NCBI GenBank assembly: GCA_965204725.1
Contig: OZ242005.1
Span: 2,624,001-2,688,000 of the forward strand
Length of the DNA: 64,000 nucleotides
Direction: 5' to 3'
From: Candidatus Latescibacterota bacterium
GTDB lineage: Bacteria > Latescibacterota > UBA2968 > UBA8231
Shown here: positions 1-64,000 of the stretch, one piece after another
How the letters are laid out: the number at the start of each line of letters is the position of its first letter
How positions within the stretch are numbered: position 1 is the first letter of the stretch
Position numbers and translations under genes: made by a program
The notes under the pieces: model-generated
What the model saw: only the letters and a program-made list of their open reading frames with translations
Told to the model about the DNA's origin: nothing
Database searches by the model: none

Positions 1-626
1 GGCTTGGGCTCGGCAAAACTTTCGATCAGTAGGCGGTCTTCCTCTTGACTGAGGCGCGGATAGAAGCGAATGCGGTTGATCGGCACATTGGCACCGAAGT
101 CGAATATGATCGCATCGTAAAAAGGACGCCCTTTGCCGATGCCCGGTGCCTTGTTGGGATCCTGCGTAAAGGGGCGGAACTGAGCGGATACGGGATTGGC
201 GTCGAGCATGAGCTTGTTGAGGGGGGCGTTGTTGCCGGCAAAGAGACAATTGTAAGCCGAAGTCCCATTGCCGTAGGATACGCTGACCTCCCCGCCGGTG
301 AAATTCAGGGGGACTTCGTTTGATTCGGCGCTTAAATCGGTCAGGGCTAAATTTTCGTGCGGATCGATGAAGCGAGGGCGGATGGAGAAGTCGGAGAAAT
401 CGACGAGGGTGTCGCCGCCGGTCTCTTGCGGGGCCGTGCCCACAGCGACGCTCCTGAGCAAACTGCCGTTGGCGTCATAGACCCGATACGCACCCACTTC
501 GGCTTGGCTGCGGGCGTCCTGCCAAGACGGGCCTTCTACCCCTCCCAGATGGTACTCGGTTCGGGCGTTCACCCAAGCAGCGGTGAGCAGGACCGTGCAG
601 ACGCAGAAAGACAAAGACCTAAGCAT
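1..626 (-). CDS. Secreted protein, paralog of 769..2886 (5' part only; runs off the left edge)
   Basis: Not in the ORF track; translated by hand. ATG at 626 follows AAGGAAGGA. MLRSLSFCVCTVLLTAAWVNA-RTEYHLGG is a signal peptide. The frame is open to base 1 and contains IIFDFGANVPINRIRFYPR, matching LNLGGRFGVNRIRFYPR in 769..2886. Confidence 0.85.
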   Translation of the reverse strand, partial: MLRSLSFCVCTVLLTAAWVNARTEYHLGGVEGPSWQDARSQAEVGAYRVYDANGSLLRSVAVGTAPQETGGDTLVDFSDFSIRPRFIDPHENLALTDLSAESNEVPLNFTGGEVSVSYGNGTSAYNCLFAGNNAPLNKLMLDANPVSAQFRPFTQDPNKAPGIGKGRPFYDAIIFDFGANVPINRIRFYPRLSQEEDRLLIESFAEPK

Positions 627-768
627 GGCTCATCCTTCCTTGAACTGGGGGACGAGATTTTCTATATAGTAGGCAAAATAAGGCCATATCGACTCGTTGC
701 CAAAAGTCATTTCACAAGCACTGGCTGCCAACAGGCGCCGCTGCCTCGGTTATATTGGGAGTGCTTCG

Positions 769-2886
769 ATGCGTGTATTGGGCTATTTTCCGCGCATTTT
801 TGCGCTAGCATCAGGGTTGCTAGCGGTCGCTTGGGGCCCCGTTTTCGCCCTCGAAACCGTTACCTTGGGGGAGGATGGCGGCTTGGATTGGCGGGGCGAG
901 GGCCGTTCCGCCGTGGCGGTCATTGACGCAGAGCATCGATCGCCCCTCAACCCCAACCGCCTGCTCGTGGGCAACGCGCCGGGGAATCTAGTCGAGTTCG
1001 CGCATCCCGATTTTCCCCGCGCTATCTTTCCCCTCCGCATAGAAGACGGCGAAAACATCGCCAACAACACGGTGGCGCGAGGCGGCAACATAGACGCGCC
1101 CAACATTTTCGACTTTGGCCGTGACGTCGGCGTCGCCAGCGGCAGCATATTTGATCGCAACGACCTCCGACTGGCTTTGGAGGAGTTGCTCACGAGCGAG
1201 GATGGCGGTGAAAAGCAGGCGTTTGAGCGCAAGAATTTCAACGCCCTCGGCACACTGGTAATCCTCAACTTGGGAGGGCGTTTTGGCGTCAATCGCATCC
1301 GCTTCTATCCGCGCAATACCGTCCATAAATCCCCAGCCACGCCCTTTCACAACGACTTCTTGCGGGCCTTTGAGCTTTTCACCAACGACGGGATCAGCTT
1401 AACCAACGATGGCAGTTTGATCTGGGACCCCCTGCTGTTGCAGGCCGACAACGAAAATCCCGTCATCGACATAACGATAGACCCGCCCAGTTACGTTCAG
1501 TTCGTGCGCCTGCGAGCCACCTCTACGGTCAACTTCGAGATCGACGAATTCGAGGTGTACGGCACGGGCTTCCTTTCCGAAGTCCGGTACATTTCGGATA
1601 TATTCGACGCGGGCCAGCCCGCCCTCTGGGGCGATATGCGGTGGGTAGAAGAAGTCGTCGGCCCCGAGGTCTTTTCCCGCTTGCAGATTCGCACCCGCAC
1701 GGCAAACGACGCCACGCCCTTTGTCTTTACGCGGCTGTTGGCGGGTCAGCGCGACGCCGAGGAGATTCCGCTCTCGTTGGCGGACCCGACCCAAGAAATG
1801 GAACTAGCCGAGTACGAGACGCTGCCCAAGGACGACGCCCTAGGCCGTCAGTGGAACCCCGGCCTAGTCAGGGACGATCTAATCAACTGGAGTCCGTTCA
1901 GCACCCCCTATCCCGCGAGTGCGGCCAACGGCCCTGGGATTCCAATCGCCTCTCCCAGCCCGAACCGTTACTTCCAGTTTCAAGTCTTTTTTCAAAGCGA
2001 CGACCTAGCGGCAGCCCGGGGGCTAAAATCCCTGAGTTTTGATGTGCTGACGCCGCCCTTTGCCGACGAAGTGATCGGCGAGGTTTTTCCGCGCGAGGTT
2101 CGCATAGCCGAAAACACCGGCTTCACGTACGCCATCCGTCCGGTCTTGGCGACGGCCGGCCTGCGCGGTTTTGACACCATAGAGATACTCACCCCGACCC
2201 GAGTAGAGAGCATAGATCGCCTATCGTTGGTGGATGGAACCGGACAACTCGTCGCCGAGCGCGTCTTTGCTGGGCTCGAGGACACGACCCGCGTTGATGG
2301 ATTCCAAATTCTCGCGGTGGACGACGACAAATTCTCGGTGCGGATTCCCTTCCTGCAAGCAGGCGATGCGCTAGTAAAAATTCACTTTCAGACCGAGGTG
2401 CTGACCTATAGCACCAACTTCACGGCGGCGGTCCGGCTTTCCAACGAAGCGGGGAGTATATCCCAAGCCGTCGTTTCGGGCGATGCCGCAATGCTGGCCG
2501 ACGACGACGATGCCGATCTATCCGGCACCACGGTATTGAGCCCCGCCATGCTGCGCCAAGGCCGTTTGCTAGACAAGATGGAGATTGCGCCGGCGGTCTT
2601 TACCCCCAACGGGGATCGGATCAACGATGTGGCGAGGGTGTACTACAACTTGCTCTCTTTGGATGTTGCCCGCCCGGTAGAGATCGCCGTTTACGACCTA
2701 AGCGGTCGCTTAATCCGCCGCATCCACGACGCCCCCGAGCGCAATGGTCGCTACGAAGACAAGACGTGGGACGGACTCAGTGCCCAAGGGCAGCTAGTCC
2801 CGCCGGGGCTCTATATCGTGCGGTTGGCCGTAGAAGGGGACGCCCAACACGACGAGCAGTCCCGGCTTGTGGGCGTGGCGTATTGA
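769..2886 (+). CDS. Secreted protein with C-terminal FTPNGD/FlgD-Ig-like domain
   Basis: ORF 697..2886. ATG at 769 follows GGGAG and gives a signal peptide (..LLAVAWGPVFA-LE). The C-terminus has VFTPNGDRIND..VYDLSGRLIR..WDG..VPPGLYIVRL. Confidence 0.8.
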   Translation: MRVLGYFPRIFALASGLLAVAWGPVFALETVTLGEDGGLDWRGEGRSAVAVIDAEHRSPLNPNRLLVGNAPGNLVEFAHPDFPRAIFPLRIEDGENIANNTVARGGNIDAPNIFDFGRDVGVASGSIFDRNDLRLALEELLTSEDGGEKQAFERKNFNALGTLVILNLGGRFGVNRIRFYPRNTVHKSPATPFHNDFLRAFELFTNDGISLTNDGSLIWDPLLLQADNENPVIDITIDPPSYVQFVRLRATSTVNFEIDEFEVYGTGFLSEVRYISDIFDAGQPALWGDMRWVEEVVGPEVFSRLQIRTRTANDATPFVFTRLLAGQRDAEEIPLSLADPTQEMELAEYETLPKDDALGRQWNPGLVRDDLINWSPFSTPYPASAANGPGIPIASPSPNRYFQFQVFFQSDDLAAARGLKSLSFDVLTPPFADEVIGEVFPREVRIAENTGFTYAIRPVLATAGLRGFDTIEILTPTRVESIDRLSLVDGTGQLVAERVFAGLEDTTRVDGFQILAVDDDKFSVRIPFLQAGDALVKIHFQTEVLTYSTNFTAAVRLSNEAGSISQAVVSGDAAMLADDDDADLSGTTVLSPAMLRQGRLLDKMEIAPAVFTPNGDRINDVARVYYNLLSLDVARPVEIAVYDLSGRLIRRIHDAPERNGRYEDKTWDGLSAQGQLVPPGLYIVRLAVEGDAQHDEQSRLVGVAY

Positions 2887-2895
2887 ACGCGAGTT

Positions 2896-5166
2896 CTATC
2901 GCTGTCCGACTATTTTCTGCACCAGTTCTAAATTCTTTTCTACTTCGGCCCTCGCTTTGTCCTGCAAACGCCGTTTTCGCTTGAGTTGGTCGTAGTACGC
3001 GAAGTGCTCCCGCGCTTCCGCTTCGCGGCCGAGGCGCTCGTACACATTGCCCAGACAGGCGTGTACTTGGGCATCCTGCGGCGCGAGTTCGGTAATTTGC
3101 TCGAAGAATACCAGCGCTTCGGGATAGCGCTGCTGCCGAGCCAAGAGTAGCCCCATGCTCCAATAGCCTTCAACGCGGTTTGGCTCGAGGTCGATAGCGC
3201 GGCGCAAAAGGACCTCGGCCCGCTGGGTCTGGCGCGTCTGCTCCAAGAGCGCGGTCGTTTGTCCCGTGGCTGCTTCCGCGACGAGCAGGTCGGCTAAGCG
3301 GATGCGGTACTCGGGTTCGGCAGGGGCTTGCTCCAGCAACGTGCGGTACTCAGCGGCAGCGGCCGGCAACCGGCCTTCTGTTTCGTAAAGCCGGGCTAAC
3401 TGGTAACGCACCAAGGTAGAATCGGGACGCAGGGCTAGGGTGCGGCGATAGGCAGCGGCGGCTTGGCCGAGTTGGCCGGCCATTGCGTGGGCATAGCCGA
3501 TTCGGCCGTGGATGGCCGCCCAGTGGGGGCGCTTTTGGACTACCTGCTCGTAGGTAGCGATCGCGTCCTCGTAGTCGCTCATCTGCAATAGGGCATTGCC
3601 GAGAAAGTAGCGAACTCGGGCCGCCTCGGGGTAGAACTCCAGATATTTTTTGTAGAGCGCGACGGCCTGGTGGTATTCCTTTTCTTCGACGTAGAGGCCT
3701 GCTAGGCGCAAGAGCGCGTCGTCGTGGGCGGGAAGTTGGTTGAGGACCCACTTGTATTCGCGCATGGCATTGGCCGGCATACCTTTGCGCTCGTAAGCAT
3801 AGCCCAGCCAGAAGTGCTGCTGCGGTTCGCCCTCCTCGTCCATAGCCCCGGCGCCGATATTGGCCATGAGCAATAGAAGGGGCAAAGCCACTAGGGCCTT
3901 CCGGCGATAGGGGCTTTCTTTTCCCAGTGAATACAGCCCGAAACCGGCGTAGAGTAAAAGTACGGGCACGACGGGCAGCCGGTAGCGCGCGGTGACGAAG
4001 AAGCCTACCACCGAGACCATGTACGTCAGCGTGAATAGCAAGAAGAGACGCCCCTGCTCAGTCTTACCCGCCGCAGTGCGCGTAAAGAGCACTAGCCCTA
4101 TGAGGGCGAACGGGGCTGCGAATCCGAAGGGGAAGGCCACGCCCTGTTTCCACAAGAGGGCGGACAAAAGCACTGAGTCGCGGCGGGCGAAATATGGATC
4201 GATGTTGCGCTTTATTTCGTCGCCGTGCCAAAATAGATAGAGCTTGTAAAGCTGGAGCCACGCATAGTCGAGCGGATTCGCTGCGGCGAAGTCCCAAGAA
4301 CGGGCGAAAAAGAAACGGGATTTAGCGGATGGGCGTTCAATGCCGGCTTCGCGTTTGGGCATTTCCACGAGCTGGAGCCACGCCCGACCAGGGCGAATAT
4401 CGACCGTGCGCTGATAGTCGGGGTTGTTGCCAATATAGAAGTTGATGCCGGCGTTGTGCGAGATGAGTACCCAGTCGTTGCCGACTAGATAATTGCGCAA
4501 CGCAACCGGGGCAATGACCAGCGCGATGCCGAGGAAAAACAAGGCTCCTCGCTGGACAAAGTTCCCGCGGGAAAACCAAAGCCAAAGAAGCAATACCGGC
4601 GCGAAAAGGAGAATATTGGCCACCGCTAGGGCGGCCAGCCCTAGTACGAGACCGGCGATCAGCCATGGCCAGCCCCGTTTTAGGGGAGCGGTGAGCAGCA
4701 AGAGCAGCAGAGCCACGTTGAGGAGGAGGGCCGGGATGGTGGGTAGTAATTCGCCGCCAAAGTAAATCAGCGGGCCATAGAAAGCGGCGGCCAGACCCGC
4801 CCCGAGTGCCACGGCGGGGGGAAAGAGACGGAGCCCAAGCAGATAGGTCCCCCCACAGACGAGCGCACCGAATAGGGCTTGGAGCAGGCGGGGCAGGTAG
4901 TAATTTTCGCCGCTTACGGCGAAGAGAAAACCGAGCAGATAGGAATAGAGCGGCGGTTGCCAAAAGGGCGTCGGACGCCCAGCCCAAGAGACCTCGCTGA
5001 GGTAGCGGGCGTCATCGACATAGGTCCGAGCATCGACGACCGGAACGGAGAAAAGCGGGCTTGGAGAGAGTTCGTTCAGGTAGCACAGGCGCAGCCCCAA
5101 GGCCAGCAGGACAACGAGGGCGCAAGTCCAAAGTTCGCGGCGGCCGATCGAAAAGCTCGGGGCCAT
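2896..5166 (-). CDS. GT-C fold (ArnT/PMT, GT39/83-like) membrane glycosyltransferase fused to TPR repeats
   Basis: N-terminal multi-TM domain (VDARTY..FWQPPLY..RYRLP) followed by a long run of TPR-like helices. Confidence 0.8.
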   Translation of the reverse strand: MAPSFSIGRRELWTCALVVLLALGLRLCYLNELSPSPLFSVPVVDARTYVDDARYLSEVSWAGRPTPFWQPPLYSYLLGFLFAVSGENYYLPRLLQALFGALVCGGTYLLGLRLFPPAVALGAGLAAAFYGPLIYFGGELLPTIPALLLNVALLLLLLTAPLKRGWPWLIAGLVLGLAALAVANILLFAPVLLLWLWFSRGNFVQRGALFFLGIALVIAPVALRNYLVGNDWVLISHNAGINFYIGNNPDYQRTVDIRPGRAWLQLVEMPKREAGIERPSAKSRFFFARSWDFAAANPLDYAWLQLYKLYLFWHGDEIKRNIDPYFARRDSVLLSALLWKQGVAFPFGFAAPFALIGLVLFTRTAAGKTEQGRLFLLFTLTYMVSVVGFFVTARYRLPVVPVLLLYAGFGLYSLGKESPYRRKALVALPLLLLMANIGAGAMDEEGEPQQHFWLGYAYERKGMPANAMREYKWVLNQLPAHDDALLRLAGLYVEEKEYHQAVALYKKYLEFYPEAARVRYFLGNALLQMSDYEDAIATYEQVVQKRPHWAAIHGRIGYAHAMAGQLGQAAAAYRRTLALRPDSTLVRYQLARLYETEGRLPAAAAEYRTLLEQAPAEPEYRIRLADLLVAEAATGQTTALLEQTRQTQRAEVLLRRAIDLEPNRVEGYWSMGLLLARQQRYPEALVFFEQITELAPQDAQVHACLGNVYERLGREAEAREHFAYYDQLKRKRRLQDKARAEVEKNLELVQKIVGQR

Positions 5167-5176
5167 GAGGCCGAAG

Positions 5177-7852
5177 TTATTGCAGGCCAGCGTACACGGC
5201 GATGAAACTTTCGGTGATGGTTTCCGATTCGTCGCCCTTGGGGTTGCGCCGGTCTATCCGCATGCCCATCTGCGTGGTGAGCTTATATCCCAGATAGTCG
5301 GATACATTCGTGAACTGAGCGGCTCCGACGATGCTGTTAAAGTCGTTGAGGTCGCGCTCGAAATCGTTGACAAAGGTCAACTCCAAGCCGAACTGCAAGG
5401 TGGTGTGCTGGAGCATGGGAAAACCCAGCAGGAAACCGCCGATTTCGGCTAGTTCGGTCCGTTTTTCTTGCGAAAGCAGGTCGATGGTCTGTTGGCGGTA
5501 CTGGCTCTTCCAGCGCGGCTCAACCCAGAGTCGGCCTAGGTTGATGCGGTAGCTCACTTTGTTGATGACGCCAAAGAAAAAGTCGCGCTGGCGCAGGCCC
5601 AAGGGGGCGCGTTGGTCCTCGTCGAGGCGCTGATAATACAGGTCGTATTTGAGGAAGTTCTTGGCGACGAAGCCGCCGTGCTGGTAGTCGTGGCCCAGCC
5701 ACAGGGCGTTGACATAGGTGTCGCGAGCGATGAGGGGGTCCTCGATCTTGGTCGATTCGCCGGTGCGGATATTGGCGTTGGGCAACCACTGCTGCAGGTC
5801 GTCGGGAATGTCGTCCTCAACGGACTTGAGCATCTCAAAGAGGCGAAAGCGGCCCCAATTAGGCGTGGACGTGTCGAGGGTGAACAGCACGTAGTTGACG
5901 CGGTTTGCTTGATTCGAGGTGATGAGGTCCTCGCGCAAAACTCCGGCCATCAGCCGGACCTCTGGCGTCAGGTGCGTACCGCCATACACGTTGAACCCAC
6001 GATGGTCCTTCTTGTAGGGGTAGTCGGGTGCCTCGTCGTTTTCAAAGCGATCAATCCAAACGTTGTTGTTGAGGTCGATGCCGAAGAGGAACTCGGGGTG
6101 ATCGACATGGTGGCGCAGGAAAGGCTCTTCGTAGTCGGGCACGGAGTTGGAGAGGAAGCGATTGTCGTTCTGGTTGAAGTCGGAGATGAAGTCGTTGTTT
6201 TCGTCCCAGCCGGGATAGACTTCTTGGTCGCCGGCCCGCCAATCCTTGCGCACGGTGTCGGGATAGCGGTCTTGGTCGTCGTTGTCCTCAACGAGCTCCA
6301 CTACGTGGACGCGCTCGTCCTCGTAGTCAATGAAGCCGGAACTCAGCGTGGTGAAGGTCCTCGTGTTGTAGCGCGGATCCATGCTGTAGGCCTCGCCGAA
6401 GGCGAACCAAGGATACGTGTTGCGCGAGAGGTTGATCATCCACGCTGGGGCCGCCCGGTCGCCGCGGAGGCCCGCGGAGGTCGAGTGGCTCTTGCGCAAC
6501 ACGTTGGGGTACTGGGTATAAGAGTAGCTCAAGTCGTATTCGCCGTAGAAGTTGAAGCCAAAAACTTCCGCTAATTCGAGGGTGGCCCCCCAGATTTGGG
6601 TCGCCGTGGGCAAACCGTACTCAAAGCTGACGACCTGCAAGTTGGTGTTGTCTTGGACATTGCCCTCGGCTTGGGCGACCAGCAAGAGCACCGATACATC
6701 CGAGACATTGAGCTGGTTGTTTGAAGAGATCCAGATTTGGTAATCGTTGCCCAGTACTAGGCGGAACTCGACTTTTTTGATGGCCTCCTTAGCCCCGGAT
6801 GAACGATTGACAAACGCCGGGCTGTCAAAATCGTAGCGCAAGCGGATCTCCTCGGTGCCATCGGCCGAGAGAAAGCCTTGGCGGATAAAGCCGCCTTCGA
6901 TGATCGGCTCAAAGCGAATATCCTTGCCCCGGTCCACCGTGCCGTCGTCGTAGGTGATGATGATGTCAGAGCCTGTGGGGAAGAAAGCCGCGCCGCCGAT
7001 TTGGTCTTCGGGCGAATCGTCGCGCAACACGATCTCGATGAAGGAGATCGTCTGGTTTTGGTCGATAGTCAGTTTGCCGGTGACCGGGTTGCCCCTGAAG
7101 CCGCTGATGAGGGTGTTGGACTGGTGGGAATTGACGGCCGTCAAGCCTAGGATAGCGAAGTCGCCCACTTGCACGGTGCCGCGCCCGCCAATCAGGGAGG
7201 TGGCGTTGGTCGCGAGGTTTTCTACGTCGGGGTTGCCACCCGGCTGGCTGAGGCGCGAGTAGATGAGCGTGCCTTGGTACTTGTCGGCTGCGTAATCGAA
7301 CTGGACGCCATCCCAGCGGGGCTTGGAAAAGGTCATCGGAGTAAGCGTGGTGCGGATGTTGTCGCCGATGGTCACCGAATAGTAGTGCTGGCCCTTGGCA
7401 TCGGCCGAGACCAGCAGCCCGCTGAACCAGCGTTGGAAATTGCTGCCTTTGAGGACCGAGGAGCCAAACTGCTGGGGCTGGGCTTGGGAGTTGTTAAAAA
7501 GGAGCCAACCTCGGGTGACGAAGTTGCCGTAGAGGTCGTAGTAGGAGTCGCCCTCGTTGATGATGCTGACGTAGCGCTCGTAGTGTTGGCGCGCATAGTT
7601 GGAGTACTCCCATTGGCGCCACTGGTACTCGTTGTAGAGCTCTTGGGGCACGTACCACCGGCGCTTGGCTGGATCGAGGGCCCCGAAGAGTACCCCAGGC
7701 CCTTGCGGCTCAAAAGAAACTTGGCCGCCTCGTTGGATGGTACCCAGACGAGCACCGTATTCTTGGGCTGAGCCAAGCGGGGGGAGCAGCAGGAGACAAC
7801 ATGGGGCCAGAACAGCCAGCACAAAAGAGCGGGTGCTTTTCGTTCTTTTCAC
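5177..7852 (-). CDS. Large secreted, probable outer-membrane protein of unknown function
   Basis: GTG start after GAGGAGG; signal peptide ending LGSA-QE. Asp/Asn-rich Ca-binding-like loops (DNDDQDRYPD, DENNDFISDFNQNDN, DLNNNVWID). The C-terminal third is alternating amphipathic strands ending ESFIAVYAGLQ. Confidence 0.65.
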   Translation of the reverse strand: MKRTKSTRSFVLAVLAPCCLLLLPPLGSAQEYGARLGTIQRGGQVSFEPQGPGVLFGALDPAKRRWYVPQELYNEYQWRQWEYSNYARQHYERYVSIINEGDSYYDLYGNFVTRGWLLFNNSQAQPQQFGSSVLKGSNFQRWFSGLLVSADAKGQHYYSVTIGDNIRTTLTPMTFSKPRWDGVQFDYAADKYQGTLIYSRLSQPGGNPDVENLATNATSLIGGRGTVQVGDFAILGLTAVNSHQSNTLISGFRGNPVTGKLTIDQNQTISFIEIVLRDDSPEDQIGGAAFFPTGSDIIITYDDGTVDRGKDIRFEPIIEGGFIRQGFLSADGTEEIRLRYDFDSPAFVNRSSGAKEAIKKVEFRLVLGNDYQIWISSNNQLNVSDVSVLLLVAQAEGNVQDNTNLQVVSFEYGLPTATQIWGATLELAEVFGFNFYGEYDLSYSYTQYPNVLRKSHSTSAGLRGDRAAPAWMINLSRNTYPWFAFGEAYSMDPRYNTRTFTTLSSGFIDYEDERVHVVELVEDNDDQDRYPDTVRKDWRAGDQEVYPGWDENNDFISDFNQNDNRFLSNSVPDYEEPFLRHHVDHPEFLFGIDLNNNVWIDRFENDEAPDYPYKKDHRGFNVYGGTHLTPEVRLMAGVLREDLITSNQANRVNYVLFTLDTSTPNWGRFRLFEMLKSVEDDIPDDLQQWLPNANIRTGESTKIEDPLIARDTYVNALWLGHDYQHGGFVAKNFLKYDLYYQRLDEDQRAPLGLRQRDFFFGVINKVSYRINLGRLWVEPRWKSQYRQQTIDLLSQEKRTELAEIGGFLLGFPMLQHTTLQFGLELTFVNDFERDLNDFNSIVGAAQFTNVSDYLGYKLTTQMGMRIDRRNPKGDESETITESFIAVYAGLQ

Positions 7853-7944
7853 GACGACCTCCTCAAGACAGTAGTACTATCACAACTACCAATACCCCAC
7901 GGCCTCAACTAAGTATGGCAAAACCGCTTGTCTGTCAAACGCTC

Positions 7945-10900
7945 CTAATAGGCGATCGAGAGCAGGCGCGCCCGCGTCGCCGAGCGGCTTCCCCGATCTA
8001 CGTCGAGGTTCACTTGGCAAAGGTAGAGTCCGGGCGGCACTTTGCGGCCGTTCAGGTTTGTTCCGTCCCAGCGCGTGCTGAAGCGACCGCTTTGCAACCG
8101 CTGGACATGCTCCCAAACTGGGCGACCCGCCAGTGTGTACACTCGCACCCGAGCCCGTCGTGGAGCGGTGAGCTTGAAGACGGAGAAGTGGATTTCGGTC
8201 GCGTCGTTTATGCCATCGCCGTTGGGGGTAAACGGATTGGGGGCGATGCGGAATTCGTCAACGGCCTTGGCGTTGAGCGGTAGGTTGATCGAAAGGGTAT
8301 TGCTGCCTATCCGCGCTGTCGCGTCGCCCGCTTCGACGCTTTGCCAAGGCGCGGCCATGTTGGCACCGCCGCCGGTGTTGCGCACGGCCAGCCCCAAGGT
8401 CGTGCCGTTGACAAAGACGGGAGCGGCAAAGCGCAGTCGCATTAGGGGGCCTGCGGCGACCACGGTTCCTCGGGCGGAGGTAGGCATGCGGTTATAAGCC
8501 GTCCTATCGAGCGAGTCGCCCACTGCATCAAAGGGGAACTGGGCCCCATCGCCGCGCAGGATACGGAAGTAGCGAATCGGCCCCTGCTGGTCGGCCTCCA
8601 ACGCTTGGTAGGCGACTTTGGAGACTTCGGACAGGATGTGCGCGCCTTGGGCGTCCACGGTGCGGCGGAAATAGCGGATATCGCCCTGTTCCTCCACCTC
8701 GAGCAGGCCATAGGCTGCATCCGTCAGCGGCAAGCCATCTGCGGTCACCGGCACTTGGTCGCCCTCAGCGGTGCGGCGGTGGTACGTGCGGGGGGCATCT
8801 ACAGGCGCGTTGAGGGATTCGGGGAGGCGCACCCAGAGCGAATCGGCACTAGGACTCAGCAGTTCGAGTTGGCTGCGGCCCCCATCGGCAAAAGCGGTAG
8901 GGTCTCCCGCGGGCGAGAAGATCCGCTCCGCTCCAACCGCGCTGTCTTGGATGCCCACTTCGAGAAGTTGCAGCGCTTGGGAGGGGGGCATGACGAGGAG
9001 GATTTCGTCAAAGCCGACGCTGCGCGAGGAGGCGGGCGACTCGATAAACTGAGACTGGACAAAGACCTCGAAGGTATCGATCCGTCCTGGCACCTTTACT
9101 TCAAGGGGCCATAGCTCGGCCACTATATTGGAGACTACCGGGTTGACGAGTTCGATGTTTATGGAGTGGATCGCCGCGGCTATATTGCGGTCTGTAGTCT
9201 CCATCTTGACTTGAATCTGCAGGAACTGGCGCAGCCCCGGCGAAGTGACGCGGTCGCCCGACTGCTGATAGGCTCGACTATAGGGACTCCAGCCGCTAGT
9301 CGGCACAAAGGAGGTATCAATCGGCCCCTTGTAACTGCGGAGCAAGCTGTCCCAAGCATCAAAAGTGAGTTCGGTGCCGGATTTGTCGAAGTATCGGATG
9401 GTTTTGCCCAGCAGATCGCCGGATCGGGTGCGAATTTCGAGGTTGGTGCCGGGTGGGACCTCGCTCTCGTAGGTGATGCGACCGAAGCTGCGAGCGGCTG
9501 GCAATTCAATCAGGTCCGAAGTCAGTACTACCTCGGCGGGGTAGCCTTGGGAAAAGATCTGGTATTCGCCAATATCAGCACCCGTATTGTAGCCACCGCG
9601 GCGGCGAGGATCCACGGAGACGATGGTCATTTCGAGAAAGCGGAGTTCGATTCCATCGTAGGTGTCGAGGAGGTGCTCGTAGAGGTCAACGCTGTTATCT
9701 TCGCGCGCTCGTGGGCTGATGCGGTGCCACTTCAAGCGGCCGGAGGAATCCCGCGAGCCATCCGAGCCGCGCATGATATAGCCGTCGATGACGCGCCGCC
9801 GCCCGGAAGCCGAAACCGCTATGGCGTCGAGGAAGAAGGAAGCACCCATATCGACGGTCAGTACGCCACGCTCGATGAGCGGCGACCAGACCAAGTGCAA
9901 GAAGTTGGTATTGTAGTCGCCGTCAAAGCCCGGGCCGGGCGCGAAATTTTCCCCTGAGAGGAAGAGACTGCCGCCGCCCTCGACGATCCCGGGGCTGATG
10001 TTGTCGCCAAAGCCCCAAACCTCAATATCGGCTAGGCGGGGCCGCTCGCGGACGAAGAATTTTTTAGCTCCTCGCCTTGCGGGTGGCAGGTTGTCGTAGA
10101 ACGTCTCCACCGGCTCTTGGAGGCGGCTCTGGTCTAAGCGTTCCTCAAAACCCTGCCGGTCTTTGACAAAATAGAGGATGTCGCCTCGGTCAGACGGGTC
10201 GAGCGCGAGCCACTGCTCTTCATTGACTTCGGCACCGCGGCCGGCGCGGGTATCCGTGACGACGATGCGGATCGTCTGTACCAGCCGCCCGCGCCAACTA
10301 GCAGAGCTCTTAGGCTGCTCCAGCGCAAAGCTGAAGTCGCGCTGGTCTCGGTTAGGTGCTTGGGTGCCGCCAATGCGGCTCAGTTCCACTTCGTCGGCGT
10401 CTTCAAGGATGGCTTCTTGGTCGGGCGCGGTTAGGACCCTGAAGCGCAGGAACGGGTCGCCAAGCGCTGCGCCTACGAAGTGCAACAAAATCTCATCGAC
10501 CGCCACGACCCGGCCCAAGTCCACTTCGATCCACCAGTCTTTGAGGGGATCGTTGCGGTCCGGTTCCCAGTAGGTGCTTGGGTCGCCATCGAGGATGTTT
10601 TTTGCTGCTTGCGGATTGGAGCCTACCCGGCTGATACCCGGCCGGGCGAAATAGGTATAGAGAGGGTTGTCTTTTCGGTCGGTAATGACGTTGCCCTTCA
10701 CGTCCACTGTGACGGTGCTGTCGATATTGAGGGTGGCGTGCTGGTTTTTCCTGCGCCTAAACTCGGTCAGCGGGCGGGTAAAGGTATCTTGGTCGTCGAG
10801 GATATTGTAGCGCTGGCGCGAGCGGTGGGGTCGAACCCCTCCTTCGGGTATCACGTCAACGGCATGGACGGGTAGCTGCCAGTTGCGCCAGTGTTCGGCG

Positions 10901-11049
10901 GTCTCGACGACGATGCGGCTATTGGTAACCCGATGTCCTTTGCTGCGCTGAGCGAGTGCTTCGCGTCCGCCAGCGAGCAGGCCTAGGCAAAAAATTAAGG
11001 CGCAGAACAGAGGCGACGACTGGACGAGCCGTTTGCTGGAATGTCCCAT
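7945..11049 (-). CDS. Large secreted protein with discoidin/F5-8-like segment and C-terminal FTPNGD/FlgD-Ig-like domain
   Basis: ATG at 11049 follows AGGAGG; signal peptide ..REALA-Q. Contains NILDGDPSTYW..WWIEVDLGR. The C-terminus has PNPFTPNGDGIND..VYTLAGR..WDG..VPPGLYL. Confidence 0.8.
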   Translation of the reverse strand: MGHSSKRLVQSSPLFCALIFCLGLLAGGREALAQRSKGHRVTNSRIVVETAEHWRNWQLPVHAVDVIPEGGVRPHRSRQRYNILDDQDTFTRPLTEFRRRKNQHATLNIDSTVTVDVKGNVITDRKDNPLYTYFARPGISRVGSNPQAAKNILDGDPSTYWEPDRNDPLKDWWIEVDLGRVVAVDEILLHFVGAALGDPFLRFRVLTAPDQEAILEDADEVELSRIGGTQAPNRDQRDFSFALEQPKSSASWRGRLVQTIRIVVTDTRAGRGAEVNEEQWLALDPSDRGDILYFVKDRQGFEERLDQSRLQEPVETFYDNLPPARRGAKKFFVRERPRLADIEVWGFGDNISPGIVEGGGSLFLSGENFAPGPGFDGDYNTNFLHLVWSPLIERGVLTVDMGASFFLDAIAVSASGRRRVIDGYIMRGSDGSRDSSGRLKWHRISPRAREDNSVDLYEHLLDTYDGIELRFLEMTIVSVDPRRRGGYNTGADIGEYQIFSQGYPAEVVLTSDLIELPAARSFGRITYESEVPPGTNLEIRTRSGDLLGKTIRYFDKSGTELTFDAWDSLLRSYKGPIDTSFVPTSGWSPYSRAYQQSGDRVTSPGLRQFLQIQVKMETTDRNIAAAIHSINIELVNPVVSNIVAELWPLEVKVPGRIDTFEVFVQSQFIESPASSRSVGFDEILLVMPPSQALQLLEVGIQDSAVGAERIFSPAGDPTAFADGGRSQLELLSPSADSLWVRLPESLNAPVDAPRTYHRRTAEGDQVPVTADGLPLTDAAYGLLEVEEQGDIRYFRRTVDAQGAHILSEVSKVAYQALEADQQGPIRYFRILRGDGAQFPFDAVGDSLDRTAYNRMPTSARGTVVAAGPLMRLRFAAPVFVNGTTLGLAVRNTGGGANMAAPWQSVEAGDATARIGSNTLSINLPLNAKAVDEFRIAPNPFTPNGDGINDATEIHFSVFKLTAPRRARVRVYTLAGRPVWEHVQRLQSGRFSTRWDGTNLNGRKVPPGLYLCQVNLDVDRGSRSATRARLLSIAY

Positions 11050-11189
11050 AGCGACCTCCTGATTGGGCAGGCGGCGGGTCTCCACTCGACGGGCCGAGTG
11101 GCCTTGGCCCATTGAGCTTGTGTGTAGAATACCAATTTGGCAAGGCTGCGTAAATAGATCGCGTCAACATCGAGATTGAGCAGCCACCC

Positions 11190-12833
11190 TTAGCGTCGCA
11201 GGAGACTGTCGGGCACGGCTTCGCGCAGGCGCACTGAGTCGATCTGGATCTGGGCCGCGTACTGTTCTCGCAATTTCTCCAACAGGGCTTGCAGGTGCCA
11301 GTGCTCCCGCTCTCGGCGCAACAGGGCCGCGGCCCGCTTCCGAACCTGTTCGTAAGGTTCGATGGAGGCCTCCTCACGGTCGAGTACGCGAAAGAGGGAA
11401 AAGCCTCCCTCAACGGCCACGGGGCCGACGAGCTCGCCCTCGGATGCGTCCTCAATCGCCGCCATCAGTTTGGGATAGATGGCATACTCTAGCGGATGGA
11501 AGTGGAATCGATTGGCTTTCTCAACAGCGTCCGACCGCAGGCTTTCACCCGCTAGGTCGGCGAAGGGCGTGCCACTTTCTAGCTGCGCTCTCTTTTTTTC
11601 GGCCTCGTCGGCACTGGGCAGGAGTAATTCCTCAACCCACACGGCCGGCTCGTGGCTAAAAACCTCGGGATGGCTTTCGTAGTAGCGGCGCACATCCGCC
11701 TCGGCTATAGCCAGCTTCCGGGCTATGGCCTCTTTGAGACCGTCGAGCAAGACTTCCTCTTCTTTGGTCTCTTTTAGCTGATAGATCGCGGGTTTTTCGT
11801 AGTAGCCGGCTCGCCGGGCGGCCTCTTGGATGAGGAAGGGATTCAGCACGATGCGTTTGAGCGTGGCGGCGGCCTGAACGCCATCGGCGAAGCCGAAGCC
11901 GATATGCTGCTCTTGCAAAACCTTCACGGCTGCGGCCACGGTGATCTCGCCCTCGTCAAAAGTATATAGGGGAAGCGATTCTGTGGTCAGCGAAGAGAGA
12001 TCCTGTAGGCGATAGGCGGTTACCAGCGGCTGCAGGGCCTCTTCAGTTAGCCGCACTTCAAAGGCGTTCTGGAGCAACTCGAGGTGTTCCTTTGTGGCTT
12101 GGGTAGAGCGCTCCGCAAAGAGCCGCCTTTGGATGGAGTCGCGATACTTGTCGTAGGCGGCAGGACGTTCTGCGGTGAAGCGCACGATGTTCCAGAACTT
12201 GCCCGTGTACACAGGTTGCGAGATCGCGCCGAGGGGGAGGGTGCGGAAAACCTCTGGTGGGATGTGAATCCGCGGTGCCATGTCGCGCCCGATGAACCCC
12301 AACTCGCCGCCTTGGCGGGCCGAGCGCACATCGCTAGAGTGGGCCGCGGCTACTTCTGCAAAGGGTCGCCCGGCGCGCAGTTGGGCCAAAACCGAATCGG
12401 CCTCCGTCTGGCTCTCTACCAGTATGCCGCTGACTTTGCGCTCTATACCATACCCTTCGGCGTCGAAATAAGCGCGAATCTCGTCTGCGGAAATTGCGAT
12501 TGCATCCGTGATCTCGCGGGCTCGATAGAGGGCCCGAACTCGGTTGTCGATTGCGTCCTGAACCGTTGCGCGCACGGCCTGCGTGGTATCGATCCCGCGG
12601 GAACGGGCTTCCATCAGCAACAGCCGGGCGTCGATCATGGTCTGAAGATAGTATCGCCGGGCTTGGTCGGCGGTCTGTGAAGGGGGTCTGCTCCCCGACC
12701 ATTCGGCGACAAAACTCTTCAGCGCAGCGGCCGTGATGCGGTACGGCCCTACTTCCGCTACGGGCGGTTCCCGCAAGAGACCGCAGCCACTTGCCGCGCC
12801 CACGCAGGCGACCCACAGGTAGCGCAGCAGCAT
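11190..12833 (-). CDS. PpiC/SurA-type peptidyl-prolyl isomerase lipoprotein (two parvulin domains)
   Basis: Lipobox-like MLLRYLWVACVGAASGC; parvulin motif FAEVAAAHSSD..GGELGF; second domain FADLA..GELVGPV. The start was chosen from the signal peptide. Confidence 0.8.
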   Translation of the reverse strand: MLLRYLWVACVGAASGCGLLREPPVAEVGPYRITAAALKSFVAEWSGSRPPSQTADQARRYYLQTMIDARLLLMEARSRGIDTTQAVRATVQDAIDNRVRALYRAREITDAIAISADEIRAYFDAEGYGIERKVSGILVESQTEADSVLAQLRAGRPFAEVAAAHSSDVRSARQGGELGFIGRDMAPRIHIPPEVFRTLPLGAISQPVYTGKFWNIVRFTAERPAAYDKYRDSIQRRLFAERSTQATKEHLELLQNAFEVRLTEEALQPLVTAYRLQDLSSLTTESLPLYTFDEGEITVAAAVKVLQEQHIGFGFADGVQAAATLKRIVLNPFLIQEAARRAGYYEKPAIYQLKETKEEEVLLDGLKEAIARKLAIAEADVRRYYESHPEVFSHEPAVWVEELLLPSADEAEKKRAQLESGTPFADLAGESLRSDAVEKANRFHFHPLEYAIYPKLMAAIEDASEGELVGPVAVEGGFSLFRVLDREEASIEPYEQVRKRAAALLRREREHWHLQALLEKLREQYAAQIQIDSVRLREAVPDSLLRR

Positions 12834-12927
12834 CGGCCCGTTTTTGGCGGGATGTCGGGGCATAGTATCGGCACTTGGGCGAGATAGTATTTTAAGGCGG
12901 CGCAGCACAACGACGACGCATTCGGCT

Positions 12928-14487
12928 TTACTCCGCGTCCTTCCCCTTGCCGCGGTGATCTCTTTGCAAAAAGGCGTTGGCCCAAGCACTCGTGCCCTGT
13001 AAGGCCGCGTCCTTGATGACAGCCGAGTCGCCGAGCATTTGTTCCTCTTCGCCATAGGCTTTGAGGCGGTCGTACGCACGCACCCAGATACAGTCTTTGT
13101 CGCCGACTTCGCACTGGCCTTGGCGCGTACCGCCGCAGGGGCCGTTGCGCTGGTTTTTGACGCACTGGGACTCGGGGCACAAATAGGCTATGTCCGGCAG
13201 CGAGCAGTCGCCGCAGTCGCGGCAGTCAAAAGCGGCGATTTTGAGCGCGTGCTCCACGGCGTGCAGGGGCTTTTGCAGTTTCCCGCCCTCAACTTGGCGC
13301 GACAGGGCCGCTCCGAGGCGAAACAGGGCCTGGCCTCGCTCAAAGACGCGGTCGTGGATCTGGCGATTGATCCGGTACGGTAGGGAGGCTTTTTGCCGGC
13401 TGCTGGGCGTCTTTGAGTCGAGATAGGCTGGGTTGACTTGGGTGGAGGCTAGGCCGGTGTCGGGGTCTTGGGCAAAATAGAAGAATTCCCCGGGGCGCGA
13501 GTAGCAAATCTGGCGGGCAAAATCGCGCCAGTCGTCGGCCGCGTACTGGGCGGCTAGTTCCAAAATGCGGCCGTATTCCTCGGCGTTGATGTGCCCCCCC
13601 AAGTACACGCCGCGGTAGCCCAGCCCCCGGGCAATGGCGCACTGCCGGGCCGCGAATTCGAGGAAGAAGGCTTTGCCCTTGTCCGGGGATGCGGCCTGCT
13701 TCTGCGCGAGGGCGAGCAATTCGTCGGTGACTTCGACGCCGGGGATGCGGCCGGCGTGAAAAAATCGGGCCACGCCCCCAGACAAGACAAAGACATTGGC
13801 GATGACCGGAACTTGGAGGTCGTGCAGGGTTAGGTACTTGAGCAGCTCGTCCTGCTTGCGGGCGTCGTAGCCGATTTGGCTGATGATGAAGCGAGCGCCG
13901 GTGCGGATCTTTTTGGCCAGCTTGAAATACTGTGGCATGACCTCGGATTCGAGCCGCTTGTGGTTGTTGACTACGGCGCCGAGATAAAAGCGGGTGGGGT
14001 TTAAGGGGCGCGGCTTGCGGCCCGGCGCGGCCTCGGCAAAACGCCCCTCGTTCATGTCGGAGAGCAATTGCAACAAGCCGACTGAATCCACATCGAATAC
14101 GCCGCTGGCTTGGCCTTGATACCCGGCGATGGGGTAATCGCCCGACAGGGTGAGGATATTGTCGAAGCCCCCATTGGCCAGCTTCCAGGCTTGGCCCAGC
14201 AGCCCGTTGCGGTTGAAATCCTTGCAGGAGAGGTGGATGATGACCTCTTGGCCCCCCTCCTTGAGCGGCGTGCCCAGCGCGTCCGCGGCGAGCATGGGAT
14301 TGCCGCCGGGATTGTCGGTAATCGAGAGCGCGTCAATGCGCGAATCGGCCGCTAGGCAGCGGGCCATCTCCAGCACGCGCTTACCGCCGCGGTCGGCTAA
14401 GGTGCCCCGCGACGTAACCAGCTCGACGCAGGTGATAAAGCGGTCGGTCTCTTCGAGCAGGTGGCGCAGGGTGGCGGCGTTCTGCAT
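12928..14487 (-). CDS. metF: Methylenetetrahydrofolate reductase (MetF) fused to a C-terminal MetV-like Cys-rich domain
   Basis: SITDNPGG, HLSCKDFN, LSGDYP, KKIRTGARFIISQ. C-terminal CRDCGDC..CPESQCVKNQRNGPCGG..CEV..CIW. Confidence 0.85.
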   Translation of the reverse strand: MQNAATLRHLLEETDRFITCVELVTSRGTLADRGGKRVLEMARCLAADSRIDALSITDNPGGNPMLAADALGTPLKEGGQEVIIHLSCKDFNRNGLLGQAWKLANGGFDNILTLSGDYPIAGYQGQASGVFDVDSVGLLQLLSDMNEGRFAEAAPGRKPRPLNPTRFYLGAVVNNHKRLESEVMPQYFKLAKKIRTGARFIISQIGYDARKQDELLKYLTLHDLQVPVIANVFVLSGGVARFFHAGRIPGVEVTDELLALAQKQAASPDKGKAFFLEFAARQCAIARGLGYRGVYLGGHINAEEYGRILELAAQYAADDWRDFARQICYSRPGEFFYFAQDPDTGLASTQVNPAYLDSKTPSSRQKASLPYRINRQIHDRVFERGQALFRLGAALSRQVEGGKLQKPLHAVEHALKIAAFDCRDCGDCSLPDIAYLCPESQCVKNQRNGPCGGTRQGQCEVGDKDCIWVRAYDRLKAYGEEEQMLGDSAVIKDAALQGTSAWANAFLQRDHRGKGKDAE

Positions 14488-14494
14488 GGCTTGG

Positions 14495-16387
14495 TTAGAC
14501 CGAGGCCGCGGTCAGGTTACAGGGCATGGGTTTGAATTGGCAACCCTCGACGAAGAGTTCAAAAAAGTCGGGGGTCGTCTCCAACTCGACATGCTCAATG
14601 CGCTTGGCCAGCGCTTCGATGCGGGCGCGTTTGCCAGCCGAGAGCAGCACTTCGCGCGCCCCTTGGACAGCGGCATTGCCCACCTTGGCGATTTGCGCTG
14701 GGGGTACGGGGGCCAAAAAGCCGATGTCAATGGCGGCTTGGACATCGACAAAGTTGGCAAAGCCGCCGGCGAGATAGAGCTGTTGCACGTCGCCCGGCGC
14801 GAGGCCCAAGGTCCGCAAGACGATGTACTGACCGCAGAAGTTGGCGGCTTTGGCTTGGGCTAGGTTTGAAGCGTCGAGGCGCGAGAAGGTGATGCCGCGC
14901 TCGGGGACGAGCTCAAACTGGCGCTTTTTGTCGGCAAAGACGCCCTTGGGGGTCATTAAGTCGTGGCGGCGCAACTCGGCGAGGAGGTCAATTAGCCCGG
15001 AGCCGCACAGCCCGGCCGGCGCGGTGTTGCCAATGGTTTTCCACTGCCAGCGCGCACCGTCCCAGCGGATGGATTCAATGGCTCCGTCGCACCCGGGCAT
15101 CCCATAGGTGATGCCGCCGCCCTCAAAGGCCGGGCCGGCCGGGCAAGAGGCCGCGACGAGACGGCCTTGGTGCGCGACGACGACTTCGGTGTTGGTCCCC
15201 ACATCGACCAGCATCGCGCTCTCACTGGAAAGGTCCATATCAACGGCGACTAGGTCGGCGGCCACGTCCGCGCCGACGTGGCTGGCGATTAGCGGTAGCG
15301 AGTACGCCCGCGCTTTGGGATTGGCCTTCAGACCGAGGCGGCGGGTCTTTTCGACTAGGCTGGTCGCGGTGCGCTCGCCGCTTAGATATGCGTGCTCAAT
15401 GCGCGACTTGTAGGGCTTTTGGCCAATGCTCTGCACGTCGAGGCGGAAGAGGATGTCGCGCATCGTCGAGTTGCCGGCGACCGCGATCTCGTAAATCTCC
15501 TGCCGCACAAAGCCGCCGCGCCGGCAGAGGCCCTCGATCTCGTGGTTAAGGGCCTTGACCAAGGCTTGGCGCAATTCGCCGGGGTGTTGCCCGTCGTAGG
15601 AAATGCGGTGCATGATGTCGCTGCCGCCAAAGCGCTGTGGGTTTTCAAACGCGCTCAAATGCACGCTCTCACCCGTCTCTAAATCGACTAGGTCGAGGAC
15701 AATGGTGGTGGTGCCCAAGTCAATGGCGAGGCCGTAGAGATGGCCGCGGTATTGGTCGATTTCCTCGTCGCCGTAGTAGATGGCTTGCCCGCGCCGCTGG
15801 ACTATCGGGTCGATCTCGGCGGGCCGCTCAACGGTTTGGGTTAGAATCCGGGGCGTGCGAAAAAGCGGTGCAAACTCGATATCCACATCGGCGTCTGCGA
15901 CTTGGGCTTGGCAGGCGAGCCGGAACTCGCCGCGGAGGAAGTCCTCGGCCGGCGTGGGCGCGTTGAGGGCCTGTGCCCCGCTTGTGACCTCGACGATGCA
16001 CTCGTGGCAGTGGCCCGTGCGCCCGCAGGAGGTCGGCACTCGCGCACCGAGTTGATCGGCGTAGTCGAAGAGGGTGCCGCCGGTCGATAGTGGGTACGAG
16101 GTGCCGTCGCAGCGGATGTGCCCGCGGCCGGTTGCGGCCGGGCGTTGAGCCGACTCCCAAGCCGAGCGATAGTCGAGCTGGTCGTCGCCGCCGCACTGGA
16201 ACAGCCCGCCCGGGTTTTGCGGCTTGCGCTGATTGCGGCAGCCAAAGTGGGCGGTGCATTGGTCAAAGCGGTTCTTGTACGGGCAGCGGAAGGTCGCCTG
16301 TTCGTCGGCATGGGTGGCGATGCCGGCGAGGATGCCCGACAGGCGGTCGAGACGCTTTTGGTATTCTTGGGGGTCGATTTGGGTCAT
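14495..16387 (-). CDS. Reductive activator of corrinoid proteins (RACo/RamA/AcsV-like; [2Fe-2S] + ASKHA/DUF4445)
   Basis: CGRTGHCHEC..RLACQ ferredoxin; AIDLGTTT, NPQRFGGSDIMHRI, DVGTNTE, CPAGPAFEG, GLCGSG, LAGGFA, GNAA. Confidence 0.9.
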   Translation of the reverse strand: MTQIDPQEYQKRLDRLSGILAGIATHADEQATFRCPYKNRFDQCTAHFGCRNQRKPQNPGGLFQCGGDDQLDYRSAWESAQRPAATGRGHIRCDGTSYPLSTGGTLFDYADQLGARVPTSCGRTGHCHECIVEVTSGAQALNAPTPAEDFLRGEFRLACQAQVADADVDIEFAPLFRTPRILTQTVERPAEIDPIVQRRGQAIYYGDEEIDQYRGHLYGLAIDLGTTTIVLDLVDLETGESVHLSAFENPQRFGGSDIMHRISYDGQHPGELRQALVKALNHEIEGLCRRGGFVRQEIYEIAVAGNSTMRDILFRLDVQSIGQKPYKSRIEHAYLSGERTATSLVEKTRRLGLKANPKARAYSLPLIASHVGADVAADLVAVDMDLSSESAMLVDVGTNTEVVVAHQGRLVAASCPAGPAFEGGGITYGMPGCDGAIESIRWDGARWQWKTIGNTAPAGLCGSGLIDLLAELRRHDLMTPKGVFADKKRQFELVPERGITFSRLDASNLAQAKAANFCGQYIVLRTLGLAPGDVQQLYLAGGFANFVDVQAAIDIGFLAPVPPAQIAKVGNAAVQGAREVLLSAGKRARIEALAKRIEHVELETTPDFFELFVEGCQFKPMPCNLTAASV

Positions 16388-16399
16388 GGACAGGCGTCG

Positions 16400-16726
16400 T
16401 TATCGCTCAGCAGTGCATTGTGGCAATGGCTCGATCTGAGCCAGTTCGTCTCGATATTGCTGCTCCAACTCCCAAATATCTCTGGCGTGTTGGGCCTTCA
16501 GCCAAAACTCAGGAGAGTTCCCGAACAAACGGGATAGTTTCAAGGCCATGATGGACGAAATAGCGCACTGCTCTTGCAAAAGTTCGCGGACGGTCTGTCG
16601 AGATTCACCCAACTCAGCGGCCAAAGAGTCTGCCGTTAGTGTGTAGTCGGGAAGAAAATCTTCTCTTAGCATCGCCCCAGGATGCGTGGGCGGGATGGTG
16701 CGTTTTTGAGCATTCGCAATAGCCAT
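16400..16726 (-). CDS. higA: HigA-family addiction-module antitoxin (no HigB partner visible)
   Basis: PTHPGAMLREDFL..MALKLSRLFGNSPEFWL-x-x-Q signature. Confidence 0.85.
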   Translation of the reverse strand: MAIANAQKRTIPPTHPGAMLREDFLPDYTLTADSLAAELGESRQTVRELLQEQCAISSIMALKLSRLFGNSPEFWLKAQHARDIWELEQQYRDELAQIEPLPQCTAER

Positions 16727-16759
16727 TCGTCTGTATAGATCCGTTGGAGTTCCTTTGAC

Positions 16760-17125
16760 TCAGGCCATTTGATTTTTTTTGGGCGCGACCGATCGCGGCG
16801 ATAAAACCAAGGATATTCGATGTAAAAGCTCATGTAGCTCTTCGGCGATCTCTGGATGTGGATTTTGATTGAGGGCTTGGGTTGCGATCTCCTTAGCCTT
16901 TTGCGGCTGGTTACAGTCCAATGCAAGCGTCGCAGCACTGCGGTGTAGCACCGAGTTCGTCGGCTCGATTCGTCCCTCTACTTCTAATTGAGCGATCGCC
17001 GCAAGTTCGTATTCCAATGCTTGCACAAAAAATTCATGTGCCTGTGCTCGCTGGCCTTGGATACGCGCTACAAAAGCGCGTTCGGCAAACTCCATAGCCT
17101 TATTGTGGAAATCGCGAACATTCAT
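16760..17125 (-). CDS. Small helical (TPR-like) hypothetical protein
   Basis: 121 aa, all-helical pattern (HNKAMEFAERA..LHRSAATLALDC..HPEIAEEL); 4-nt ATGA overlap with the upstream gene. Confidence 0.7.
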   Translation of the reverse strand: MNVRDFHNKAMEFAERAFVARIQGQRAQAHEFFVQALEYELAAIAQLEVEGRIEPTNSVLHRSAATLALDCNQPQKAKEIATQALNQNPHPEIAEELHELLHRISLVLSPRSVAPKKNQMA

Positions 17126-17637
17126 TTTTTCTGCACCTCAGCAAGGGGTCGTCCAAACTCAACTACGATTACGTACGCTGGTAATAGCCCGTCAGATCGG
17201 TCTGTTTGTCTTAGCTTCTGCCTCATTCTCGCTTGCACATCGCGGTCACTACCCTTGCGAATCCCCGATATTTCCAGCCGAGCTTCGTGCTGAAAAGGGG
17301 CATCTGTCCCTTCGCCCATCCAGTAGTCAAAGCCAGTACCTTTCCACGAACGCTCGAGCACTGTATAACCGATCTCCTTCTTCACCAGTAAAACCGCAAT
17401 ACCCACCGCACCGTGTTCAGTGGCAATCTCATGGTCATTCCAACACCTGCGGGTTTGTTCCGTAATTATAGGCCATGTCAAGGAATAGCTTTTATAGCTA
17501 TATCCTCGGACGCTAAGTTGGACACCTTGCGCGTGGCCTTGTGACTCCAAACATACGCCTCCGGCCTCTGCCAGTGCCATGCCAAAGCTCGGCGTGATAG
17601 CCGGAAGGCCATTACCAAGATCGTTCAAATCTAGCAT
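17122..17637 (-). CDS. Hypothetical protein, possible restriction-endonuclease-like (PD-(D/E)xK) fold
   Basis: 171 aa; E..GTGFDYW..ARLEISG spacing resembles nuclease acidic motifs; AT-richer than the flanks. Confidence 0.55.
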   Translation of the reverse strand: MLDLNDLGNGLPAITPSFGMALAEAGGVCLESQGHAQGVQLSVRGYSYKSYSLTWPIITEQTRRCWNDHEIATEHGAVGIAVLLVKKEIGYTVLERSWKGTGFDYWMGEGTDAPFQHEARLEISGIRKGSDRDVQARMRQKLRQTDRSDGLLPAYVIVVEFGRPLAEVQKK

Positions 17638-17710
17638 AACTGAGATTGTGGTTCTCTACTTTAGCAGTTCCTTTTGAGTCATAGGAGGCTGGGCGCATTA
17701 GCGGGGTGCG

Positions 17711-18466
17711 CTACTCGTCCGCAACTTCGCTCAGCAATTCCTTGGCCAAGGACACGCAGGCGAGGGCGTCCTTGCCGTAGCCGTCGGCGCCCATGTCGTC
17801 GGCAAATTCTTGGGTCACAGGCGCGCCGCCGACCATGATTTTGACGTCGTCGCGCAAGTCGGCGTCGATGAAAGCCTCAATGGTCTTGCCCATGTTGGGC
17901 ATGGTGGTGGTCAACAGGGCCGACATGCCCAAGAGCGGCGCTTCGTGCTCTTCGACCGAGTCGATGAACTCGTCTTCGGAGGTATCGACGCCGAGGTCGT
18001 GGACGACAAAGCCGGCCCCGCGCAGCATCATAATGCACAAGTTTTTGCCGATGTCGTGCAGATCGCCCTTGACCGTGCCCATGATCACAATGCCGATGGG
18101 CTCGACGCCCGAGGCCGAGAGAATCGGCTCGATGTGAGCCATGCCGGCCTTCATGGCGCGGGCGCAGGCGAGCACTTCGGGAACGAAGATGAAGTTTTCG
18201 CGGAATTTGATGCCGACGATGGCCATGCCAGCAATCAGCCCGTCGTCCATGACTTCGAGGGCCTCCACGCCCGCGGCAATGGCTTGGCCGGTCAGCTCGT
18301 CAACCGTTTGGTGGTTGCCGTCGATGAGCGCGGCGGCGATATCCTGCATCGGTTCGCTCGCTTGGGCGAATAGATTGGTTATGCGCTCGCGCTCTTCGTC
18401 GCGCTCGATGAACTCCTCGATCTCGGCGCGGATAAATTCGTTGGCGATGTCGGTAAGGTCTGCCAT
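17711..18466 (-). CDS. Corrinoid (B12-binding) methyl-carrier protein, MtaC/MttC type
   Basis: Cap domain (IFVPEVL..ARAMKAG), GTVKGDLHDIGKNL (DxHxxG), SALLTTT, VGGAPVT. Confidence 0.93.
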   Translation of the reverse strand: MADLTDIANEFIRAEIEEFIERDEERERITNLFAQASEPMQDIAAALIDGNHQTVDELTGQAIAAGVEALEVMDDGLIAGMAIVGIKFRENFIFVPEVLACARAMKAGMAHIEPILSASGVEPIGIVIMGTVKGDLHDIGKNLCIMMLRGAGFVVHDLGVDTSEDEFIDSVEEHEAPLLGMSALLTTTMPNMGKTIEAFIDADLRDDVKIMVGGAPVTQEFADDMGADGYGKDALACVSLAKELLSEVADE

Positions 18467-18476
18467 GATCTCTTCT

Positions 18477-19511
18477 TTAGTTACGCGCTCGACCCCGGTG
18501 CCACTCTAGCACCGTGCGGGGGATGGCTTTGAGGTTTTCGATGGAGGTCTGCAAGGGGATGGCGCACTCCGGGCCGATGAGCTGGACGCCGGCTTCGAGG
18601 TTGCGCACGACTTCGGCACCAACGGTTTCCGGCCCTTTGGCAAAGAGGGTCTCGGGGTTGTTGATGTTGCCGACTAACGAGATGCGGTCGCGCACGATTT
18701 GGGTGGATTCCTCGGGCGTGTTCTTGGAGTCGTAGTGGAAGGCCGCCATGCCGGTTTGGGCGATGTACTCCATGCGGTCCACCGTGCGGCCGCAGATGTG
18801 GAGGATGATGGGCACGGACAGCCGCTCGGCAAACTCAATGTGCAGGTCGCGCAGGTAGCGCTTGTAGTAGTCGCCGCTGACGAGGTCGCCGGTGGCGTGG
18901 TCGGGCAGGGTCAGCGCGTCGGCCCCGGCCTCAATTTGCGCTAGGCCAAACTCAATGGTGATCTCCTTCATGCGGTCGAGGCAGAGCTTGGTCTTGCCGG
19001 GGTCGTCGAGCGACAGCAGCAGAAAAGGCTCGACCCCGAAGCAGTGATAGCCCAGCGACCAAGGGCCCATGGTCTTGCCGACAATCGCGACTTCGTCGCC
19101 GTATTCGCGGCGCAAAATTTTGATCGCCTCGGTGACGCAGGCCGTGTCTGGGTGCGTACAGAGGTCGGCGGGGACGACGATGTCGTCGGGCTCGTGCCAG
19201 ATCGGCTCGCTCATGCGGACGGTGGGCCAATTGTCCTTCTGCTCCCACTGAATTTTGCATCCGAGGGCCGAGGACTCTTGGATGATGGTGAAAACCGGCA
19301 TGATGGTGTCAAAGCCCAGCTCGGTGTAGCTGGTCGCGGCCAGCCGCGCCATGAGTTCAGGCTCGCGGTTGGCCGCGGGAAAGGGGGCATCGACGAGGTC
19401 CATCAATTCAACGGTGGCCACCGAGGTCGGATTGCAGAGCGGGGTGCGGTCCACAGGCTCGCGGGCGAGGGCGGCGAGGACGCGCTCGCGGCTGGTCATC
19501 GAAGAGGGCAT
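18477..19511 (-). CDS. MtaA/CmuA-family (UroD-fold) corrinoid methyltransferase
   Basis: MTSRERVLAAL, GPWSL, QIEAGAD, Zn-binding ILHICG and GPECAIP. ATG at 19511 follows AAAGGAG. Confidence 0.88.
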   Translation of the reverse strand: MPSSMTSRERVLAALAREPVDRTPLCNPTSVATVELMDLVDAPFPAANREPELMARLAATSYTELGFDTIMPVFTIIQESSALGCKIQWEQKDNWPTVRMSEPIWHEPDDIVVPADLCTHPDTACVTEAIKILRREYGDEVAIVGKTMGPWSLGYHCFGVEPFLLLSLDDPGKTKLCLDRMKEITIEFGLAQIEAGADALTLPDHATGDLVSGDYYKRYLRDLHIEFAERLSVPIILHICGRTVDRMEYIAQTGMAAFHYDSKNTPEESTQIVRDRISLVGNINNPETLFAKGPETVGAEVVRNLEAGVQLIGPECAIPLQTSIENLKAIPRTVLEWHRGRARN

Positions 19512-19521
19512 ATAGACTCCT

Positions 19522-20250
19522 TTACTCTTGGGCACTGGGGGCTGAGAGGACGCCGCGGCTGGCCATGGCTTCGGCCTCGCGCACGGCGGCGCGCACGTTG
19601 GGGGCGCGGACGAGCAAGAGGCCTATCAAGGCATCGTGCGCTGTGCCGCAGCCGAACCGGGCTTGGTTGGGTTGGTCGGCGACTTCGTCCATTTCGCCGA
19701 GGCGGATTAGGCCGCGGACGATGGTAGCGAGGCGACGTTCTATGCCTCGGGCCGGTTCGGTGGCGCGGGCTTCGTACAGGCCCTGCCCGAGGCTGGCGAC
19801 GGCGATGGTGGCGTTGGCCTTTTTGTCGAAGATGTGCAGGGGGCGCGGCTGTAGGGGCTGCGCTGGCGGCAGCTTGCAAGCCTCTAGGAAGAGCCGCTTG
19901 ACCGCGAGCCGATGGGCGTGGCCGCAGGAAAAGCCGAGCGGGTCGGCGGTTGCTGGTTCCACGCCCTCGCGCATCTGCATGGCACGGGCGACCCTAGAAG
20001 TGATCTCGCAGCAGGGGGCGGAAAAGCCGGGTGGGTCGGCGGTTGTTGGTTCCATGCCTCCGAGCACCTGCATGGCGCGGGCGACCCCGGCGACGCGCTC
20101 GGCCGCCCCGGGACGCCGGCTGTAGGTGTGAACTTGGTAGCAGGGCCGTCCGGGGCCTTCTGGGGCATAGAGCGCGATGGAAATGTCGTCGAAGTGGGGA
20201 TCCATAGAGACCAATTCGACGCGCTCGCCAAGGTCTAAAGTTTGTGCCAT
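19522..20250 (-). CDS. Hypothetical protein, first gene of the corrinoid operon
   Basis: ATG at 20250 follows AGAGGA. Two F-x-C-G-x-x-H motifs and a 93-bp internal tandem duplication. Confidence 0.7.
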   Translation of the reverse strand: MAQTLDLGERVELVSMDPHFDDISIALYAPEGPGRPCYQVHTYSRRPGAAERVAGVARAMQVLGGMEPTTADPPGFSAPCCEITSRVARAMQMREGVEPATADPLGFSCGHAHRLAVKRLFLEACKLPPAQPLQPRPLHIFDKKANATIAVASLGQGLYEARATEPARGIERRLATIVRGLIRLGEMDEVADQPNQARFGCGTAHDALIGLLLVRAPNVRAAVREAEAMASRGVLSAPSAQE

Positions 20251-20305
20251 CTGCATTCCTCTTGACAGCAAAGTGCTAGGTTGAGTACTGTTAGCAAAAT
20301 AGCTA

Positions 20306-20318
20306 ATGGTCTGACCAT
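20306..20318. promoter_or_regulatory. FadR/GntR-type operator ATGGT-CTG-ACCAT
   Basis: Palindrome matching the FadR-subfamily TGGT-N3-ACCA consensus, located between the divergent regulator and the corrinoid operon. Confidence 0.75.
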
Positions 20319-20373
20319 CGGCAAATGTTTTTTCCGCCATCCGCGATTGAATGCCTTGACCGACTCTGCCAAC

Positions 20374-21075
20374 ATGCGCCCGGTGCAGCGCACGTCCGTA
20401 AGCGACGCGATTATCGCGCAGATAACCGACTTAATCGAGCGCAACGTCCTCAAGCCCGGCGACCGGCTGCCGCCAGAGCGCGAGCTGTGCAAGCGCTTTC
20501 AGGTTGGGCGGTCCTCCCTGCGCGAAGCCCTGCGCTCGTTGTCCATGATGGGCCTGCTCGAAGGCCGCGTGGGCGAGGGCACCTTTGTCTGCGACAAGGG
20601 CCAATACGTGGAGCGGGCGTTGCAATGGGGGTTTTTGCTCGACCGCAAGAAGCTGCAAGACCTGAGCGAGACGCGGATGATGCTCGAGTCGCAAAACGCC
20701 TATTTGGCGGCCGAGCGGGCCACGCCCGCGGACTTGGCAGCTATGGCCGACGCGCTGGCCGGCATGGCCGAGGGGCTGGCCGACGCGGGACGCTTTCTCG
20801 CCAGCGATTTGCAGTTCCACCTGCTTATCGCCCGGGCCACGCACAATTCCATTCTCTACAGCTTGCTCGAAACCACGCGCAACTATCTACAAGAATGGAT
20901 CAAGGAGAGCCTAGCGGAGCCGTCGCTGGCTGGCCCCCGAGCCGAACTGTCGCTGGCGCAGCACCGCCAGATCTTGGCGGCATTGCAGCGGCGGGATGCC
21001 GAGGCCGCACGGCAGGCGATGGCGGCGCACATTCGATCTAGCAGCGGGGATTTGGCCGAGAAGGTGCGGGGGTGA
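20374..21075 (+). CDS. GntR/FadR-family transcriptional regulator
   Basis: LKPGDRLPPERELCKRFQVGRSSLREAL winged HTH plus FCD domain (DLQFH..HRQIL..MAAHI). Confidence 0.92.
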   Translation: MRPVQRTSVSDAIIAQITDLIERNVLKPGDRLPPERELCKRFQVGRSSLREALRSLSMMGLLEGRVGEGTFVCDKGQYVERALQWGFLLDRKKLQDLSETRMMLESQNAYLAAERATPADLAAMADALAGMAEGLADAGRFLASDLQFHLLIARATHNSILYSLLETTRNYLQEWIKESLAEPSLAGPRAELSLAQHRQILAALQRRDAEAARQAMAAHIRSSSGDLAEKVRG

Positions 21076-21086
21076 GGGGGAAGGGG

Positions 21087-21114
21087 TTGGGGCAGACGCG
21101 GCGATCTGCCCCAA
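21087..21114. terminator. Hairpin between convergent genes (possible terminator)
   Basis: Perfect 10-bp stem TTGGGGCAGA/TCTGCCCCAA; weak U-tract. Confidence 0.5.
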
Positions 21115-21132
21115 TGGTTTGGGTGGCGGCAG

Positions 21133-21813
21133 TTAGGCTTCGCCCTCGCTTTCGCTGGCAGGTTCCCCCAGACTGCTACCAACTCTGACAATGCCTATCC
21201 TAGGTCCCGAGATAACGGTAGCGGCTTGCAAGAACAGTAAGTTCGCTTCCTCGTCCCGGTATGGCGTCAGTTGGACGCAGGTTATCAGATTGTCGCTAGC
21301 GGCTTTTTCGTTGAGCCACAAGACAGCGGAGCGCACTGGCGGCGCGAACCTGTGACTGACCAGAATGATGCGCTGGTCGTGATTCAGCGCATTGAGGTCT
21401 TCGTCATTGATATGTTCCAGCAGGGCGCTCTCGGCTTCCTCAGCCGATATACCTTTATAGCGGGCCAATATATCGACGATTTGTTCCACCTTGGCACGGG
21501 CGAAATAGCTGGCGTAGCGGACAGCTTGCCAATGAACGTCCTCCCCTGAGTCGTCGCGCTTTAGCTCGATGACGACCAGTTTTCCCTCTCTATCTACGGC
21601 CAGCAGGTCCGGTCGCTCGTTGGTTTGGTCAAAGCCGCTGAACTCTTTGCCAATTATCAACAGGTCTCTGCCCAAGACTCTGGGATGGTCGGCGATCCAC
21701 TCCTGAATGTCTGGTCGCTCCCTCAAGTCCAAATCGGCGAAATCTACTTCTTCTAGTGGTTGGGTGTCCTTGTTCCTAGGATTGATGCGAAACATCTGCG
21801 GTCCGTTGCTCAT
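21133..21813 (-). CDS. NucS/DUF91-like PD-(D/E)xK endonuclease domain protein
   Basis: ER-x-DIQEW..RPDLLAVDREGKLVVIELKR..QAVRYA. Confidence 0.78.
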   Translation of the reverse strand: MSNGPQMFRINPRNKDTQPLEEVDFADLDLRERPDIQEWIADHPRVLGRDLLIIGKEFSGFDQTNERPDLLAVDREGKLVVIELKRDDSGEDVHWQAVRYASYFARAKVEQIVDILARYKGISAEEAESALLEHINDEDLNALNHDQRIILVSHRFAPPVRSAVLWLNEKAASDNLITCVQLTPYRDEEANLLFLQAATVISGPRIGIVRVGSSLGEPASESEGEA

Positions 21814-21898
21814 CTTTCGTCCTCTCGTTTTGGGTTAGAAACGCGGCACTTCACCGCGCCTACAGGGGGGCCGTGCGTACCATCAGGTCTTTAAGTTA

Positions 21899-22903
21899 TT
21901 ACCCGTCAATCAGGGTCCGGTTGACGAACTCGGTGACGTCCTCAATGCGCCCCAACCCGGTTAAAATCAGGCTCTGGGCAATGCGCCGCGACAGTCCGAT
22001 GATGCGCTCGTCGCCCAGCCCGACCGGCTGGCGACCGTCGGTCGCGCTCAGCAGCAGGCAGCCGAGGTCGTGGACGGCTCGGTGCTTGACTTCCTCGACC
22101 TGCTCGTAGCTCGCGCCCTCAAAATAGCTGTTCCAGAATACATTGACCGCTTCTAAATAGGCGGCTTTTTGGGCGGTGTTCTGCATGGCCTTGATGCACA
22201 TATCGGCCGTGTAGAAGGCGAGGTCAAAGGTGGGATAACCGTAGTGAGCGGTGGCGAAATCAACCCAATAGGGATGGCCGTGGACGACCCAGACGTTGCG
22301 GGGCCGCAAGTCGCCCAAGACGAGGCAAAACCCCTCGTTGAGCAGGCGGTTGGTGTGGATGGCAATGACCTTTTTGAGATCGGGATAGGCGTTGGCGATG
22401 TAGTTGTAGAGCGGGTCGATGCGGAGTTGATCAAATGCCTTGGTGGCGGCAAACGCGGCCGCAACCTCAGCCGAGCCAGCCGTCTCGTTGTGAACGGTGG
22501 CCAACAGCTCGCCGCACTGGACGGCGATTTGCAGGTTGATGCGGCCGTTGAGCAGGTCGCCTTCCCACGACAGGGCGTTGTGCGGCGGCGGGGTCGTCAC
22601 GAGGATGAAGTCCGTGCGGTCTTCGAGCAAGACTTGGGGGAGGACCTCGGGCGGGAGAAACTGCGTCAAAAGCTCAATGCAGCTTTTCTCGGCGAAGATG
22701 CGCCGCCGATCAATCCACCAGCGCTCCTTGATTTGGACGCGCGAGTGCGCCTGCTTGACGATCCAAGTCTGGTTGGCAGACTCCACGTAATACACCCGGT
22801 TTTTCAGCCCGTCGCTCAAGTCTTGGATGCGGACCGGGGCCACCTCGGCGATCAGTTTCTTGCGTTTCAGATACTCGGGTATAGCCTGTTTCTCTAGGTT
22901 CAT
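21899..22903 (-). CDS. APH / 5-methylthioribose-kinase-like phosphotransferase
   Basis: WIVKQA, FDQLRIDPLY, LGDLRPRN, VDF..HYG-x-PTFD. Confidence 0.75.
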   Translation of the reverse strand: MNLEKQAIPEYLKRKKLIAEVAPVRIQDLSDGLKNRVYYVESANQTWIVKQAHSRVQIKERWWIDRRRIFAEKSCIELLTQFLPPEVLPQVLLEDRTDFILVTTPPPHNALSWEGDLLNGRINLQIAVQCGELLATVHNETAGSAEVAAAFAATKAFDQLRIDPLYNYIANAYPDLKKVIAIHTNRLLNEGFCLVLGDLRPRNVWVVHGHPYWVDFATAHYGYPTFDLAFYTADMCIKAMQNTAQKAAYLEAVNVFWNSYFEGASYEQVEEVKHRAVHDLGCLLLSATDGRQPVGLGDERIIGLSRRIAQSLILTGLGRIEDVTEFVNRTLIDG

Positions 22904-22912
22904 TGGCTTCTC

Positions 22913-23800
22913 TCAGGAGGTAGTGGCGATGGGGGCCCGCACCTGCTCGACTTGGCTAGCGGCGTGGTACGAGCTACGCACCAGCGGGCCGGACTCGACG
23001 TGGCGAAAGCCCAAGCCGAGGGCGAAGTGCTTCCACTCCGCAAACTCATCCGGGTGGACGAAGCGCGCTACGGGCACGTGGTGGGAGGACGGGCTTAGGT
23101 ATTGGCCCAACGTCAGAATGGCGCAGCCGACCTCCGCTAAGTCTTGGATGCTCTCGGTTATTTCTCTTTTGGTCTCGCCCGCCCCCAGCATCATGCCCGA
23201 CTTGGTGGGGGCCGGACTCATCTGGCGGGCGAGGTCGAGGAGCTCCAGCGAGCGGCCGTACTGGGCTTGGGGGCGCATGGTGGGGTAGAGGCGCGGCGGC
23301 GTTTCAATGTTGTGATTGAGGATGTCCGGGCCGGCCGCGAGGACGGTGGCGAGAGCCTGCCAGTCCCCCTTGAAGTCCGGGATCAAGACTTCGACGCTCG
23401 TCTGGGGGCAAAGGCGATGGACGGCCGCAATCGTCCGGGCGAAAATGTGCGCCCCGCCGTCTGGCAGTTCGTCGCGATTGACCGAGGTAATCACTGCGTG
23501 GTCTAGCCCGAGGCGAGCAATGGCCTCAGCCACGCGCTCAGGCTCCCCCTCGTCGAGCCTTGGGGGGCGGCCCGTTTTGATGGCGCAGAACCCGCAACTG
23601 CGGGTGCAGACATCGCCCAAAATCATAAAGGTCGCCGTGCGCTGGCTCCAGCACTCGCCGATGTTGGGGCACTGGGCACTCTCGCACACCGTGTTGAGTT
23701 GCAAATCGGCGAGCAGGTTTTTTAGGGCGATGTAATTGGGGTGGCCCGGGGCTTTGGCCTTGAGCCAGGGTGGGAGTCGGCGCTTGGGATCAGATGCCAT
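22913..23800 (-). CDS. lipA: Lipoyl synthase
   Basis: VCESAQCPNIGECW, CTRSCGFC, GQYL, VRSSYHA. Confidence 0.97.
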   Translation of the reverse strand: MASDPKRRLPPWLKAKAPGHPNYIALKNLLADLQLNTVCESAQCPNIGECWSQRTATFMILGDVCTRSCGFCAIKTGRPPRLDEGEPERVAEAIARLGLDHAVITSVNRDELPDGGAHIFARTIAAVHRLCPQTSVEVLIPDFKGDWQALATVLAAGPDILNHNIETPPRLYPTMRPQAQYGRSLELLDLARQMSPAPTKSGMMLGAGETKREITESIQDLAEVGCAILTLGQYLSPSSHHVPVARFVHPDEFAEWKHFALGLGFRHVESGPLVRSSYHAASQVEQVRAPIATTS

Positions 23801-23856
23801 AAGAAAGACTGGGAAAGACTAAAGGAAGCATATAATACGGCTCCGGTACGCTAATA

Positions 23857-25059
23857 TCAAGACTTGGCCCAGCACGTGCGGCACAGCCCGTACCACAAGC
23901 AGCCGAGGGGAATGAGCTTGGTACTGCGATAGGCCATGGAAACGACGGGTCCCCACGTGCGCTCTGGGTCAATCGGGCCATAGACCCCAGGCTCAATGTC
24001 GAAAAAAACAAAGGGCGTCGGCAGCGCGATAAAAGCGAATATCCACAAGAGCTTAGCCGAGCCTGAGTGCGCGTACAAGCCCACGAGTACCGGCTGGAGA
24101 AAGACGTAGTGATGCTCCCAAACGTCTTTATATACGAGAAAAAAGGTACACATCCACAGCGCGAGCAGCGGCAGGGTATCGCGGCCCCGCCAAGTGGCGA
24201 CCAAGGTCGCACCGAGGATGGCGGCCTGCGAAAAGTAGAGGACCGCCCAGCCGGCGAAGGGGAGGTCAGCGAGGGTCGTCAACTCGGCGAGGGGCCGCCC
24301 GGCTAGTTGGGCCGCGACGCTGACCAGCCCGCCTTGCAGCCCTAAATTGCCCGCGTGGGTGAGGGCCCCTGGGCGGGGCGCACCGTACAGATTGGCCGCG
24401 AAAAAGGTCGCCCAGCTATCTCGATATAGGAGGAAATAGGGCAGCGAGGTGAAAACGCCGGCCAGCAGCCCTACGACGAGGACGCGCCAAGCGCGGCCCC
24501 TCAAAAGCGCGGGAGCGAGGATGAAGGCGTTGGGTTTGACCAAGAGGGCACCCGCCCAACAAAAGCCGGCCGGCCATGGCCGACCCCTGTGGAGGCCGAC
24601 GATGAGCCAAAACAGCAGCGAGGCCGCCCAGAAGCTGACCTGCCCCATGTAGAGTTCGAGGAAATAAGGAGTGAACGCCAGCCACATAAACAGGGCCAAG
24701 CCGCGGCGCGGCCGTGCGACCCATCGCCAAGTCAGATAGAGATTGGCCGCGAGAAACAGCTCCGTGCAGCACAGGTGCAGCAGATAGGCCGTAAGGGGCG
24801 GAAGGTGGGCGAAAAGGCGAGCGACCCAAGCAAAGGCCGGCAGATAGCGGAAGCCGAAAGCACCCGACACCGCGTAGATGTCGCGGCCTTCGGCTAGGGC
24901 TTGTCCCGCCAAGTAGAAAACCCCGAAATCAAAGCCGCGGCGGGTGTGGGATGCGTCGTTGAAGAGGGGCCGGAGGAGGTCGGTGCCGAGCGCGGCGAGG
25001 AAAAAGGCGTGGATTAAAAGGCCGGCTACGAGGTAGGGAACAGGCCCGCGAAAATACAA
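23857..25059 (-). CDS. GT87/DUF2029-like membrane glycosyltransferase
   Basis: DFGVFY..FRYLP..GQ..VKP..WEHHY; many TM segments. Confidence 0.75.
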   Translation of the reverse strand: MYFRGPVPYLVAGLLIHAFFLAALGTDLLRPLFNDASHTRRGFDFGVFYLAGQALAEGRDIYAVSGAFGFRYLPAFAWVARLFAHLPPLTAYLLHLCCTELFLAANLYLTWRWVARPRRGLALFMWLAFTPYFLELYMGQVSFWAASLLFWLIVGLHRGRPWPAGFCWAGALLVKPNAFILAPALLRGRAWRVLVVGLLAGVFTSLPYFLLYRDSWATFFAANLYGAPRPGALTHAGNLGLQGGLVSVAAQLAGRPLAELTTLADLPFAGWAVLYFSQAAILGATLVATWRGRDTLPLLALWMCTFFLVYKDVWEHHYVFLQPVLVGLYAHSGSAKLLWIFAFIALPTPFVFFDIEPGVYGPIDPERTWGPVVSMAYRSTKLIPLGCLWYGLCRTCWAKS

Positions 25060-25063
25060 ACTC

Positions 25064-26935
25064 CTACTGGAGATCGCCGTTGCTGCCTTCTTGGGCGATG
25101 GAGTCCTCTTCTCGCACGCCTATTTCCCGCTTGTCGAACCACATCTGGTACTCGTCCGGGTCGGCGATGATGCGGCGCGCCTCTAGCACTTGCGGGTCCA
25201 CGGTGACGCTGTACGCTTCGGCCGCTTGCTCTCCGAATGCTTTTTCGAGGATGTCGAAGGTGAGCCGCCAAGCGACGCGCTCTTCGTTCTCCTGCCAGTG
25301 CTTTTCCTCGATTTTGTCGATTTCGTCGATCAGGTGGCTGAGCGGCTGGGCGAGTTGGTCTTCCTCCTCGTCTTCAGCCACCTTATCCAATTCCTCGACT
25401 TGGGCTTCGAGCTCGCTTATGTAGTTGAACCCGCGGTTTTCGGCAAAGGCGCGGAAGGCCGCCAAGTCCGCTGGCCCGACGACGAAGTCTGGAGTTAGGT
25501 TTGGGTAGTTGAGCCGATGCTCGCGGGCGTAGTAGAAAAACTGGTTGTTGAGGTTGTAGAAGCCCCAGAGCTGCCCGTAGAGGCGGCTGCCGCTGCGCCC
25601 AGCCACCTCAATGTCTGGAGCGATGCCGCCACTGCCGCGCACGATGCGCTCGAGCCGGAGGGTTTTGAACTCCTTGTCGTAGCCGCGGACGAGGGTGGAG
25701 TCCTTGCGCATGCGCTTGTCAATGGAACGGCCCGAAGGCGTGTGCCAAGCGGCCATGGTCAGCTTGAGCTCGGCGCGGTCGTCGATGGGTACGACCTGCT
25801 GAACCGAGCCCTTGCCCACGGTCGTAGTCCCCAGCACCAGCCCGCGGTCCCAGTCTTGGATGGTGCCGGAGACGATCTCGGACGCCGAAGCGGACAGGCG
25901 ATTGACCAAGACGATCAGCGGCGTGTCGTCGCCGAGCAGGGCTTCCTCGCGCGTGAAGTACTTGGAGGTATCTTTGAAGGCGCGGCCGGCGGTAAAGACC
26001 ACGAGGTGGTCGCGGGGTAGGAACAGGTCGGCGATCTGCACGGCTTCTTCGAGATACCCGCCGCCGTTGTTGCGCAGGTCGAAGATCAGCCGCTCCATCC
26101 CTTGCTCCTCTAGCTCGACGAGGGCGTTGAACATCTCTCGGCTCGACCCCTTTTGGAAGCTGTCGAGCTTGATGTAGCCGGTGTAGCCGGGGAAGAGGGT
26201 GGCTAGGGAGACGCTGTTGACCTGCACTTCTTGGCGTTCGATCGTCAGGTCAAAGGGGGTGGGGCGATCGGCGCGCTTTAGGGTCAGGGTCACGGCGGTG
26301 CCCGGCTCGCCGCGCATGCTGTCGGCGGCCACGCTGGCCGACATGCCCTTGGTGGAAGTGTTGTTGATCGCGGTGATGAGGTCGCCCGACTTAACGCCGG
26401 CTAGGGCCGCCGGCGTCTGGTCGTGCAGGAGGGCCCACACGGCAATCGCGCTGTCGGGATAGACGACTTGGATGCGGAAGCCCAAGCCCCCGTATTTGCC
26501 TTGGGTCTGGATGTTGAAATTGTCGAGGTTGCGCTTTTCCAAAAACACCGAATAGGGGTCGAGGATTTCCATCATCCCGGCGATGCCAAAGCGAATGAGG
26601 GTGTCGGCGGCAACCGGATACAAGGCATTCTCGTCAATGGCTTGGGCCATCTGCATGAGGGTGTAGAGGCGGTGGTTTAGCTGCTTGGCGGAGCCCTCGC
26701 CGTCGAACTGGGCCTTGAACGTGTATTCCGAGGCTGGGTCTAAGGCGTTGAATATCCCGCGCGCGGCCGCCTGCACGAGGGAATCGGGATGAACTTCTTC
26801 CACGTAGTGCTGATGAACAATCCGGGCCGTCTTCAACAATAGGGCTTTGTATTCGTCTTCAACCGAGCGCGCGGCCCGCAAATCGGAGGCGGACGCGACG
26901 AGGGCGAACAGGAGCAAAACGCGCAAAATGGACAA
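25064..26935 (-). CDS. S41A carboxyl-terminal processing protease (CtpA/Prc-like)
   Basis: LDPYS, PDZ (GKYGGLG), DLRNNGGG, SASASEIV, GKGSVQ. Confidence 0.93.
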   Translation of the reverse strand: MSILRVLLLFALVASASDLRAARSVEDEYKALLLKTARIVHQHYVEEVHPDSLVQAAARGIFNALDPASEYTFKAQFDGEGSAKQLNHRLYTLMQMAQAIDENALYPVAADTLIRFGIAGMMEILDPYSVFLEKRNLDNFNIQTQGKYGGLGFRIQVVYPDSAIAVWALLHDQTPAALAGVKSGDLITAINNTSTKGMSASVAADSMRGEPGTAVTLTLKRADRPTPFDLTIERQEVQVNSVSLATLFPGYTGYIKLDSFQKGSSREMFNALVELEEQGMERLIFDLRNNGGGYLEEAVQIADLFLPRDHLVVFTAGRAFKDTSKYFTREEALLGDDTPLIVLVNRLSASASEIVSGTIQDWDRGLVLGTTTVGKGSVQQVVPIDDRAELKLTMAAWHTPSGRSIDKRMRKDSTLVRGYDKEFKTLRLERIVRGSGGIAPDIEVAGRSGSRLYGQLWGFYNLNNQFFYYAREHRLNYPNLTPDFVVGPADLAAFRAFAENRGFNYISELEAQVEELDKVAEDEEEDQLAQPLSHLIDEIDKIEEKHWQENEERVAWRLTFDILEKAFGEQAAEAYSVTVDPQVLEARRIIADPDEYQMWFDKREIGVREEDSIAQEGSNGDLQ

Positions 26936-27001
26936 GCGACCCTCCTTGGTCAGTGGGACTGAGTTGCTGTGTAAGGATACTATGGACGAGCCGGTATCTC
27001 G

Positions 27002-27745
27002 TCAAGCAGTGCGCCGCCTGTACGCGAGGGCCAAGCCGCGGAGTACGAGGTCTGGATCGCACGTGTGGACCGCGGCGATATGCGGCTGGAGCAGGGGGCC
27101 GTCACCCCCGGTGAGAAAGACCGCGACGCGGTCGTCTAAGGCCGCTGTCATGCGCGCACAGAGGCCCTCGACGAGGGCCGCCGACCCGTGCAACGCACCC
27201 GAGCGCAGGCCGTCCGCAGCGTTCTTGCCCAGCAGGGGCGGCGCGCCCGCGAACTCGACTGGCGGCAAAAGGCTGGTGCCCGCGCTGAGGGCGTTTAATC
27301 CGAGGCGCAAGCCCGGGGCAATCGCGCCGCCGCGAAAGGTCCCCTCGGCGTCAATGGCATCAACCGTGAGCGCGGTGCCAGCATCAACTACCACGGCCGC
27401 AGCCGGGGCGGCGCGATGGGCGGCCGCGGCCGCGGCGAGGCGGTCGACGCCAAGCTGCGCGGGATCGTCGTAGTCGATGCGCAGACCCCAATCCCACGCG
27501 CTGCTCGCTTGGAGAACGGGGCCGGTCGCGAGGCCGCGACACGCCTCGGCGTACGCAGCCCCCAATTCCGCGACGACCGACCCAACGACCACGCCCAGCC
27601 GGGGCGCGGCAAGCGGTGCGAGCAGGCGTTGGAGGCCGATCTCGGCTGGGGGAGCCGTGGAGCATTTGTAGCGAAAGACGAGGTCGTCGCCAGCCAAAAG
27701 CCCGATGTCGATGCAGGTATTGCCGATGTCGATGGCCAAGAGCAT
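27002..27745 (-). CDS. coaX: Type III pantothenate kinase
   Basis: LLAIDIGNT, LGVDR, VVDAGTALTVD, GGAIAPG, LTGG. Confidence 0.93.
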   Translation of the reverse strand: MLLAIDIGNTCIDIGLLAGDDLVFRYKCSTAPPAEIGLQRLLAPLAAPRLGVVVGSVVAELGAAYAEACRGLATGPVLQASSAWDWGLRIDYDDPAQLGVDRLAAAAAAHRAAPAAAVVVDAGTALTVDAIDAEGTFRGGAIAPGLRLGLNALSAGTSLLPPVEFAGAPPLLGKNAADGLRSGALHGSAALVEGLCARMTAALDDRVAVFLTGGDGPLLQPHIAAVHTCDPDLVLRGLALAYRRRTA

Positions 27746-27881
27746 GGAGGAATTTGGCGATTGACTTTCTGTTGCGGCGTCCATAGCTTTGGTAAACTCA
27801 AGTCAAACAATATCCAATATATACAGTATCTACCGGACGCCTCAACCAGTTGCTAGCAGACTAGAAGACAGGGCAAGAATT

Positions 27882-28898
27882 GTGAATATCCTAGGCAAAC
27901 GCCAAACCTTTATCGTCATTTCCTCCCAAGACGGTCGGATGCGCGAGTGCGGTTTTTTCCCGCGCCTCCTGTGGCTGCTGCTGCTGGGGGGATTGGGTTT
28001 GGTCGGGATGCTTGGTTACTACATCTACGCCGAGGGTTTTTATCGGCTGGGCAATCAGAAGGCCCTGCTGTCCTTGCAGGCCGAAAACAAAACCCTTCTT
28101 CACACCTTAGACCAGACCCGCGAGGAAGTGCAGCAGCTCGGGGAGGCCATGGCTCAGCTCAAGGCCACCGAAGATCGATTGCGCGCACACCACGAGATGG
28201 AGCCGCTCGCCGCAACTCAAGAGCCGGGCGGCGTCGGGGGCGTCGAAGACTTGTCCGAGGAGTTCATGTCCTTGCCGCCGCAAAAGCAGATGATGCGCGA
28301 GTTGAGCGTGCGCATCGACTATCTCAAGCGGATGACCAATCTCCAAGAAAAGAGCTTTGAGGAAATCGAGCGCAAATTTGAAGAGACCAACGTCCAATAC
28401 TTACCCACGATCTCACCGGTTCACGAGGGGCGCACGTGGCGGTCGTCGGCCTTTGGGTGGCGCATTGACCCCTTTAGCGGGCGTCGGGCCTTTCACAGCG
28501 GCGTCGATTTCGCCGGCCGCAAGGGGATGCCCATCTACGCGACGGCCGATGGCTTTGTCAGCTACGCCGGAACGGATAAATACCTCGGCAATACGGTTAT
28601 TATCGACCATCGGAAAAAGGAACTCGACGAAGCGGGCCAGCCCTATGCCCACCAAGGCGGCTACCAAACCGAATACGGCCACTTGGACAAAGCCTTGGTC
28701 GAGCAGGGCCAGCAGGTCAGGCGCGGGCAGCAGATCGGAACGATGGGCAGCACGGGCCGCTCGACCGGCCCCCACTTGCACTACGCGGTGCGCTTGCGGG
28801 ACCGCGAGTTGAGCAAGCACCGGGGCTACAAAAATCCAGAAGATTTCATCTTCGACTTCGACAAGAACGAGGACGCCATGTGGGCCGCTGGCGAGTGA
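27882..28898 (+). CDS. M23 family metallopeptidase with N-terminal TM and coiled coil
   Basis: HSGVD, YGHL, GRSTGPHLHY; GTG start inferred. Confidence 0.9.
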   Translation: MNILGKRQTFIVISSQDGRMRECGFFPRLLWLLLLGGLGLVGMLGYYIYAEGFYRLGNQKALLSLQAENKTLLHTLDQTREEVQQLGEAMAQLKATEDRLRAHHEMEPLAATQEPGGVGGVEDLSEEFMSLPPQKQMMRELSVRIDYLKRMTNLQEKSFEEIERKFEETNVQYLPTISPVHEGRTWRSSAFGWRIDPFSGRRAFHSGVDFAGRKGMPIYATADGFVSYAGTDKYLGNTVIIDHRKKELDEAGQPYAHQGGYQTEYGHLDKALVEQGQQVRRGQQIGTMGSTGRSTGPHLHYAVRLRDRELSKHRGYKNPEDFIFDFDKNEDAMWAAGE

Positions 28899-28921
28899 GT
28901 TAAATTGCACTGAGGCATATC

Positions 28922-28959
28922 GAGACCGGTCCGGCAAGCGCGGGCCGGTCTCTTTTTTT
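28922..28959 (+). terminator. Rho-independent terminator
   Basis: 12-bp stem GAGACCGGTCCG/CGGGCCGGTCTC followed by T7, downstream of the M23 gene. Confidence 0.8.
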
Positions 28960-28979
28960 AGGAGTAGGAGCACAGCCGC

Positions 28980-29429
28980 ATGAGTACCCCTATTGAAGGC
29001 AAGGTAGCCGCCATTATCGACGACACAACCCTCGTGCTCAACGTCGGGAGCGAGCAGGGCGTCCAAGAGGGCATGGCCTTTGCCATCTTTGCCCCGCACG
29101 GCGAGATCGAGGACCCAGACAGCGGGCAGCCGCTGGGCCGGTGGGAAGTGGTTAAGGCGCGGGTCATAGCTACCCACGTGCAGGAGCGTCTGTGTACGGT
29201 GCGCGCGCCCGTGGTAGGCGAGGCCCCGGTGGTAGGCGATACGCGGCCGCTGAGCGCGATGATGGTCGAGCACTCGGTGGCCCGCGCCTCCGGCCAAGAG
29301 CAGTGGCAGCGGCTGGAGGTGCGGGGGACCGACATCCGGGGACGGCCCCAGAATCAGCCCATTGCCGTGGGCGACGGAGCGCGGTCGCTGGCGGCGGCCG
29401 AGGACGATGCGAGCGAGCCTGCCGATTAG
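28980..29429 (+). CDS. Hypothetical protein, FlgT-C-like beta domain
   Basis: AGGAG RBS; EGKVAAI..VLNVGSEQGVQEGM..IEDPDSGQPLG. Confidence 0.65.
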   Translation: MSTPIEGKVAAIIDDTTLVLNVGSEQGVQEGMAFAIFAPHGEIEDPDSGQPLGRWEVVKARVIATHVQERLCTVRAPVVGEAPVVGDTRPLSAMMVEHSVARASGQEQWQRLEVRGTDIRGRPQNQPIAVGDGARSLAAAEDDASEPAD

Positions 29430-29907
29430 AGCCGCGCTCGTGGCCCTCTGCATCGGCGGATGCGCTTACTACTCAACTTCCGGCGGCTTGCTGGGCGGCA
29501 TCCGCAGCATTGGCATCCCCGTGGCCGACAACCAGACCTCGGAGTTTGCCGTGGCCGAGCGCCTGACTGAACGCGCCATAGATGTCTATGCCGAAGATGG
29601 CCAGTTGCGGGTCGTTGACGAAGAACGCGCCGATGCCCTCTTGCAGCTCAACGTGATCTCAATAGAGGACCGCCCCTTTACCTATACGATGGCCGAGCAG
29701 ACCGAGCAGTACCGGTTTGCGGTTTTGGTGGCGGCCGAGCTGGTGCGGGTGGAGGACGGGGAGGTGTTGTTGGCGTTGGCCGAGCTCGAAGGATGGGGAA
29801 CGTACGATGCCGCATTGGCAGAAGAAGAGGGGCGGGACCCAGCGGTGGAACGGGCGCTGAACATGGTGCTAGAGGAATTGGTGGATCGGACGACGGCCGG
29901 GTGGTAG
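29407..29907 (+). CDS. lptE: LptE-like LPS assembly lipoprotein
   Basis: Lipobox ..LCIGGC-AYYS; SIGIPVADNQT..ADALL..C-terminal W. Confidence 0.7.
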   Translation: MRASLPIRAALVALCIGGCAYYSTSGGLLGGIRSIGIPVADNQTSEFAVAERLTERAIDVYAEDGQLRVVDEERADALLQLNVISIEDRPFTYTMAEQTEQYRFAVLVAAELVRVEDGEVLLALAELEGWGTYDAALAEEEGRDPAVERALNMVLEELVDRTTAGW

Positions 29908-29926
29908 CTAGTCCCCTGCGGCACAA

Positions 29927-31621
29927 TCAATCGACATCCGTTTTTCTTCCCACGACAAAAATCACCCCGACAATCAGGCACACCCCCACGGCCAAGCCCG
30001 TGGTCGGCGACCACAGCAGGGTGCTGCCCAAGTAGCCGCACAGCCCGGCGATGGTCATCGTCGTCAGGGCGTAGGGTATCTGGGTACGCACGTGGGCTAA
30101 ATGGTCGCAGGCCGCGGCAATGCTGGAGAGGACGGTGGTGTCGCTGATGGGGGAGCAATGGTCGCCGAAGATCGCGCCGTCCAATACCGCGCCGGCGACG
30201 AGGACCGTCAGCGGCAGGCCGCCTAAGTCGTAGGCTACGGGGATCATGGTCGGCAGGAGCACGGCCATCGTCGTCCACGAGGTGCCGATGGAGAAGGCGA
30301 CCATTGCGGCCAGCAGGAAGACGAGGAGGGGGAACAAGTGCGGGTTGAGGAAGCCGGAAAGCGCCCCGACGATATAGGCCGAAGTCTCGACAGCCTCGCA
30401 GGTTTCCTTGAGCGCCCAAGCCAAGATCAAGATCACCAAAGCATAGTAAAAGCCCCTAATGCCGCTCATATAGGTCTTGCCCACTTCCACTAGGCCGAGT
30501 GGGCGTCTGCGGCTCGTTTTTTCGCGGCGGGTGAGGGCTAAGACCACGGCGAGGGCCGAACCGGCTAAAGAGGACAGGAACATCACTTTGGCGCTGTCGG
30601 CGTGGGAGAACACTTGGATCCAGTAGAGCCGGGCGAAAAAGCCGTGGTCGGCGCGGGCGGCCACCACGGCCGGTGCTTGGCTGGCGTCTAGGTGCATTCC
30701 GCCGAGGACGCCCGCGATGACGAGGACGACGGGGCCTACGGCCACGGCCCAATGAGTGCGGAGGCCGGGGTGCTCGGGGAGTTGGGATGCGTCCCCGATC
30801 ATCGGGCGGTCTCCCGGCGCGAGGACTTGGCCCGTGTGCCGGGCGCGGCGCTCGGCTTTGAGCATGGGGCCGAAATCGCGGCCGGCGAGGGTTGAGCACA
30901 GCACAAAGACCAAGGTTAGCAGGCAGTAGAAGCGGACCGGTAGGACGCGGAAGAACAGTTCGTACCCGGAGATCCCCGCGCCGACTTGCTCCATCGCGCT
31001 GTCGAACAGGCCCACCTCAAAGCCGATCCAAGTGCTGATCAGGGCGATACCGGCCACCGGAGCGGCGGTGGAATCGACGAGAAAGGCCAGCTTTTCACGC
31101 GAGATGCGGAAGCCATCGGCAATGGGGCGCATGGTGGTGCCGACGACGAGCGTGTTGGCGTAGTCGTCGAAGAAGACAGCCAGCCCTAAGAGCGCGGTCG
31201 CCAACCGGGCCGAGCGCACCCCAGCGGCTCGGGCGACCAACAGCTCGGCAATGCCGCGGGTGCCGCCGGCCAGCGAGATGACGCGGATCATGCCGATTAG
31301 CGTGGCGGTAAAGCCGAGGATGAACAGTTGAAAGGAGTCGCGCAACGGCGTCCAGACAAAACTTAGGAGAGCCTTCTCTAAGCTGCGGAACGGGATCGCA
31401 TAGAGCGGAACATCGGCCGGCAGGGAGACGAGTGCCCCGCCGACGATGGCCAGCCCTAGTCCCAAAATTAGGCGGCCCGTGGCGATGGCGACGAGGATGG
31501 CCGCGGCGGGCGGAAAAAGGCTCAGTCCGCTCGTCGCGCCTTGATCGGGCAAGAGCAGTGTGCCGAGTGCGGCCGTGCCGAGTGCCAGCGCGAGGCGGAG
31601 AAAGGGAAAGGCGGAGCGCAC
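29927..31621 (-). CDS. Na+/H+ antiporter NhaC family protein
   Basis: FFDDYANTL, SREKLAFLVDSTAAP, GTSWTT, GAIFGDHCSPISDTT, HVRTQIPYA. Confidence 0.92.
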   Translation of the reverse strand: MRSAFPFLRLALALGTAALGTLLLPDQGATSGLSLFPPAAAILVAIATGRLILGLGLAIVGGALVSLPADVPLYAIPFRSLEKALLSFVWTPLRDSFQLFILGFTATLIGMIRVISLAGGTRGIAELLVARAAGVRSARLATALLGLAVFFDDYANTLVVGTTMRPIADGFRISREKLAFLVDSTAAPVAGIALISTWIGFEVGLFDSAMEQVGAGISGYELFFRVLPVRFYCLLTLVFVLCSTLAGRDFGPMLKAERRARHTGQVLAPGDRPMIGDASQLPEHPGLRTHWAVAVGPVVLVIAGVLGGMHLDASQAPAVVAARADHGFFARLYWIQVFSHADSAKVMFLSSLAGSALAVVLALTRREKTSRRRPLGLVEVGKTYMSGIRGFYYALVILILAWALKETCEAVETSAYIVGALSGFLNPHLFPLLVFLLAAMVAFSIGTSWTTMAVLLPTMIPVAYDLGGLPLTVLVAGAVLDGAIFGDHCSPISDTTVLSSIAAACDHLAHVRTQIPYALTTMTIAGLCGYLGSTLLWSPTTGLAVGVCLIVGVIFVVGRKTDVD

Positions 31622-31622
31622 T

Positions 31623-31967
31623 TTATTCGGCGGTCATCTCGTCCAACAAGCGCGTGAACTCGGCCAGTTCTGCCACCTGTACAGCGGCGCGCAGCAGGGC
31701 TTGCAGTTGGTCCACCTGCTCAATCGCCGCCAAGCGAGCGACCACTGCCCGCGCCGCATCCTCCGCAAACCGAATCGCCAAGGTTTCTTGGATACTTTGC
31801 CGAATCCCTTGCTCGATCCCTTGCTCGATCCCTTGCTCGATCCCTTGCTCGATCCCTTGCTCGATCCCTTGCTCGATCCCTTGCTCGATCCCTTGCTCGA
31901 TCCCTTGCCTCAGCCCCTGCTCCAACGTGCGCTTGCGTAAAGACTCCAGTAACGGAAACTCAGTCAT
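31623..31967 (-). CDS. Putative internally initiated small Rpn isoform (RpnS-like antitoxin, 114 aa)
   Basis: In-frame ATG at 31967 preceded by TCGGAGGATATT, just before the repeat/C-terminal domain. Confidence 0.6.
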   Translation of the reverse strand: MTEFPLLESLRKRTLEQGLRQGIEQGIEQGIEQGIEQGIEQGIEQGIEQGIEQGIRQSIQETLAIRFAEDAARAVVARLAAIEQVDQLQALLRAAVQVAELAEFTRLLDEMTAE

Positions 31968-32603
31968 AATATCCTCCGAGATGAAAGAAAAAATGGTTGA
32001 TTCCTCACACACTAACGAACTCAACACCCCCATGTGCGCCAACACACTGTGCTTAACCGCACGAGGCACCGCCAATTCCTCGGTCGTCTCCACACACCGA
32101 CGCAACCACGAGGCCACCCCCAATCCTTCGGGACGCCCCATCAACGGCGTAAAGGGCAACACCCACACATTGCCCGACGACAAATACGTCTCGCCATCCA
32201 ACGCGATCAAGCGAATCACCTTATAGCGCAGCACGACCTCATGGCCGACGATCTCTTGCACGTACTGCCCCGGATCGCGCCTACCCGCGTCGGGACGCAG
32301 GTAGAGCACATACGACAACAAGGGCAAGCCATACTCGGCAAGGCAGCGTCCCATATAGCCGGCCATCCGCTGCGGCATAGGCATCTTGGTGCTGTCGGTG
32401 GTTTGAAACTCGCAGTGAACCAATGCTTCTTCCCCGTCGAGCCGGACGCGGAGCAAGCTGTCCATCATCTGCGTCTTGACGGTGGGTTGCTCTGGGTTGA
32501 GCGTCTCGATCCACTGTCCCTTCGAGTGCCCCAGCAGAAAGGCCAAAAACCCTTGCGGATGGGCGCTCAAAAGCGACTTGGGAACACTATCAAATTCAGC
32601 CAT
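31623..32603 (-). CDS. Rpn/YhgA-like recombination-promoting PD-(D/E)xK nuclease
   Basis: FD..K..F, MDSLL..LVHCEFQT..MPQRM..Y, LPFTPLM, QGIE repeats and an IEQVDQLQALL C-terminal helical domain. Confidence 0.85.
   Translation of the reverse strand: MAEFDSVPKSLLSAHPQGFLAFLLGHSKGQWIETLNPEQPTVKTQMMDSLLRVRLDGEEALVHCEFQTTDSTKMPMPQRMAGYMGRCLAEYGLPLLSYVLYLRPDAGRRDPGQYVQEIVGHEVVLRYKVIRLIALDGETYLSSGNVWVLPFTPLMGRPEGLGVASWLRRCVETTEELAVPRAVKHSVLAHMGVLSSLVCEESTIFSFISEDIMTEFPLLESLRKRTLEQGLRQGIEQGIEQGIEQGIEQGIEQGIEQGIEQGIEQGIRQSIQETLAIRFAEDAARAVVARLAAIEQVDQLQALLRAAVQVAELAEFTRLLDEMTAE
31804..31908. repeat. 12-bp tandem repeat (ATCCCTTGCTCG) x8 plus a partial copy, encoding QGIE
   Basis: Read directly from the sequence. 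Confidence 0.97.
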
Positions 32604-32709
32604 CCGCGCCTTTCGTCTCAGGGGAAGAGGTGATGGAGAGAAATATATCCGATGGGCGTACTAAGACAAAGGCCATAGTCGCTCCTCGGATTGCCACGGT
32701 GGCGACAAA

Positions 32710-32824
32710 TCCAAGTTGTGGTCAAAGCCCAGATAGGTCATGCCAAAGCCGCCAAAGCCCAACACGCGCTCTTGCAGCCGATGCCTTGGGGCAAGGCGTT
32801 GAGAGGTTGGGACGCCTCGCTCAT
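32710..32824 (-). pseudogene. Deleted 5' remnant of the Ser/Thr kinase gene (copy 3)
   Basis: Matches about 36650..36777 (GTGTTGGGCTTTGGCGGCTTTGGCATGACCTATCTGGGCTTTGACCACAACTTGGA) with small internal deletions and a frameshift. Confidence 0.85.
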
Positions 32825-32840
32825 AGCCGTTCCGATCCGT

Positions 32841-34016
32841 TCACTTTCGCGCACCATGCCGGCGCAACACCACGGCGGCCTCAGATCGACCATAAGACTC
32901 CGCCTCGTGCAGCGGCGTATTGCCCTCCTTGTTTTGGGCGTTGACCTCCGCGCCGTTTTCCAAAAGCACCGCCGTCAGCGCAGAAACATCCGCCATCGCC
33001 GCTATGTGCAGCGGCGTATTGCCCTCCTTGTCTCGAGCGTTGACATCTGCGCCGTTGGCTAGCAACACCGTCGCCACCGCAGAAGCACCCGCCGCCGCCG
33101 CCCCGTGCAGCGGCGTGTAACCCTCGTCGTCTTGGGCGTTGACATCTGCGCCGTTGGCCAGCAACACCGTTGCCACCGCAGGAGCATCCGCCACTGCCAT
33201 GTGTAGCGGCGTATTGTCCTCGTCGTCTTGGGCGTTGACATCTGCGCCGTTGGCCAAAAGCACCGTTGCCACCGCAGAAGCATCCTCCTCTGCCGCCACA
33301 TGCAGCGGCGTATTGTCCTCGATGTCTTGAGCGTTGACATCCGCGCCGTTGGCCAACAGCAACACCGCCATCGCAGAGGCATCTTCCACCGCCGCCGGGT
33401 ACAGCGGCGTCCAGCCCTCGTTGTCTTGGGCGTTGACATCTGCGCCGTTTTCCAAAAGCACCGCCGCCATCGCAGAAGCATCCTTCAACGCTGCCACGTG
33501 CAGCGGCGTCCAGCCCTCGTTGTTTTGAGCGTTGACATCTGCGCCGTTTTCCAAAAGCACCGCCGCCATCGCAGAAGTATCCTCAAACGCCACCACATGC
33601 AGCGGCGTATAGCCCTCGTTGTCTTGGGCGTTGACGTTCGCTCCGTTTTTCAGCAACACCGTCGCCACCGCAGAAGTATCCTCAAACGCCACCACGTGCA
33701 GCGGCGTCCAGCCCTCGTTGTTTTGAGCGTTGACATCTGCGTCGTTTTCCAAAAGCACCCCCGCTGTCGCCTCAGCATCCGCCATCGCTGCCCCATGCAG
33801 CGGCGTCCAGCCACGGTCGTTTTTGACGTTTATCTCCGCGCCCTGTGTGAGCAGGGATTGGGTCAGCACGGGCAGGTTCATGCCCGCTGCAATGTGCAGG
33901 TCGGTCTCACCCCTGTACACCCCTTTCGGGCGGGGCTTGCGCCCCACCTCGGCGGCAAATGCCTGTTCCTGACGCTGCTGCTCCAGTAGCGACGCATCCT
34001 TCTTAACGCTTTTCAT
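32841..34016 (-). CDS. Ankyrin-repeat protein (about 11 repeats)
   Basis: Repeated G-x-TPLH-x-AA..LL-x-NGADVNA; RBS GGAAGGA. The N-terminus is homologous to the stalk/cap of 34381..36777. Confidence 0.93.
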   Translation of the reverse strand: MKSVKKDASLLEQQRQEQAFAAEVGRKPRPKGVYRGETDLHIAAGMNLPVLTQSLLTQGAEINVKNDRGWTPLHGAAMADAEATAGVLLENDADVNAQNNEGWTPLHVVAFEDTSAVATVLLKNGANVNAQDNEGYTPLHVVAFEDTSAMAAVLLENGADVNAQNNEGWTPLHVAALKDASAMAAVLLENGADVNAQDNEGWTPLYPAAVEDASAMAVLLLANGADVNAQDIEDNTPLHVAAEEDASAVATVLLANGADVNAQDDEDNTPLHMAVADAPAVATVLLANGADVNAQDDEGYTPLHGAAAAGASAVATVLLANGADVNARDKEGNTPLHIAAMADVSALTAVLLENGAEVNAQNKEGNTPLHEAESYGRSEAAVVLRRHGARK

Positions 34017-34184
34017 TGGTTTTCCTTCCGTGTGAGTGTGTGGTTGGTTGCAAAGAAGTGTTAGCCCCTCAGCAGGCCGACAACGCCGAACTGGATGCCG
34101 ATGAGCCAGCGGTCGCGGTCTTGGGCGTTAGGGGTTGGGGTGCTCGGCCTTGTCAAGCTGGCAGGCAAGGCGGGCCACCAGAGC

Positions 34185-34364
34185 GGTGCGGGTGGCAATG
34201 TCCGACGGCAAGTATTCCTTGATGGCGACAGGCTTATCCAAGTTGTGGTCAAAGCCCAGATAGGTCATGCCAAAGCCGCCAAAGCCCAACACGCGCACCA
34301 GTTCGTATTCTTGCAGCCGATAGCCTTGCGGCAAGGCGTGAAGAGGTTGGGGCACTTCGCTCAT
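34185..34364 (-). pseudogene. Truncated 5' copy of the Ser/Thr kinase gene (copy 2)
   Basis: MSEVPQPLHALPQGYRLQEYELVRVLGFGGFGMTYLGFDHNLDKPVAIKEYLPSDIATRT is near-identical to the start of 34381..36777, then the homology breaks off. Confidence 0.9.
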
Positions 34365-34380
34365 AGCATCTCCAATTGTT

Positions 34381-36777
34381 TCACCTACGCGCATCGTACT
34401 GGTACAACACCTCCGCTGTTTTAACAGCATCATACCGCTCCGCCCAGTACAGCGGCGTATAGCCATCGTTGTCTTTGGCGTTTACGTCCGCGCCGTTTTC
34501 CAGCAGCAGCACCGCCATCGCAGAAGCATCCTTCGCCATCACCGCCCAGTACGGCCACTCCTTGGGGGGGTAGTCGCTACTAACATACGCCGCCCAGTGC
34601 AGCGGCGTCCGGCCTTCGTTGTCTCTTGTGTTTGCGTCCGCGCCGTTATCCAGCAACACCTTCACCATCGCAGAAGCATCCGCCCTCGCCGCCCAGTGCA
34701 GTAGCGTCCGGCCTTCATTGTCTCTTGTGTTTGCGTCCGCGCCGTTATCCAGCAACACCTTCACCATCGCAGAAGCATCCGCCCTCGCCGCCACACGCAA
34801 CGGCGTATAGCCATCGTTGTCTTTGGCGTTGACCTCTGCGCCGTTTTCCAGCAGCACCGCCGCCGTCGCAGAAGCATTCTTCCACGCCGCCACACGCAGC
34901 GGCGTCTTGCCATCGTTGTCTTTGGCGTTGACCTCTGCGCCGTTTTCCAGCAGCACCGCCGCCGTCGCAGAAGCATCCTCCTCCGCTGCCACATGCAGCG
35001 GCGTCTCGCCAAAGTTGCCTTTGGCGTTTACGTTCGCTCCGTTTTCCAGCAGCACCTTCACCATCGCAGAAGCATCCCGCATCGCCGCCACATGTAGCGG
35101 CGTCCGGCCATCGTTGTTTTTGGCGTTTATCTTCGCGCCCTGTGTGAGCAGGGATCGAGTCAGCACGGGCAGGTTCAGGCTCACTGCGATGTAAAGGTCA
35201 GTATGGCCCCTGTACATCCCTCTCGGATGTGGCTTGCGCCCCACCTTGGCGACAAATGCCTTTTCCTGACGTTGCTTTTTTAGCTTTTTTACCGCCGCCT
35301 GTCGACGCTGCTTCTCTAATGCCGCCTGTTCCCGACGCTGCTTCTCTAATGCCGCCTGTTCCCGACGCTGCTTTTCTAACGCCGCCTGTTCCCGACGCTG
35401 CTTTTCTAACGCTGCCTGTTCCCGACGCTGCTTTTCTAACGCTGCCTGCTCCCGACGTTGTTTCTCCAACGCCGCCTGTTCCCGACGTTGCTTTTCTAAC
35501 GCCGCCTGTTCCCGACGTTGCTTTTCTAACGCCGCTTGCTCCTGACGCTGCTTTTCTAACGCCGCCTGTTCCCGACGCTGCTTTTCTAATGTCGCTTGTT
35601 CCCGACGCTGCTTTTCTAATGCTGCCTGTTCCCGACGCTGCTTTTCCAACGCCGCCTGTTCCCGACGCTGCTCGGCAGCATGATTAACATACATTACACC
35701 CCCAGCCAAGAGAGCAACCACACCCAAGACTACGGCAAGCCTCCTAAAAAAGGGCTTCTTCGGCCGCTCCAGTGGCGGCGTCTCCTGCTCCACCGCCTCC
35801 TGCTCTGCTGCCGCCGCATCACTCGCCAGTTCCTGCCCTGCCGCCTCCTGCTCCACCCGCTTCACACTTGGCACGTCATCCACCACCTCTGCCGCCGTCT
35901 CCACTTCCATCGCCTCCCGCCACGCCCCTACGTTCTGCGGACGAGCCCCCTCATCCACCGACAACGCCCAATCAACCGCCGACAAAAACGCCCCACTCGC
36001 CCGACCCGCACACCGATGCGCCACCGGAACGAGTGGATCATCCCGCATCCTATCGGTCGCATCCTCCGGCACATCCCCCGTCAACGCCCGATAACACACG
36101 CCCCCCAACGCATAAAGGTCCGTCCACGGCCCCTGACGCCCTCGACTCGAATACTGTTCAATCGGCGCATACCCCGGCGTCACGATAGACGTAACCGACC
36201 GGCTCTTCGCCCCAACGGCTTGACGCGCCGCCCCAAAGTCCAACAACACCGGCGAACCATCCGCATCCCGCAAGACGATGTTACCCGGCTTGATGTCCCG
36301 ATGCAGAAAATCAGCCCCATGTACCACCTCCAAACCATCCAACAGCGGATACAGAATCGCTTTGAGTTCGGCTTCGCTCAGCGGCCCCTTGTGCTCAAGA
36401 CGCGCCGACAAAGTCTCACCCTCGGCATATTCCATCACGATATACGCCGTACCATGCGCTTCAAAGAAACGATACACTTTGATGATGTGGCGATGGTCAA
36501 AGCGGGCTAAGGTGCGGGCTTCGTCCAAGAACCGCTCCAGCCCCCATTGAAAATCGCCGCGAAAATTGCTGGCTTGCGGGGCGACGCTGCGGTCGGCAGT
36601 GCGGATGGCAATGTCGGAGGGCAGGTATTCCTTGATGGCGACCGCTTTGTCCAAGTTGTGGTCAAAGCCCAGATAGGTCATGCCAAAGCCGCCAAAGCCC
36701 AACACGCGCACCAGCTCGTATTCTTGCAGCCGATGGCCTTGCGGCAAGGCGTGAAGAGGTTGGGGCACTCCGCTCAT
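34381..36777 (-). CDS. Hanks-type Ser/Thr kinase - TM - coiled-coil stalk - ankyrin repeats (about 8)
   Basis: LGFGGFG, VAIKE, HRDIKPGN, DFG, TPGYAPIE; TM LAVVLGVVALLAGGVMYV; (LEKQRREQAA)n; ANK repeats. Confidence 0.93.
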   Translation of the reverse strand: MSGVPQPLHALPQGHRLQEYELVRVLGFGGFGMTYLGFDHNLDKAVAIKEYLPSDIAIRTADRSVAPQASNFRGDFQWGLERFLDEARTLARFDHRHIIKVYRFFEAHGTAYIVMEYAEGETLSARLEHKGPLSEAELKAILYPLLDGLEVVHGADFLHRDIKPGNIVLRDADGSPVLLDFGAARQAVGAKSRSVTSIVTPGYAPIEQYSSRGRQGPWTDLYALGGVCYRALTGDVPEDATDRMRDDPLVPVAHRCAGRASGAFLSAVDWALSVDEGARPQNVGAWREAMEVETAAEVVDDVPSVKRVEQEAAGQELASDAAAAEQEAVEQETPPLERPKKPFFRRLAVVLGVVALLAGGVMYVNHAAEQRREQAALEKQRREQAALEKQRREQATLEKQRREQAALEKQRQEQAALEKQRREQAALEKQRREQAALEKQRREQAALEKQRREQAALEKQRREQAALEKQRREQAALEKQRREQAALEKQRRQAAVKKLKKQRQEKAFVAKVGRKPHPRGMYRGHTDLYIAVSLNLPVLTRSLLTQGAKINAKNNDGRTPLHVAAMRDASAMVKVLLENGANVNAKGNFGETPLHVAAEEDASATAAVLLENGAEVNAKDNDGKTPLRVAAWKNASATAAVLLENGAEVNAKDNDGYTPLRVAARADASAMVKVLLDNGADANTRDNEGRTLLHWAARADASAMVKVLLDNGADANTRDNEGRTPLHWAAYVSSDYPPKEWPYWAVMAKDASAMAVLLLENGADVNAKDNDGYTPLYWAERYDAVKTAEVLYQYDARR
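35311..35670. repeat. 30-bp tandem repeat x12 encoding LEKQRREQAA
   Basis: Read directly; copies are contiguous with no spacers. Confidence 0.95.
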
Positions 36778-36793
36778 AGCATCTCCAATTGTT

Positions 36794-36896
36794 TCACCTA
36801 CTCACGCCATGCCGGCGCAACACCGCAACGGGCACAAACGCACTCATTGCCGCCGCGTCCGGTGTGAGCAAAGATCGAGTCAGCACGGGCAGGTTC
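36794..36896 (-). pseudogene. Collapsed remnant of another ankyrin gene
   Basis: 36862-36896 matches the cap segment at 35143-35177 (GTGTGAGCA..GATCGAGTCAGCACGGGCAGGTTC). 36794-36824 matches ANK gene 3' ends (TCACCTAC as at 34381; CCATGCCGGCGCAACACC as at 32854). Confidence 0.8.
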
Positions 36897-36915
36897 CGTT
36901 CCTTTGGTTGGCCAT

Positions 36916-36956
36916 TTTATTCGGCGGTCATCGCATCGATCAAGCGCGTGAAGTCG
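36916..36956 (-). repeat. Direct repeat of the rpn 3' end (DFTRLIDAMTAE* vs EFTRLLDEMTAE*)
   Basis: TTTATTCGGCGGTCATC (17 bp) and CAAGCGCGTGAA (12 bp) are identical to 31622..31662. Confidence 0.85.
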
Positions 36957-36959
36957 CCC

Positions 36960-38834
36960 TCAGTCGTCTTGCGGCGGGGATTCGACCTCGCGGGTGGGGA
37001 CGGTGGACATCTCCAGCTTAAAGGCCAGCAGATACATCATAAAACAGCCGATGATCCACCACGCAATCTGCCAGAGCCACAGCGAGGGAACTCCCCAGAG
37101 CCAACGGGCGGGATCGGTCTGATTGCCGAGGACGGCAAAGGGGCCGATGGCACAGAGAAACCAAACCACCGTCAGAATCCAGACCGGCGTTTTCCATTTC
37201 TTTTTGGCCTCGGGCAAGGCCGTGTGCGCTTTGAGGAAGTGGTGGTAGCGATCGCGGTGGGCGAGGTCGCTAGCGTACTTAGGCTGGGTGAAAAAGCTGA
37301 CGACAACGACGATGCTCAGATTAAAGAAAATTCCCCAACCGGCACTGTGGAGCGTGAGCGGATAGCGGCCAATGCCGATCAGCCCGCCCAACTCGGTTAT
37401 ATAAGTGAAGGTAACGGCGACGAGCCCGGCGATCAGTCCGGCGACGATGCCCTGGGGCGTGAAGAAGCGAATGTAGCAGATGCCCAGCAGCGCCGGCCAC
37501 ATCTGAAATCCATAGGAAACGGCTGCGCCCCCCAGCAAGACGAGCAGATCGCCGGACGCCAAGCCAACGAACAGGGCTAAGCTGACGACGACGGCCACGC
37601 TCAAGCGGCCGACGAAGACTTGGGCCGAATGCGATGCCTCTTTATTGAAGAAATGGCGGTAGAGATCGCGGGTGATAATGCCGCTGGCTGTGGACATATA
37701 GGCGGCGCCGGTCGATTGCATCGCGGCGACCGCACAGACGGCCAAAAGCCCCAAGAGGAAAGGAAAGCTATCGGCCAAGGTGTCGATCAGATAGGGAACC
37801 AAGTGGTCGGACGCTGGCAAGCCGAGGGGTTTCGTCCCGCGGACCAGTTCCATATCGAGGAGCCGGGCGCCCAGCCCCTGAAAGGCGGTAAAAAAGAACA
37901 TGATGCCGCCGATGACTAAGGAAGAGGCGACGACCTGTTGCCACGGGAAAGGCCGAGGATCGCGGTTGGCAAAGGCCCACATGGAGAACGCCGGTGACGA
38001 CTGAATGCCCATCAAGGCGAACATATAGGTCAGGATCATCAGGCCGGTCCAAGGCCCGCCTTGGGCGTCGAAAAACAGAGTGCCAACCCGCTCGAGGAAG
38101 GAGCTCGACTCTGGCCGAGTCGGAATGGCGACCATATCGGGTTTTTGCTCGGCGAGGGCGGCCAACCCCCCCTTGAAGGCCGTCCAGCCGCCGATCAAGT
38201 CGAGGGCGACAAACCCGAGGACGACGATGCCGAGCGCCAAGAGGATGCACTGGGCGCAGTCAACGTAGGCGACCGAGCGCAACCCACCGGAGGCCACGTA
38301 GATAAAGACGACCACCGAAAGCACAATCGCCCCCCCCTCGACCGAGCCGATGAAGCTGCCCTCCAGCGGCGTGCCGGTCGTCAAGCGGTTGAAAAGCAGG
38401 CCGGATGCCTTGAGCTGGAGGCCGAGATAGGGCACGCTGAATACGAACGCGACGAGGACGGTGAGGAAGCGCATCGCATCGGTGCGGTAGTAATCGCTGA
38501 ACATCTCGCCCGGGGTGATATAGCCAAAGCGGCGGCCCAAAAGCCACTGGCGCTTGAGGAACAACACCCCGGTGAAGGGGATGGTAATGGCGTAAAAAGA
38601 GGCAAAGGCGTAGGGCAGGCCCACGTTGTAGATGGTGCCGGGGTGGCCGACAAAAGTCCAGCCGCTAAAGGAGGTGGCGGTGGCGGCCAGCACAAAGACC
38701 CACAGGCCGATACCGCGGCCGGCAATAAAGTAATCCGCGGCCGTCTTGGCCCGGCGAGCGCCTTTGATCCCCCAGAAGACGCAGTACGACCAATAGCCGA
38801 CGGTAAAGACCAGTAGCCAGACCAGCTTTTCCAT
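36960..38834 (-). CDS. Sodium:solute symporter (SSS) family transporter
   Basis: DYFIAGR, ATSFSGWTFVGHPG, YITPGE, GGLRSVAYVD, AAMQST; many TM helices. Confidence 0.92.
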   Translation of the reverse strand: MEKLVWLLVFTVGYWSYCVFWGIKGARRAKTAADYFIAGRGIGLWVFVLAATATSFSGWTFVGHPGTIYNVGLPYAFASFYAITIPFTGVLFLKRQWLLGRRFGYITPGEMFSDYYRTDAMRFLTVLVAFVFSVPYLGLQLKASGLLFNRLTTGTPLEGSFIGSVEGGAIVLSVVVFIYVASGGLRSVAYVDCAQCILLALGIVVLGFVALDLIGGWTAFKGGLAALAEQKPDMVAIPTRPESSSFLERVGTLFFDAQGGPWTGLMILTYMFALMGIQSSPAFSMWAFANRDPRPFPWQQVVASSLVIGGIMFFFTAFQGLGARLLDMELVRGTKPLGLPASDHLVPYLIDTLADSFPFLLGLLAVCAVAAMQSTGAAYMSTASGIITRDLYRHFFNKEASHSAQVFVGRLSVAVVVSLALFVGLASGDLLVLLGGAAVSYGFQMWPALLGICYIRFFTPQGIVAGLIAGLVAVTFTYITELGGLIGIGRYPLTLHSAGWGIFFNLSIVVVVSFFTQPKYASDLAHRDRYHHFLKAHTALPEAKKKWKTPVWILTVVWFLCAIGPFAVLGNQTDPARWLWGVPSLWLWQIAWWIIGCFMMYLLAFKLEMSTVPTREVESPPQDD

Positions 38835-38850
38835 GTGACCGCGCTTGGGG

Positions 38851-39759
38851 CTAGTCGGAAAGCCCCACGTCGAAGAGCATGTTGGTAATTTTCCACGAGC
38901 CGGAGCGGCGGCTCAGCGTCCAGAACACGTAGCGTTCTTTGGCGTGTTTGGCCGGGCCTTTGACGTGCTCGACGGCCACTTTTTCGTGCGTGACCGCCAA
39001 GGCTTCGTCGCCGGCCGGGCCAATCGCCGTGTGGAGCACTTTGCGGTCGAGGTCGTACTGCACGTAGGGCAGCCGCTTGTCGAGCCACTTTTCTAGCTCC
39101 TCGCTGCCGCTGAAGGCGATTTTGTAGGAGGCCGGCTTAAACGTGCCCAAGGCGTCGTAGCCCGTGAAGTTTGCGTCGAAGAAGCCGAGGATGCCGCTGC
39201 CGGCGGCCCACGCTTGGCTTTCGCGCTGCAACAACTCGGCGATTTCGCCGTTGGCCGGTGCGCCCGCTGCCGGCAAGAGCGTGTCGCCCAAACCCGCGAC
39301 CATGGCCGTGGCCAGCCAGTCGTCCTCTTCCTTGAGAAAGGTCCAAAAGCGGTGGACGGCAACCGGCGTGGCCTCGCTCGTCTGGCGATCGACGACGCGC
39401 CCGGAGTCCAAGCTGGTGGCAATGGCGTGGGTGGCGCGCACCGCGATAAAGGGAACCGAGCGCACCACCTCGTAGCGCTGAGTGCTGAGATCGGCCGCGA
39501 GTTGGCTGGCGAACGCATCGCGGTTTTCGTGCCGCACAGTCCAAGCGCGCGGGTCGGCGTTGGCGTGGCCCTGATAGGCTACGAAGTGCGGGTGGTATGC
39601 CTTGAGAGCCAGCTCGACATCGGCCCGGCGATACCCGGCGATGTCGTTGGCGAGGGCTTGGCGAATGAGGAGGGTCTCGGGCGTTTCGCCGGCGCGGCTG
39701 GGCGCGGCAAACGGCGGCAGGACCAAGAGGACGAACAACAGGCAGATTGCGTTTTGCAT
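38851..39759 (-). CDS. Secreted protein with two NTF2/SnoaL-like domains
   Basis: Signal peptide MQNAICLLFVLLVLPPFAA; two halves ending in WTFLKEEDDWLA and WTLSRRSGSWKIT. Confidence 0.65.
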   Translation of the reverse strand: MQNAICLLFVLLVLPPFAAPSRAGETPETLLIRQALANDIAGYRRADVELALKAYHPHFVAYQGHANADPRAWTVRHENRDAFASQLAADLSTQRYEVVRSVPFIAVRATHAIATSLDSGRVVDRQTSEATPVAVHRFWTFLKEEDDWLATAMVAGLGDTLLPAAGAPANGEIAELLQRESQAWAAGSGILGFFDANFTGYDALGTFKPASYKIAFSGSEELEKWLDKRLPYVQYDLDRKVLHTAIGPAGDEALAVTHEKVAVEHVKGPAKHAKERYVFWTLSRRSGSWKITNMLFDVGLSD

Positions 39760-39782
39760 GGCGGGAGAAAGGGGGGTTAGGG

Positions 39783-40997
39783 TCAACTCGACCCGAGCTG
39801 ACCTAAGGCCCACTCGGCGTAGTAGGAAACCGTGGAGTCGCTATCGCGGCGCAGTTTTTCGAGTTGGGCGCGGCTTTGGTCGCCGCCGATGTGGCCGAGG
39901 GCAATGGCGGCATTGGCCCGCACGTCGGCGACCTCGTCCATGGTGGCCGCCAGCAGGGCAGTGAAGGCGGATTGGACGCGCGCTTGGCCCAAGACTTGGG
40001 CTGCGCCCGCACGGGCGAGCGAATCCTCGGCGCGGAGGGCGGCTATGAGCTGGGATTCGACCGCGCCGGATTGCCGCTGGACATCGGTGAGAAACTTGAC
40101 AGCATTGGCGCGGAGGATGGCGTCGGTATTGCGCAGGGCCTCAAAGAGAAACTCAATGCCCTGACTGCGCCCCATGGTCGCCAAGGCGGCGGCCGTGCTA
40201 AAGCGCACTTGATTGCTGGGGTCGGCCAGCAGGTCGGCCAAGGCGGGCGAGGTGCTCTCGTCGCCGATGTAGCCGAGGGCTTGCGCGGCGCGCTGGCGGT
40301 GGGCCGGGGCTTCGTCCTCTAGCTGGGCGACGAGTTGGTCCTTGACCTTGGCGATCACCGAGCGCAGCGCGGCTTGATGCGGGCCGGGGCGATCTCTCAG
40401 TTCCACGAGCAGCGGGACGCCGAAGTAGCCAGACTCTTCTAGCCCTTGCAGGGCCGTTTGGGTTCGCTCGGAGTCGCTGCTGGCGAGGGCCGCTTCGATC
40501 TCGCTCGTGCCGCGATCGTCGTCCATCTTGAGCAAGGCAATGGCCGCGTGGATGCGGATGATGGGATCGGAATCCCCGAGCTGGGCTTTGGCCGCATCCA
40601 CGCCCGCTTGGACGTAGCCGGCTTGACCCATGGCCCACAGGCAGGCGATGCGCTCGCGGTCTGTGTACGCGGTTGTGATCCGATCCTTGAGGGCGGCCGT
40701 AGCCCCGCGCGGCTTAATGCGGCCCAGCACTCGGGCGCAACCGATGCGGAGTTTTTCTTGTTCGTCGCGGAACTCGCGGTAGTTCTCCCCGAGGTACAGA
40801 TCGGGGTTGAGGCGGGCGATGAGCTGGCGAGCGGCGGGCCGACCAATGGCGGCCAATTCGTCGATGGATTGCTGATAGGCCGGCGAATCCACTGGGTTCG
40901 CGGCCATCTGCTCTAGGAGCTCAACGACCTGCTCTTCGGTGGTGCTACAGGCCGTGAGGCCCACGAGCAGCAGACAGGGTAGGTGCTTGGCGATCAT
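39783..40997 (-). CDS. HEAT-repeat lipoprotein
   Basis: Lipobox LLVGLTAC; repeated R-x-x-AA-x-ALG-x-IG motifs. Confidence 0.85.
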   Translation of the reverse strand: MIAKHLPCLLLVGLTACSTTEEQVVELLEQMAANPVDSPAYQQSIDELAAIGRPAARQLIARLNPDLYLGENYREFRDEQEKLRIGCARVLGRIKPRGATAALKDRITTAYTDRERIACLWAMGQAGYVQAGVDAAKAQLGDSDPIIRIHAAIALLKMDDDRGTSEIEAALASSDSERTQTALQGLEESGYFGVPLLVELRDRPGPHQAALRSVIAKVKDQLVAQLEDEAPAHRQRAAQALGYIGDESTSPALADLLADPSNQVRFSTAAALATMGRSQGIEFLFEALRNTDAILRANAVKFLTDVQRQSGAVESQLIAALRAEDSLARAGAAQVLGQARVQSAFTALLAATMDEVADVRANAAIALGHIGGDQSRAQLEKLRRDSDSTVSYYAEWALGQLGSS

Positions 40998-41058
40998 GGT
41001 CTATGGCGGGGTTAGAGGTGGGCAAGTGCGGATAAGGTACGCGGTGAGAGGCCATAAA

Positions 41059-43296
41059 TCAATGATCAGAGGCTGCATCTGGCCGCCCTTCCGCCACGAC
41101 AGATACCTGCGACGTCGTCCACGTCACCGCACGGTTGGCCAAGGTCTGCTCAAAGAGTTTGCGCACCTGCCGCAGCTCGTCTTCGTCGAGATGCTGGGTC
41201 AGATGGTGGGCGTAGGTGTGCCGCTTCTCGCCGCCGGGATTGAACCAATGCGCGAGATGGCGCGGCTCAATGTGCCGCTGCGACTGGACCGCTTCCACCG
41301 ACACCTGCACCGAGCCAAAGCCCGCCGCGGCGAATATCTGTTTGAGATCCGCGGCATCCCAGTTGACGCGCGGGTTGTCGGGCGCGGCGTAGATGGCCTC
41401 TTCGGCCTCGACGAGACGCTCGCCGAGCGCGCCGAGTTGCTGCAAGTCGAGCAACTGGTACAAACGTTGCGACCGGCGAGAGAGGACCTCGACCAAGCTG
41501 ACGCGGCCCTGCGGGGCGAGGTAGCGATAGAGGGCTGCGATTACTTCGGCTTTGTGCGCGAGCGCGCCGAGGGCATGGCGTCCTACGACCGCGTCAAAAC
41601 GGACGTCCGGGTCGCGGGCGGCAATCTGGTCGGCGAGGGTGACGAGCGGGCCTTGCAGCACTTGGGGGCGCTCGATCTCGGCTAGGTGGGCGGCGGTCTC
41701 GTGCAGGGCTACGGCCGCGATCTTGTCGCTGACGTGCGCCCAGACGCCGCCTTCGGGCACGCGCCGCAGGGCTTCCCAAGTGAGCAGGCCCGTGCCAGCC
41801 TCCAAGTCGAGGACGAGGTGATGGCGCGCCAGCGCGAGCGGAGCGAAGAGGCGTTGGCGCACGCGCTCTAATTGGGGGGCCACATCGCCGCTGACGCGCT
41901 TGAGCCATTGATCGCGCACTTGGTCGGGCGGCGACAGGGACAGCACTTCGGCCGCGGCGGATTCCCCTTCGCGCATGGCGGCGAGCTGGAGCTCGCGGCG
42001 TTGGCGGACCCGGTCGCCCGCTTCTTTTTCTCGGCCTTGGTCCGAAGGCTGGTAGAAGATGCGGCCCTGCAAACCGGCGGGCAGGTACTGCTGGGCCACC
42101 CAGTGCTCGCGGTAAGCGTGGGGGTAGAGATAGCCGGCGCCGTGGCCAAAGCCCTCGCTGTCGCGGCTAGCGTCTTTGAGGTGAGTGGGCACCTCGCCTT
42201 CGCGTTCTTTTTCCACGACCGCCAGCGCGTCGAAGAAGGCCATAGTCGAGTTGCTCTTGGGCGCGGTGGCCAAGTACAAGGCGGCGTGGGCCAGTGGAAA
42301 ACGCCCCTCGGGCAGCCCAATGCGGTCGAAGGATTCAGCCGCGGCGATGACGACCTGTAAGGCGCGCTCGTCGGCGAGGCCAACGTCTTCGCTGGCGAAA
42401 ATGAGCATGCGGCGAAAGAGAAAGCGCGGGTCTTCGCCGGCGTATATCATCCGCGCCAGCCAGTAGAGAGTGGCGTCTGGATCGGAGCCGCGCATGGATT
42501 TGATAAAGGCACTGATGGCGTCGAAGTGGTAGTCGCCCTCCTTGTCGTAGAGCAGGGCGCGCCGCTGGATGGACTCCTCGGCCACCGCTAGGGTGACGAC
42601 GATCCGCCCTTGGGTGTCTCGCTCGGTGGTCTCGACCGCCAACTCCAAGGCGTTGAGCAGGGCGCGGGCGTCGCCGTTGGCCACGTCGATTAGGTGCGCG
42701 AGGGCGTCGGGGTGCAGGACGACGCGGAGGTGACCGTAGCCGCGGGCGTCGGCAAGCGCCTGTTGGGCAATGTGCGCGAGGGCTTGGGCACTAAGGCCCT
42801 CAAGCTGAAAAACCCGGCTCCGCGAGAGCAGGGGGCGGTTGACCGAGAAGTATGGATTCTCAGTGGTCGCGCCGATGAGAATGATGGTGCCGTTTTCGAC
42901 CCAAGGCAGGAGCGCGTCTTGCTGGGCCTTGTTGAAGCGGTGGACCTCGTCGATGAAGAGGATGGTTTTGCGGCTGTGCAACTTGCACAACTGGCCGGCC
43001 TCATCGACGGCTTGACGAATGTCGGCGACCCCGGCCAAGACGGCGTTGATAGAAATAAAATGGGCGCGGGTGGTGTGGGCGATGACGGCCGCGAGCGTGG
43101 TTTTGCCCGTGCCGGGCGGGCCGTAGAAAATCAGGGAGGAGAGTTGGTCGGCCTCAATGGCGCGCCGCAGCAGGCGGCCCGGCCCGAGAATGTGGTCTTG
43201 GCCGACGTATTCGTCTAAGGTGTGCGGTCGCAGGCGAGCGGCTAGGGGCTGGTCCGCCGCTTGGCGATCTTTAAGTCCGGCGTCGAACAGATCCAT
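41059..43296 (-). CDS. rarA: RarA/MgsA AAA+ ATPase with C-terminal SAM-methyltransferase-like domain
   Basis: [49 protein letters not shown]; C-terminal VLDLEAGTG. Confidence 0.9.
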
Positions 43297-43425
43297 GCTT
43301 TTACCTCCGGGGAGCTGCTAAAAACATAACGACTTAGTTGAACCGCGCGAACCCCTCCGCTCGTAGCGGCTAGGCCGTCTCTTCTTTATGTTTTCTAAGA
43401 ACACAGTTTTACGCTGGAGAGGCGC

Positions 43426-44547
43426 ATGAAAATTACTCATTTAGAACTCCATTCGGTCGCGGCGTCGCCCCGCGGCAACTGGATCTTCGTCCAAGTTCAC
43501 ACCGACGCCGGGTTGAGCGGGCTGGGCGAAGCCAGTCAGAGCGGCAACGACAGCTTGGTCGCGGCCGCGCTGGAGCAGTTGGGGCCGAGATTGGCGGGCG
43601 CGGACCCGACCCAAGTAGAGGCGTTGTGGGAACGGATGGCGCAGGGGGCCGCGATTTTCTCGGGCGACGCCGGCCGCGTGGGGGCTACGGCGCGGAGCGC
43701 GATCGACCAAGCACTGTGGGATTTGGCCGGCAAGGCTTTGGGGGTGCCGGCTTGGCGTCTGTTGGGCGGCAAGCAGCGCGATTCCGTGCGATTGTACGCC
43801 AACCTCAATCGCGGCACCCGCGACCGCAGCCCACAGGGGTTTGCCGATGCGGCCCGCCGAGCGGTTGATGCCGGCTTCAGCGCGGTCAAGAGCACGCCCT
43901 TTGACGAAGTGCATTGGCGGCGGATGGACCGCGCTGGCGTCGAGCGCGACGCAGACCAAGGAATCGCACGGCTCGCGGCCACGCGGGAGGCCATTGGCGA
44001 CGAAATCGAGCTGTTGGTGGATTGCCATCAGCGCTTTGACTTGGCCTTGGCCTTTAAGGTGGCCGAAAAGGTGCGGCCGCTCGATCTGTACTGGTTTGAG
44101 GAGCCAGTGCCGCGCGATCAAGTCGATGCCCTGCGCCAGTTGCGGTTGCATTCGGGCCATACCATTGCCGGGGGCGAGTCCCTCGTCGGTCGTGCGGGCT
44201 TTTGGCCCTACATCGCCCAAGGAGCCGTAGATGTGCTGATGCCGGATGTCAAACACGCCGGGGGCATTACCGAATGCCGCCGCATTGCCGCGCTGGCCGA
44301 AGTAGTGCAGATGCCGATCTCGCCCCACAGCCCGGCCGGTCCGGTATCGACGATGGCCGGCGTTCATCTAGCGGCGACGATTGCCAACTTCACGGTGCTC
44401 GAATACGCTTTTGGCGAGGTGGATTGGCGCGGCGAATTGGTGCGCCCGGCCGAAACCATACTAGACGGCCACATCCGGGTGCCGGACGCGCCCGGCTTGG
44501 GGATTGAACTTGACGACGCGGTGCTCATGGCGCACCGGGTGCCATAA
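43426..44547 (+). CDS. Mandelate racemase/enolase-superfamily acid-sugar dehydratase (DgoD-like)
   Basis: SAIDQALWDLAGK, VDCH, WFEEP, AGGE, PDVKHAGG, SPH, PGLGIE. Confidence 0.88.
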   Translation: MKITHLELHSVAASPRGNWIFVQVHTDAGLSGLGEASQSGNDSLVAAALEQLGPRLAGADPTQVEALWERMAQGAAIFSGDAGRVGATARSAIDQALWDLAGKALGVPAWRLLGGKQRDSVRLYANLNRGTRDRSPQGFADAARRAVDAGFSAVKSTPFDEVHWRRMDRAGVERDADQGIARLAATREAIGDEIELLVDCHQRFDLALAFKVAEKVRPLDLYWFEEPVPRDQVDALRQLRLHSGHTIAGGESLVGRAGFWPYIAQGAVDVLMPDVKHAGGITECRRIAALAEVVQMPISPHSPAGPVSTMAGVHLAATIANFTVLEYAFGEVDWRGELVRPAETILDGHIRVPDAPGLGIELDDAVLMAHRVP

Positions 44548-45153
44548 ATGTTCTGTCAACTCGACGACGCGATCGCGGACTTCCGCGCCGGAAAATTCTT
44601 GGTCTTAGTCGATGCACACGACCGCGAAGACGAAGGCGATCTAATCGTGGCCGCCGAATACGTCTCAGGTGCTGCGATCAATCAAATGCTCATTGAGGCG
44701 CGCGGCATGCTACACCTAGCCACGACCGAGGCCCATCTGGCGCGGCTCGGCGTCGGCCTGATTGAGCCACACAATGCCGACTGGACGACGCCGCGCTTTG
44801 GGCTGCCGTTTGACGCGCTAGAGGGGATCGAAACCGGCGTCTCAGCGGCCGATCGCGCCACGTCCATTCAGCGGTCCCTCGCCCCAGACACCGGCCCGGC
44901 CGACATCGTCATTCCCGGGCACGTATTTCCCTTGGCAGCCCGCCCAGAGGGCTTGCTCCGCCGCCAAGGGCACACCGAAGGAGCCGTGGAGTTGGCCCGC
45001 CAAGCGGGGCTTTTTCCGGCCGCGGTGATGTCCGAGGTAATGGCCCCCGACGGCACCATGGCCAAGGGCCAGCAGCTCGTGGATTTTGCCGCCCGCCTCG
45101 GCTGCCGCTTAATCGACATAGAGCAGCTCCACCAAGCAGTGCTGGGCGGCTGA
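44548..45153 (+). CDS. ribB: 3,4-dihydroxy-2-butanone-4-phosphate synthase (RibB)-like protein, divergent
   Basis: REDEGDL, TGVSAADRA, PGHVFPL, GHTEGAVEL, DGTMA. Confidence 0.8.
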   Translation: MFCQLDDAIADFRAGKFLVLVDAHDREDEGDLIVAAEYVSGAAINQMLIEARGMLHLATTEAHLARLGVGLIEPHNADWTTPRFGLPFDALEGIETGVSAADRATSIQRSLAPDTGPADIVIPGHVFPLAARPEGLLRRQGHTEGAVELARQAGLFPAAVMSEVMAPDGTMAKGQQLVDFAARLGCRLIDIEQLHQAVLGG

Positions 45154-45165
45154 CTTCCGAGGTTC

Positions 45166-47283
45166 ATGTACCTTCTCCTCCTGCTTCTCCCCTTCGTCCT
45201 CTGCGGGCGGCTCAACGCGAGCGATCACCCGGTGCGGGCCAGTCTTTTGGCCGACGTAGAGGCCGTGACGCCCGGCCAGCCCTTTCGGCTGGGGGTCGAG
45301 CTGAGGATGGCGGCGGGCTGGCACACCTATTGGCTTTTTAGCGGCGACGCCGGCTTGCCCACCGCAGTCGAGTGGCAGGTCCCTCCGGGGGTTGTCTCTA
45401 GGCCACTGCAATGGCCCTTGCCGAGCAAATTCGAGGAAGAAGGGGGGCTGGTGGTCTATGGGTATGCCGATGAAGTCCTGCTCATGGCCCGGGCTACCGC
45501 GCCCAGCGCGCTGGCTGTGGGGGATACGCTGCGCTTGGCGGCCGAGGTCTCTTGGCTGGTATGCCGCGAGTTGTGCATCCCCGGGGAGGCGTCGGTGGCG
45601 TTGGCCCTGCCGGTAGCTGCGGCGAGCGAGCCGAATGCCCAGCAGCCGCAGTTTGATCGCTATGCGGCGCAGGTGCCGGGCGAGGGGGTCGGGCGCGTTG
45701 CGGTCGATATTGGCGTCCGGGGCGAGGGGGTTATGGAGGTGGATGTGCGCCTCGCGGCCGAGGGCCAGTCTTTTGAGCAGGGCGAGCAGGCACCCGACTT
45801 CTATCCGCTCGCGGCCGACGACTTTGCGCTCTCCACCCGGCGTCTAGCGGCCGATCACCTAGTGCTTTCGGTCGAACCTTATGGCGACGCCAAAGTTGAT
45901 ACGCTGCGCGGCGTGCTCGTCTATGGGCTAGATGGCGCGGTTCAAGCTGGGGTGTTGACGCTCGATTTGCGCGCGGCACCGCGCCGAGGCGGGGGGATTT
46001 TGCAGAGGGATTACCGTGCGGCGAGCGGACAGATCGAGCGGCCGCTGTGGTTTTATATCGCCTTTGCGGCGTTGGGGGGGTTGATCCTCAACCTGATGCC
46101 CTGCGTGTTGCCGGTCATCTCGCTTAAGGTGCTCGGGTTTGTCAATCAAGCCGGGGAGGAGACCCAGCGGGTGCGGCAACTCGGATGGGCGTTTTGCGCC
46201 GGTATTGTGGCCACCTTTTTGGCGCTGGCCCTAGCGGTGCTCTTGCTCAAAAGCAGCGGCGAGCAGATCGGTTGGGGCTTTCAGTTCCAGTACCCGGGTT
46301 TTGTAGTGGCGATGAGTGCCTTGGTCTTTGCGTTGGCCCTAAGCCTTTTCGGCGTCTATGAAATCCTGCTTCCGGGAACCAGTAGCTTGGGGGGATTAGG
46401 GGGGCACGAGGGGCTGACGGGATCCTTTCTCAACGGCGTGTTGGCGACGATTCTGGCCACGCCCTGCACCGCGCCCTTTTTGGGAACCGCGCTTGGCTTT
46501 GCCTTCGCCCAACCCGTCGCGGTCGTCGTCGCGGTCTTTTTGGCGATTGGCGTGGGTATGGCACTGCCCTATGGGGTGCTGGCGCTTGAACCGGCTTGGA
46601 TCGGGCACTTGCCCAAGCCCGGCCCTTGGCTGGTGCGGTTCAAGCAGCTCATGGGCTTTTTGCTGATGGCCACGGTGCTGTGGTTGCTCTGGGTCTTAGG
46701 CAAGCAGACCGGGGTCGAAGGCGTGGTGTGGACCGGGGCCTTTTTGCTGGCGCTGGGGTTGGCCTGCTGGGTTTGGGGTCAGTGGGGCAGCTTCCAGCAT
46801 CCCAATCGCTCGAAAAGGGTGGCCCGCGTGGCGGCGCTGGGGCTGGTTGTGAGCAGCTATGCGATCTTTGTCCATCCGTTGCTAACGGCCAATCCCGCTC
46901 AGACCACCGCGCCCGCCCTAGACTGGCAGCCGTTTAGCGCGGCCCGCGTTGAGGAGTTGGTCACCGGCGGGCAGATGGTCTTTATCGACTTTACGGCCGA
47001 GTGGTGCTGGACGTGCAAAGTCAACGAGCAAGCGGTGCTGGCGCAGCACGTGGTACGCGAGCAGTTCGCCGCGCTCAATGTGGCCTTAGTCCAAGCCGAT
47101 TGGACCAATCGCAACCCCGAGATCACGCAGTTCTTGCGCGCCTTTGGGCGCTCGGGGGTGCCCCTGTACGTGATCTTTCCCGCCGGTCACATCGACCAGC
47201 CGCTGGTGTTGCCCGAGGTTATTACGCCAGCCATGGTCGTCGAAAAACTAGCCGCGGCCGCCGCGCTCGCTCGCAACAACTGA
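45166..47283 (+). CDS. dsbD: DsbD-family thiol:disulfide interchange protein
   Basis: GWHTYW, CRELC, LNLMPCVLPV, ATPCTAP, FTAEWCWTCKVNE. Confidence 0.92.
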   Translation: MYLLLLLLPFVLCGRLNASDHPVRASLLADVEAVTPGQPFRLGVELRMAAGWHTYWLFSGDAGLPTAVEWQVPPGVVSRPLQWPLPSKFEEEGGLVVYGYADEVLLMARATAPSALAVGDTLRLAAEVSWLVCRELCIPGEASVALALPVAAASEPNAQQPQFDRYAAQVPGEGVGRVAVDIGVRGEGVMEVDVRLAAEGQSFEQGEQAPDFYPLAADDFALSTRRLAADHLVLSVEPYGDAKVDTLRGVLVYGLDGAVQAGVLTLDLRAAPRRGGGILQRDYRAASGQIERPLWFYIAFAALGGLILNLMPCVLPVISLKVLGFVNQAGEETQRVRQLGWAFCAGIVATFLALALAVLLLKSSGEQIGWGFQFQYPGFVVAMSALVFALALSLFGVYEILLPGTSSLGGLGGHEGLTGSFLNGVLATILATPCTAPFLGTALGFAFAQPVAVVVAVFLAIGVGMALPYGVLALEPAWIGHLPKPGPWLVRFKQLMGFLLMATVLWLLWVLGKQTGVEGVVWTGAFLLALGLACWVWGQWGSFQHPNRSKRVARVAALGLVVSSYAIFVHPLLTANPAQTTAPALDWQPFSAARVEELVTGGQMVFIDFTAEWCWTCKVNEQAVLAQHVVREQFAALNVALVQADWTNRNPEITQFLRAFGRSGVPLYVIFPAGHIDQPLVLPEVITPAMVVEKLAAAAALARNN

Positions 47284-47290
47284 GGCCGCC

Positions 47291-48112
47291 GTGTTCTCGG
47301 TTGTCATTCCGGTGTACAATCGCCGGGCGTTGGTTGGCCGAGCGATCCGTTCGGTACTGACGCAGCAGGAGGCAGACTTTGAGGTGATCGTGGTAGATGA
47401 CGCCTCCGACGACGGTACGCCCGAGCAGGTGCGCGAGGAATTTGGCAGCGCCGTCAAAATAGTCATCCTCAAAGAAAACAGCGGGGTTGCCGCGGCGCGC
47501 AATCGCGGGATCGCAGCGGCCGCGAGCGAGTGGATCGCCCTGCTCGATTCGGACGACGAGTGGTTGCCCAACAAACTCGCTCGCCAAGCAGCCGCCCTGC
47601 GCGCGAGCGGGCTGTGGGTCTGCCACACCGACGAGATTTGGATCCGCAATGGCGTGCGGGTCAATCCCCACAAACATCACCAGAAATACGGCGGCGACAT
47701 TTTCTTCCGCGCTCTGCCTTTGTGTGTTATGTCGCCATCGTCGATTGCGATTCACCGCCGGGTCTTTGCAGACGTTGGTATGTTTGACGAATGCCTGCCC
47801 GCCTGTGAGGACTACGAGCTGTGGCTGCGGGTTGCCAGTCGCTATGAGGTGGCTTATTTGGCCGAGCAACTCATTCGCAAATACGGCGGCCACGCCGATC
47901 AACTATCGCAGGCTTACTACGCGATGGATCGCTTTCGAGTGTATGCGCTCGACAAGCTGCTGCGCGAGACGCCGCAACTCGCACCCGATCGCGCCGCGGC
48001 CGCACGGGCCATGCTATTGCACAAGGCGCGGATTGTCTGGCGCGGCGCCACCAAGCGCGACAACGCGGAGTTGCAGCGGCAGATGGAGGTCTATGTGGAA
48101 CGCTGGGAGTGA
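47291..48112 (+). CDS. Glycosyltransferase family 2
   Basis: SVVIPVYN, VVDDASDD, ARNRG, LDSDD, EDYELW. Confidence 0.92.
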   Translation: MFSVVIPVYNRRALVGRAIRSVLTQQEADFEVIVVDDASDDGTPEQVREEFGSAVKIVILKENSGVAAARNRGIAAAASEWIALLDSDDEWLPNKLARQAAALRASGLWVCHTDEIWIRNGVRVNPHKHHQKYGGDIFFRALPLCVMSPSSIAIHRRVFADVGMFDECLPACEDYELWLRVASRYEVAYLAEQLIRKYGGHADQLSQAYYAMDRFRVYALDKLLRETPQLAPDRAAAARAMLLHKARIVWRGATKRDNAELQRQMEVYVERWE

Positions 48113-48265
48113 AGAGGCTTCCGCCTAAAGACGCATGCTTTTGCGGGGTCGGTGGGGATTGCGACCGCTGCAAAAATAAAACCCTAGTTGGCACGACAAA
48201 TGTCGCTCAACTAGGGTTTTATTGTACCGCCCAATTCGCACGACAAACGCCGTGCGCGGACGCAG

Positions 48266-48742
48266 CTATTCGCCGGCCTGTGCCTTGCGTTGCTCTAGCT
48301 CCTGCTTGGCTTGCTTTTTGCCCATCTTGCTGAGTGCGGCAATTTTTGGCAGGTGAGCCTCACGCGGCTTGGACGATCCCGCTTCCCAACGCAAAACAGT
48401 GTTGGTGCTAGTGCCGAGTAGTACGCCCACATCGGCTTGGGAAAGACTGAGGCGCTTGCGGTTGTTCTTGAACGAAGCCGGGGAAAATCGGGTTTTGGCT
48501 TTCCGCTTGGGCGCGGGTGCCGCGGCTTTCTTGGCGGGCGCGGGCTTGTCAGCTTTGGCTTTGGCTTTGGCTTTCGCCTTGGGCTTGGCTTTGGCCTTGG
48601 GCTGATCGTCTTGTTTTTCCAAGCGGGCGATGCGAGCGTTCTGCTCTTTGATGGTTTTCACAAGCTCGCGCGTCTGGTCTTGCACTTCTTTGCGAGCTAG
48701 CTTGCTGATCTCTTCTTTCAAAAGGGTTGCGAGGTTAGGCAT
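48266..48742 (-). CDS. XRE-type HTH protein with coiled coil and Lys/Ala/Pro-rich linker
   Basis: MPNLATLLKEEISKLARKE; RKRLSLSQADVGVLLGTSTNTVLRWEAG HTH; AAAGGA RBS. Confidence 0.8.
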   Translation of the reverse strand: MPNLATLLKEEISKLARKEVQDQTRELVKTIKEQNARIARLEKQDDQPKAKAKPKAKAKAKAKADKPAPAKKAAAPAPKRKAKTRFSPASFKNNRKRLSLSQADVGVLLGTSTNTVLRWEAGSSKPREAHLPKIAALSKMGKKQAKQELEQRKAQAGE

Positions 48743-49138
48743 GAAATATCCTTTCGCCTTTAAGGAAGTGTAGGTGCGAATGTTTCCAAATTAAGAGAAA
48801 GATCGACTATTTAGCAAATGCAAGTAGTGGGCACTTTGAATTTTTTGGACATTTTGTCTCCTTATCGGGGCTGAAATTTGCAAAGTGACCCGCGACCTAA
48901 ATGCCTGTCTCCCCGCTGGCAAAAGGTAGGGTCTCAACGACATTTACGCCGACCGGCCACGCAAAATTTTGTGGAATCGGCGCGTTGGTCTGGCGTGTCG
49001 TATTAGGGAAAATTTGCTGCGACAAAGGGACATTTCGCGCTTTTGCTTTTTGCGATTGTAGGTGGGATGGGAAAGTGCGTTGCGCCCTATTTCTGTGCAG
49101 AGCAAAACGACGCGAACAGGTAGAAAATTACATCGGCA

Positions 49139-49321
49139 CTATAGCAATCCTACATGACTTGCAAGCATGTAGAGATGCTTCGACTACGCTTCGCTACGCT
49201 CAGCATGACACACAGACGGGGGCTGCGTCCCCCACACCTTGTCATACTGAGCGTAGCGAAGTATCTCATACCCAAAACGCCATGCAGAACATCCCTTATG
49301 AACGATGTAGGACGGCTATAG
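49139..49321. mobile_element. MITE-like element (17-bp TIRs) enclosing a REP-type inverted pair
   Basis: CTATAGCAATCCTACAT / ATGTAGGACGGCTATAG (2 mismatches). Inside, GAGATGCTTCG..CTACGCTCAGCATGACA (49172-49210) is inverted with TGTCATACTGAGCGTAGCGAAGTATCTC (49240-49267). Confidence 0.7.
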
Positions 49322-49390
49322 CGCGAAAAAACGCCGACTCGGTACGATACATTGTGAGCGTCAATACAGCGTTTCCACGATGCTTTTGCG

Positions 49391-50845
49391 CTAGGCGTTG
49401 TAAGCTGTTGATGCCGTCGTTCCTCCGCGTCCGGTCCAGTTGGTGTGAAAGAACGTGCCGCGCGGCTTGTCGGTGCGCTCATAAGTATGGGCACCGAAGT
49501 AGTCGCGCTGGGCTTGGAGCAGATTGGCGGGCAGGCGGGCGGAGCGGTAGCCGTCGTAGTACGCGAGGGCACTGGAAAAGGTCGGCACCGGGATGCCGAG
49601 GGTTGCGGCCGTAGCCACGACTCTGCGCCACGACGCTTGGGTTTGCGCGAGGGCTTGGCTGAAGTACGGCGCGAGCAGCAGATTGGCCAGCGTTGGCTCC
49701 GCGTCAAAGGCTTCCTTGATGCGGCCCAAAAACTGGGCGCGAATAATGCAGCCGCCGCGCCACAGCAGGGCGATGCCTCCGTAGTTGAGCGCCCAGTCGT
49801 ATTCGCGGGCGGCGAGGGCGAGCAACTGATAGCCTTGGGCGTAGGAACAAATTTTGGCCGCGTACAGGGCGCGGCGGATGTCTTCGACAAAAGCGTCTTT
49901 GTCACCCGTAAACGAAGCGTCTGGTCCCGGGAGGATGCTGGCGGCCGCTACGCGCTCGTCCTTGAGGAAGGATAGCGCACGGCTGAAGACGGCCTCGGTA
50001 ATGGCGGTTACGGGCGCACCCAATTGCAGGGCGTCGATGCCGGTCCACTTGCCAGTGCCCTTTTGCCCGGCCGCGTCAAGTATGACATCGACCAGCGGCT
50101 GGCCGGTCTCGTCGTCGGTCTTGGCGAGGATGTCGCCGGTTATTTCGATGAGGTAGCTGTCGAGCTCGCCCTCATTCCACTGCTTGAAAATTTCGCTCTG
50201 CGCCTGCGGCTCAATACCGAGGGCCTCGCGCATCAGGGCGTAGGCCTCGGCGATCATCTGCATATCGCCGTACTCAATGCCGTTGTGGACCATTTTCACG
50301 TAGTGCCCGGCCCCATCGCGCCCCACCCAATCGCAACACGGGCTGCCGTCGGCGACTTTGGCGGCAATGGCTTGGAAGAGGTCTTTGATGTGGGGCCAAG
50401 CGGCCGGGTTGCCGCCGGGCATGATGCTCGGCCCCTTGAGCGCGCCCTCCTCGCCACCGGAGACGCCCGTGCCCACGTAGAGCAAGCCTTTGGCCGCCAG
50501 CGCTTGGGTGCGGCGAGCCGTGTCTTGGTAGTTGGAGTTGCCTCCGTCAATGAGGATGTCGCCGCGGTCGAGCAGGGGCGCGAGCTCCGCTATGACGCGG
50601 TCAACGGCTTGGCCGGCTTGAACCATCAGCATCACGCGGCGCGGCCTTTTGAGTTGGGCGAGCAGTTCGGCGGGCGAATGGGTGCCGATGATGGATTGGC
50701 CGCGGGCGCGGCCGGTCATAAAGGCCTGGACCTTGGCGGTTGTGCGGTTGTACACCGCAACGGTGAAACCGCGACTCGCCATGTTGAGGACGAGGTTTTC
50801 GCCCATCACGGCTAGGCCGATTAGGCCGATGTCTGCTTGGCTCAT
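49391..50845 (-). CDS. gnd: 6-phosphogluconate dehydrogenase (NADP+, decarboxylating)
   Basis: GLIGLAVMG, YNRT, DGGNS, VSGGEEGA, KMVHNGIEY, QAQRDYFGAHTY. Confidence 0.97.
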   Translation of the reverse strand: MSQADIGLIGLAVMGENLVLNMASRGFTVAVYNRTTAKVQAFMTGRARGQSIIGTHSPAELLAQLKRPRRVMLMVQAGQAVDRVIAELAPLLDRGDILIDGGNSNYQDTARRTQALAAKGLLYVGTGVSGGEEGALKGPSIMPGGNPAAWPHIKDLFQAIAAKVADGSPCCDWVGRDGAGHYVKMVHNGIEYGDMQMIAEAYALMREALGIEPQAQSEIFKQWNEGELDSYLIEITGDILAKTDDETGQPLVDVILDAAGQKGTGKWTGIDALQLGAPVTAITEAVFSRALSFLKDERVAAASILPGPDASFTGDKDAFVEDIRRALYAAKICSYAQGYQLLALAAREYDWALNYGGIALLWRGGCIIRAQFLGRIKEAFDAEPTLANLLLAPYFSQALAQTQASWRRVVATAATLGIPVPTFSSALAYYDGYRSARLPANLLQAQRDYFGAHTYERTDKPRGTFFHTNWTGRGGTTASTAYNA

Positions 50846-52530
50846 TGAACTCCTCCGGTGGGGTCGTCGTGCGGGTTTAGGGCGCGGCGCAGTTGGGCAA
50901 TACCCGCCGCGATGTCCGCGCCTAGATGGATGCGGAGCACGGCCCGCCCGCGATCGGCGAGGGCTTGGCGGTCGCCGAGGGCTTGGGCTTGGGCGAGGAC
51001 GCCGAAGGTGATGCTAGAGGCCGCGGCCCCCGCTTCGTCGGGAATCGGCGCGTCCTCGCCTGAGTCTGCCGTTAGCTGAATAAAAAGCCCGCGTCCGGCG
51101 TCGCCCTTGTGTAGTTGGCCAGTCGAATGCAGATAGCGCGGGCCAAAGCCGAGGGTTGTGGCTAGGCCGGTGCGCGCTAGTAGCTGGCGGCGCATGTACT
51201 GTAGGGCGGCGGTGGTCTCCGGGGTCGGCGGGAGATGCGCTTGCAGGGCAATGTACGCGCCTTTTCGGGCGTCGAGAAAGTGCGTTAGGGCCTCAGGCAA
51301 GGTGGTGCCCTGCACCGGTCCGTATAGCGCGAGGCCATCAACGAGATCGGGAGCGGGGGCGGGCAACGCACCGCATAGCTGATAAGCCGCGACCATCCGC
51401 CGGGCCTGTTCCTTGGCCCCCTCGACATCGGGCTGGTCGAAAGGATGAATGCCGAGGAAAAACCCGGCGATGGCTGCGGCCATTTCCCAGTGAAAGAAGG
51501 CTGCGCCGAGATCGTAGGCGTCCGCGAGTTGGAGGCACAAGAGGGGATGCCCGGCTGCGGCTATGGCTTGGGCGCGGGCATCGGCCTCCGCGTCCAACCG
51601 CAGATGGACGAAGAGCCGGTCAGGGCCGTAGGCGTGGGCTGGACATTCAGGCTCCAGATCGACCGGCAGCAGGCCCTTGCCATCTTTGCCGGTGCTCTCG
51701 GCGATGAGTTGCTCAATCCAAGCACCCAGCGGGCGGGCGGCGGGCGAAGCGATGAGGGTCAGCTTGTCGCGGCCAGCGAGGAACCCCGCGCCTAAAAAGG
51801 CACCGAGTTGGATGCCCGGTTGTGGATCGGCCGCGGCTCGCTCGGCCCGGTCGAGCAGACGGCCGAGATCCGCGCCAATGGCTCCGGCCGCGACCAAGCC
51901 ATAGTACGACAGGGCCGAGTAGCGCCCGCCGATGTCGGGGTCGTTGCGAAAGACGCGGCGGAAGCCGAGGCGGTGCGCGAGGGCTTCGAGGCCGCTGCCC
52001 GGGTCGGTGATAGCGGCGAAATGCCGTCCGGCTTCCTCTCGCCCGAGGGCGTCGGCCGTGCGGTTGTAAAAGTACTTGAGCAAGGACAGCGTCTCTACGG
52101 TGCCGCCGGACTTGGTCGCCGGGAGAAATAGGGTGCGGGCTGGGTCAAGGGTACGCGCTTGGGCCAAGACAGCGACGGGTTGGGTACTGTCGAGCACCGA
52201 GAGGTCGAGAAAACCATCGGCCACACCCAAGACCGCACGGAAAACCTCCGACGCGAGGCTAGAGCCGCCCATGCCCAACAGCAGGGCGTGGGTATAGCCA
52301 TCGGCGCGGACCTCGTCGATGAATTGGCCAACGGGGCCGATGGCGTCCCGCATGACGCGCGGGCTGTCGAGCCATCCGAGCCGATTGGCAATCTCGGTGG
52401 GGTCGGGCCGCCAGACCGTGTGATCGCGGGCGAGGATGCGCTCATAGACGCGCTCGGCCGCTAGACGCTCGCTGGCCCGCTGCACTTGAGCGGCAAAATC
52501 GGCCGAGGCCCAAAGGTTGGAAACCTGCAT
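50842..52530 (-). CDS. pgi: Glucose-6-phosphate isomerase (type resembling the PGI domain of Tal/Pgi fusions)
   Basis: RLGWL, GMGGSS, KSGGTVET, ITDPGS, IGGRYS, AESTGK, PFDQPDVE, HSTGQLHKG. Confidence 0.88.
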   Translation of the reverse strand: MQVSNLWASADFAAQVQRASERLAAERVYERILARDHTVWRPDPTEIANRLGWLDSPRVMRDAIGPVGQFIDEVRADGYTHALLLGMGGSSLASEVFRAVLGVADGFLDLSVLDSTQPVAVLAQARTLDPARTLFLPATKSGGTVETLSLLKYFYNRTADALGREEAGRHFAAITDPGSGLEALAHRLGFRRVFRNDPDIGGRYSALSYYGLVAAGAIGADLGRLLDRAERAAADPQPGIQLGAFLGAGFLAGRDKLTLIASPAARPLGAWIEQLIAESTGKDGKGLLPVDLEPECPAHAYGPDRLFVHLRLDAEADARAQAIAAAGHPLLCLQLADAYDLGAAFFHWEMAAAIAGFFLGIHPFDQPDVEGAKEQARRMVAAYQLCGALPAPAPDLVDGLALYGPVQGTTLPEALTHFLDARKGAYIALQAHLPPTPETTAALQYMRRQLLARTGLATTLGFGPRYLHSTGQLHKGDAGRGLFIQLTADSGEDAPIPDEAGAAASSITFGVLAQAQALGDRQALADRGRAVLRIHLGADIAAGIAQLRRALNPHDDPTGGVQ

Positions 52531-52702
52531 CGAAGGTCCTTGTCCTAAGAAGCTGAAGGAGGGGTCGCGTACTGTAGATCACTATCTTGTCTGCTGCGTT
52601 GGAAATGGTTAAAGAAAGTACGCGGTCAAATAGGGAAAGCAAACGACGCGATTCAGGGTAGTGGGTCGCCTCACTACGCGATACCAGCGGCCAGCTTTCC
52701 AC

Positions 52703-52749
52703 GGATCGAGGGCATCTTGCCCTCGTCGAGGGCGGGACGCCCTCGATCC
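52703..52749. repeat. REP-like doublet GGATCGAGGGCATCTTGCCCTCG-T-CGAGGGCGGGACGCCCTCGATCC
   Basis: Two CGAGGGC..GCCCTCG hairpins inside an overall palindrome; intergenic. Confidence 0.75.
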
Positions 52750-52804
52750 CGGATGCAGCGGGAACTGTAGAAAAGGCGTACTTAAAATCAGCGAGAGGAA
52801 CGCT

Positions 52805-53017
52805 ATGCCAGCGACACTCTACACAGACGATGGGGCGTATTTCGTCCGCTTGGGCAATGGTGTGGTACTCCGGTGGTGCCGCGAGGACGAGGAGTGGATT
52901 AAGGGGCGTTGCGAGTTGCCTAGCGGGGCTACGCCAATCGGCTTTGCGGCCCTGCCGGAGGCCCTGCGCGAAGAGGTGCTGGCGGTGTTGGCCCGCGCCG
53001 CGGCGGTGTCGCGCTAG
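52805..53017 (+). CDS. Small hypothetical protein (70 aa)
   Basis: ATG after GAGAGGAA; MPATLYTDDGAYFVRLGNG..; ends at the addA stop. Confidence 0.55.
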   Translation: MPATLYTDDGAYFVRLGNGVVLRWCREDEEWIKGRCELPSGATPIGFAALPEALREEVLAVLARAAAVSR

Positions 53018-56000
53018 GTTTTGGCCGCGATGATCTGGGCGACGAGGTCGTCGAGGCGGGTGCGGACTGCGGCCAACTCGGCGGGTGTAAAGCGCACGAG
53101 ATGCTCCTCGTCTGTGTCAACAAAGTACAGGGTAGCGCGGTATTCGTCTTGGCCCGGGTAAAGACCCTGTAAGCAGAGGGCGTACATTTCCAATTGTAGT
53201 TGGTAGCGTTGCACTGACTCGGCTCGATTCGTGCGGTGGCCGGTTTTGTAGTCAACCAATTCCCACAACCCATCGGCCCCGCGTCCCATGTAATCAACCA
53301 CTCCATGTACCAACCCACGCGCTAGCGATAACGTAAAGCGCACTTCGGTCTGGGCCTCCGCTTGGGCGAGCCAGCGCGCGGCCAAGGGCGATTGACGGCA
53401 GCGGCGCAGCAGGACCGCCAACTCGCTCTCAAACGAAGCGCGATAGGATGCTACGGGCAAAGCAGCGGCCGCGACGAGGTCGGCCGCGAGATCGGCGGGA
53501 TCGGCATCCGGGCGGTTGCACAGGGCTTCTAAGCCGGCGTGGGCAAGCTGACCAAAGAGCATACCGCGGTGACGGGGCGCATCGACTTGGCCGAGGGGCC
53601 ACACCGGCAGGCCCAGCACATACTGGCGATGGTGCGCGGCCCGGTCCGCGGCAAAGAGGACCAACTCACTCGCGGCAAATTCGGGCCGGTCTTGGAGATC
53701 GTCGAGCGGCGACAGTAGGTCGAACTCTGGCGCGGGTGCTTGCACAGGCGCGGCGTCGAGGGCGCGAAAGGCCGGCTCGGCCACAGCGGTCGTCGCCGGG
53801 GCCGGAAACGCACTGGGATCGGTGTAGATGGGCAAGGGGGCTGGTACGCCGGCAACCTCCTTGGTGCCGCGAGCGAGATCGGCCTCGGTCAGGCCCAAGC
53901 TCCCACAAATCCAGCCGAGGCAGTCCACAGCCGTGCTGAGGTCGGCGGGGAGGTGCTTGTCGGTAAGCGCACCGCCGAGCAACAGGTGATCGCGGGCGCG
54001 GGTGCAAGCCACGTACAACAGGCGCTTCTCTTCGGCGTGCTGGCGGCGACGTGCGTTGCGGTTGATGAGGGCGCGGATATAGGATTGGACCGTTTTGTAA
54101 TCCTGCTCGGGGTCGCGCGTACTCAAGCCGATGCCCTTTTCCGCGTCGAGGAGGACAGGGTCGCTGCTTCCCAAGTTAAATCGCGCGGCCAAGTCGGGGA
54201 CTACGACGATGGGAAACTCCAAGCCCTTGGCCGCATGTACGGTTAGGATGTGCAAGGCGTCCGCCTCGAGGAGGGCCTCGCCCTCTTGTTCTTCTTCGGC
54301 CGTCAACAAATCGAGCCGAACCACGAAATCGGCGAGGGGACCGCGGAAGTCGCGGGCGAGGTCGAGGAGCTTTTCGACGTTGGCGATGGCCTGCTCTCCG
54401 CGCTCGCCATAGCAGAGAAAGCCCCAAGCCCCGGTGTCTTCGAGGACGGCGTGTAGAAGCTCGACGAGGGGCACACGGTCGCGCAACCCTCGCCAAGACT
54501 GGATCCGAGCGACCGCGTCCGCAGCGGCCTCTCGATCCGCCGGGGCGAGACGCTGCCGCCAGTCGGCGTCCTCTAGGTGCTCGGCCAGCCGCCCGCCACT
54601 GGGCGCGGTCAGCGCGTACAGGGCGTTGTCCGAGAGGCCAAAGTACGGCGAGCGCAACGCGCCCATCAGGGCGATGCTGTCGCCGGGGTTGCACAGGACG
54701 CGGAGGATATTGGCTAGATCGTAGATTTCCTGACGCTGGTAAAAGCCCCGGCCGCCGGCCACTTGGAAGGGGATGCCGCAGGCGCGCAGCGCGTCTTCAT
54801 ACGCGAAGAGGTTGCGGCGTCGGCGCAAAAGCAAGGCGATGTCCTTGGGCTCCGGTCGCCGCAAGTCCTCTCCGTCGGCGACCTGCAAATCGTCGCCCTC
54901 CAACAGGTGGCTCAGGCGGCGGGCCACGAGCTCGGCTTCGCGCCGCGCGGCTTCTGCTGAGTCGCGGCTATCCTCGGGCGGCAAGAGCAACAACTCGACC
55001 GAACCCGCGCTTACACTGCTGGAGCGGCACCCGACGAGCGGGTCGTAGCCGACCTGAAAAGGCTCGTCCGGGACCGCCTGCATGAACTTGGGAAAGAGCG
55101 CGTTGACAAAGGCAATGGGCTGGGCAAGAGTGCGAAAATTTTCGCCCATGACGAGGGCTCCGCGTCGCTGGGTAGGTGAGGCGTCGAGGACCTCGCCGTC
55201 GTCGCAAAAGGGCCGGGCATCGCGCTCGTGCGCGGCATTGGCCTCTTCAATGGCCTCGCGAACGCGGGCGAAGACCGTGACGTCGGCCGCGCGGAACGAG
55301 TAAATCGACTGCTTGGGATCGCCGACAATGAATAGCTTGTCGCCAGCCATTGGCCCGTCGGGCGACGCCAGCGAGCGGATGATTTCCCACTGCACGGGAT
55401 CGGTGTCTTGGAATTCGTCGATCAGCGCGAAACGATAGTGTTGGGCCAAGCGGTGGCGAATATCCGCGTCCGTAGCGATGAGTTGCTGGCTTTTCTCTAG
55501 GAGATCGTCCATGTCCAGCATCCGGCCGTTGCCCTTGCCGCGCTCACAGCGCTCATCGGCGCGGAGGAAGAGGCGCGACAGGGCGGGTAGCACGGCCGCG
55601 ACGCGCTCGTCGGCCGCCCCAAGTTCGCAGCCGAGGAGATCGGCGTGGGGCGCGAGGCAGCACCCCAAGGCGGGCACGAGTTCGCGCACCCGGGCCAGCG
55701 CGTCCGCGTCCCAATTGGATTTCTTGCCCAGTCGGCCGCCGCTCAAGGGCCTGCCATTAGTCAAAAGCCCCTCGGCGAGGCGCGGGAGGATCGCGACCGC
55801 CTCATCGAGCGGGGGCGTTTGGCTTAGCCGGCGCATGGGATCGCGGAGCGGAGCCAACCGCTCGACAGCCGAGTCGCGCTCATCGGTTCGGGGCGCGAGC
55901 GCGGCAAGCTCCGCGAGCATCGCAATAAAGTGAGGGTCGTCCAACAAGGCGTGACACGCGGGCGCACAGGCCGCTTGCTGCATCGCACGCCAGTCGCCGA

Positions 56001-56613
56001 GAATTTGGTCGGGCGATTGCTCAACGTAGCGGCGGCACCACGAGCGGGCGAGGTGCTTTTGCGCGAGCAGGCGTTGCAAGACCTGCTCGAGATAGCGACG
56101 CGGCCATTCGGCCAAGGTGCGCCGCAGGGCCGCTTTATCTTGGTCGGAGTCTTGCGTCCGGGCCAAGGACTCTAGGGTTTGGCGCACCGCTTGAGACCTA
56201 AGCTGCGCAGCATCTACTTCCTCCAAGACTGCAAAGGCCGGGTCCACATCCGCTTCAATGGGGTACTCGCGCAACAGCGCGGCACAAAAGGCGTGAATGG
56301 TGGAAATGCGGGCGGCAGGCAACTCTTCGCGAATTTGCCGCAAGCGCTGCCTTTCTGGTTCGGACAACGCTTGGGCGAGCCCGTCGGACAGCCGCTGGGC
56401 GATGCGCTCGCGCATTTCCGCCGCGGCCTTTTGGGTAAAGGTAATGGCCAGCACTTGGCGCACGCCGATGTCGGGATGTTGGAGCAATAGCTCGATATAG
56501 CGCTCGACGAGCGTTGCGGTCTTGCCAGCACCGGCACTAGCGGTGACCGCGATATTGCGCTGACTGTCGAGGGCCATGCGCTGGACTGGCGTCAGGGGGA
56601 CAGCGCGCTTCAC
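53014..56613 (-). CDS. addA: AddA/RecB-like UvrD helicase-nuclease
   Basis: ASAGAGKT, ITFTQKAAAEMRER, IDEFQDT, VGDPKQSIYSFR, TVHAAKGLEF, YVACTRA, DYKT. GTG start overlaps the addB stop. Confidence 0.9.
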   Translation of the reverse strand: MKRAVPLTPVQRMALDSQRNIAVTASAGAGKTATLVERYIELLLQHPDIGVRQVLAITFTQKAAAEMRERIAQRLSDGLAQALSEPERQRLRQIREELPAARISTIHAFCAALLREYPIEADVDPAFAVLEEVDAAQLRSQAVRQTLESLARTQDSDQDKAALRRTLAEWPRRYLEQVLQRLLAQKHLARSWCRRYVEQSPDQILGDWRAMQQAACAPACHALLDDPHFIAMLAELAALAPRTDERDSAVERLAPLRDPMRRLSQTPPLDEAVAILPRLAEGLLTNGRPLSGGRLGKKSNWDADALARVRELVPALGCCLAPHADLLGCELGAADERVAAVLPALSRLFLRADERCERGKGNGRMLDMDDLLEKSQQLIATDADIRHRLAQHYRFALIDEFQDTDPVQWEIIRSLASPDGPMAGDKLFIVGDPKQSIYSFRAADVTVFARVREAIEEANAAHERDARPFCDDGEVLDASPTQRRGALVMGENFRTLAQPIAFVNALFPKFMQAVPDEPFQVGYDPLVGCRSSSVSAGSVELLLLPPEDSRDSAEAARREAELVARRLSHLLEGDDLQVADGEDLRRPEPKDIALLLRRRRNLFAYEDALRACGIPFQVAGGRGFYQRQEIYDLANILRVLCNPGDSIALMGALRSPYFGLSDNALYALTAPSGGRLAEHLEDADWRQRLAPADREAAADAVARIQSWRGLRDRVPLVELLHAVLEDTGAWGFLCYGERGEQAIANVEKLLDLARDFRGPLADFVVRLDLLTAEEEQEGEALLEADALHILTVHAAKGLEFPIVVVPDLAARFNLGSSDPVLLDAEKGIGLSTRDPEQDYKTVQSYIRALINRNARRRQHAEEKRLLYVACTRARDHLLLGGALTDKHLPADLSTAVDCLGWICGSLGLTEADLARGTKEVAGVPAPLPIYTDPSAFPAPATTAVAEPAFRALDAAPVQAPAPEFDLLSPLDDLQDRPEFAASELVLFAADRAAHHRQYVLGLPVWPLGQVDAPRHRGMLFGQLAHAGLEALCNRPDADPADLAADLVAAAALPVASYRASFESELAVLLRRCRQSPLAARWLAQAEAQTEVRFTLSLARGLVHGVVDYMGRGADGLWELVDYKTGHRTNRAESVQRYQLQLEMYALCLQGLYPGQDEYRATLYFVDTDEEHLVRFTPAELAAVRTRLDDLVAQIIAAKT

Positions 56614-59600
56614 GATTGCAAGGCCCGCACGCGCTGGGGGTCGAGGCGGCAGCTTTGTTGATAGGGGCAGTGCGGACAAATTTTGGCCGGATCGTGGGCG
56701 GTGACGCGAAATACCCCTCGGCGCATGGATCGGGCGTACGAAAGGACGAAGCCGCGCACGGCGTCGAGCCGCTGGCGATACTCCTCGGAGTCGTAAATGC
56801 CGTGGCGACCGCTGGCGACATAGGCTGTATTGCGGTGGGCGGCATCGGCGAACAGCCCCCTGCGGCCACAGTCCGCTAGGTCGCGGAGCATCAGGTACGC
56901 CGCCCCGGCCCCTTGTCGCAGCCCGAGCTCCCCGAACAGGGATTCAGCCGCTAGCAAGTAGAGCGGGAGTTGGAGGTTGAGGCCGGTGTCAATATCGGCC
57001 CCAGCGGGCATGCGGCCGGTTTTGTAGTCAAAGACGACGAAGCGGCCATCGGCCGTGCGGTCAATGCGGTCGATCTTGCCGGACAGGCGCACCTCATCGC
57101 CAGTCTCTGGATCGCCGATCGCATAGGGCGTGGGGGTCGATCTCCGGTCGCTGTCTCCTATGCCGGGATAGCTGCCAAAGCTCAGCTCAAAATGGGTCGG
57201 CACGGCTGGGTCGGCCCCGGCCGCTTGCAGCCGGAGGAAGCGGGGCAAAATGCCCTCGCGCTCCCCGTCGTCGCCGAGCAGGTGCTCTAATTCCCGATCC
57301 CAGAAAAAGCCGGTAAGCCTCATCTCCTCGGCGACTTGGCGGCCACAGTCACGCAACTCCGCGACGTTGGTCGCCAAGTTTTCCGGGCGTTCAGCCGCTT
57401 CGCCGTGGGCGTTATAGAAATCGTAGAGGATGCGGTGGACGAGGTTGCCGCGCTTGAGCGCGGTGTCGTCGGCTTCCGGGTCGTGGAGAGGCTGGAGCCC
57501 GAGCAGGTCGCGGGCGAAAAACCGGAAGGGGCAGCGGCCGTACAGCTCCAGTTGGGTCGCGGAGAAGGAGTGGCCCACGCCGAGGCGGGTGCGCAGCGCG
57601 GCGAGCTGAGACGCCTCGTCGAGTACGCCTTCGTACCGACTGAACCCCTCGGGACTGGTGCGCTGTGCGGCGACCTGCAAGCCGCGCACGAGATGCGCGG
57701 TGGCGTGGGCGTCGACCCGCACCATTGCGCCGTACAGAGCGAGGGCGTCATGATCGCGCTCCGCGCACAGGCCGCGGCCCAAGGCGCGGTGCAACTCGCC
57801 TCGGGTGCCCGGCATCCTACCGGCATCGTCCGCCGCAGGCTGCGGCCCGAGCAGGTCATCTAGCTCGGTGATAAAAGGCGAGGGAGCGAGCACCTCGCGG
57901 CCCGACTGCTGGGGATAGAAGACGCTGAGGCCGCGGCGCGGCGCACACACGGCGCGGTAAAACAGCAAGCGCTCGGCCGCGGTGGTCGCGTCCTCGTCCA
58001 AACTCAGGGCGCGACGCTGAGCCTCTTCGAGAAAAATATCGGCCGGCGGTACGCGGGGAAATTCGCCCTGCACCAGCCCGCCTAAGAAGAGGTAATCGCA
58101 GGGCGCACTGCCCGCCGCAACGAGGTCGGTCACTTGAATGCCAGCGTGCGTTGCGGAAGGGACGTGCGCTTGGGCGACGGCCTCGCGCAGCAGGTCGGCG
58201 AACTGGCTCAGGGTGCGGGGCTGCTCGGCCGCGGCCGGCGCACACAGTTCGTCGAGCAGCTCCAAAAAGCGCGTTAGGGCGCGGCCGTCTTCTGTCGCCC
58301 CCTCCGCGAGGGCATCCTCTACGCCCAACGCGCTGAGGGCGTGGAGCATGTTATGGCGGAAGGAGGGCAGGGCTTGGCGGCGCTCCAAGGGCTGGAGCAG
58401 GTCAAAGAGCGCGGTCAGGCTGGCTCGGAGAGGCTGGAGGGCCTCCTGCTCGGCGCGCAGGGACTCGTGCCAAGCGGCGCGATCGTCGATTTCTTCGGAG
58501 ACAGGTTCGTCTTTGCGCTCGAGTTCGCGCTCTAAGTAGGCGAAGGTGTCGTCAATGGCTGCGAGCCACGCGCCGCGCCCGGTCAGTGGGGGAACTTTGC
58601 GGGTCCACGCGGCGAAGTCCGCGGCCGAAAGCGTGTTCGTCTGACCTTCAAATGCGTAGCTCAGGCGCACCAAGGGCAAGCTGAGTAGGCGGAAGATCGC
58701 GGCGCGGCTGTAGCGCTCTAGCACTGCGTCGATGAGCGCAAAGACCGTGTTCATGGCCGGTGCGGTGGCAAGGGGCCGACCGCGCACGAGGTAAAAAGGC
58801 AGGCCGTGACGCGGCAGCACTTCTGCCACGAGCTCGGCATAGGAGTCGAGGTTGCGGAAGCCGATGCGGATCTGGCCGAGCTCGACCCCTTGCTCTTGAT
58901 GCAACCGACGAATACGGCGGGCCATCGCCGCAACTTCCCCGACTCGGTCGGGGCAGGCCACCCGCTCTACGGCTGCGGCGCAATGGTCGCGGCTATGCGT
59001 GAAGAGGCTACCGGCAAACGCGGCGGCCGGATGCTGCTCACCCGCGCTGGATTCGACGCGGACAGCGCGGGCGCGGAGCCATTCGTACAACGGGCGCGTG
59101 CGGGCAAAAAAGCTAGGCCCCTCCGGGTCGTAGTCGAGCAAGGCGATGGATTCTGGAACGAGGGCGAGCAGCTTGTCTAGCAAGGGCAAAAAAGGGGCGG
59201 GCACTTCTACAAACCCGCTGAACACGAGCAATTTGAGGCCGGGAAAACGCTGGTCGAGCACCGAGCGGTCGAGGTGGCTATTCACGGCGGCAAAACGCGC
59301 CCGCCGCCCGCTCCAGCCCGCCGCGAGCCGCGCTAGATACGCCTCATACAGGGCCTGCAATTCCGCGCTGCGCCGAGTGGTCCCTCCTAGATCACTCGGC
59401 TCGATGCCCAATTCCTCCAGCCGACGGAACAGTTGAGCCAGCCCCCGGGCCAGCCGCTCGGGTCGGCGGCTGTAATAGGGCGCACTGGCCGCGCTGGCCG
59501 CGAGCGCGTCTTCGACTAAGAGCACCTCGGCACTCAGGGGCAGGGCCGCTCGCCGGCCGGGACAGAGGCTGTAGAGGATGTCGATGAAAGCGTTTAGATC

Positions 59601-59801
59601 GAGGGCCAAGTACCCGGTGAGTAGGCCAGTGGAACGGGCGCGGGCGAGTTGCCGCCGCATGAGTTGGGCTTGGAAGCGCGATGGAACGAGCCAGAGAAAG
59701 GCCCGGCTATCGCCAGCACTGAGCAACGCCGAGCAGCACTCGGACGCAGGCGATGCCTTGTCGGGATGGGCCGGGCCGTAGATGAGGTTCAATTCGCCCA
59801 T
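56610..59801 (-). CDS. addB: AddB/RexB-like subunit (inactive helicase, PD-(D/E)xK nuclease, Fe-S Cys)
   Basis: SATQLELYGRCPFRFF, GNLVH, GKIDRID, DYKTG, QLPLY, CPHCPYQQSC. Confidence 0.88.
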   Translation of the reverse strand: MGELNLIYGPAHPDKASPASECCSALLSAGDSRAFLWLVPSRFQAQLMRRQLARARSTGLLTGYLALDLNAFIDILYSLCPGRRAALPLSAEVLLVEDALAASAASAPYYSRRPERLARGLAQLFRRLEELGIEPSDLGGTTRRSAELQALYEAYLARLAAGWSGRRARFAAVNSHLDRSVLDQRFPGLKLLVFSGFVEVPAPFLPLLDKLLALVPESIALLDYDPEGPSFFARTRPLYEWLRARAVRVESSAGEQHPAAAFAGSLFTHSRDHCAAAVERVACPDRVGEVAAMARRIRRLHQEQGVELGQIRIGFRNLDSYAELVAEVLPRHGLPFYLVRGRPLATAPAMNTVFALIDAVLERYSRAAIFRLLSLPLVRLSYAFEGQTNTLSAADFAAWTRKVPPLTGRGAWLAAIDDTFAYLERELERKDEPVSEEIDDRAAWHESLRAEQEALQPLRASLTALFDLLQPLERRQALPSFRHNMLHALSALGVEDALAEGATEDGRALTRFLELLDELCAPAAAEQPRTLSQFADLLREAVAQAHVPSATHAGIQVTDLVAAGSAPCDYLFLGGLVQGEFPRVPPADIFLEEAQRRALSLDEDATTAAERLLFYRAVCAPRRGLSVFYPQQSGREVLAPSPFITELDDLLGPQPAADDAGRMPGTRGELHRALGRGLCAERDHDALALYGAMVRVDAHATAHLVRGLQVAAQRTSPEGFSRYEGVLDEASQLAALRTRLGVGHSFSATQLELYGRCPFRFFARDLLGLQPLHDPEADDTALKRGNLVHRILYDFYNAHGEAAERPENLATNVAELRDCGRQVAEEMRLTGFFWDRELEHLLGDDGEREGILPRFLRLQAAGADPAVPTHFELSFGSYPGIGDSDRRSTPTPYAIGDPETGDEVRLSGKIDRIDRTADGRFVVFDYKTGRMPAGADIDTGLNLQLPLYLLAAESLFGELGLRQGAGAAYLMLRDLADCGRRGLFADAAHRNTAYVASGRHGIYDSEEYRQRLDAVRGFVLSYARSMRRGVFRVTAHDPAKICPHCPYQQSCRLDPQRVRALQS

Positions 59802-59948
59802 GAGCAGCAGGTTGGGGGTGAAATGGAGGGGCGCGTTGCCAACGTATCGCCCAAGAAAAACACTGTCAAGCCGCACGCTGCGCCGTGCGTTGACATAGAA
59901 CGGGGCAGGTCGCTTTTTATGCCCCGCGGCCTAGCCGCGCTTTTCTTA

Positions 59949-60088
59949 TAGAGGCGGTCTGAAAACCCACCTTGGGGCATGTTGAACAAGCCGCAGAGAC
60001 CGTCTGCGTCATTCCCGCGAAAGCGGGAATCCAGCCGGGATCGGTTAGACGCAAAGGACGACCACCAGAGTCTTCAGACCGCTTCTTA
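59949..60088. mobile_element. MITE-like element (about 18-bp TIRs) enclosing REP GTCATTCCCGCGAAAGCGGGAATCCAG
   Basis: TAGAGGCGGTCTGAAAAC / GTCTTCAGACCGCTTCTT; REP at 60008-60034. Confidence 0.65.
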
Positions 60089-60101
60089 GGTGGAATTCGC
60101 A

Positions 60102-61112
60102 ATGAAAAAATGGACTGCTGCCTTGCTCTTGTGGTGGAGTTGCGCCCCCCTGACCTCTCCGGCGGGCGGCCCGGAAGAATGGCAAAAACCCGAGCCACCG
60201 CCCCCACCGCCGAGCGCGTTAGAGCAATACCTGAAGGCGCGCCAGCACTATGGCCTCGGCCCTCGGCCCGACTTTGTGGCCGTGGTGCCCTTTGTCGATG
60301 AATCGGGGTTTCGCGAGGGCGTGTGGAACCTCGAATACGAACTGGCCAACATGGTCAGCGCGGAGCTAGCGCCCGTGCGGAATTGGGAGGTCGTCCCTTT
60401 TGACGCCGTGGCTGAGTTGGCCTTGGAGTGGGGGTTTGCCAGCCTTGAGAAAGCCCTCGCGATCGGGCGCGAGCTAGAGGCTGATTTCGTCGTCGTGGGC
60501 CTTTTGCAAGACTACGACATGCGCCGCCTGTCAGTGGGAGATCCCTTGTTGGGCGGATACAAATCCTATTCGGCCACGGCGCAGATGCGCGTCGAGATCG
60601 CACGGGTTGACGACGGCAGCGCGATCGGTCATGCCGAGGCCCAACGCGCACTCACCGACCGCGACTTGGGGCTCGACCTGTTGGGCAAGCCGCGCGAGCA
60701 GGACTTGCAGTTTGCCGGATTAAAGGAGCTAGCATTTGGCTCGGAGCCGTTCCGCCAAACCCTGTTGGGTCAAGCCACAGTAGAGGCCGTAGGCGAGTTG
60801 GTCCACAAGGTGGCTACGGCTTTCGAGCCGGAGGGCTTGGTGTTTACAGGCGATGCGCCCGAGGTCATCGCCGTATATAGCGAGGACATTTACGCCAATA
60901 TCGGCAGCGATCACGGCGTGCGGCCGCGATTGCGCTTTTTCGTCTATCCGAGCGACGCCCGGGTAGAGGCCGAGGGGCTGGCGTCCGCAGAGTCCGTCGC
61001 CCTCGTCGAAGTCGCCGAAATCATCAGCACCCGGCTCGCCAGCTTGCGGGTGCTCCGCGCCACCGGGACGATCAAGCCCGGCGACCGGCTCAAGTTGGCC
61101 GAAGGAGAATAG
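60102..61112 (+). CDS. Lipoprotein, CsgG/FlgT-like
   Basis: MKKWTAALLLWWSC lipobox; VAVVPFVD..IGRELEADFVVVG; C-terminal IYANIG..IKPGD. Confidence 0.65.
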   Translation: MKKWTAALLLWWSCAPLTSPAGGPEEWQKPEPPPPPPSALEQYLKARQHYGLGPRPDFVAVVPFVDESGFREGVWNLEYELANMVSAELAPVRNWEVVPFDAVAELALEWGFASLEKALAIGRELEADFVVVGLLQDYDMRRLSVGDPLLGGYKSYSATAQMRVEIARVDDGSAIGHAEAQRALTDRDLGLDLLGKPREQDLQFAGLKELAFGSEPFRQTLLGQATVEAVGELVHKVATAFEPEGLVFTGDAPEVIAVYSEDIYANIGSDHGVRPRLRFFVYPSDARVEAEGLASAESVALVEVAEIISTRLASLRVLRATGTIKPGDRLKLAEGE

Positions 61113-61114
61113 CG

Positions 61115-62149
61115 ATGCAGGGAGTAGTCAAATACCAGCGGGGCGACGGATTTGTCGAGCTGCGCGACCTAGCCGACGCGCCGCCCAACCCCGAGCAGGT
61201 GAAGGTGGCGGTGCAGGCCACCGGCATTTGCGGGTCGGACCTACACGTGTACCGCGACACCATCAACTACAACATCCAAACCCCGGTCGTCATGGGACAC
61301 GAGTTTAGCGGGGTGGTGGTGGAAAAGGGCGCGGCTGTCGGCGATCACATCCAAGTGGGCGACCGCGTGACCGGCGAGCCGAGCGTGTATATCTGCGGCG
61401 CCTGCGACTACTGCTTGAGCGAGCACTACAACCTCTGCCCCGACCGCAAGGTCATGGGCTATTGGCACCACGGCTGCTTCGCCCCTTACTGCAATGCGAC
61501 CTTCGTCCACAAGCTGCCCGCCGGCGTGGGGTTTGAAGCCGGCGCCCTAACCGAGTTGTTAGCCTGTTGCGTGCATTCGGTCATTGAGCAGGCCGGCGTG
61601 ACCGCCGGGGACTTCGTCGCCATCACCGGGCCGGGGCCGGTGGGTTTGTTCGCGGCGCTGGTGGCGTTGGCCGAAGGGGGGACGGTGATTCTCTGCGGCA
61701 CGGAGCGGGATACCGAGCGGCTGCAACTCGCCGAAGAATTGGGCGTCCAGCACACGGTCGATATTGCGGCCCATGATCCGGTGGCGCGGGTGCGCGAGTT
61801 GACTAGCGGCTATGGGGCCGATGTGGTAGTCGAGTGCGCGGGGGTGGCCCCAGCGATGCAGTTGGCCCTCGAACTGGCGCGCAAGCGGGGGCGCTACTCT
61901 CAGATGGGGCTGCCGGGTGCGCCCGTAGCGATCGACTTCGAGAAGATCGCTTACAACGAGCTCCAAGTCTCCGGCGGCATTGGCCAGCGGCGACCGGCTT
62001 GGCAGCGGGCGTTGCGGCTGATGGAACGGGGCTTTATTCCCAGCGAAAAGCTGATCACCCACCACTTTGCCCTGCGCGAATGGCAGCGGGCCTTTGACAT
62101 GGCCGAGGGGCAAGAGGGGATCAAGCTAATGTTCATGCCGCAGGACTGA
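61115..62149 (+). CDS. Zn-dependent MDR dehydrogenase (sorbitol/threonine-DH-like)
   Basis: GICGSDLH, GHEFSG, CGACDYC..C, GPGPVG. Confidence 0.92.
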   Translation: MQGVVKYQRGDGFVELRDLADAPPNPEQVKVAVQATGICGSDLHVYRDTINYNIQTPVVMGHEFSGVVVEKGAAVGDHIQVGDRVTGEPSVYICGACDYCLSEHYNLCPDRKVMGYWHHGCFAPYCNATFVHKLPAGVGFEAGALTELLACCVHSVIEQAGVTAGDFVAITGPGPVGLFAALVALAEGGTVILCGTERDTERLQLAEELGVQHTVDIAAHDPVARVRELTSGYGADVVVECAGVAPAMQLALELARKRGRYSQMGLPGAPVAIDFEKIAYNELQVSGGIGQRRPAWQRALRLMERGFIPSEKLITHHFALREWQRAFDMAEGQEGIKLMFMPQD

Positions 62150-62180
62150 GTACAACCCGCGCTTGCGGCTTTGGCAAAAA

Positions 62181-62210
62181 TTGGCGATTATCATAAAAAA
62201 GTGATAAACT
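62181..62210 (+). promoter_or_regulatory. Sigma70-like promoter overlapped by inverted-repeat operator TTATCA-N8-TGATAA
   Basis: TTGGCG-N18-TAAACT; the palindrome at 62188-62207 spans the spacer and the -10 box upstream of the XRE gene. Confidence 0.55.
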
Positions 62211-62237
62211 GAATGTGGAACGAGGAGGCAAGCACTC

Positions 62238-62693
62238 ATGCGTTCGATTTATAAACTCTGGCGTAAACTGCGCGATAAAGCGTACCGAGACGGCTACACG
62301 GAATCTCAGCTCTCCATTGAGGTGCCCTTTCAGATCCGAGCAATCCGCAAAGCACGCGGCTGGACGCAAGCCCAACTCGCCAAGCGGAGCGGCATTCCGC
62401 AAGCGCGGATATCCCACATTGAACAGGCCGGCCGGGATCCGCTGTCGTTGCGGACGTTGTACCGATTGGCAGCCGCTTTTGACGTGGGCTTGCAGGTACA
62501 GTTTGTCTCGTTCAGCGAGTTGGTACGGCGGGAAGCGGCCTTTGATCCCGAGACGTTTCGCGTCCCTAGCTTTGCAGAGGACCATATAGAGCGGGCCGTA
62601 CCAACTAGTGATATATCGGTGCCAAAGGAGCCTTACACGACCAACTCCAAGCGCACGCCCAAGGTACGCGGCAGAATGGCCCAATCTGAATGA
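62238..62693 (+). CDS. XRE-family HTH regulator
   Basis: GAGGAGG RBS; QIRAIRKARGWTQAQLAKRSGIPQARISHIE..TLYRLAAAFD. Confidence 0.88.
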   Translation: MRSIYKLWRKLRDKAYRDGYTESQLSIEVPFQIRAIRKARGWTQAQLAKRSGIPQARISHIEQAGRDPLSLRTLYRLAAAFDVGLQVQFVSFSELVRREAAFDPETFRVPSFAEDHIERAVPTSDISVPKEPYTTNSKRTPKVRGRMAQSE

Positions 62694-62760
62694 AATAGCC
62701 CGGAACCCGGCATCAGAGTACTGGCCCCTTGAGAATGCGCCTGCTGCGCTAGTCGCAACA

Positions 62761-62847
62761 CTGGATTCCCGCTTTCGCGGGAATGACCCCTAAAGTCGTC
62801 GTGCAAGACTAGGCCAAAAGCAACGTGAGTTTTAAGAACGCTTCTTA
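62761..62847. repeat. Second copy of the REP (exact reverse complement of 60008-60034) plus a TIR-like end
   Basis: CTGGATTCCCGCTTTCGCGGGAATGAC at 62761-62787; GTTTTAAGAACGCTTCTTA (62829-62847) matches 60070-60088 at 16/19. Confidence 0.7.
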
Positions 62848-62911
62848 CGGCGTTTAGGCCGACCCACTAAGTCCATGCTAAACGAAATACCACAACTGCG
62901 ATTGGTGCGTT

Positions 62912-64000
62912 TTGACTGAATTTTTTGAACAGCCTGTCCTCAACTCGCCCTACGAGCGTCCGAGTCGGCATTGGGAACTAGACGAGACCGGGCAGCCGAC
63001 CCAGCAGATCGTCGAAAGCCGCCGGGCAGCCGAGTTCATCACGCCGATTCCTCAGCCTAAGAAGCGCGAGGGAACATCCACCCAACAGGCCGCGCTGGTG
63101 TTTGACGAGGCGGCGCGAAAGCTCGAAGACGCCGGCCAGCAATACCTCGATCCGCTTAGCCTGCCGGTGGAGTTACAAACCGCGCTGGAGGCTCTGTACG
63201 GACATTACCAGAAAACCTTTGAGTTGATGGAAGAGGCGGGCATTGGCGTACCGCCGTGCTTTATTGTGGTCTGCAACAATACCGCGACCTCCAAGCTGGT
63301 GCATGACTACATCGCTGGCTTTCACCGCGAGAACGACGATGGCTCAACCACGTTGGTAAATGGCCGCCTAGAACTATTTCGCAACTTTGACGACCACGGC
63401 GACCAGTACCTGCCGCCGCGCACGCTGTTGATCGACAGCGAGCAGTTGGAGTCGGGCGACGCGCTGGACAAAAACTTCCGCGACGTGGCCGCCGACGAGA
63501 TCGACCGCTTTCGGCGGGAAATCATCAAGCGCACCGGCGACCGTCGTCAGGCCGACAACATCAGCGATCAAGCGCTGCTCCGCGAGGTTATGAACACCGT
63601 GGGCAAACCGGGGCGGCTGGGGGCTTCGATTCGCTGCGTAGTGTCCGTGTCCATGCTCACCGAAGGCTGGGATGCGAATACGGTCAGCCACGTGTTGGGC
63701 GTGCGCGCTTTTGGGACGCAGCTACTCTGCGAGCAGGTCGTTGGCCGAGCACTGCGCCGGCAGTCCTACGATCTCAACGAAGACGGCCTGTTCGACGTCG
63801 AGTACGCCGATGTCTTGGGCATCCCATTCGACTTTACGGCCAAGCCCGTGGTGGCCCCGCCCAAGCCGCTGCGCGAGACCGTTCAGGTGCGGGCCGTGCG
63901 ACCCGAGCGCGACGCGCTGGAAATTCGTTTCCCGCGGGTGGCCGGGTATCGAGTGGAATTGCCGGCAGAGCGGCTCCGCGCCGAGTTCAACGAGGACTCA
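62912..64000 (+). CDS. Type III restriction Res subunit (BPTD_3080-like), partial at the right edge, apparently internally deleted
   Basis: Not in the ORF track; translated by hand from TTG 62912: FFEQPVLNSPYERPSRHWELD..PPCFIVVCNNT..IRCVVSVSMLTEGWDA..LCEQVVGRALRR. No Walker A or DEAH motif precedes the helicase C-terminal motifs. Confidence 0.8.
   Translation, partial: MTEFFEQPVLNSPYERPSRHWELDETGQPTQQIVESRRAAEFITPIPQPKKREGTSTQQAALVFDEAARKLEDAGQQYLDPLSLPVELQTALEALYGHYQKTFELMEEAGIGVPPCFIVVCNNTATSKLVHDYIAGFHRENDDGSTTLVNGRLELFRNFDDHGDQYLPPRTLLIDSEQLESGDALDKNFRDVAADEIDRFRREIIKRTGDRRQADNISDQALLREVMNTVGKPGRLGASIRCVVSVSMLTEGWDANTVSHVLGVRAFGTQLLCEQVVGRALRRQSYDLNEDGLFDVEYADVLGIPFDFTAKPVVAPPKPLRETVQVRAVRPERDALEIRFPRVAGYRVELPAERLRAEFNEDS

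Follow-up and report, generated by a model that had tools for sequence, protein, structure and literature searches.

Mtg of Ruegeria pomeroyi, Phaeobacter inhibens and Sinorhizobium meliloti is described as a split methionine synthase combined with a glycine-betaine demethylase (PMC12478193), the split MetH having been noted first in 10.1101/192971 (PMC5764234). As described, the hub acts both as methionine synthase and as demethylase, and MetF2 opens the oxidative route into the C1 pool (PMC12478193).

Other described systems share parts with the locus analyzed here, which lies in a stretch of 64 kb (hereafter the window). The soluble coenzyme M methyltransferases of methanogens (MtaA, MtbA, MtsA, and MtpA) have the UroD fold, a His-x-Cys...Cys zinc site and a small corrinoid partner protein, as does the enzyme encoded here, but here the host is a bacterium and nothing points to coenzyme M being used. 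MtpA, an MtaA-family enzyme, is reported to demethylate methylmercaptopropionate (10.1101/548461). The type 1 mlp clusters of anaerobes and Sdm of Methanococcus voltae likewise combine an MtaA-like methyltransferase with a corrinoid protein and RACE/RACo, and the type 1 mlp clusters as described have a His-Cys-Cys site, a proposed methyl-S or methyl-Se substrate and, like the window, no H4folate methyltransferase (PMC10418091). Type 1 clusters, however, require by definition two or more paralogous Mlps (Mlp2, Mlp3) (PMC10418091), whereas a single methyltransferase stands beside a protein named Hyp211 here; moreover, the lineages here are not Firmicutes, and relatives of the locus are explicitly linked to folate and homocysteine modules. 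The Cmu pathway encoded on pCMU01 of Methylorubrum extorquens CM4 and the CdmBCA system of Acetobacterium dehalogenans (PMC13222342) resemble the locus in their UroD-superfamily MT I, corrinoid module and folate C1 link. CmuA unites in one chain the methyltransferase and corrinoid domains, which are separate proteins here, and CdmB is reported to group with the O-demethylases (PMC13222342). Compared with the Mtg, mlp, Cmu/Cdm, and MtaA systems, the gene set matched none exactly, as the preliminary description had claimed.

Layout of the locus and of related loci

The operon genes are closely spaced in the same orientation on the minus strand (Table 1). Genes, coordinates and shared orientation were all as first described, except that three small ORFs interrupting the operon had been omitted. 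A Pfam scan of 45 large window ORFs turned up no member of the MttB, MtaB, or pterin-binding families, and tblastn searches with the pterin-binding and homocysteine methyltransferases of relatives gave no match in the window at E <= 1e-3, in agreement with the earlier statement that it holds neither an MtaB/MttB/MtvB-type methyltransferase nor MeTr.

Table 1. Features of the locus, with positions counted from the first letter of the window.
Feature	Position	Strand	Basis or remarks
MetF-MetV fusion (MetFV)	12928..14487	-	Pfam MTHFR and DUF5981
RACo/RamA-type ATP-dependent reductive activase of corrinoid proteins	14495..16387	-	Pfam Fer2, Raco_middle, RACo_C_ter
Low-G+C insertion, three small ORFs	16400..17637	-	Between corrinoid protein and RACo genes
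Corrinoid (B12-binding) protein, MtgC type	17711..18466	-	Pfam B12-binding_2 and B12-binding
MtaA/CmuA-family (UroD-fold) corrinoid methyltransferase	18477..19511	-	344 aa; His-Cys-Cys zinc triad
Hyp211, conserved protein	19522..20250	-	242 aa, from probable start; adjoins methyltransferase gene in 78/80 loci
In-frame 93-bp tandem duplication within Hyp211	19927..20087	-	Two 68-nt copies
Operator-like palindrome TGGTCTGACCA	20307..20317	.	In 123-bp divergent intergenic region; read from sequence
GntR-family regulator with FCD domain (FadR subfamily)	20374..21075	+	From probable start; divergent from operon; Pfam, NCBIfam

The preliminary description had proposed a synteny survey as a check, and in 80 related loci the genes were found to be co-conserved. 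The Hyp211 and methyltransferase genes adjoin in all but two of these loci; 65 have a corrinoid protein, 63 RACo, 43 a divergent homologue of the regulator, and 38 MetFV; because of these co-occurrence counts, the arrangement is far beyond chance. A MeTr-like pterin-binding methyltransferase (PF00809; PRK07535 at 214 bits) is carried on the same operon in 20 of the 80 loci, and the operon neighbourhood includes a homocysteine S-methyltransferase (PF02574) in 36 and a PF13769 protein in 35. One or both of these methyltransferase modules lie within 10 kb in 39 loci and neither in 41, some of which are cut by contig ends. The downstream order in relatives is MetFV, pterin-binding methyltransferase, homocysteine methyltransferase, PF13769 and then the housekeeping gene GidA. 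The taxonomy labels of the metagenome-assembled genomes carrying these loci are unreliable, and any host association is putative.

No conserved transporter was found in the neighbourhoods of the related loci, which would fit a membrane-permeant substrate or uptake by a transporter encoded elsewhere, nor was any sulfur-, selenium-, or halide-metabolism gene conserved beside the module. The insertion has a G+C content of 0.557 compared to ~0.62 in its flanks, and its ORFs encode a 171-aa protein of no family, a 121-aa protein with a weak TPR match and a 108-aa HigA-family antitoxin (TIGR02607, 83.8 bits, cutoff 47.7). In many relatives the corrinoid protein gene is joined directly to RACo or other inserts occupy the same site; the insertion is outside the conserved system.

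Similarity to the Mtg hub

The best NCBIfam match of the corrinoid protein was MtgC_2 (206 bits, cutoff 370), and it shares 44% identity with the cobalamin-binding protein of the S. meliloti Mtg locus and 34% with the corrinoid domain of CmuA. RACo, with a 2Fe-2S N-terminal domain and an AcsV-like NCBIfam match under cutoff (279 bits), is 31% identical to the S. meliloti ASKHA protein (RamA). MetFV consists of a methylenetetrahydrofolate reductase domain and a MetV-type C-terminal domain, 26% and 32% identical to the MetF and MetV of that locus, which, unlike here, are not fused in the Mtg system. The modules of the relatives also have counterparts there, with 35% identity for the pterin-binding methyltransferase, 27% for the homocysteine methyltransferase and 45% between the PF13769 protein and the Mtg 'virulence factor'. 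The S. meliloti locus has just two members with no counterpart here, the MttB-family gene and DUF1638, and the UroD methyltransferase and Hyp211 lack one in S. meliloti; the substrate methyltransferase is thus UroD/MtaA-type with Hyp211 here and the MttB-family MtgB in the Mtg system. Also unlike that system, MtgD-like and MtgE-like genes are absent from the window. In both, several methyltransferases share a single corrinoid carrier. Since every shared part is homologous to the Sinorhizobium MtgBCDE locus, the genes point to an Mtg-type hub and not to a free-standing catabolic pathway.

Our preferred reading, to which we give a probability of roughly 0.55, is that the region encodes the first part of a modular hub of the Mtg type for methyl transfer by cobalamin, with Hyp211 and the MtaA-like enzyme as an input module demethylating a methyl-sulfur (selenium, halide) compound. 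Judged by homology and synteny, the free-standing corrinoid protein carries the methyl group and is held as Co(I) by RACo, MetFV connects the hub to methylene-THF, and the operon of relatives adds three modules: an MtgD-like (MeTr-type) methyl-THF:corrinoid methyltransferase, a homocysteine S-methyltransferase of the MtgE type and the PF13769 protein. In the window these three appear to have been split off from the operon, and their genes presumably lie at other sites in the genome. The earlier reading as a corrinoid methyl-transfer operon with a small-molecule partner stands, but not as a self-contained set, given the modules in 39 of the 80 loci; that the missing subunits might lie elsewhere had been named as an objection to that reading, and it applies at least in part, as the operons of relatives carry them.

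The Mtg system is both split methionine synthase and demethylase, and the methyl group may therefore reach homocysteine besides undergoing CH3-THF oxidation. MetFV itself may work in either direction, by analogy. The preliminary description named the folate link through MetF; as sole output, CH3-THF oxidation is at odds with the Mtg homology and the 36 loci with a homocysteine methyltransferase. A stand-alone inducible catabolic pathway with that single output, unrelated to methionine synthesis, would explain why the window holds only methyltransferase, corrinoid protein, RACo, and MetFV, and MetF2 is reported as the most induced Ruegeria protein on methylated osmolytes (PMC12478193). We consider it improbable, third among the alternatives, as the homologous hub is described as essential for methionine synthesis in Ruegeria (PMC12478193) and a homocysteine methyltransferase occurs without any pterin module or MetF in 18 loci. 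Hyp211 and the methyltransferase could also be an accessory of the split methionine synthase itself, serving folate-independent corrinoid loading, repair or regulation and not nutrient demethylation. In 18 loci homocysteine methyltransferase, PF13769, Hyp211, methyltransferase, corrinoid protein, and RACo are found with no pterin module within 10 kb, and folate-independent methionine synthases drawing on corrinoid proteins have been described (PMC7857596). However, absence within 10 kb is weak evidence, Mtg genes being described as often scattered (PMC12478193), and the pair stands alone, far from any corrinoid protein and without other genes of the system, in 13 loci, while in a cultured Gemmatirosa a corrinoid protein, RACo, and a homocysteine methyltransferase occur but no Hyp211. 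We rate this accessory role the least probable of the readings.

The MtaA-like methyltransferase and Hyp211

The methyltransferase matched Pfam URO-D (E 2.4e-59), TIGR01463 (MtaA/CmuA; 251.1 bits, cutoff 235.4), and PRK06252 (253.2 bits, cutoff 244), and fell below the equivalog cutoffs for MtaA (226 vs 400 bits) and MtbA (192 vs 600). It is 76-98% identical over the 78 loci carrying it. The HxC..C motif first described was confirmed as the triad H238, C240, and C316, invariant in 28/28 aligned orthologues and in line with LHICG and PGC of MtaA 4AY7 (phmmer E 4.6e-53, ~33% identity counted from the alignment). MtaA transfers a methyl group from a methyl-corrinoid to a thiol. An identity of ~33% is the level reported among coenzyme M methyltransferases themselves, and a His-Cys-Cys triad is reported to mark S-/Se-methyltransferases of the UroD superfamily, in which O-demethylases carry carboxylates in place of Cys (PMC10418091).

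With methylcobalamin:CoM methyltransferase as its closest solved relative and the same triad, the enzyme, together with Hyp211, could instead act on the acceptor side, moving CH3 from a methyl-corrinoid to a thiol, sulfide, selenide, or similar nucleophile in biosynthesis or detoxification. It would then form a methyl-donating branch of the methionine-synthase hub, the corrinoid being loaded from CH3-THF made by MetFV, and MetFV with a pterin module could supply this. ClMlp2, an MtaA-like bacterial enzyme, was reportedly assayed for transfer from methylcobalamin to selenide (PMC10418091), and an Ldh2-family dehydrogenase is found in the cluster in 5 of the 80 loci, all Poribacteria, with 218 bits against the sulfolactate dehydrogenase model (below its cutoff of 500). 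Acceptor-side transfer heads the alternatives but is still unlikely: no acceptor-biosynthesis gene is conserved, the module stands at the position of MtgB in the homologous S. meliloti locus, and an inducible FadR-type repressor would better fit catabolism.

Because CmuA also has an aligned HxC...C motif, the zinc triad alone would be compatible with halide substrates too. A module acting as CmuA or CdmB would pass the methyl group of CH3Cl, CH3Br, or CH3I to the corrinoid, with MetFV beginning CH3-THF oxidation. A match above the MtaA/CmuA family cutoff, an adjoining metF (metF, folD, and purU lie near cmuA on pCMU01) and a gaseous substrate in need of no transporter would all fit, and the UroD-superfamily methyltransferases are reported to include haloalkane dehalogenases (PMC13222342). 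However, identity to the methyltransferase part of CmuA is 25% (E 2e-8) compared to ~33% to MtaA, and in tblastn searches of pCMU01 (E <= 1e-5) cmuA was missed with the methyltransferase as query but recovered with the corrinoid protein. The operon also lacks folD and purU, and a FadR-type regulator would be an unlikely halomethane sensor. We find dehalogenation doubtful and place it second among the alternatives.

Earlier taken as an incidental hypothetical gene, Hyp211 proved to be the most tightly linked and most novel part of the locus. Its ORF spans 19522..20340, and the real start is probably M31 at 20250, to judge from the 242 aa of the closest relatives; most relatives have ~211 aa. 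No family match was found in Pfam (E up to 10), NCBIfam, or PADLOC, and the 1058 relatives (279 representatives at 50% identity) are all unnamed or 'hypothetical'. Two Foldseek searches of AF2 models (pLDDT 86.3 and 89.7) against the PDB gave no matches at E <= 0.001. The N-terminal half aligned with the C-terminal half (hhalign probability 97-98%), and the protein is internally duplicated, carries two FxCGxxH motifs and ends in a conserved C-terminal tail; the Cys motifs are missing from two divergent members among the 16 sequences of one alignment. A lineage-specific insertion of 31 aa, visible in a second alignment and of low pLDDT (50-67), stems from the tandem duplication, with copies 87% identical and spaced by 93 nt. 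No kinship to DUF1638 was detectable (hhalign probability 0.2%). A Hyp211 neighbour is not known from the methyltransferase systems of methanogens, and no counterpart was present in the Cmu or Cdm stretches examined. We propose that Hyp211, through its two Cys/His motifs, may bind metal as a partner subunit of the methyltransferase.

Regulation and proposed role of the input module

The regulator (ORF 20281..21075, probable start at ATG 20374) matched the Pfam families GntR (E 7.4e-19) and FCD (E 2.2e-26), and its best NCBIfam matches, NanR, LldR, UxuR, and PdhR, were all below cutoff. FadR itself was ruled out (equivalog model 29 bits, cutoff 189), so that of the divergent FadR and operator first described, the subfamily, the divergent position and the operator-like palindrome hold. 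The palindrome TGGTCTGACCA occurs once in the window, 57 nt from either start codon, and the motif, with central T or A, is kept in 31 of 40 related loci with a divergent regulator. FadR-subfamily regulators typically sense carboxylates. A putative repressor of this subfamily bound at TGGTCTGACCA would make the operon inducible, probably through a carboxylate ligand.

Within the preferred Mtg-type hub, Hyp211 and the zinc methyltransferase would form the substrate-specific module in place of MtgB of the glycine-betaine system. The pair would demethylate a small methylated compound with a soft nucleophile as leaving group, most likely a methyl-thioether, for example methylmercaptopropionate, DMS, methanethiol, or some other S-methyl carboxylate, and less likely a methyl-selenide or methyl halide, and would load CH3 onto the Co(I) of the corrinoid protein. 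From there the methyl group may pass to homocysteine, giving methionine, or enter the folate C1 pool by way of the pterin module and MetFV. Mtg-type modular systems double as split methionine synthase in marine bacteria, and the new part of the system is its input module, the MtaA-like methyltransferase with Hyp211.

Operon layout and regulator

A compact string of co-oriented genes was found on the minus strand at 12928..20250, with the conserved genes 7 to 12 nt apart except at one insert. The features are summarized in the table below. For Hyp211, the conserved "hypothetical" protein of 242 aa, the start is probably M31, which fits the relatives, as they span 89% of the longer ORF.

Features of the operon and of the remaining stretch (window positions)
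Feature	Position	Strand
Large protein with CHU_C (type IX secretion) C-terminal domain	697-2886	+
Large protein with CHU_C (type IX secretion) C-terminal domain and F5/8 type C domain	7945-11112	-
PPIase	11190-13079	
MetF-MetV fusion (MetFV)	12928..14487	-
RACo	14495..16387	-
Low-G+C insert	16400..17637	
Corrinoid protein	17711..18466	-
UroD-fold methyltransferase	18477..19511	-
Hyp211	19522..20250	-
93-bp duplication inside Hyp211	19927-20087	
Palindrome TGGTCTGACCA	20307-20317	
GntR+FCD regulator	from 20374 (ORF from 20281)	divergent from operon
226-aa ORF, NucS-like nuclease domain	21133-21813	-
Two ankyrin-repeat proteins	32841-36777	-
MgsA/RarA-type AAA+ ATPase	41059-43296	-

The palindrome TGGTCTGACCA lies between the two divergent start codons, 57 nt from each. 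It occurs a single time in the 64 kb, is kept in 31 of the 40 loci having a divergent regulator (among the best 80 of 414 related loci), and is a putative operator of that regulator. The preliminary description had named the regulator FadR. It belongs to the FadR subfamily, as both the GntR HTH and the FCD domain were found, but it is not FadR proper (equivalog scores of 29 bits vs 189 and 26.9 vs 249). An Rfam search of the entire window at gathering score returned no riboswitch or other RNA, nor any tRNA, and a promoter and terminator scan, in which sites were rarer than in shuffled sequences, was uninformative.

The insert splits the corrinoid protein from RACo and carries three small ORFs, one a HigA antitoxin and two without assigned family, none of them conserved. 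This junction is a recurrent target for the insertion of small cassettes (in the window and the related loci L001, L004, L005, L009, L018, and L019). The cassettes of the relatives consist of other ORF sets; a Tse2-type ADP-ribosyltransferase toxin domain (L018:16960-17355) occurs in one of them. Many loci are insert-free at this point. PADLOC linked the 226-aa ORF just beyond the regulator to its candidate defence family PDC-S11 (E 7.9e-66), the match covering only the N-terminal half of the model; this ORF has a neighbourhood homologue in only two of the best 80 of 414 loci (L006 and L015), plus a distant 30% match in L043. The two ankyrin-repeat proteins lie where the GC skew reverses, and one of them has a fused Ser/Thr kinase domain. 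Such eukaryote-like repeat proteins are typically seen in host-associated bacteria. Unusually, the MgsA/RarA-type ATPase is fused at its C-terminus to an additional SAM-methyltransferase domain (Methyltransf_23).

The methyltransferase and Hyp211

The UroD-fold methyltransferase had been described as MtaA/CmuA-type with an HxC..C motif, and both assignments hold. It scored above the curated cutoff of TIGR01463 (MtaA/CmuA; 251.1 bits vs 235.4) and above that of PRK06252 (253.2 vs 244), and H238, C240, and C316 are shared by all 28 aligned orthologues. It scored below the equivalog cutoffs of MtaA and MtbA proper (NF040654, 226 bits vs 400; NF041608, 192 vs 600). In MtaA 4AY7, a solved methanogen coenzyme M methyltransferase, the three residues line up with the segments LHICG and PGC, whose His and Cys residues are the zinc ligands of MtaA. 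MtaA 4AY7 is also the top solved relative (E 4.6e-53; about 110 of 329 residues identical, roughly 33% by hand count of the alignment), the next being genuine uroporphyrinogen decarboxylases with E values no better than 1e-12. With a coenzyme M methyltransferase in this position, acceptor-side thiol methylation is a rival reading, in which the enzyme would pass the methyl group on to a thiol.

According to Kountz and Balskus (PMC10418091), characterised CoM methyltransferases are mutually only about 30% identical, and a His-Cys-Cys sphere is the mark of S- and Se-methyltransferases, with carboxylates replacing the Cys residues in O-demethylases. Bernhardt et al. (PMC13222342) assign the O-demethylases, together with CdmB, to a different region of the superfamily. 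On the basis of the invariant His-Cys-Cys set, this mark and this placement, the best-supported substrate class would be a soft nucleophile, that is, a thiolate, a selenide, or possibly a halide. By the same criterion (PMC10418091), the MT I components of aromatic O-demethylases (MtvB, OdmB, VdmB, and MtoB) have one or both zinc-site Cys replaced by carboxylate, whereas both are kept and invariant here. The Type 1 mlp cluster (Kountz and Balskus) combines a corrinoid protein and RACE with at least two UroD paralogues, Mlp2 and Mlp3, in contrast to the single UroD-family gene per cluster here.

A halide substrate would correspond to methyl-halide dehalogenation, a rival reading. CmuA of plasmid pCMU01, the chloromethane methyltransferase, unites a methyltransferase domain and a corrinoid domain in one protein, whereas here these are separate genes and the methyltransferase is 25% identical (E 2e-8). 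The Cmu system also has CmuB, folD, and purU beside metF, whereas the operon holds the MetF-MetV fusion only. In tblastn searches against plasmids, the methyltransferase retrieved only distant UroD/HemE genes (23-28% identity) and not cmuA, which was reached through the corrinoid protein.

One search found 1058 relatives of Hyp211, mostly of about 211 aa and every one unnamed or "hypothetical", and a separate, exhaustive HMMER search gave 279 representatives at 50% identity. No informative fusion to a known domain occurs among the 279 representatives; the relative P0236, which joins the N half of Hyp211 to the start of URO-D, is probably a frameshift or read-through. Nothing was matched in Pfam (E <= 10 with the window Hyp211; E <= 1 with all 42 members of alignment A1), NCBIfam, or PADLOC. 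Two AlphaFold models were confident (pLDDT 86.3 and 89.7) and gave 0 Foldseek matches to the PDB at E <= 0.001, the top matches, EutL and PUR-repeat proteins (TM about 0.2), being dismissed as chance. The Hyp211 profile found nothing below E 0.6 among PDB sequences, and the ESM Atlas, queried with the window Hyp211 and the relative P0020, gave no usable match. The reading of Hyp211 as a diverged DUF1638 was rejected, no relation being detectable (hhalign probability 0.2%).

Profile-profile alignment of the two halves of Hyp211 (probability 97-98%; E 3.6e-11 global, 2.9e-13 local) shows an ancient internal duplication. Each repeat is a beta-beta-beta-alpha-beta unit with an FxCGxxH motif at its end. 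The close family shows little or no variation in the Cys and His of this motif, a third Cys, or the C-terminal tail RAPNVRA...RGVLxAPSxQE; the Cys motifs are lost in 2 of the 16 sequences of alignment A2, both from divergent members. The window protein also contains a 93-bp in-frame tandem duplication (copies 87% identical, modelled with low confidence), common to its closest relatives P0003, P0004, and L001. Prediction of a complex with the methyltransferase, run without controls, scored 0.31 against a mark of 0.32 and speaks neither for nor against binding. We infer that Hyp211 is a metal-binding partner subunit of the methyltransferase.

Related loci and the Mtg-type hub

A Hyp211 profile scan of one genome per species gave 414 relatives, of which the best 80 loci were examined; all counts and identities across loci below refer to these 80. 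Their labels were Latescibacterota/-bacteria (30 of 80), Poribacteria (23), Gemmatimonadota/-etes (12), Planctomycetota (1), and two Verrucomicrobia-type lineages (Moanabacter and Opitutales, 1 each), with 12 loci labelled as unclassified "bacterium". Within 10 kb of Hyp211, the methyltransferase was found in 78 of 80 loci, the corrinoid protein in 65, and RACo in 63. The regulator (43), MetFV (38), a homocysteine S-methyltransferase (PF02574; 36), a PF13769 "virulence factor" protein (35), and a pterin-binding methyltransferase (PF00809; 20) were also recovered. Since several loci stop at contig edges, the counts are minimum values. The top NCBIfam match of the pterin-binding enzyme is a methyl-THF:corrinoid methyltransferase model (214 bits).

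The fullest order is a divergent regulator followed by Hyp211, methyltransferase, corrinoid protein, RACo, MetFV, pterin-binding methyltransferase, homocysteine methyltransferase, PF13769 protein, and then the housekeeping gene GidA. The window's own pattern, ending at MetFV, occurs in 22 loci; 18 combine the homocysteine methyltransferase and PF13769 protein with Hyp211, methyltransferase, corrinoid protein, and RACo; and 13 have the bare pair of Hyp211 and methyltransferase. Two further rival readings are the purely catabolic pathway of the preliminary description and an accessory role of the pair within methionine synthesis. The absence of MttB, MtaB, and pterin-binding families from the window, already noted in that description, was upheld in a scan of 45 large ORFs, and the relatives' modules gave no tblastn match there; neither an MtgD-like (pterin-binding) nor an MtgE-like (homocysteine) methyltransferase was found within the window. 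The site that these genes occupy in relatives is filled by the F5/8 type C domain protein and the PPIase.

Identity across loci was 76-98% for the methyltransferase (all 78 having it), 76-96% for the corrinoid protein, 61-97% for RACo, 55-98% for the regulator, and 45-89% for Hyp211. That the methyltransferase and corrinoid protein vary far less between phyla than the other three hints at lateral transfer among co-occurring lineages together with strong constraint. Twelve Poribacteria-labelled loci (L054, L056, L061, L063, L064, L066, L069, L070, L071, L073, L075, and L078) have Hyp211 after a PQQ/BamB-like beta-propeller and a beta-lactamase-family gene, with the methyltransferase following except in L070 and L071, and with no corrinoid protein or RACo within 10 kb. 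In 5 of the 80 loci (L041:16035-17081 and four more), an Ldh2-family dehydrogenase lies between the PF13769 and homocysteine methyltransferase genes; its top NCBIfam match is malate/lactate/ureidoglycolate dehydrogenase, and an L-sulfolactate dehydrogenase model also matched below cutoff.

A tblastn search of annotated plasmids with the corrinoid protein led to a Sinorhizobium meliloti locus encoding bmt, an MttB-family methyltransferase, a cobalamin-binding protein, DUF1638, a "virulence factor", MetV, MetF, a methyl-THF cobalamin methyltransferase, and an ASKHA activase. All non-substrate-specific components of the cluster family have homologues there: the corrinoid protein (44% identity to the MtgC-type cobalamin-binding protein), RACo (31% to the ASKHA protein), MetF (26%), MetV (32%), the pterin-binding methyltransferase (35%), the homocysteine methyltransferase (27%), and the PF13769 protein (45%). 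In Mausz et al. (PMC12478193), it was shown in Ruegeria, and argued for S. meliloti, that MtgC and MtgD are required both for making methionine and for demethylating glycine betaine, that MtgE is the homocysteine module and MtgB the substrate module, and that C1 oxidation is entered through a MetF paralogue. Because of these homologues and these roles, the operon is, judged by homology and synteny, an Mtg-type hub. Both have a free MtgC-type corrinoid protein and a RamA/RACo activase, but where the Mtg hub has the MttB-family MtgB with DUF1638, the operon family has the MtaA-like methyltransferase with Hyp211. The MttB family (PF06253) was matched by none of the 45 window ORFs scanned and by none of about 50 scanned ORFs that represent the neighbourhoods.

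A cultured Gemmatirosa has a hub that lacks Hyp211 and comprises RACo, a homocysteine methyltransferase, a divergent UroD-family gene, and a corrinoid protein whose C-terminus resembles PF13769, apparently through fusion (tblastn 37% over 78 aa). Small PF13769 proteins also accompany split-methionine-synthase genes in L041:15748-16026, L080:9659-9934, L083:12909-13211, and L082:12745-12975. The name "virulence factor" is probably a misnomer.

Proposed pathway and its significance

In the proposed pathway, the methyltransferase with Hyp211 would demethylate a methylated compound and pass its methyl moiety to Co(I) of the corrinoid protein, with RACo rescuing the Co(II) form. The methyl group would then pass to homocysteine, or via the pterin module to THF and on to MetFV, and the operon would be de-repressed by the regulator, probably upon carboxylate binding. 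The donor-side placement of the pair is our inference. In its most novel form, Hyp211, as a Cys/His metalloprotein subunit of new fold, and the MtaA-like enzyme would make up a hitherto unrecognised two-subunit B12-dependent demethylase for methylthio-carboxylates, for example 3-methylmercaptopropionate. The pair would feed organosulfur methyl groups directly to a split methionine synthase as well as to the folate pool, and would have spread laterally among bacteria, possibly host-associated ones, of several phyla. We give this complete reading a probability of about one in eight. Demethylation of 3-methylmercaptopropionate is the second step of the "double demethylation" route of DMSP, and to our knowledge the bacterial enzyme responsible has never been identified.

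In the open-access text searched, no paper was found that connects an MtaA-like module or a Hyp211-like protein with these lineages or with the Mtg hub. Modular B12 methyltransferase hubs have recently been shown to link osmolyte demethylation to methionine synthesis in abundant marine bacteria, and the only input modules we know of for such hubs are of the MttB family. The operon family presents a different input on the same hub, namely an MtaA-like thiol-type methyltransferase and an obligate partner without fold match in the PDB. Knowing the substrate would define a further route by which methyl-sulfur, methyl-selenium, or methyl-halide compounds are turned over, give the conserved orphan family Hyp211 a function, and widen what is known of the need for cobalamin in these uncultured bacteria.
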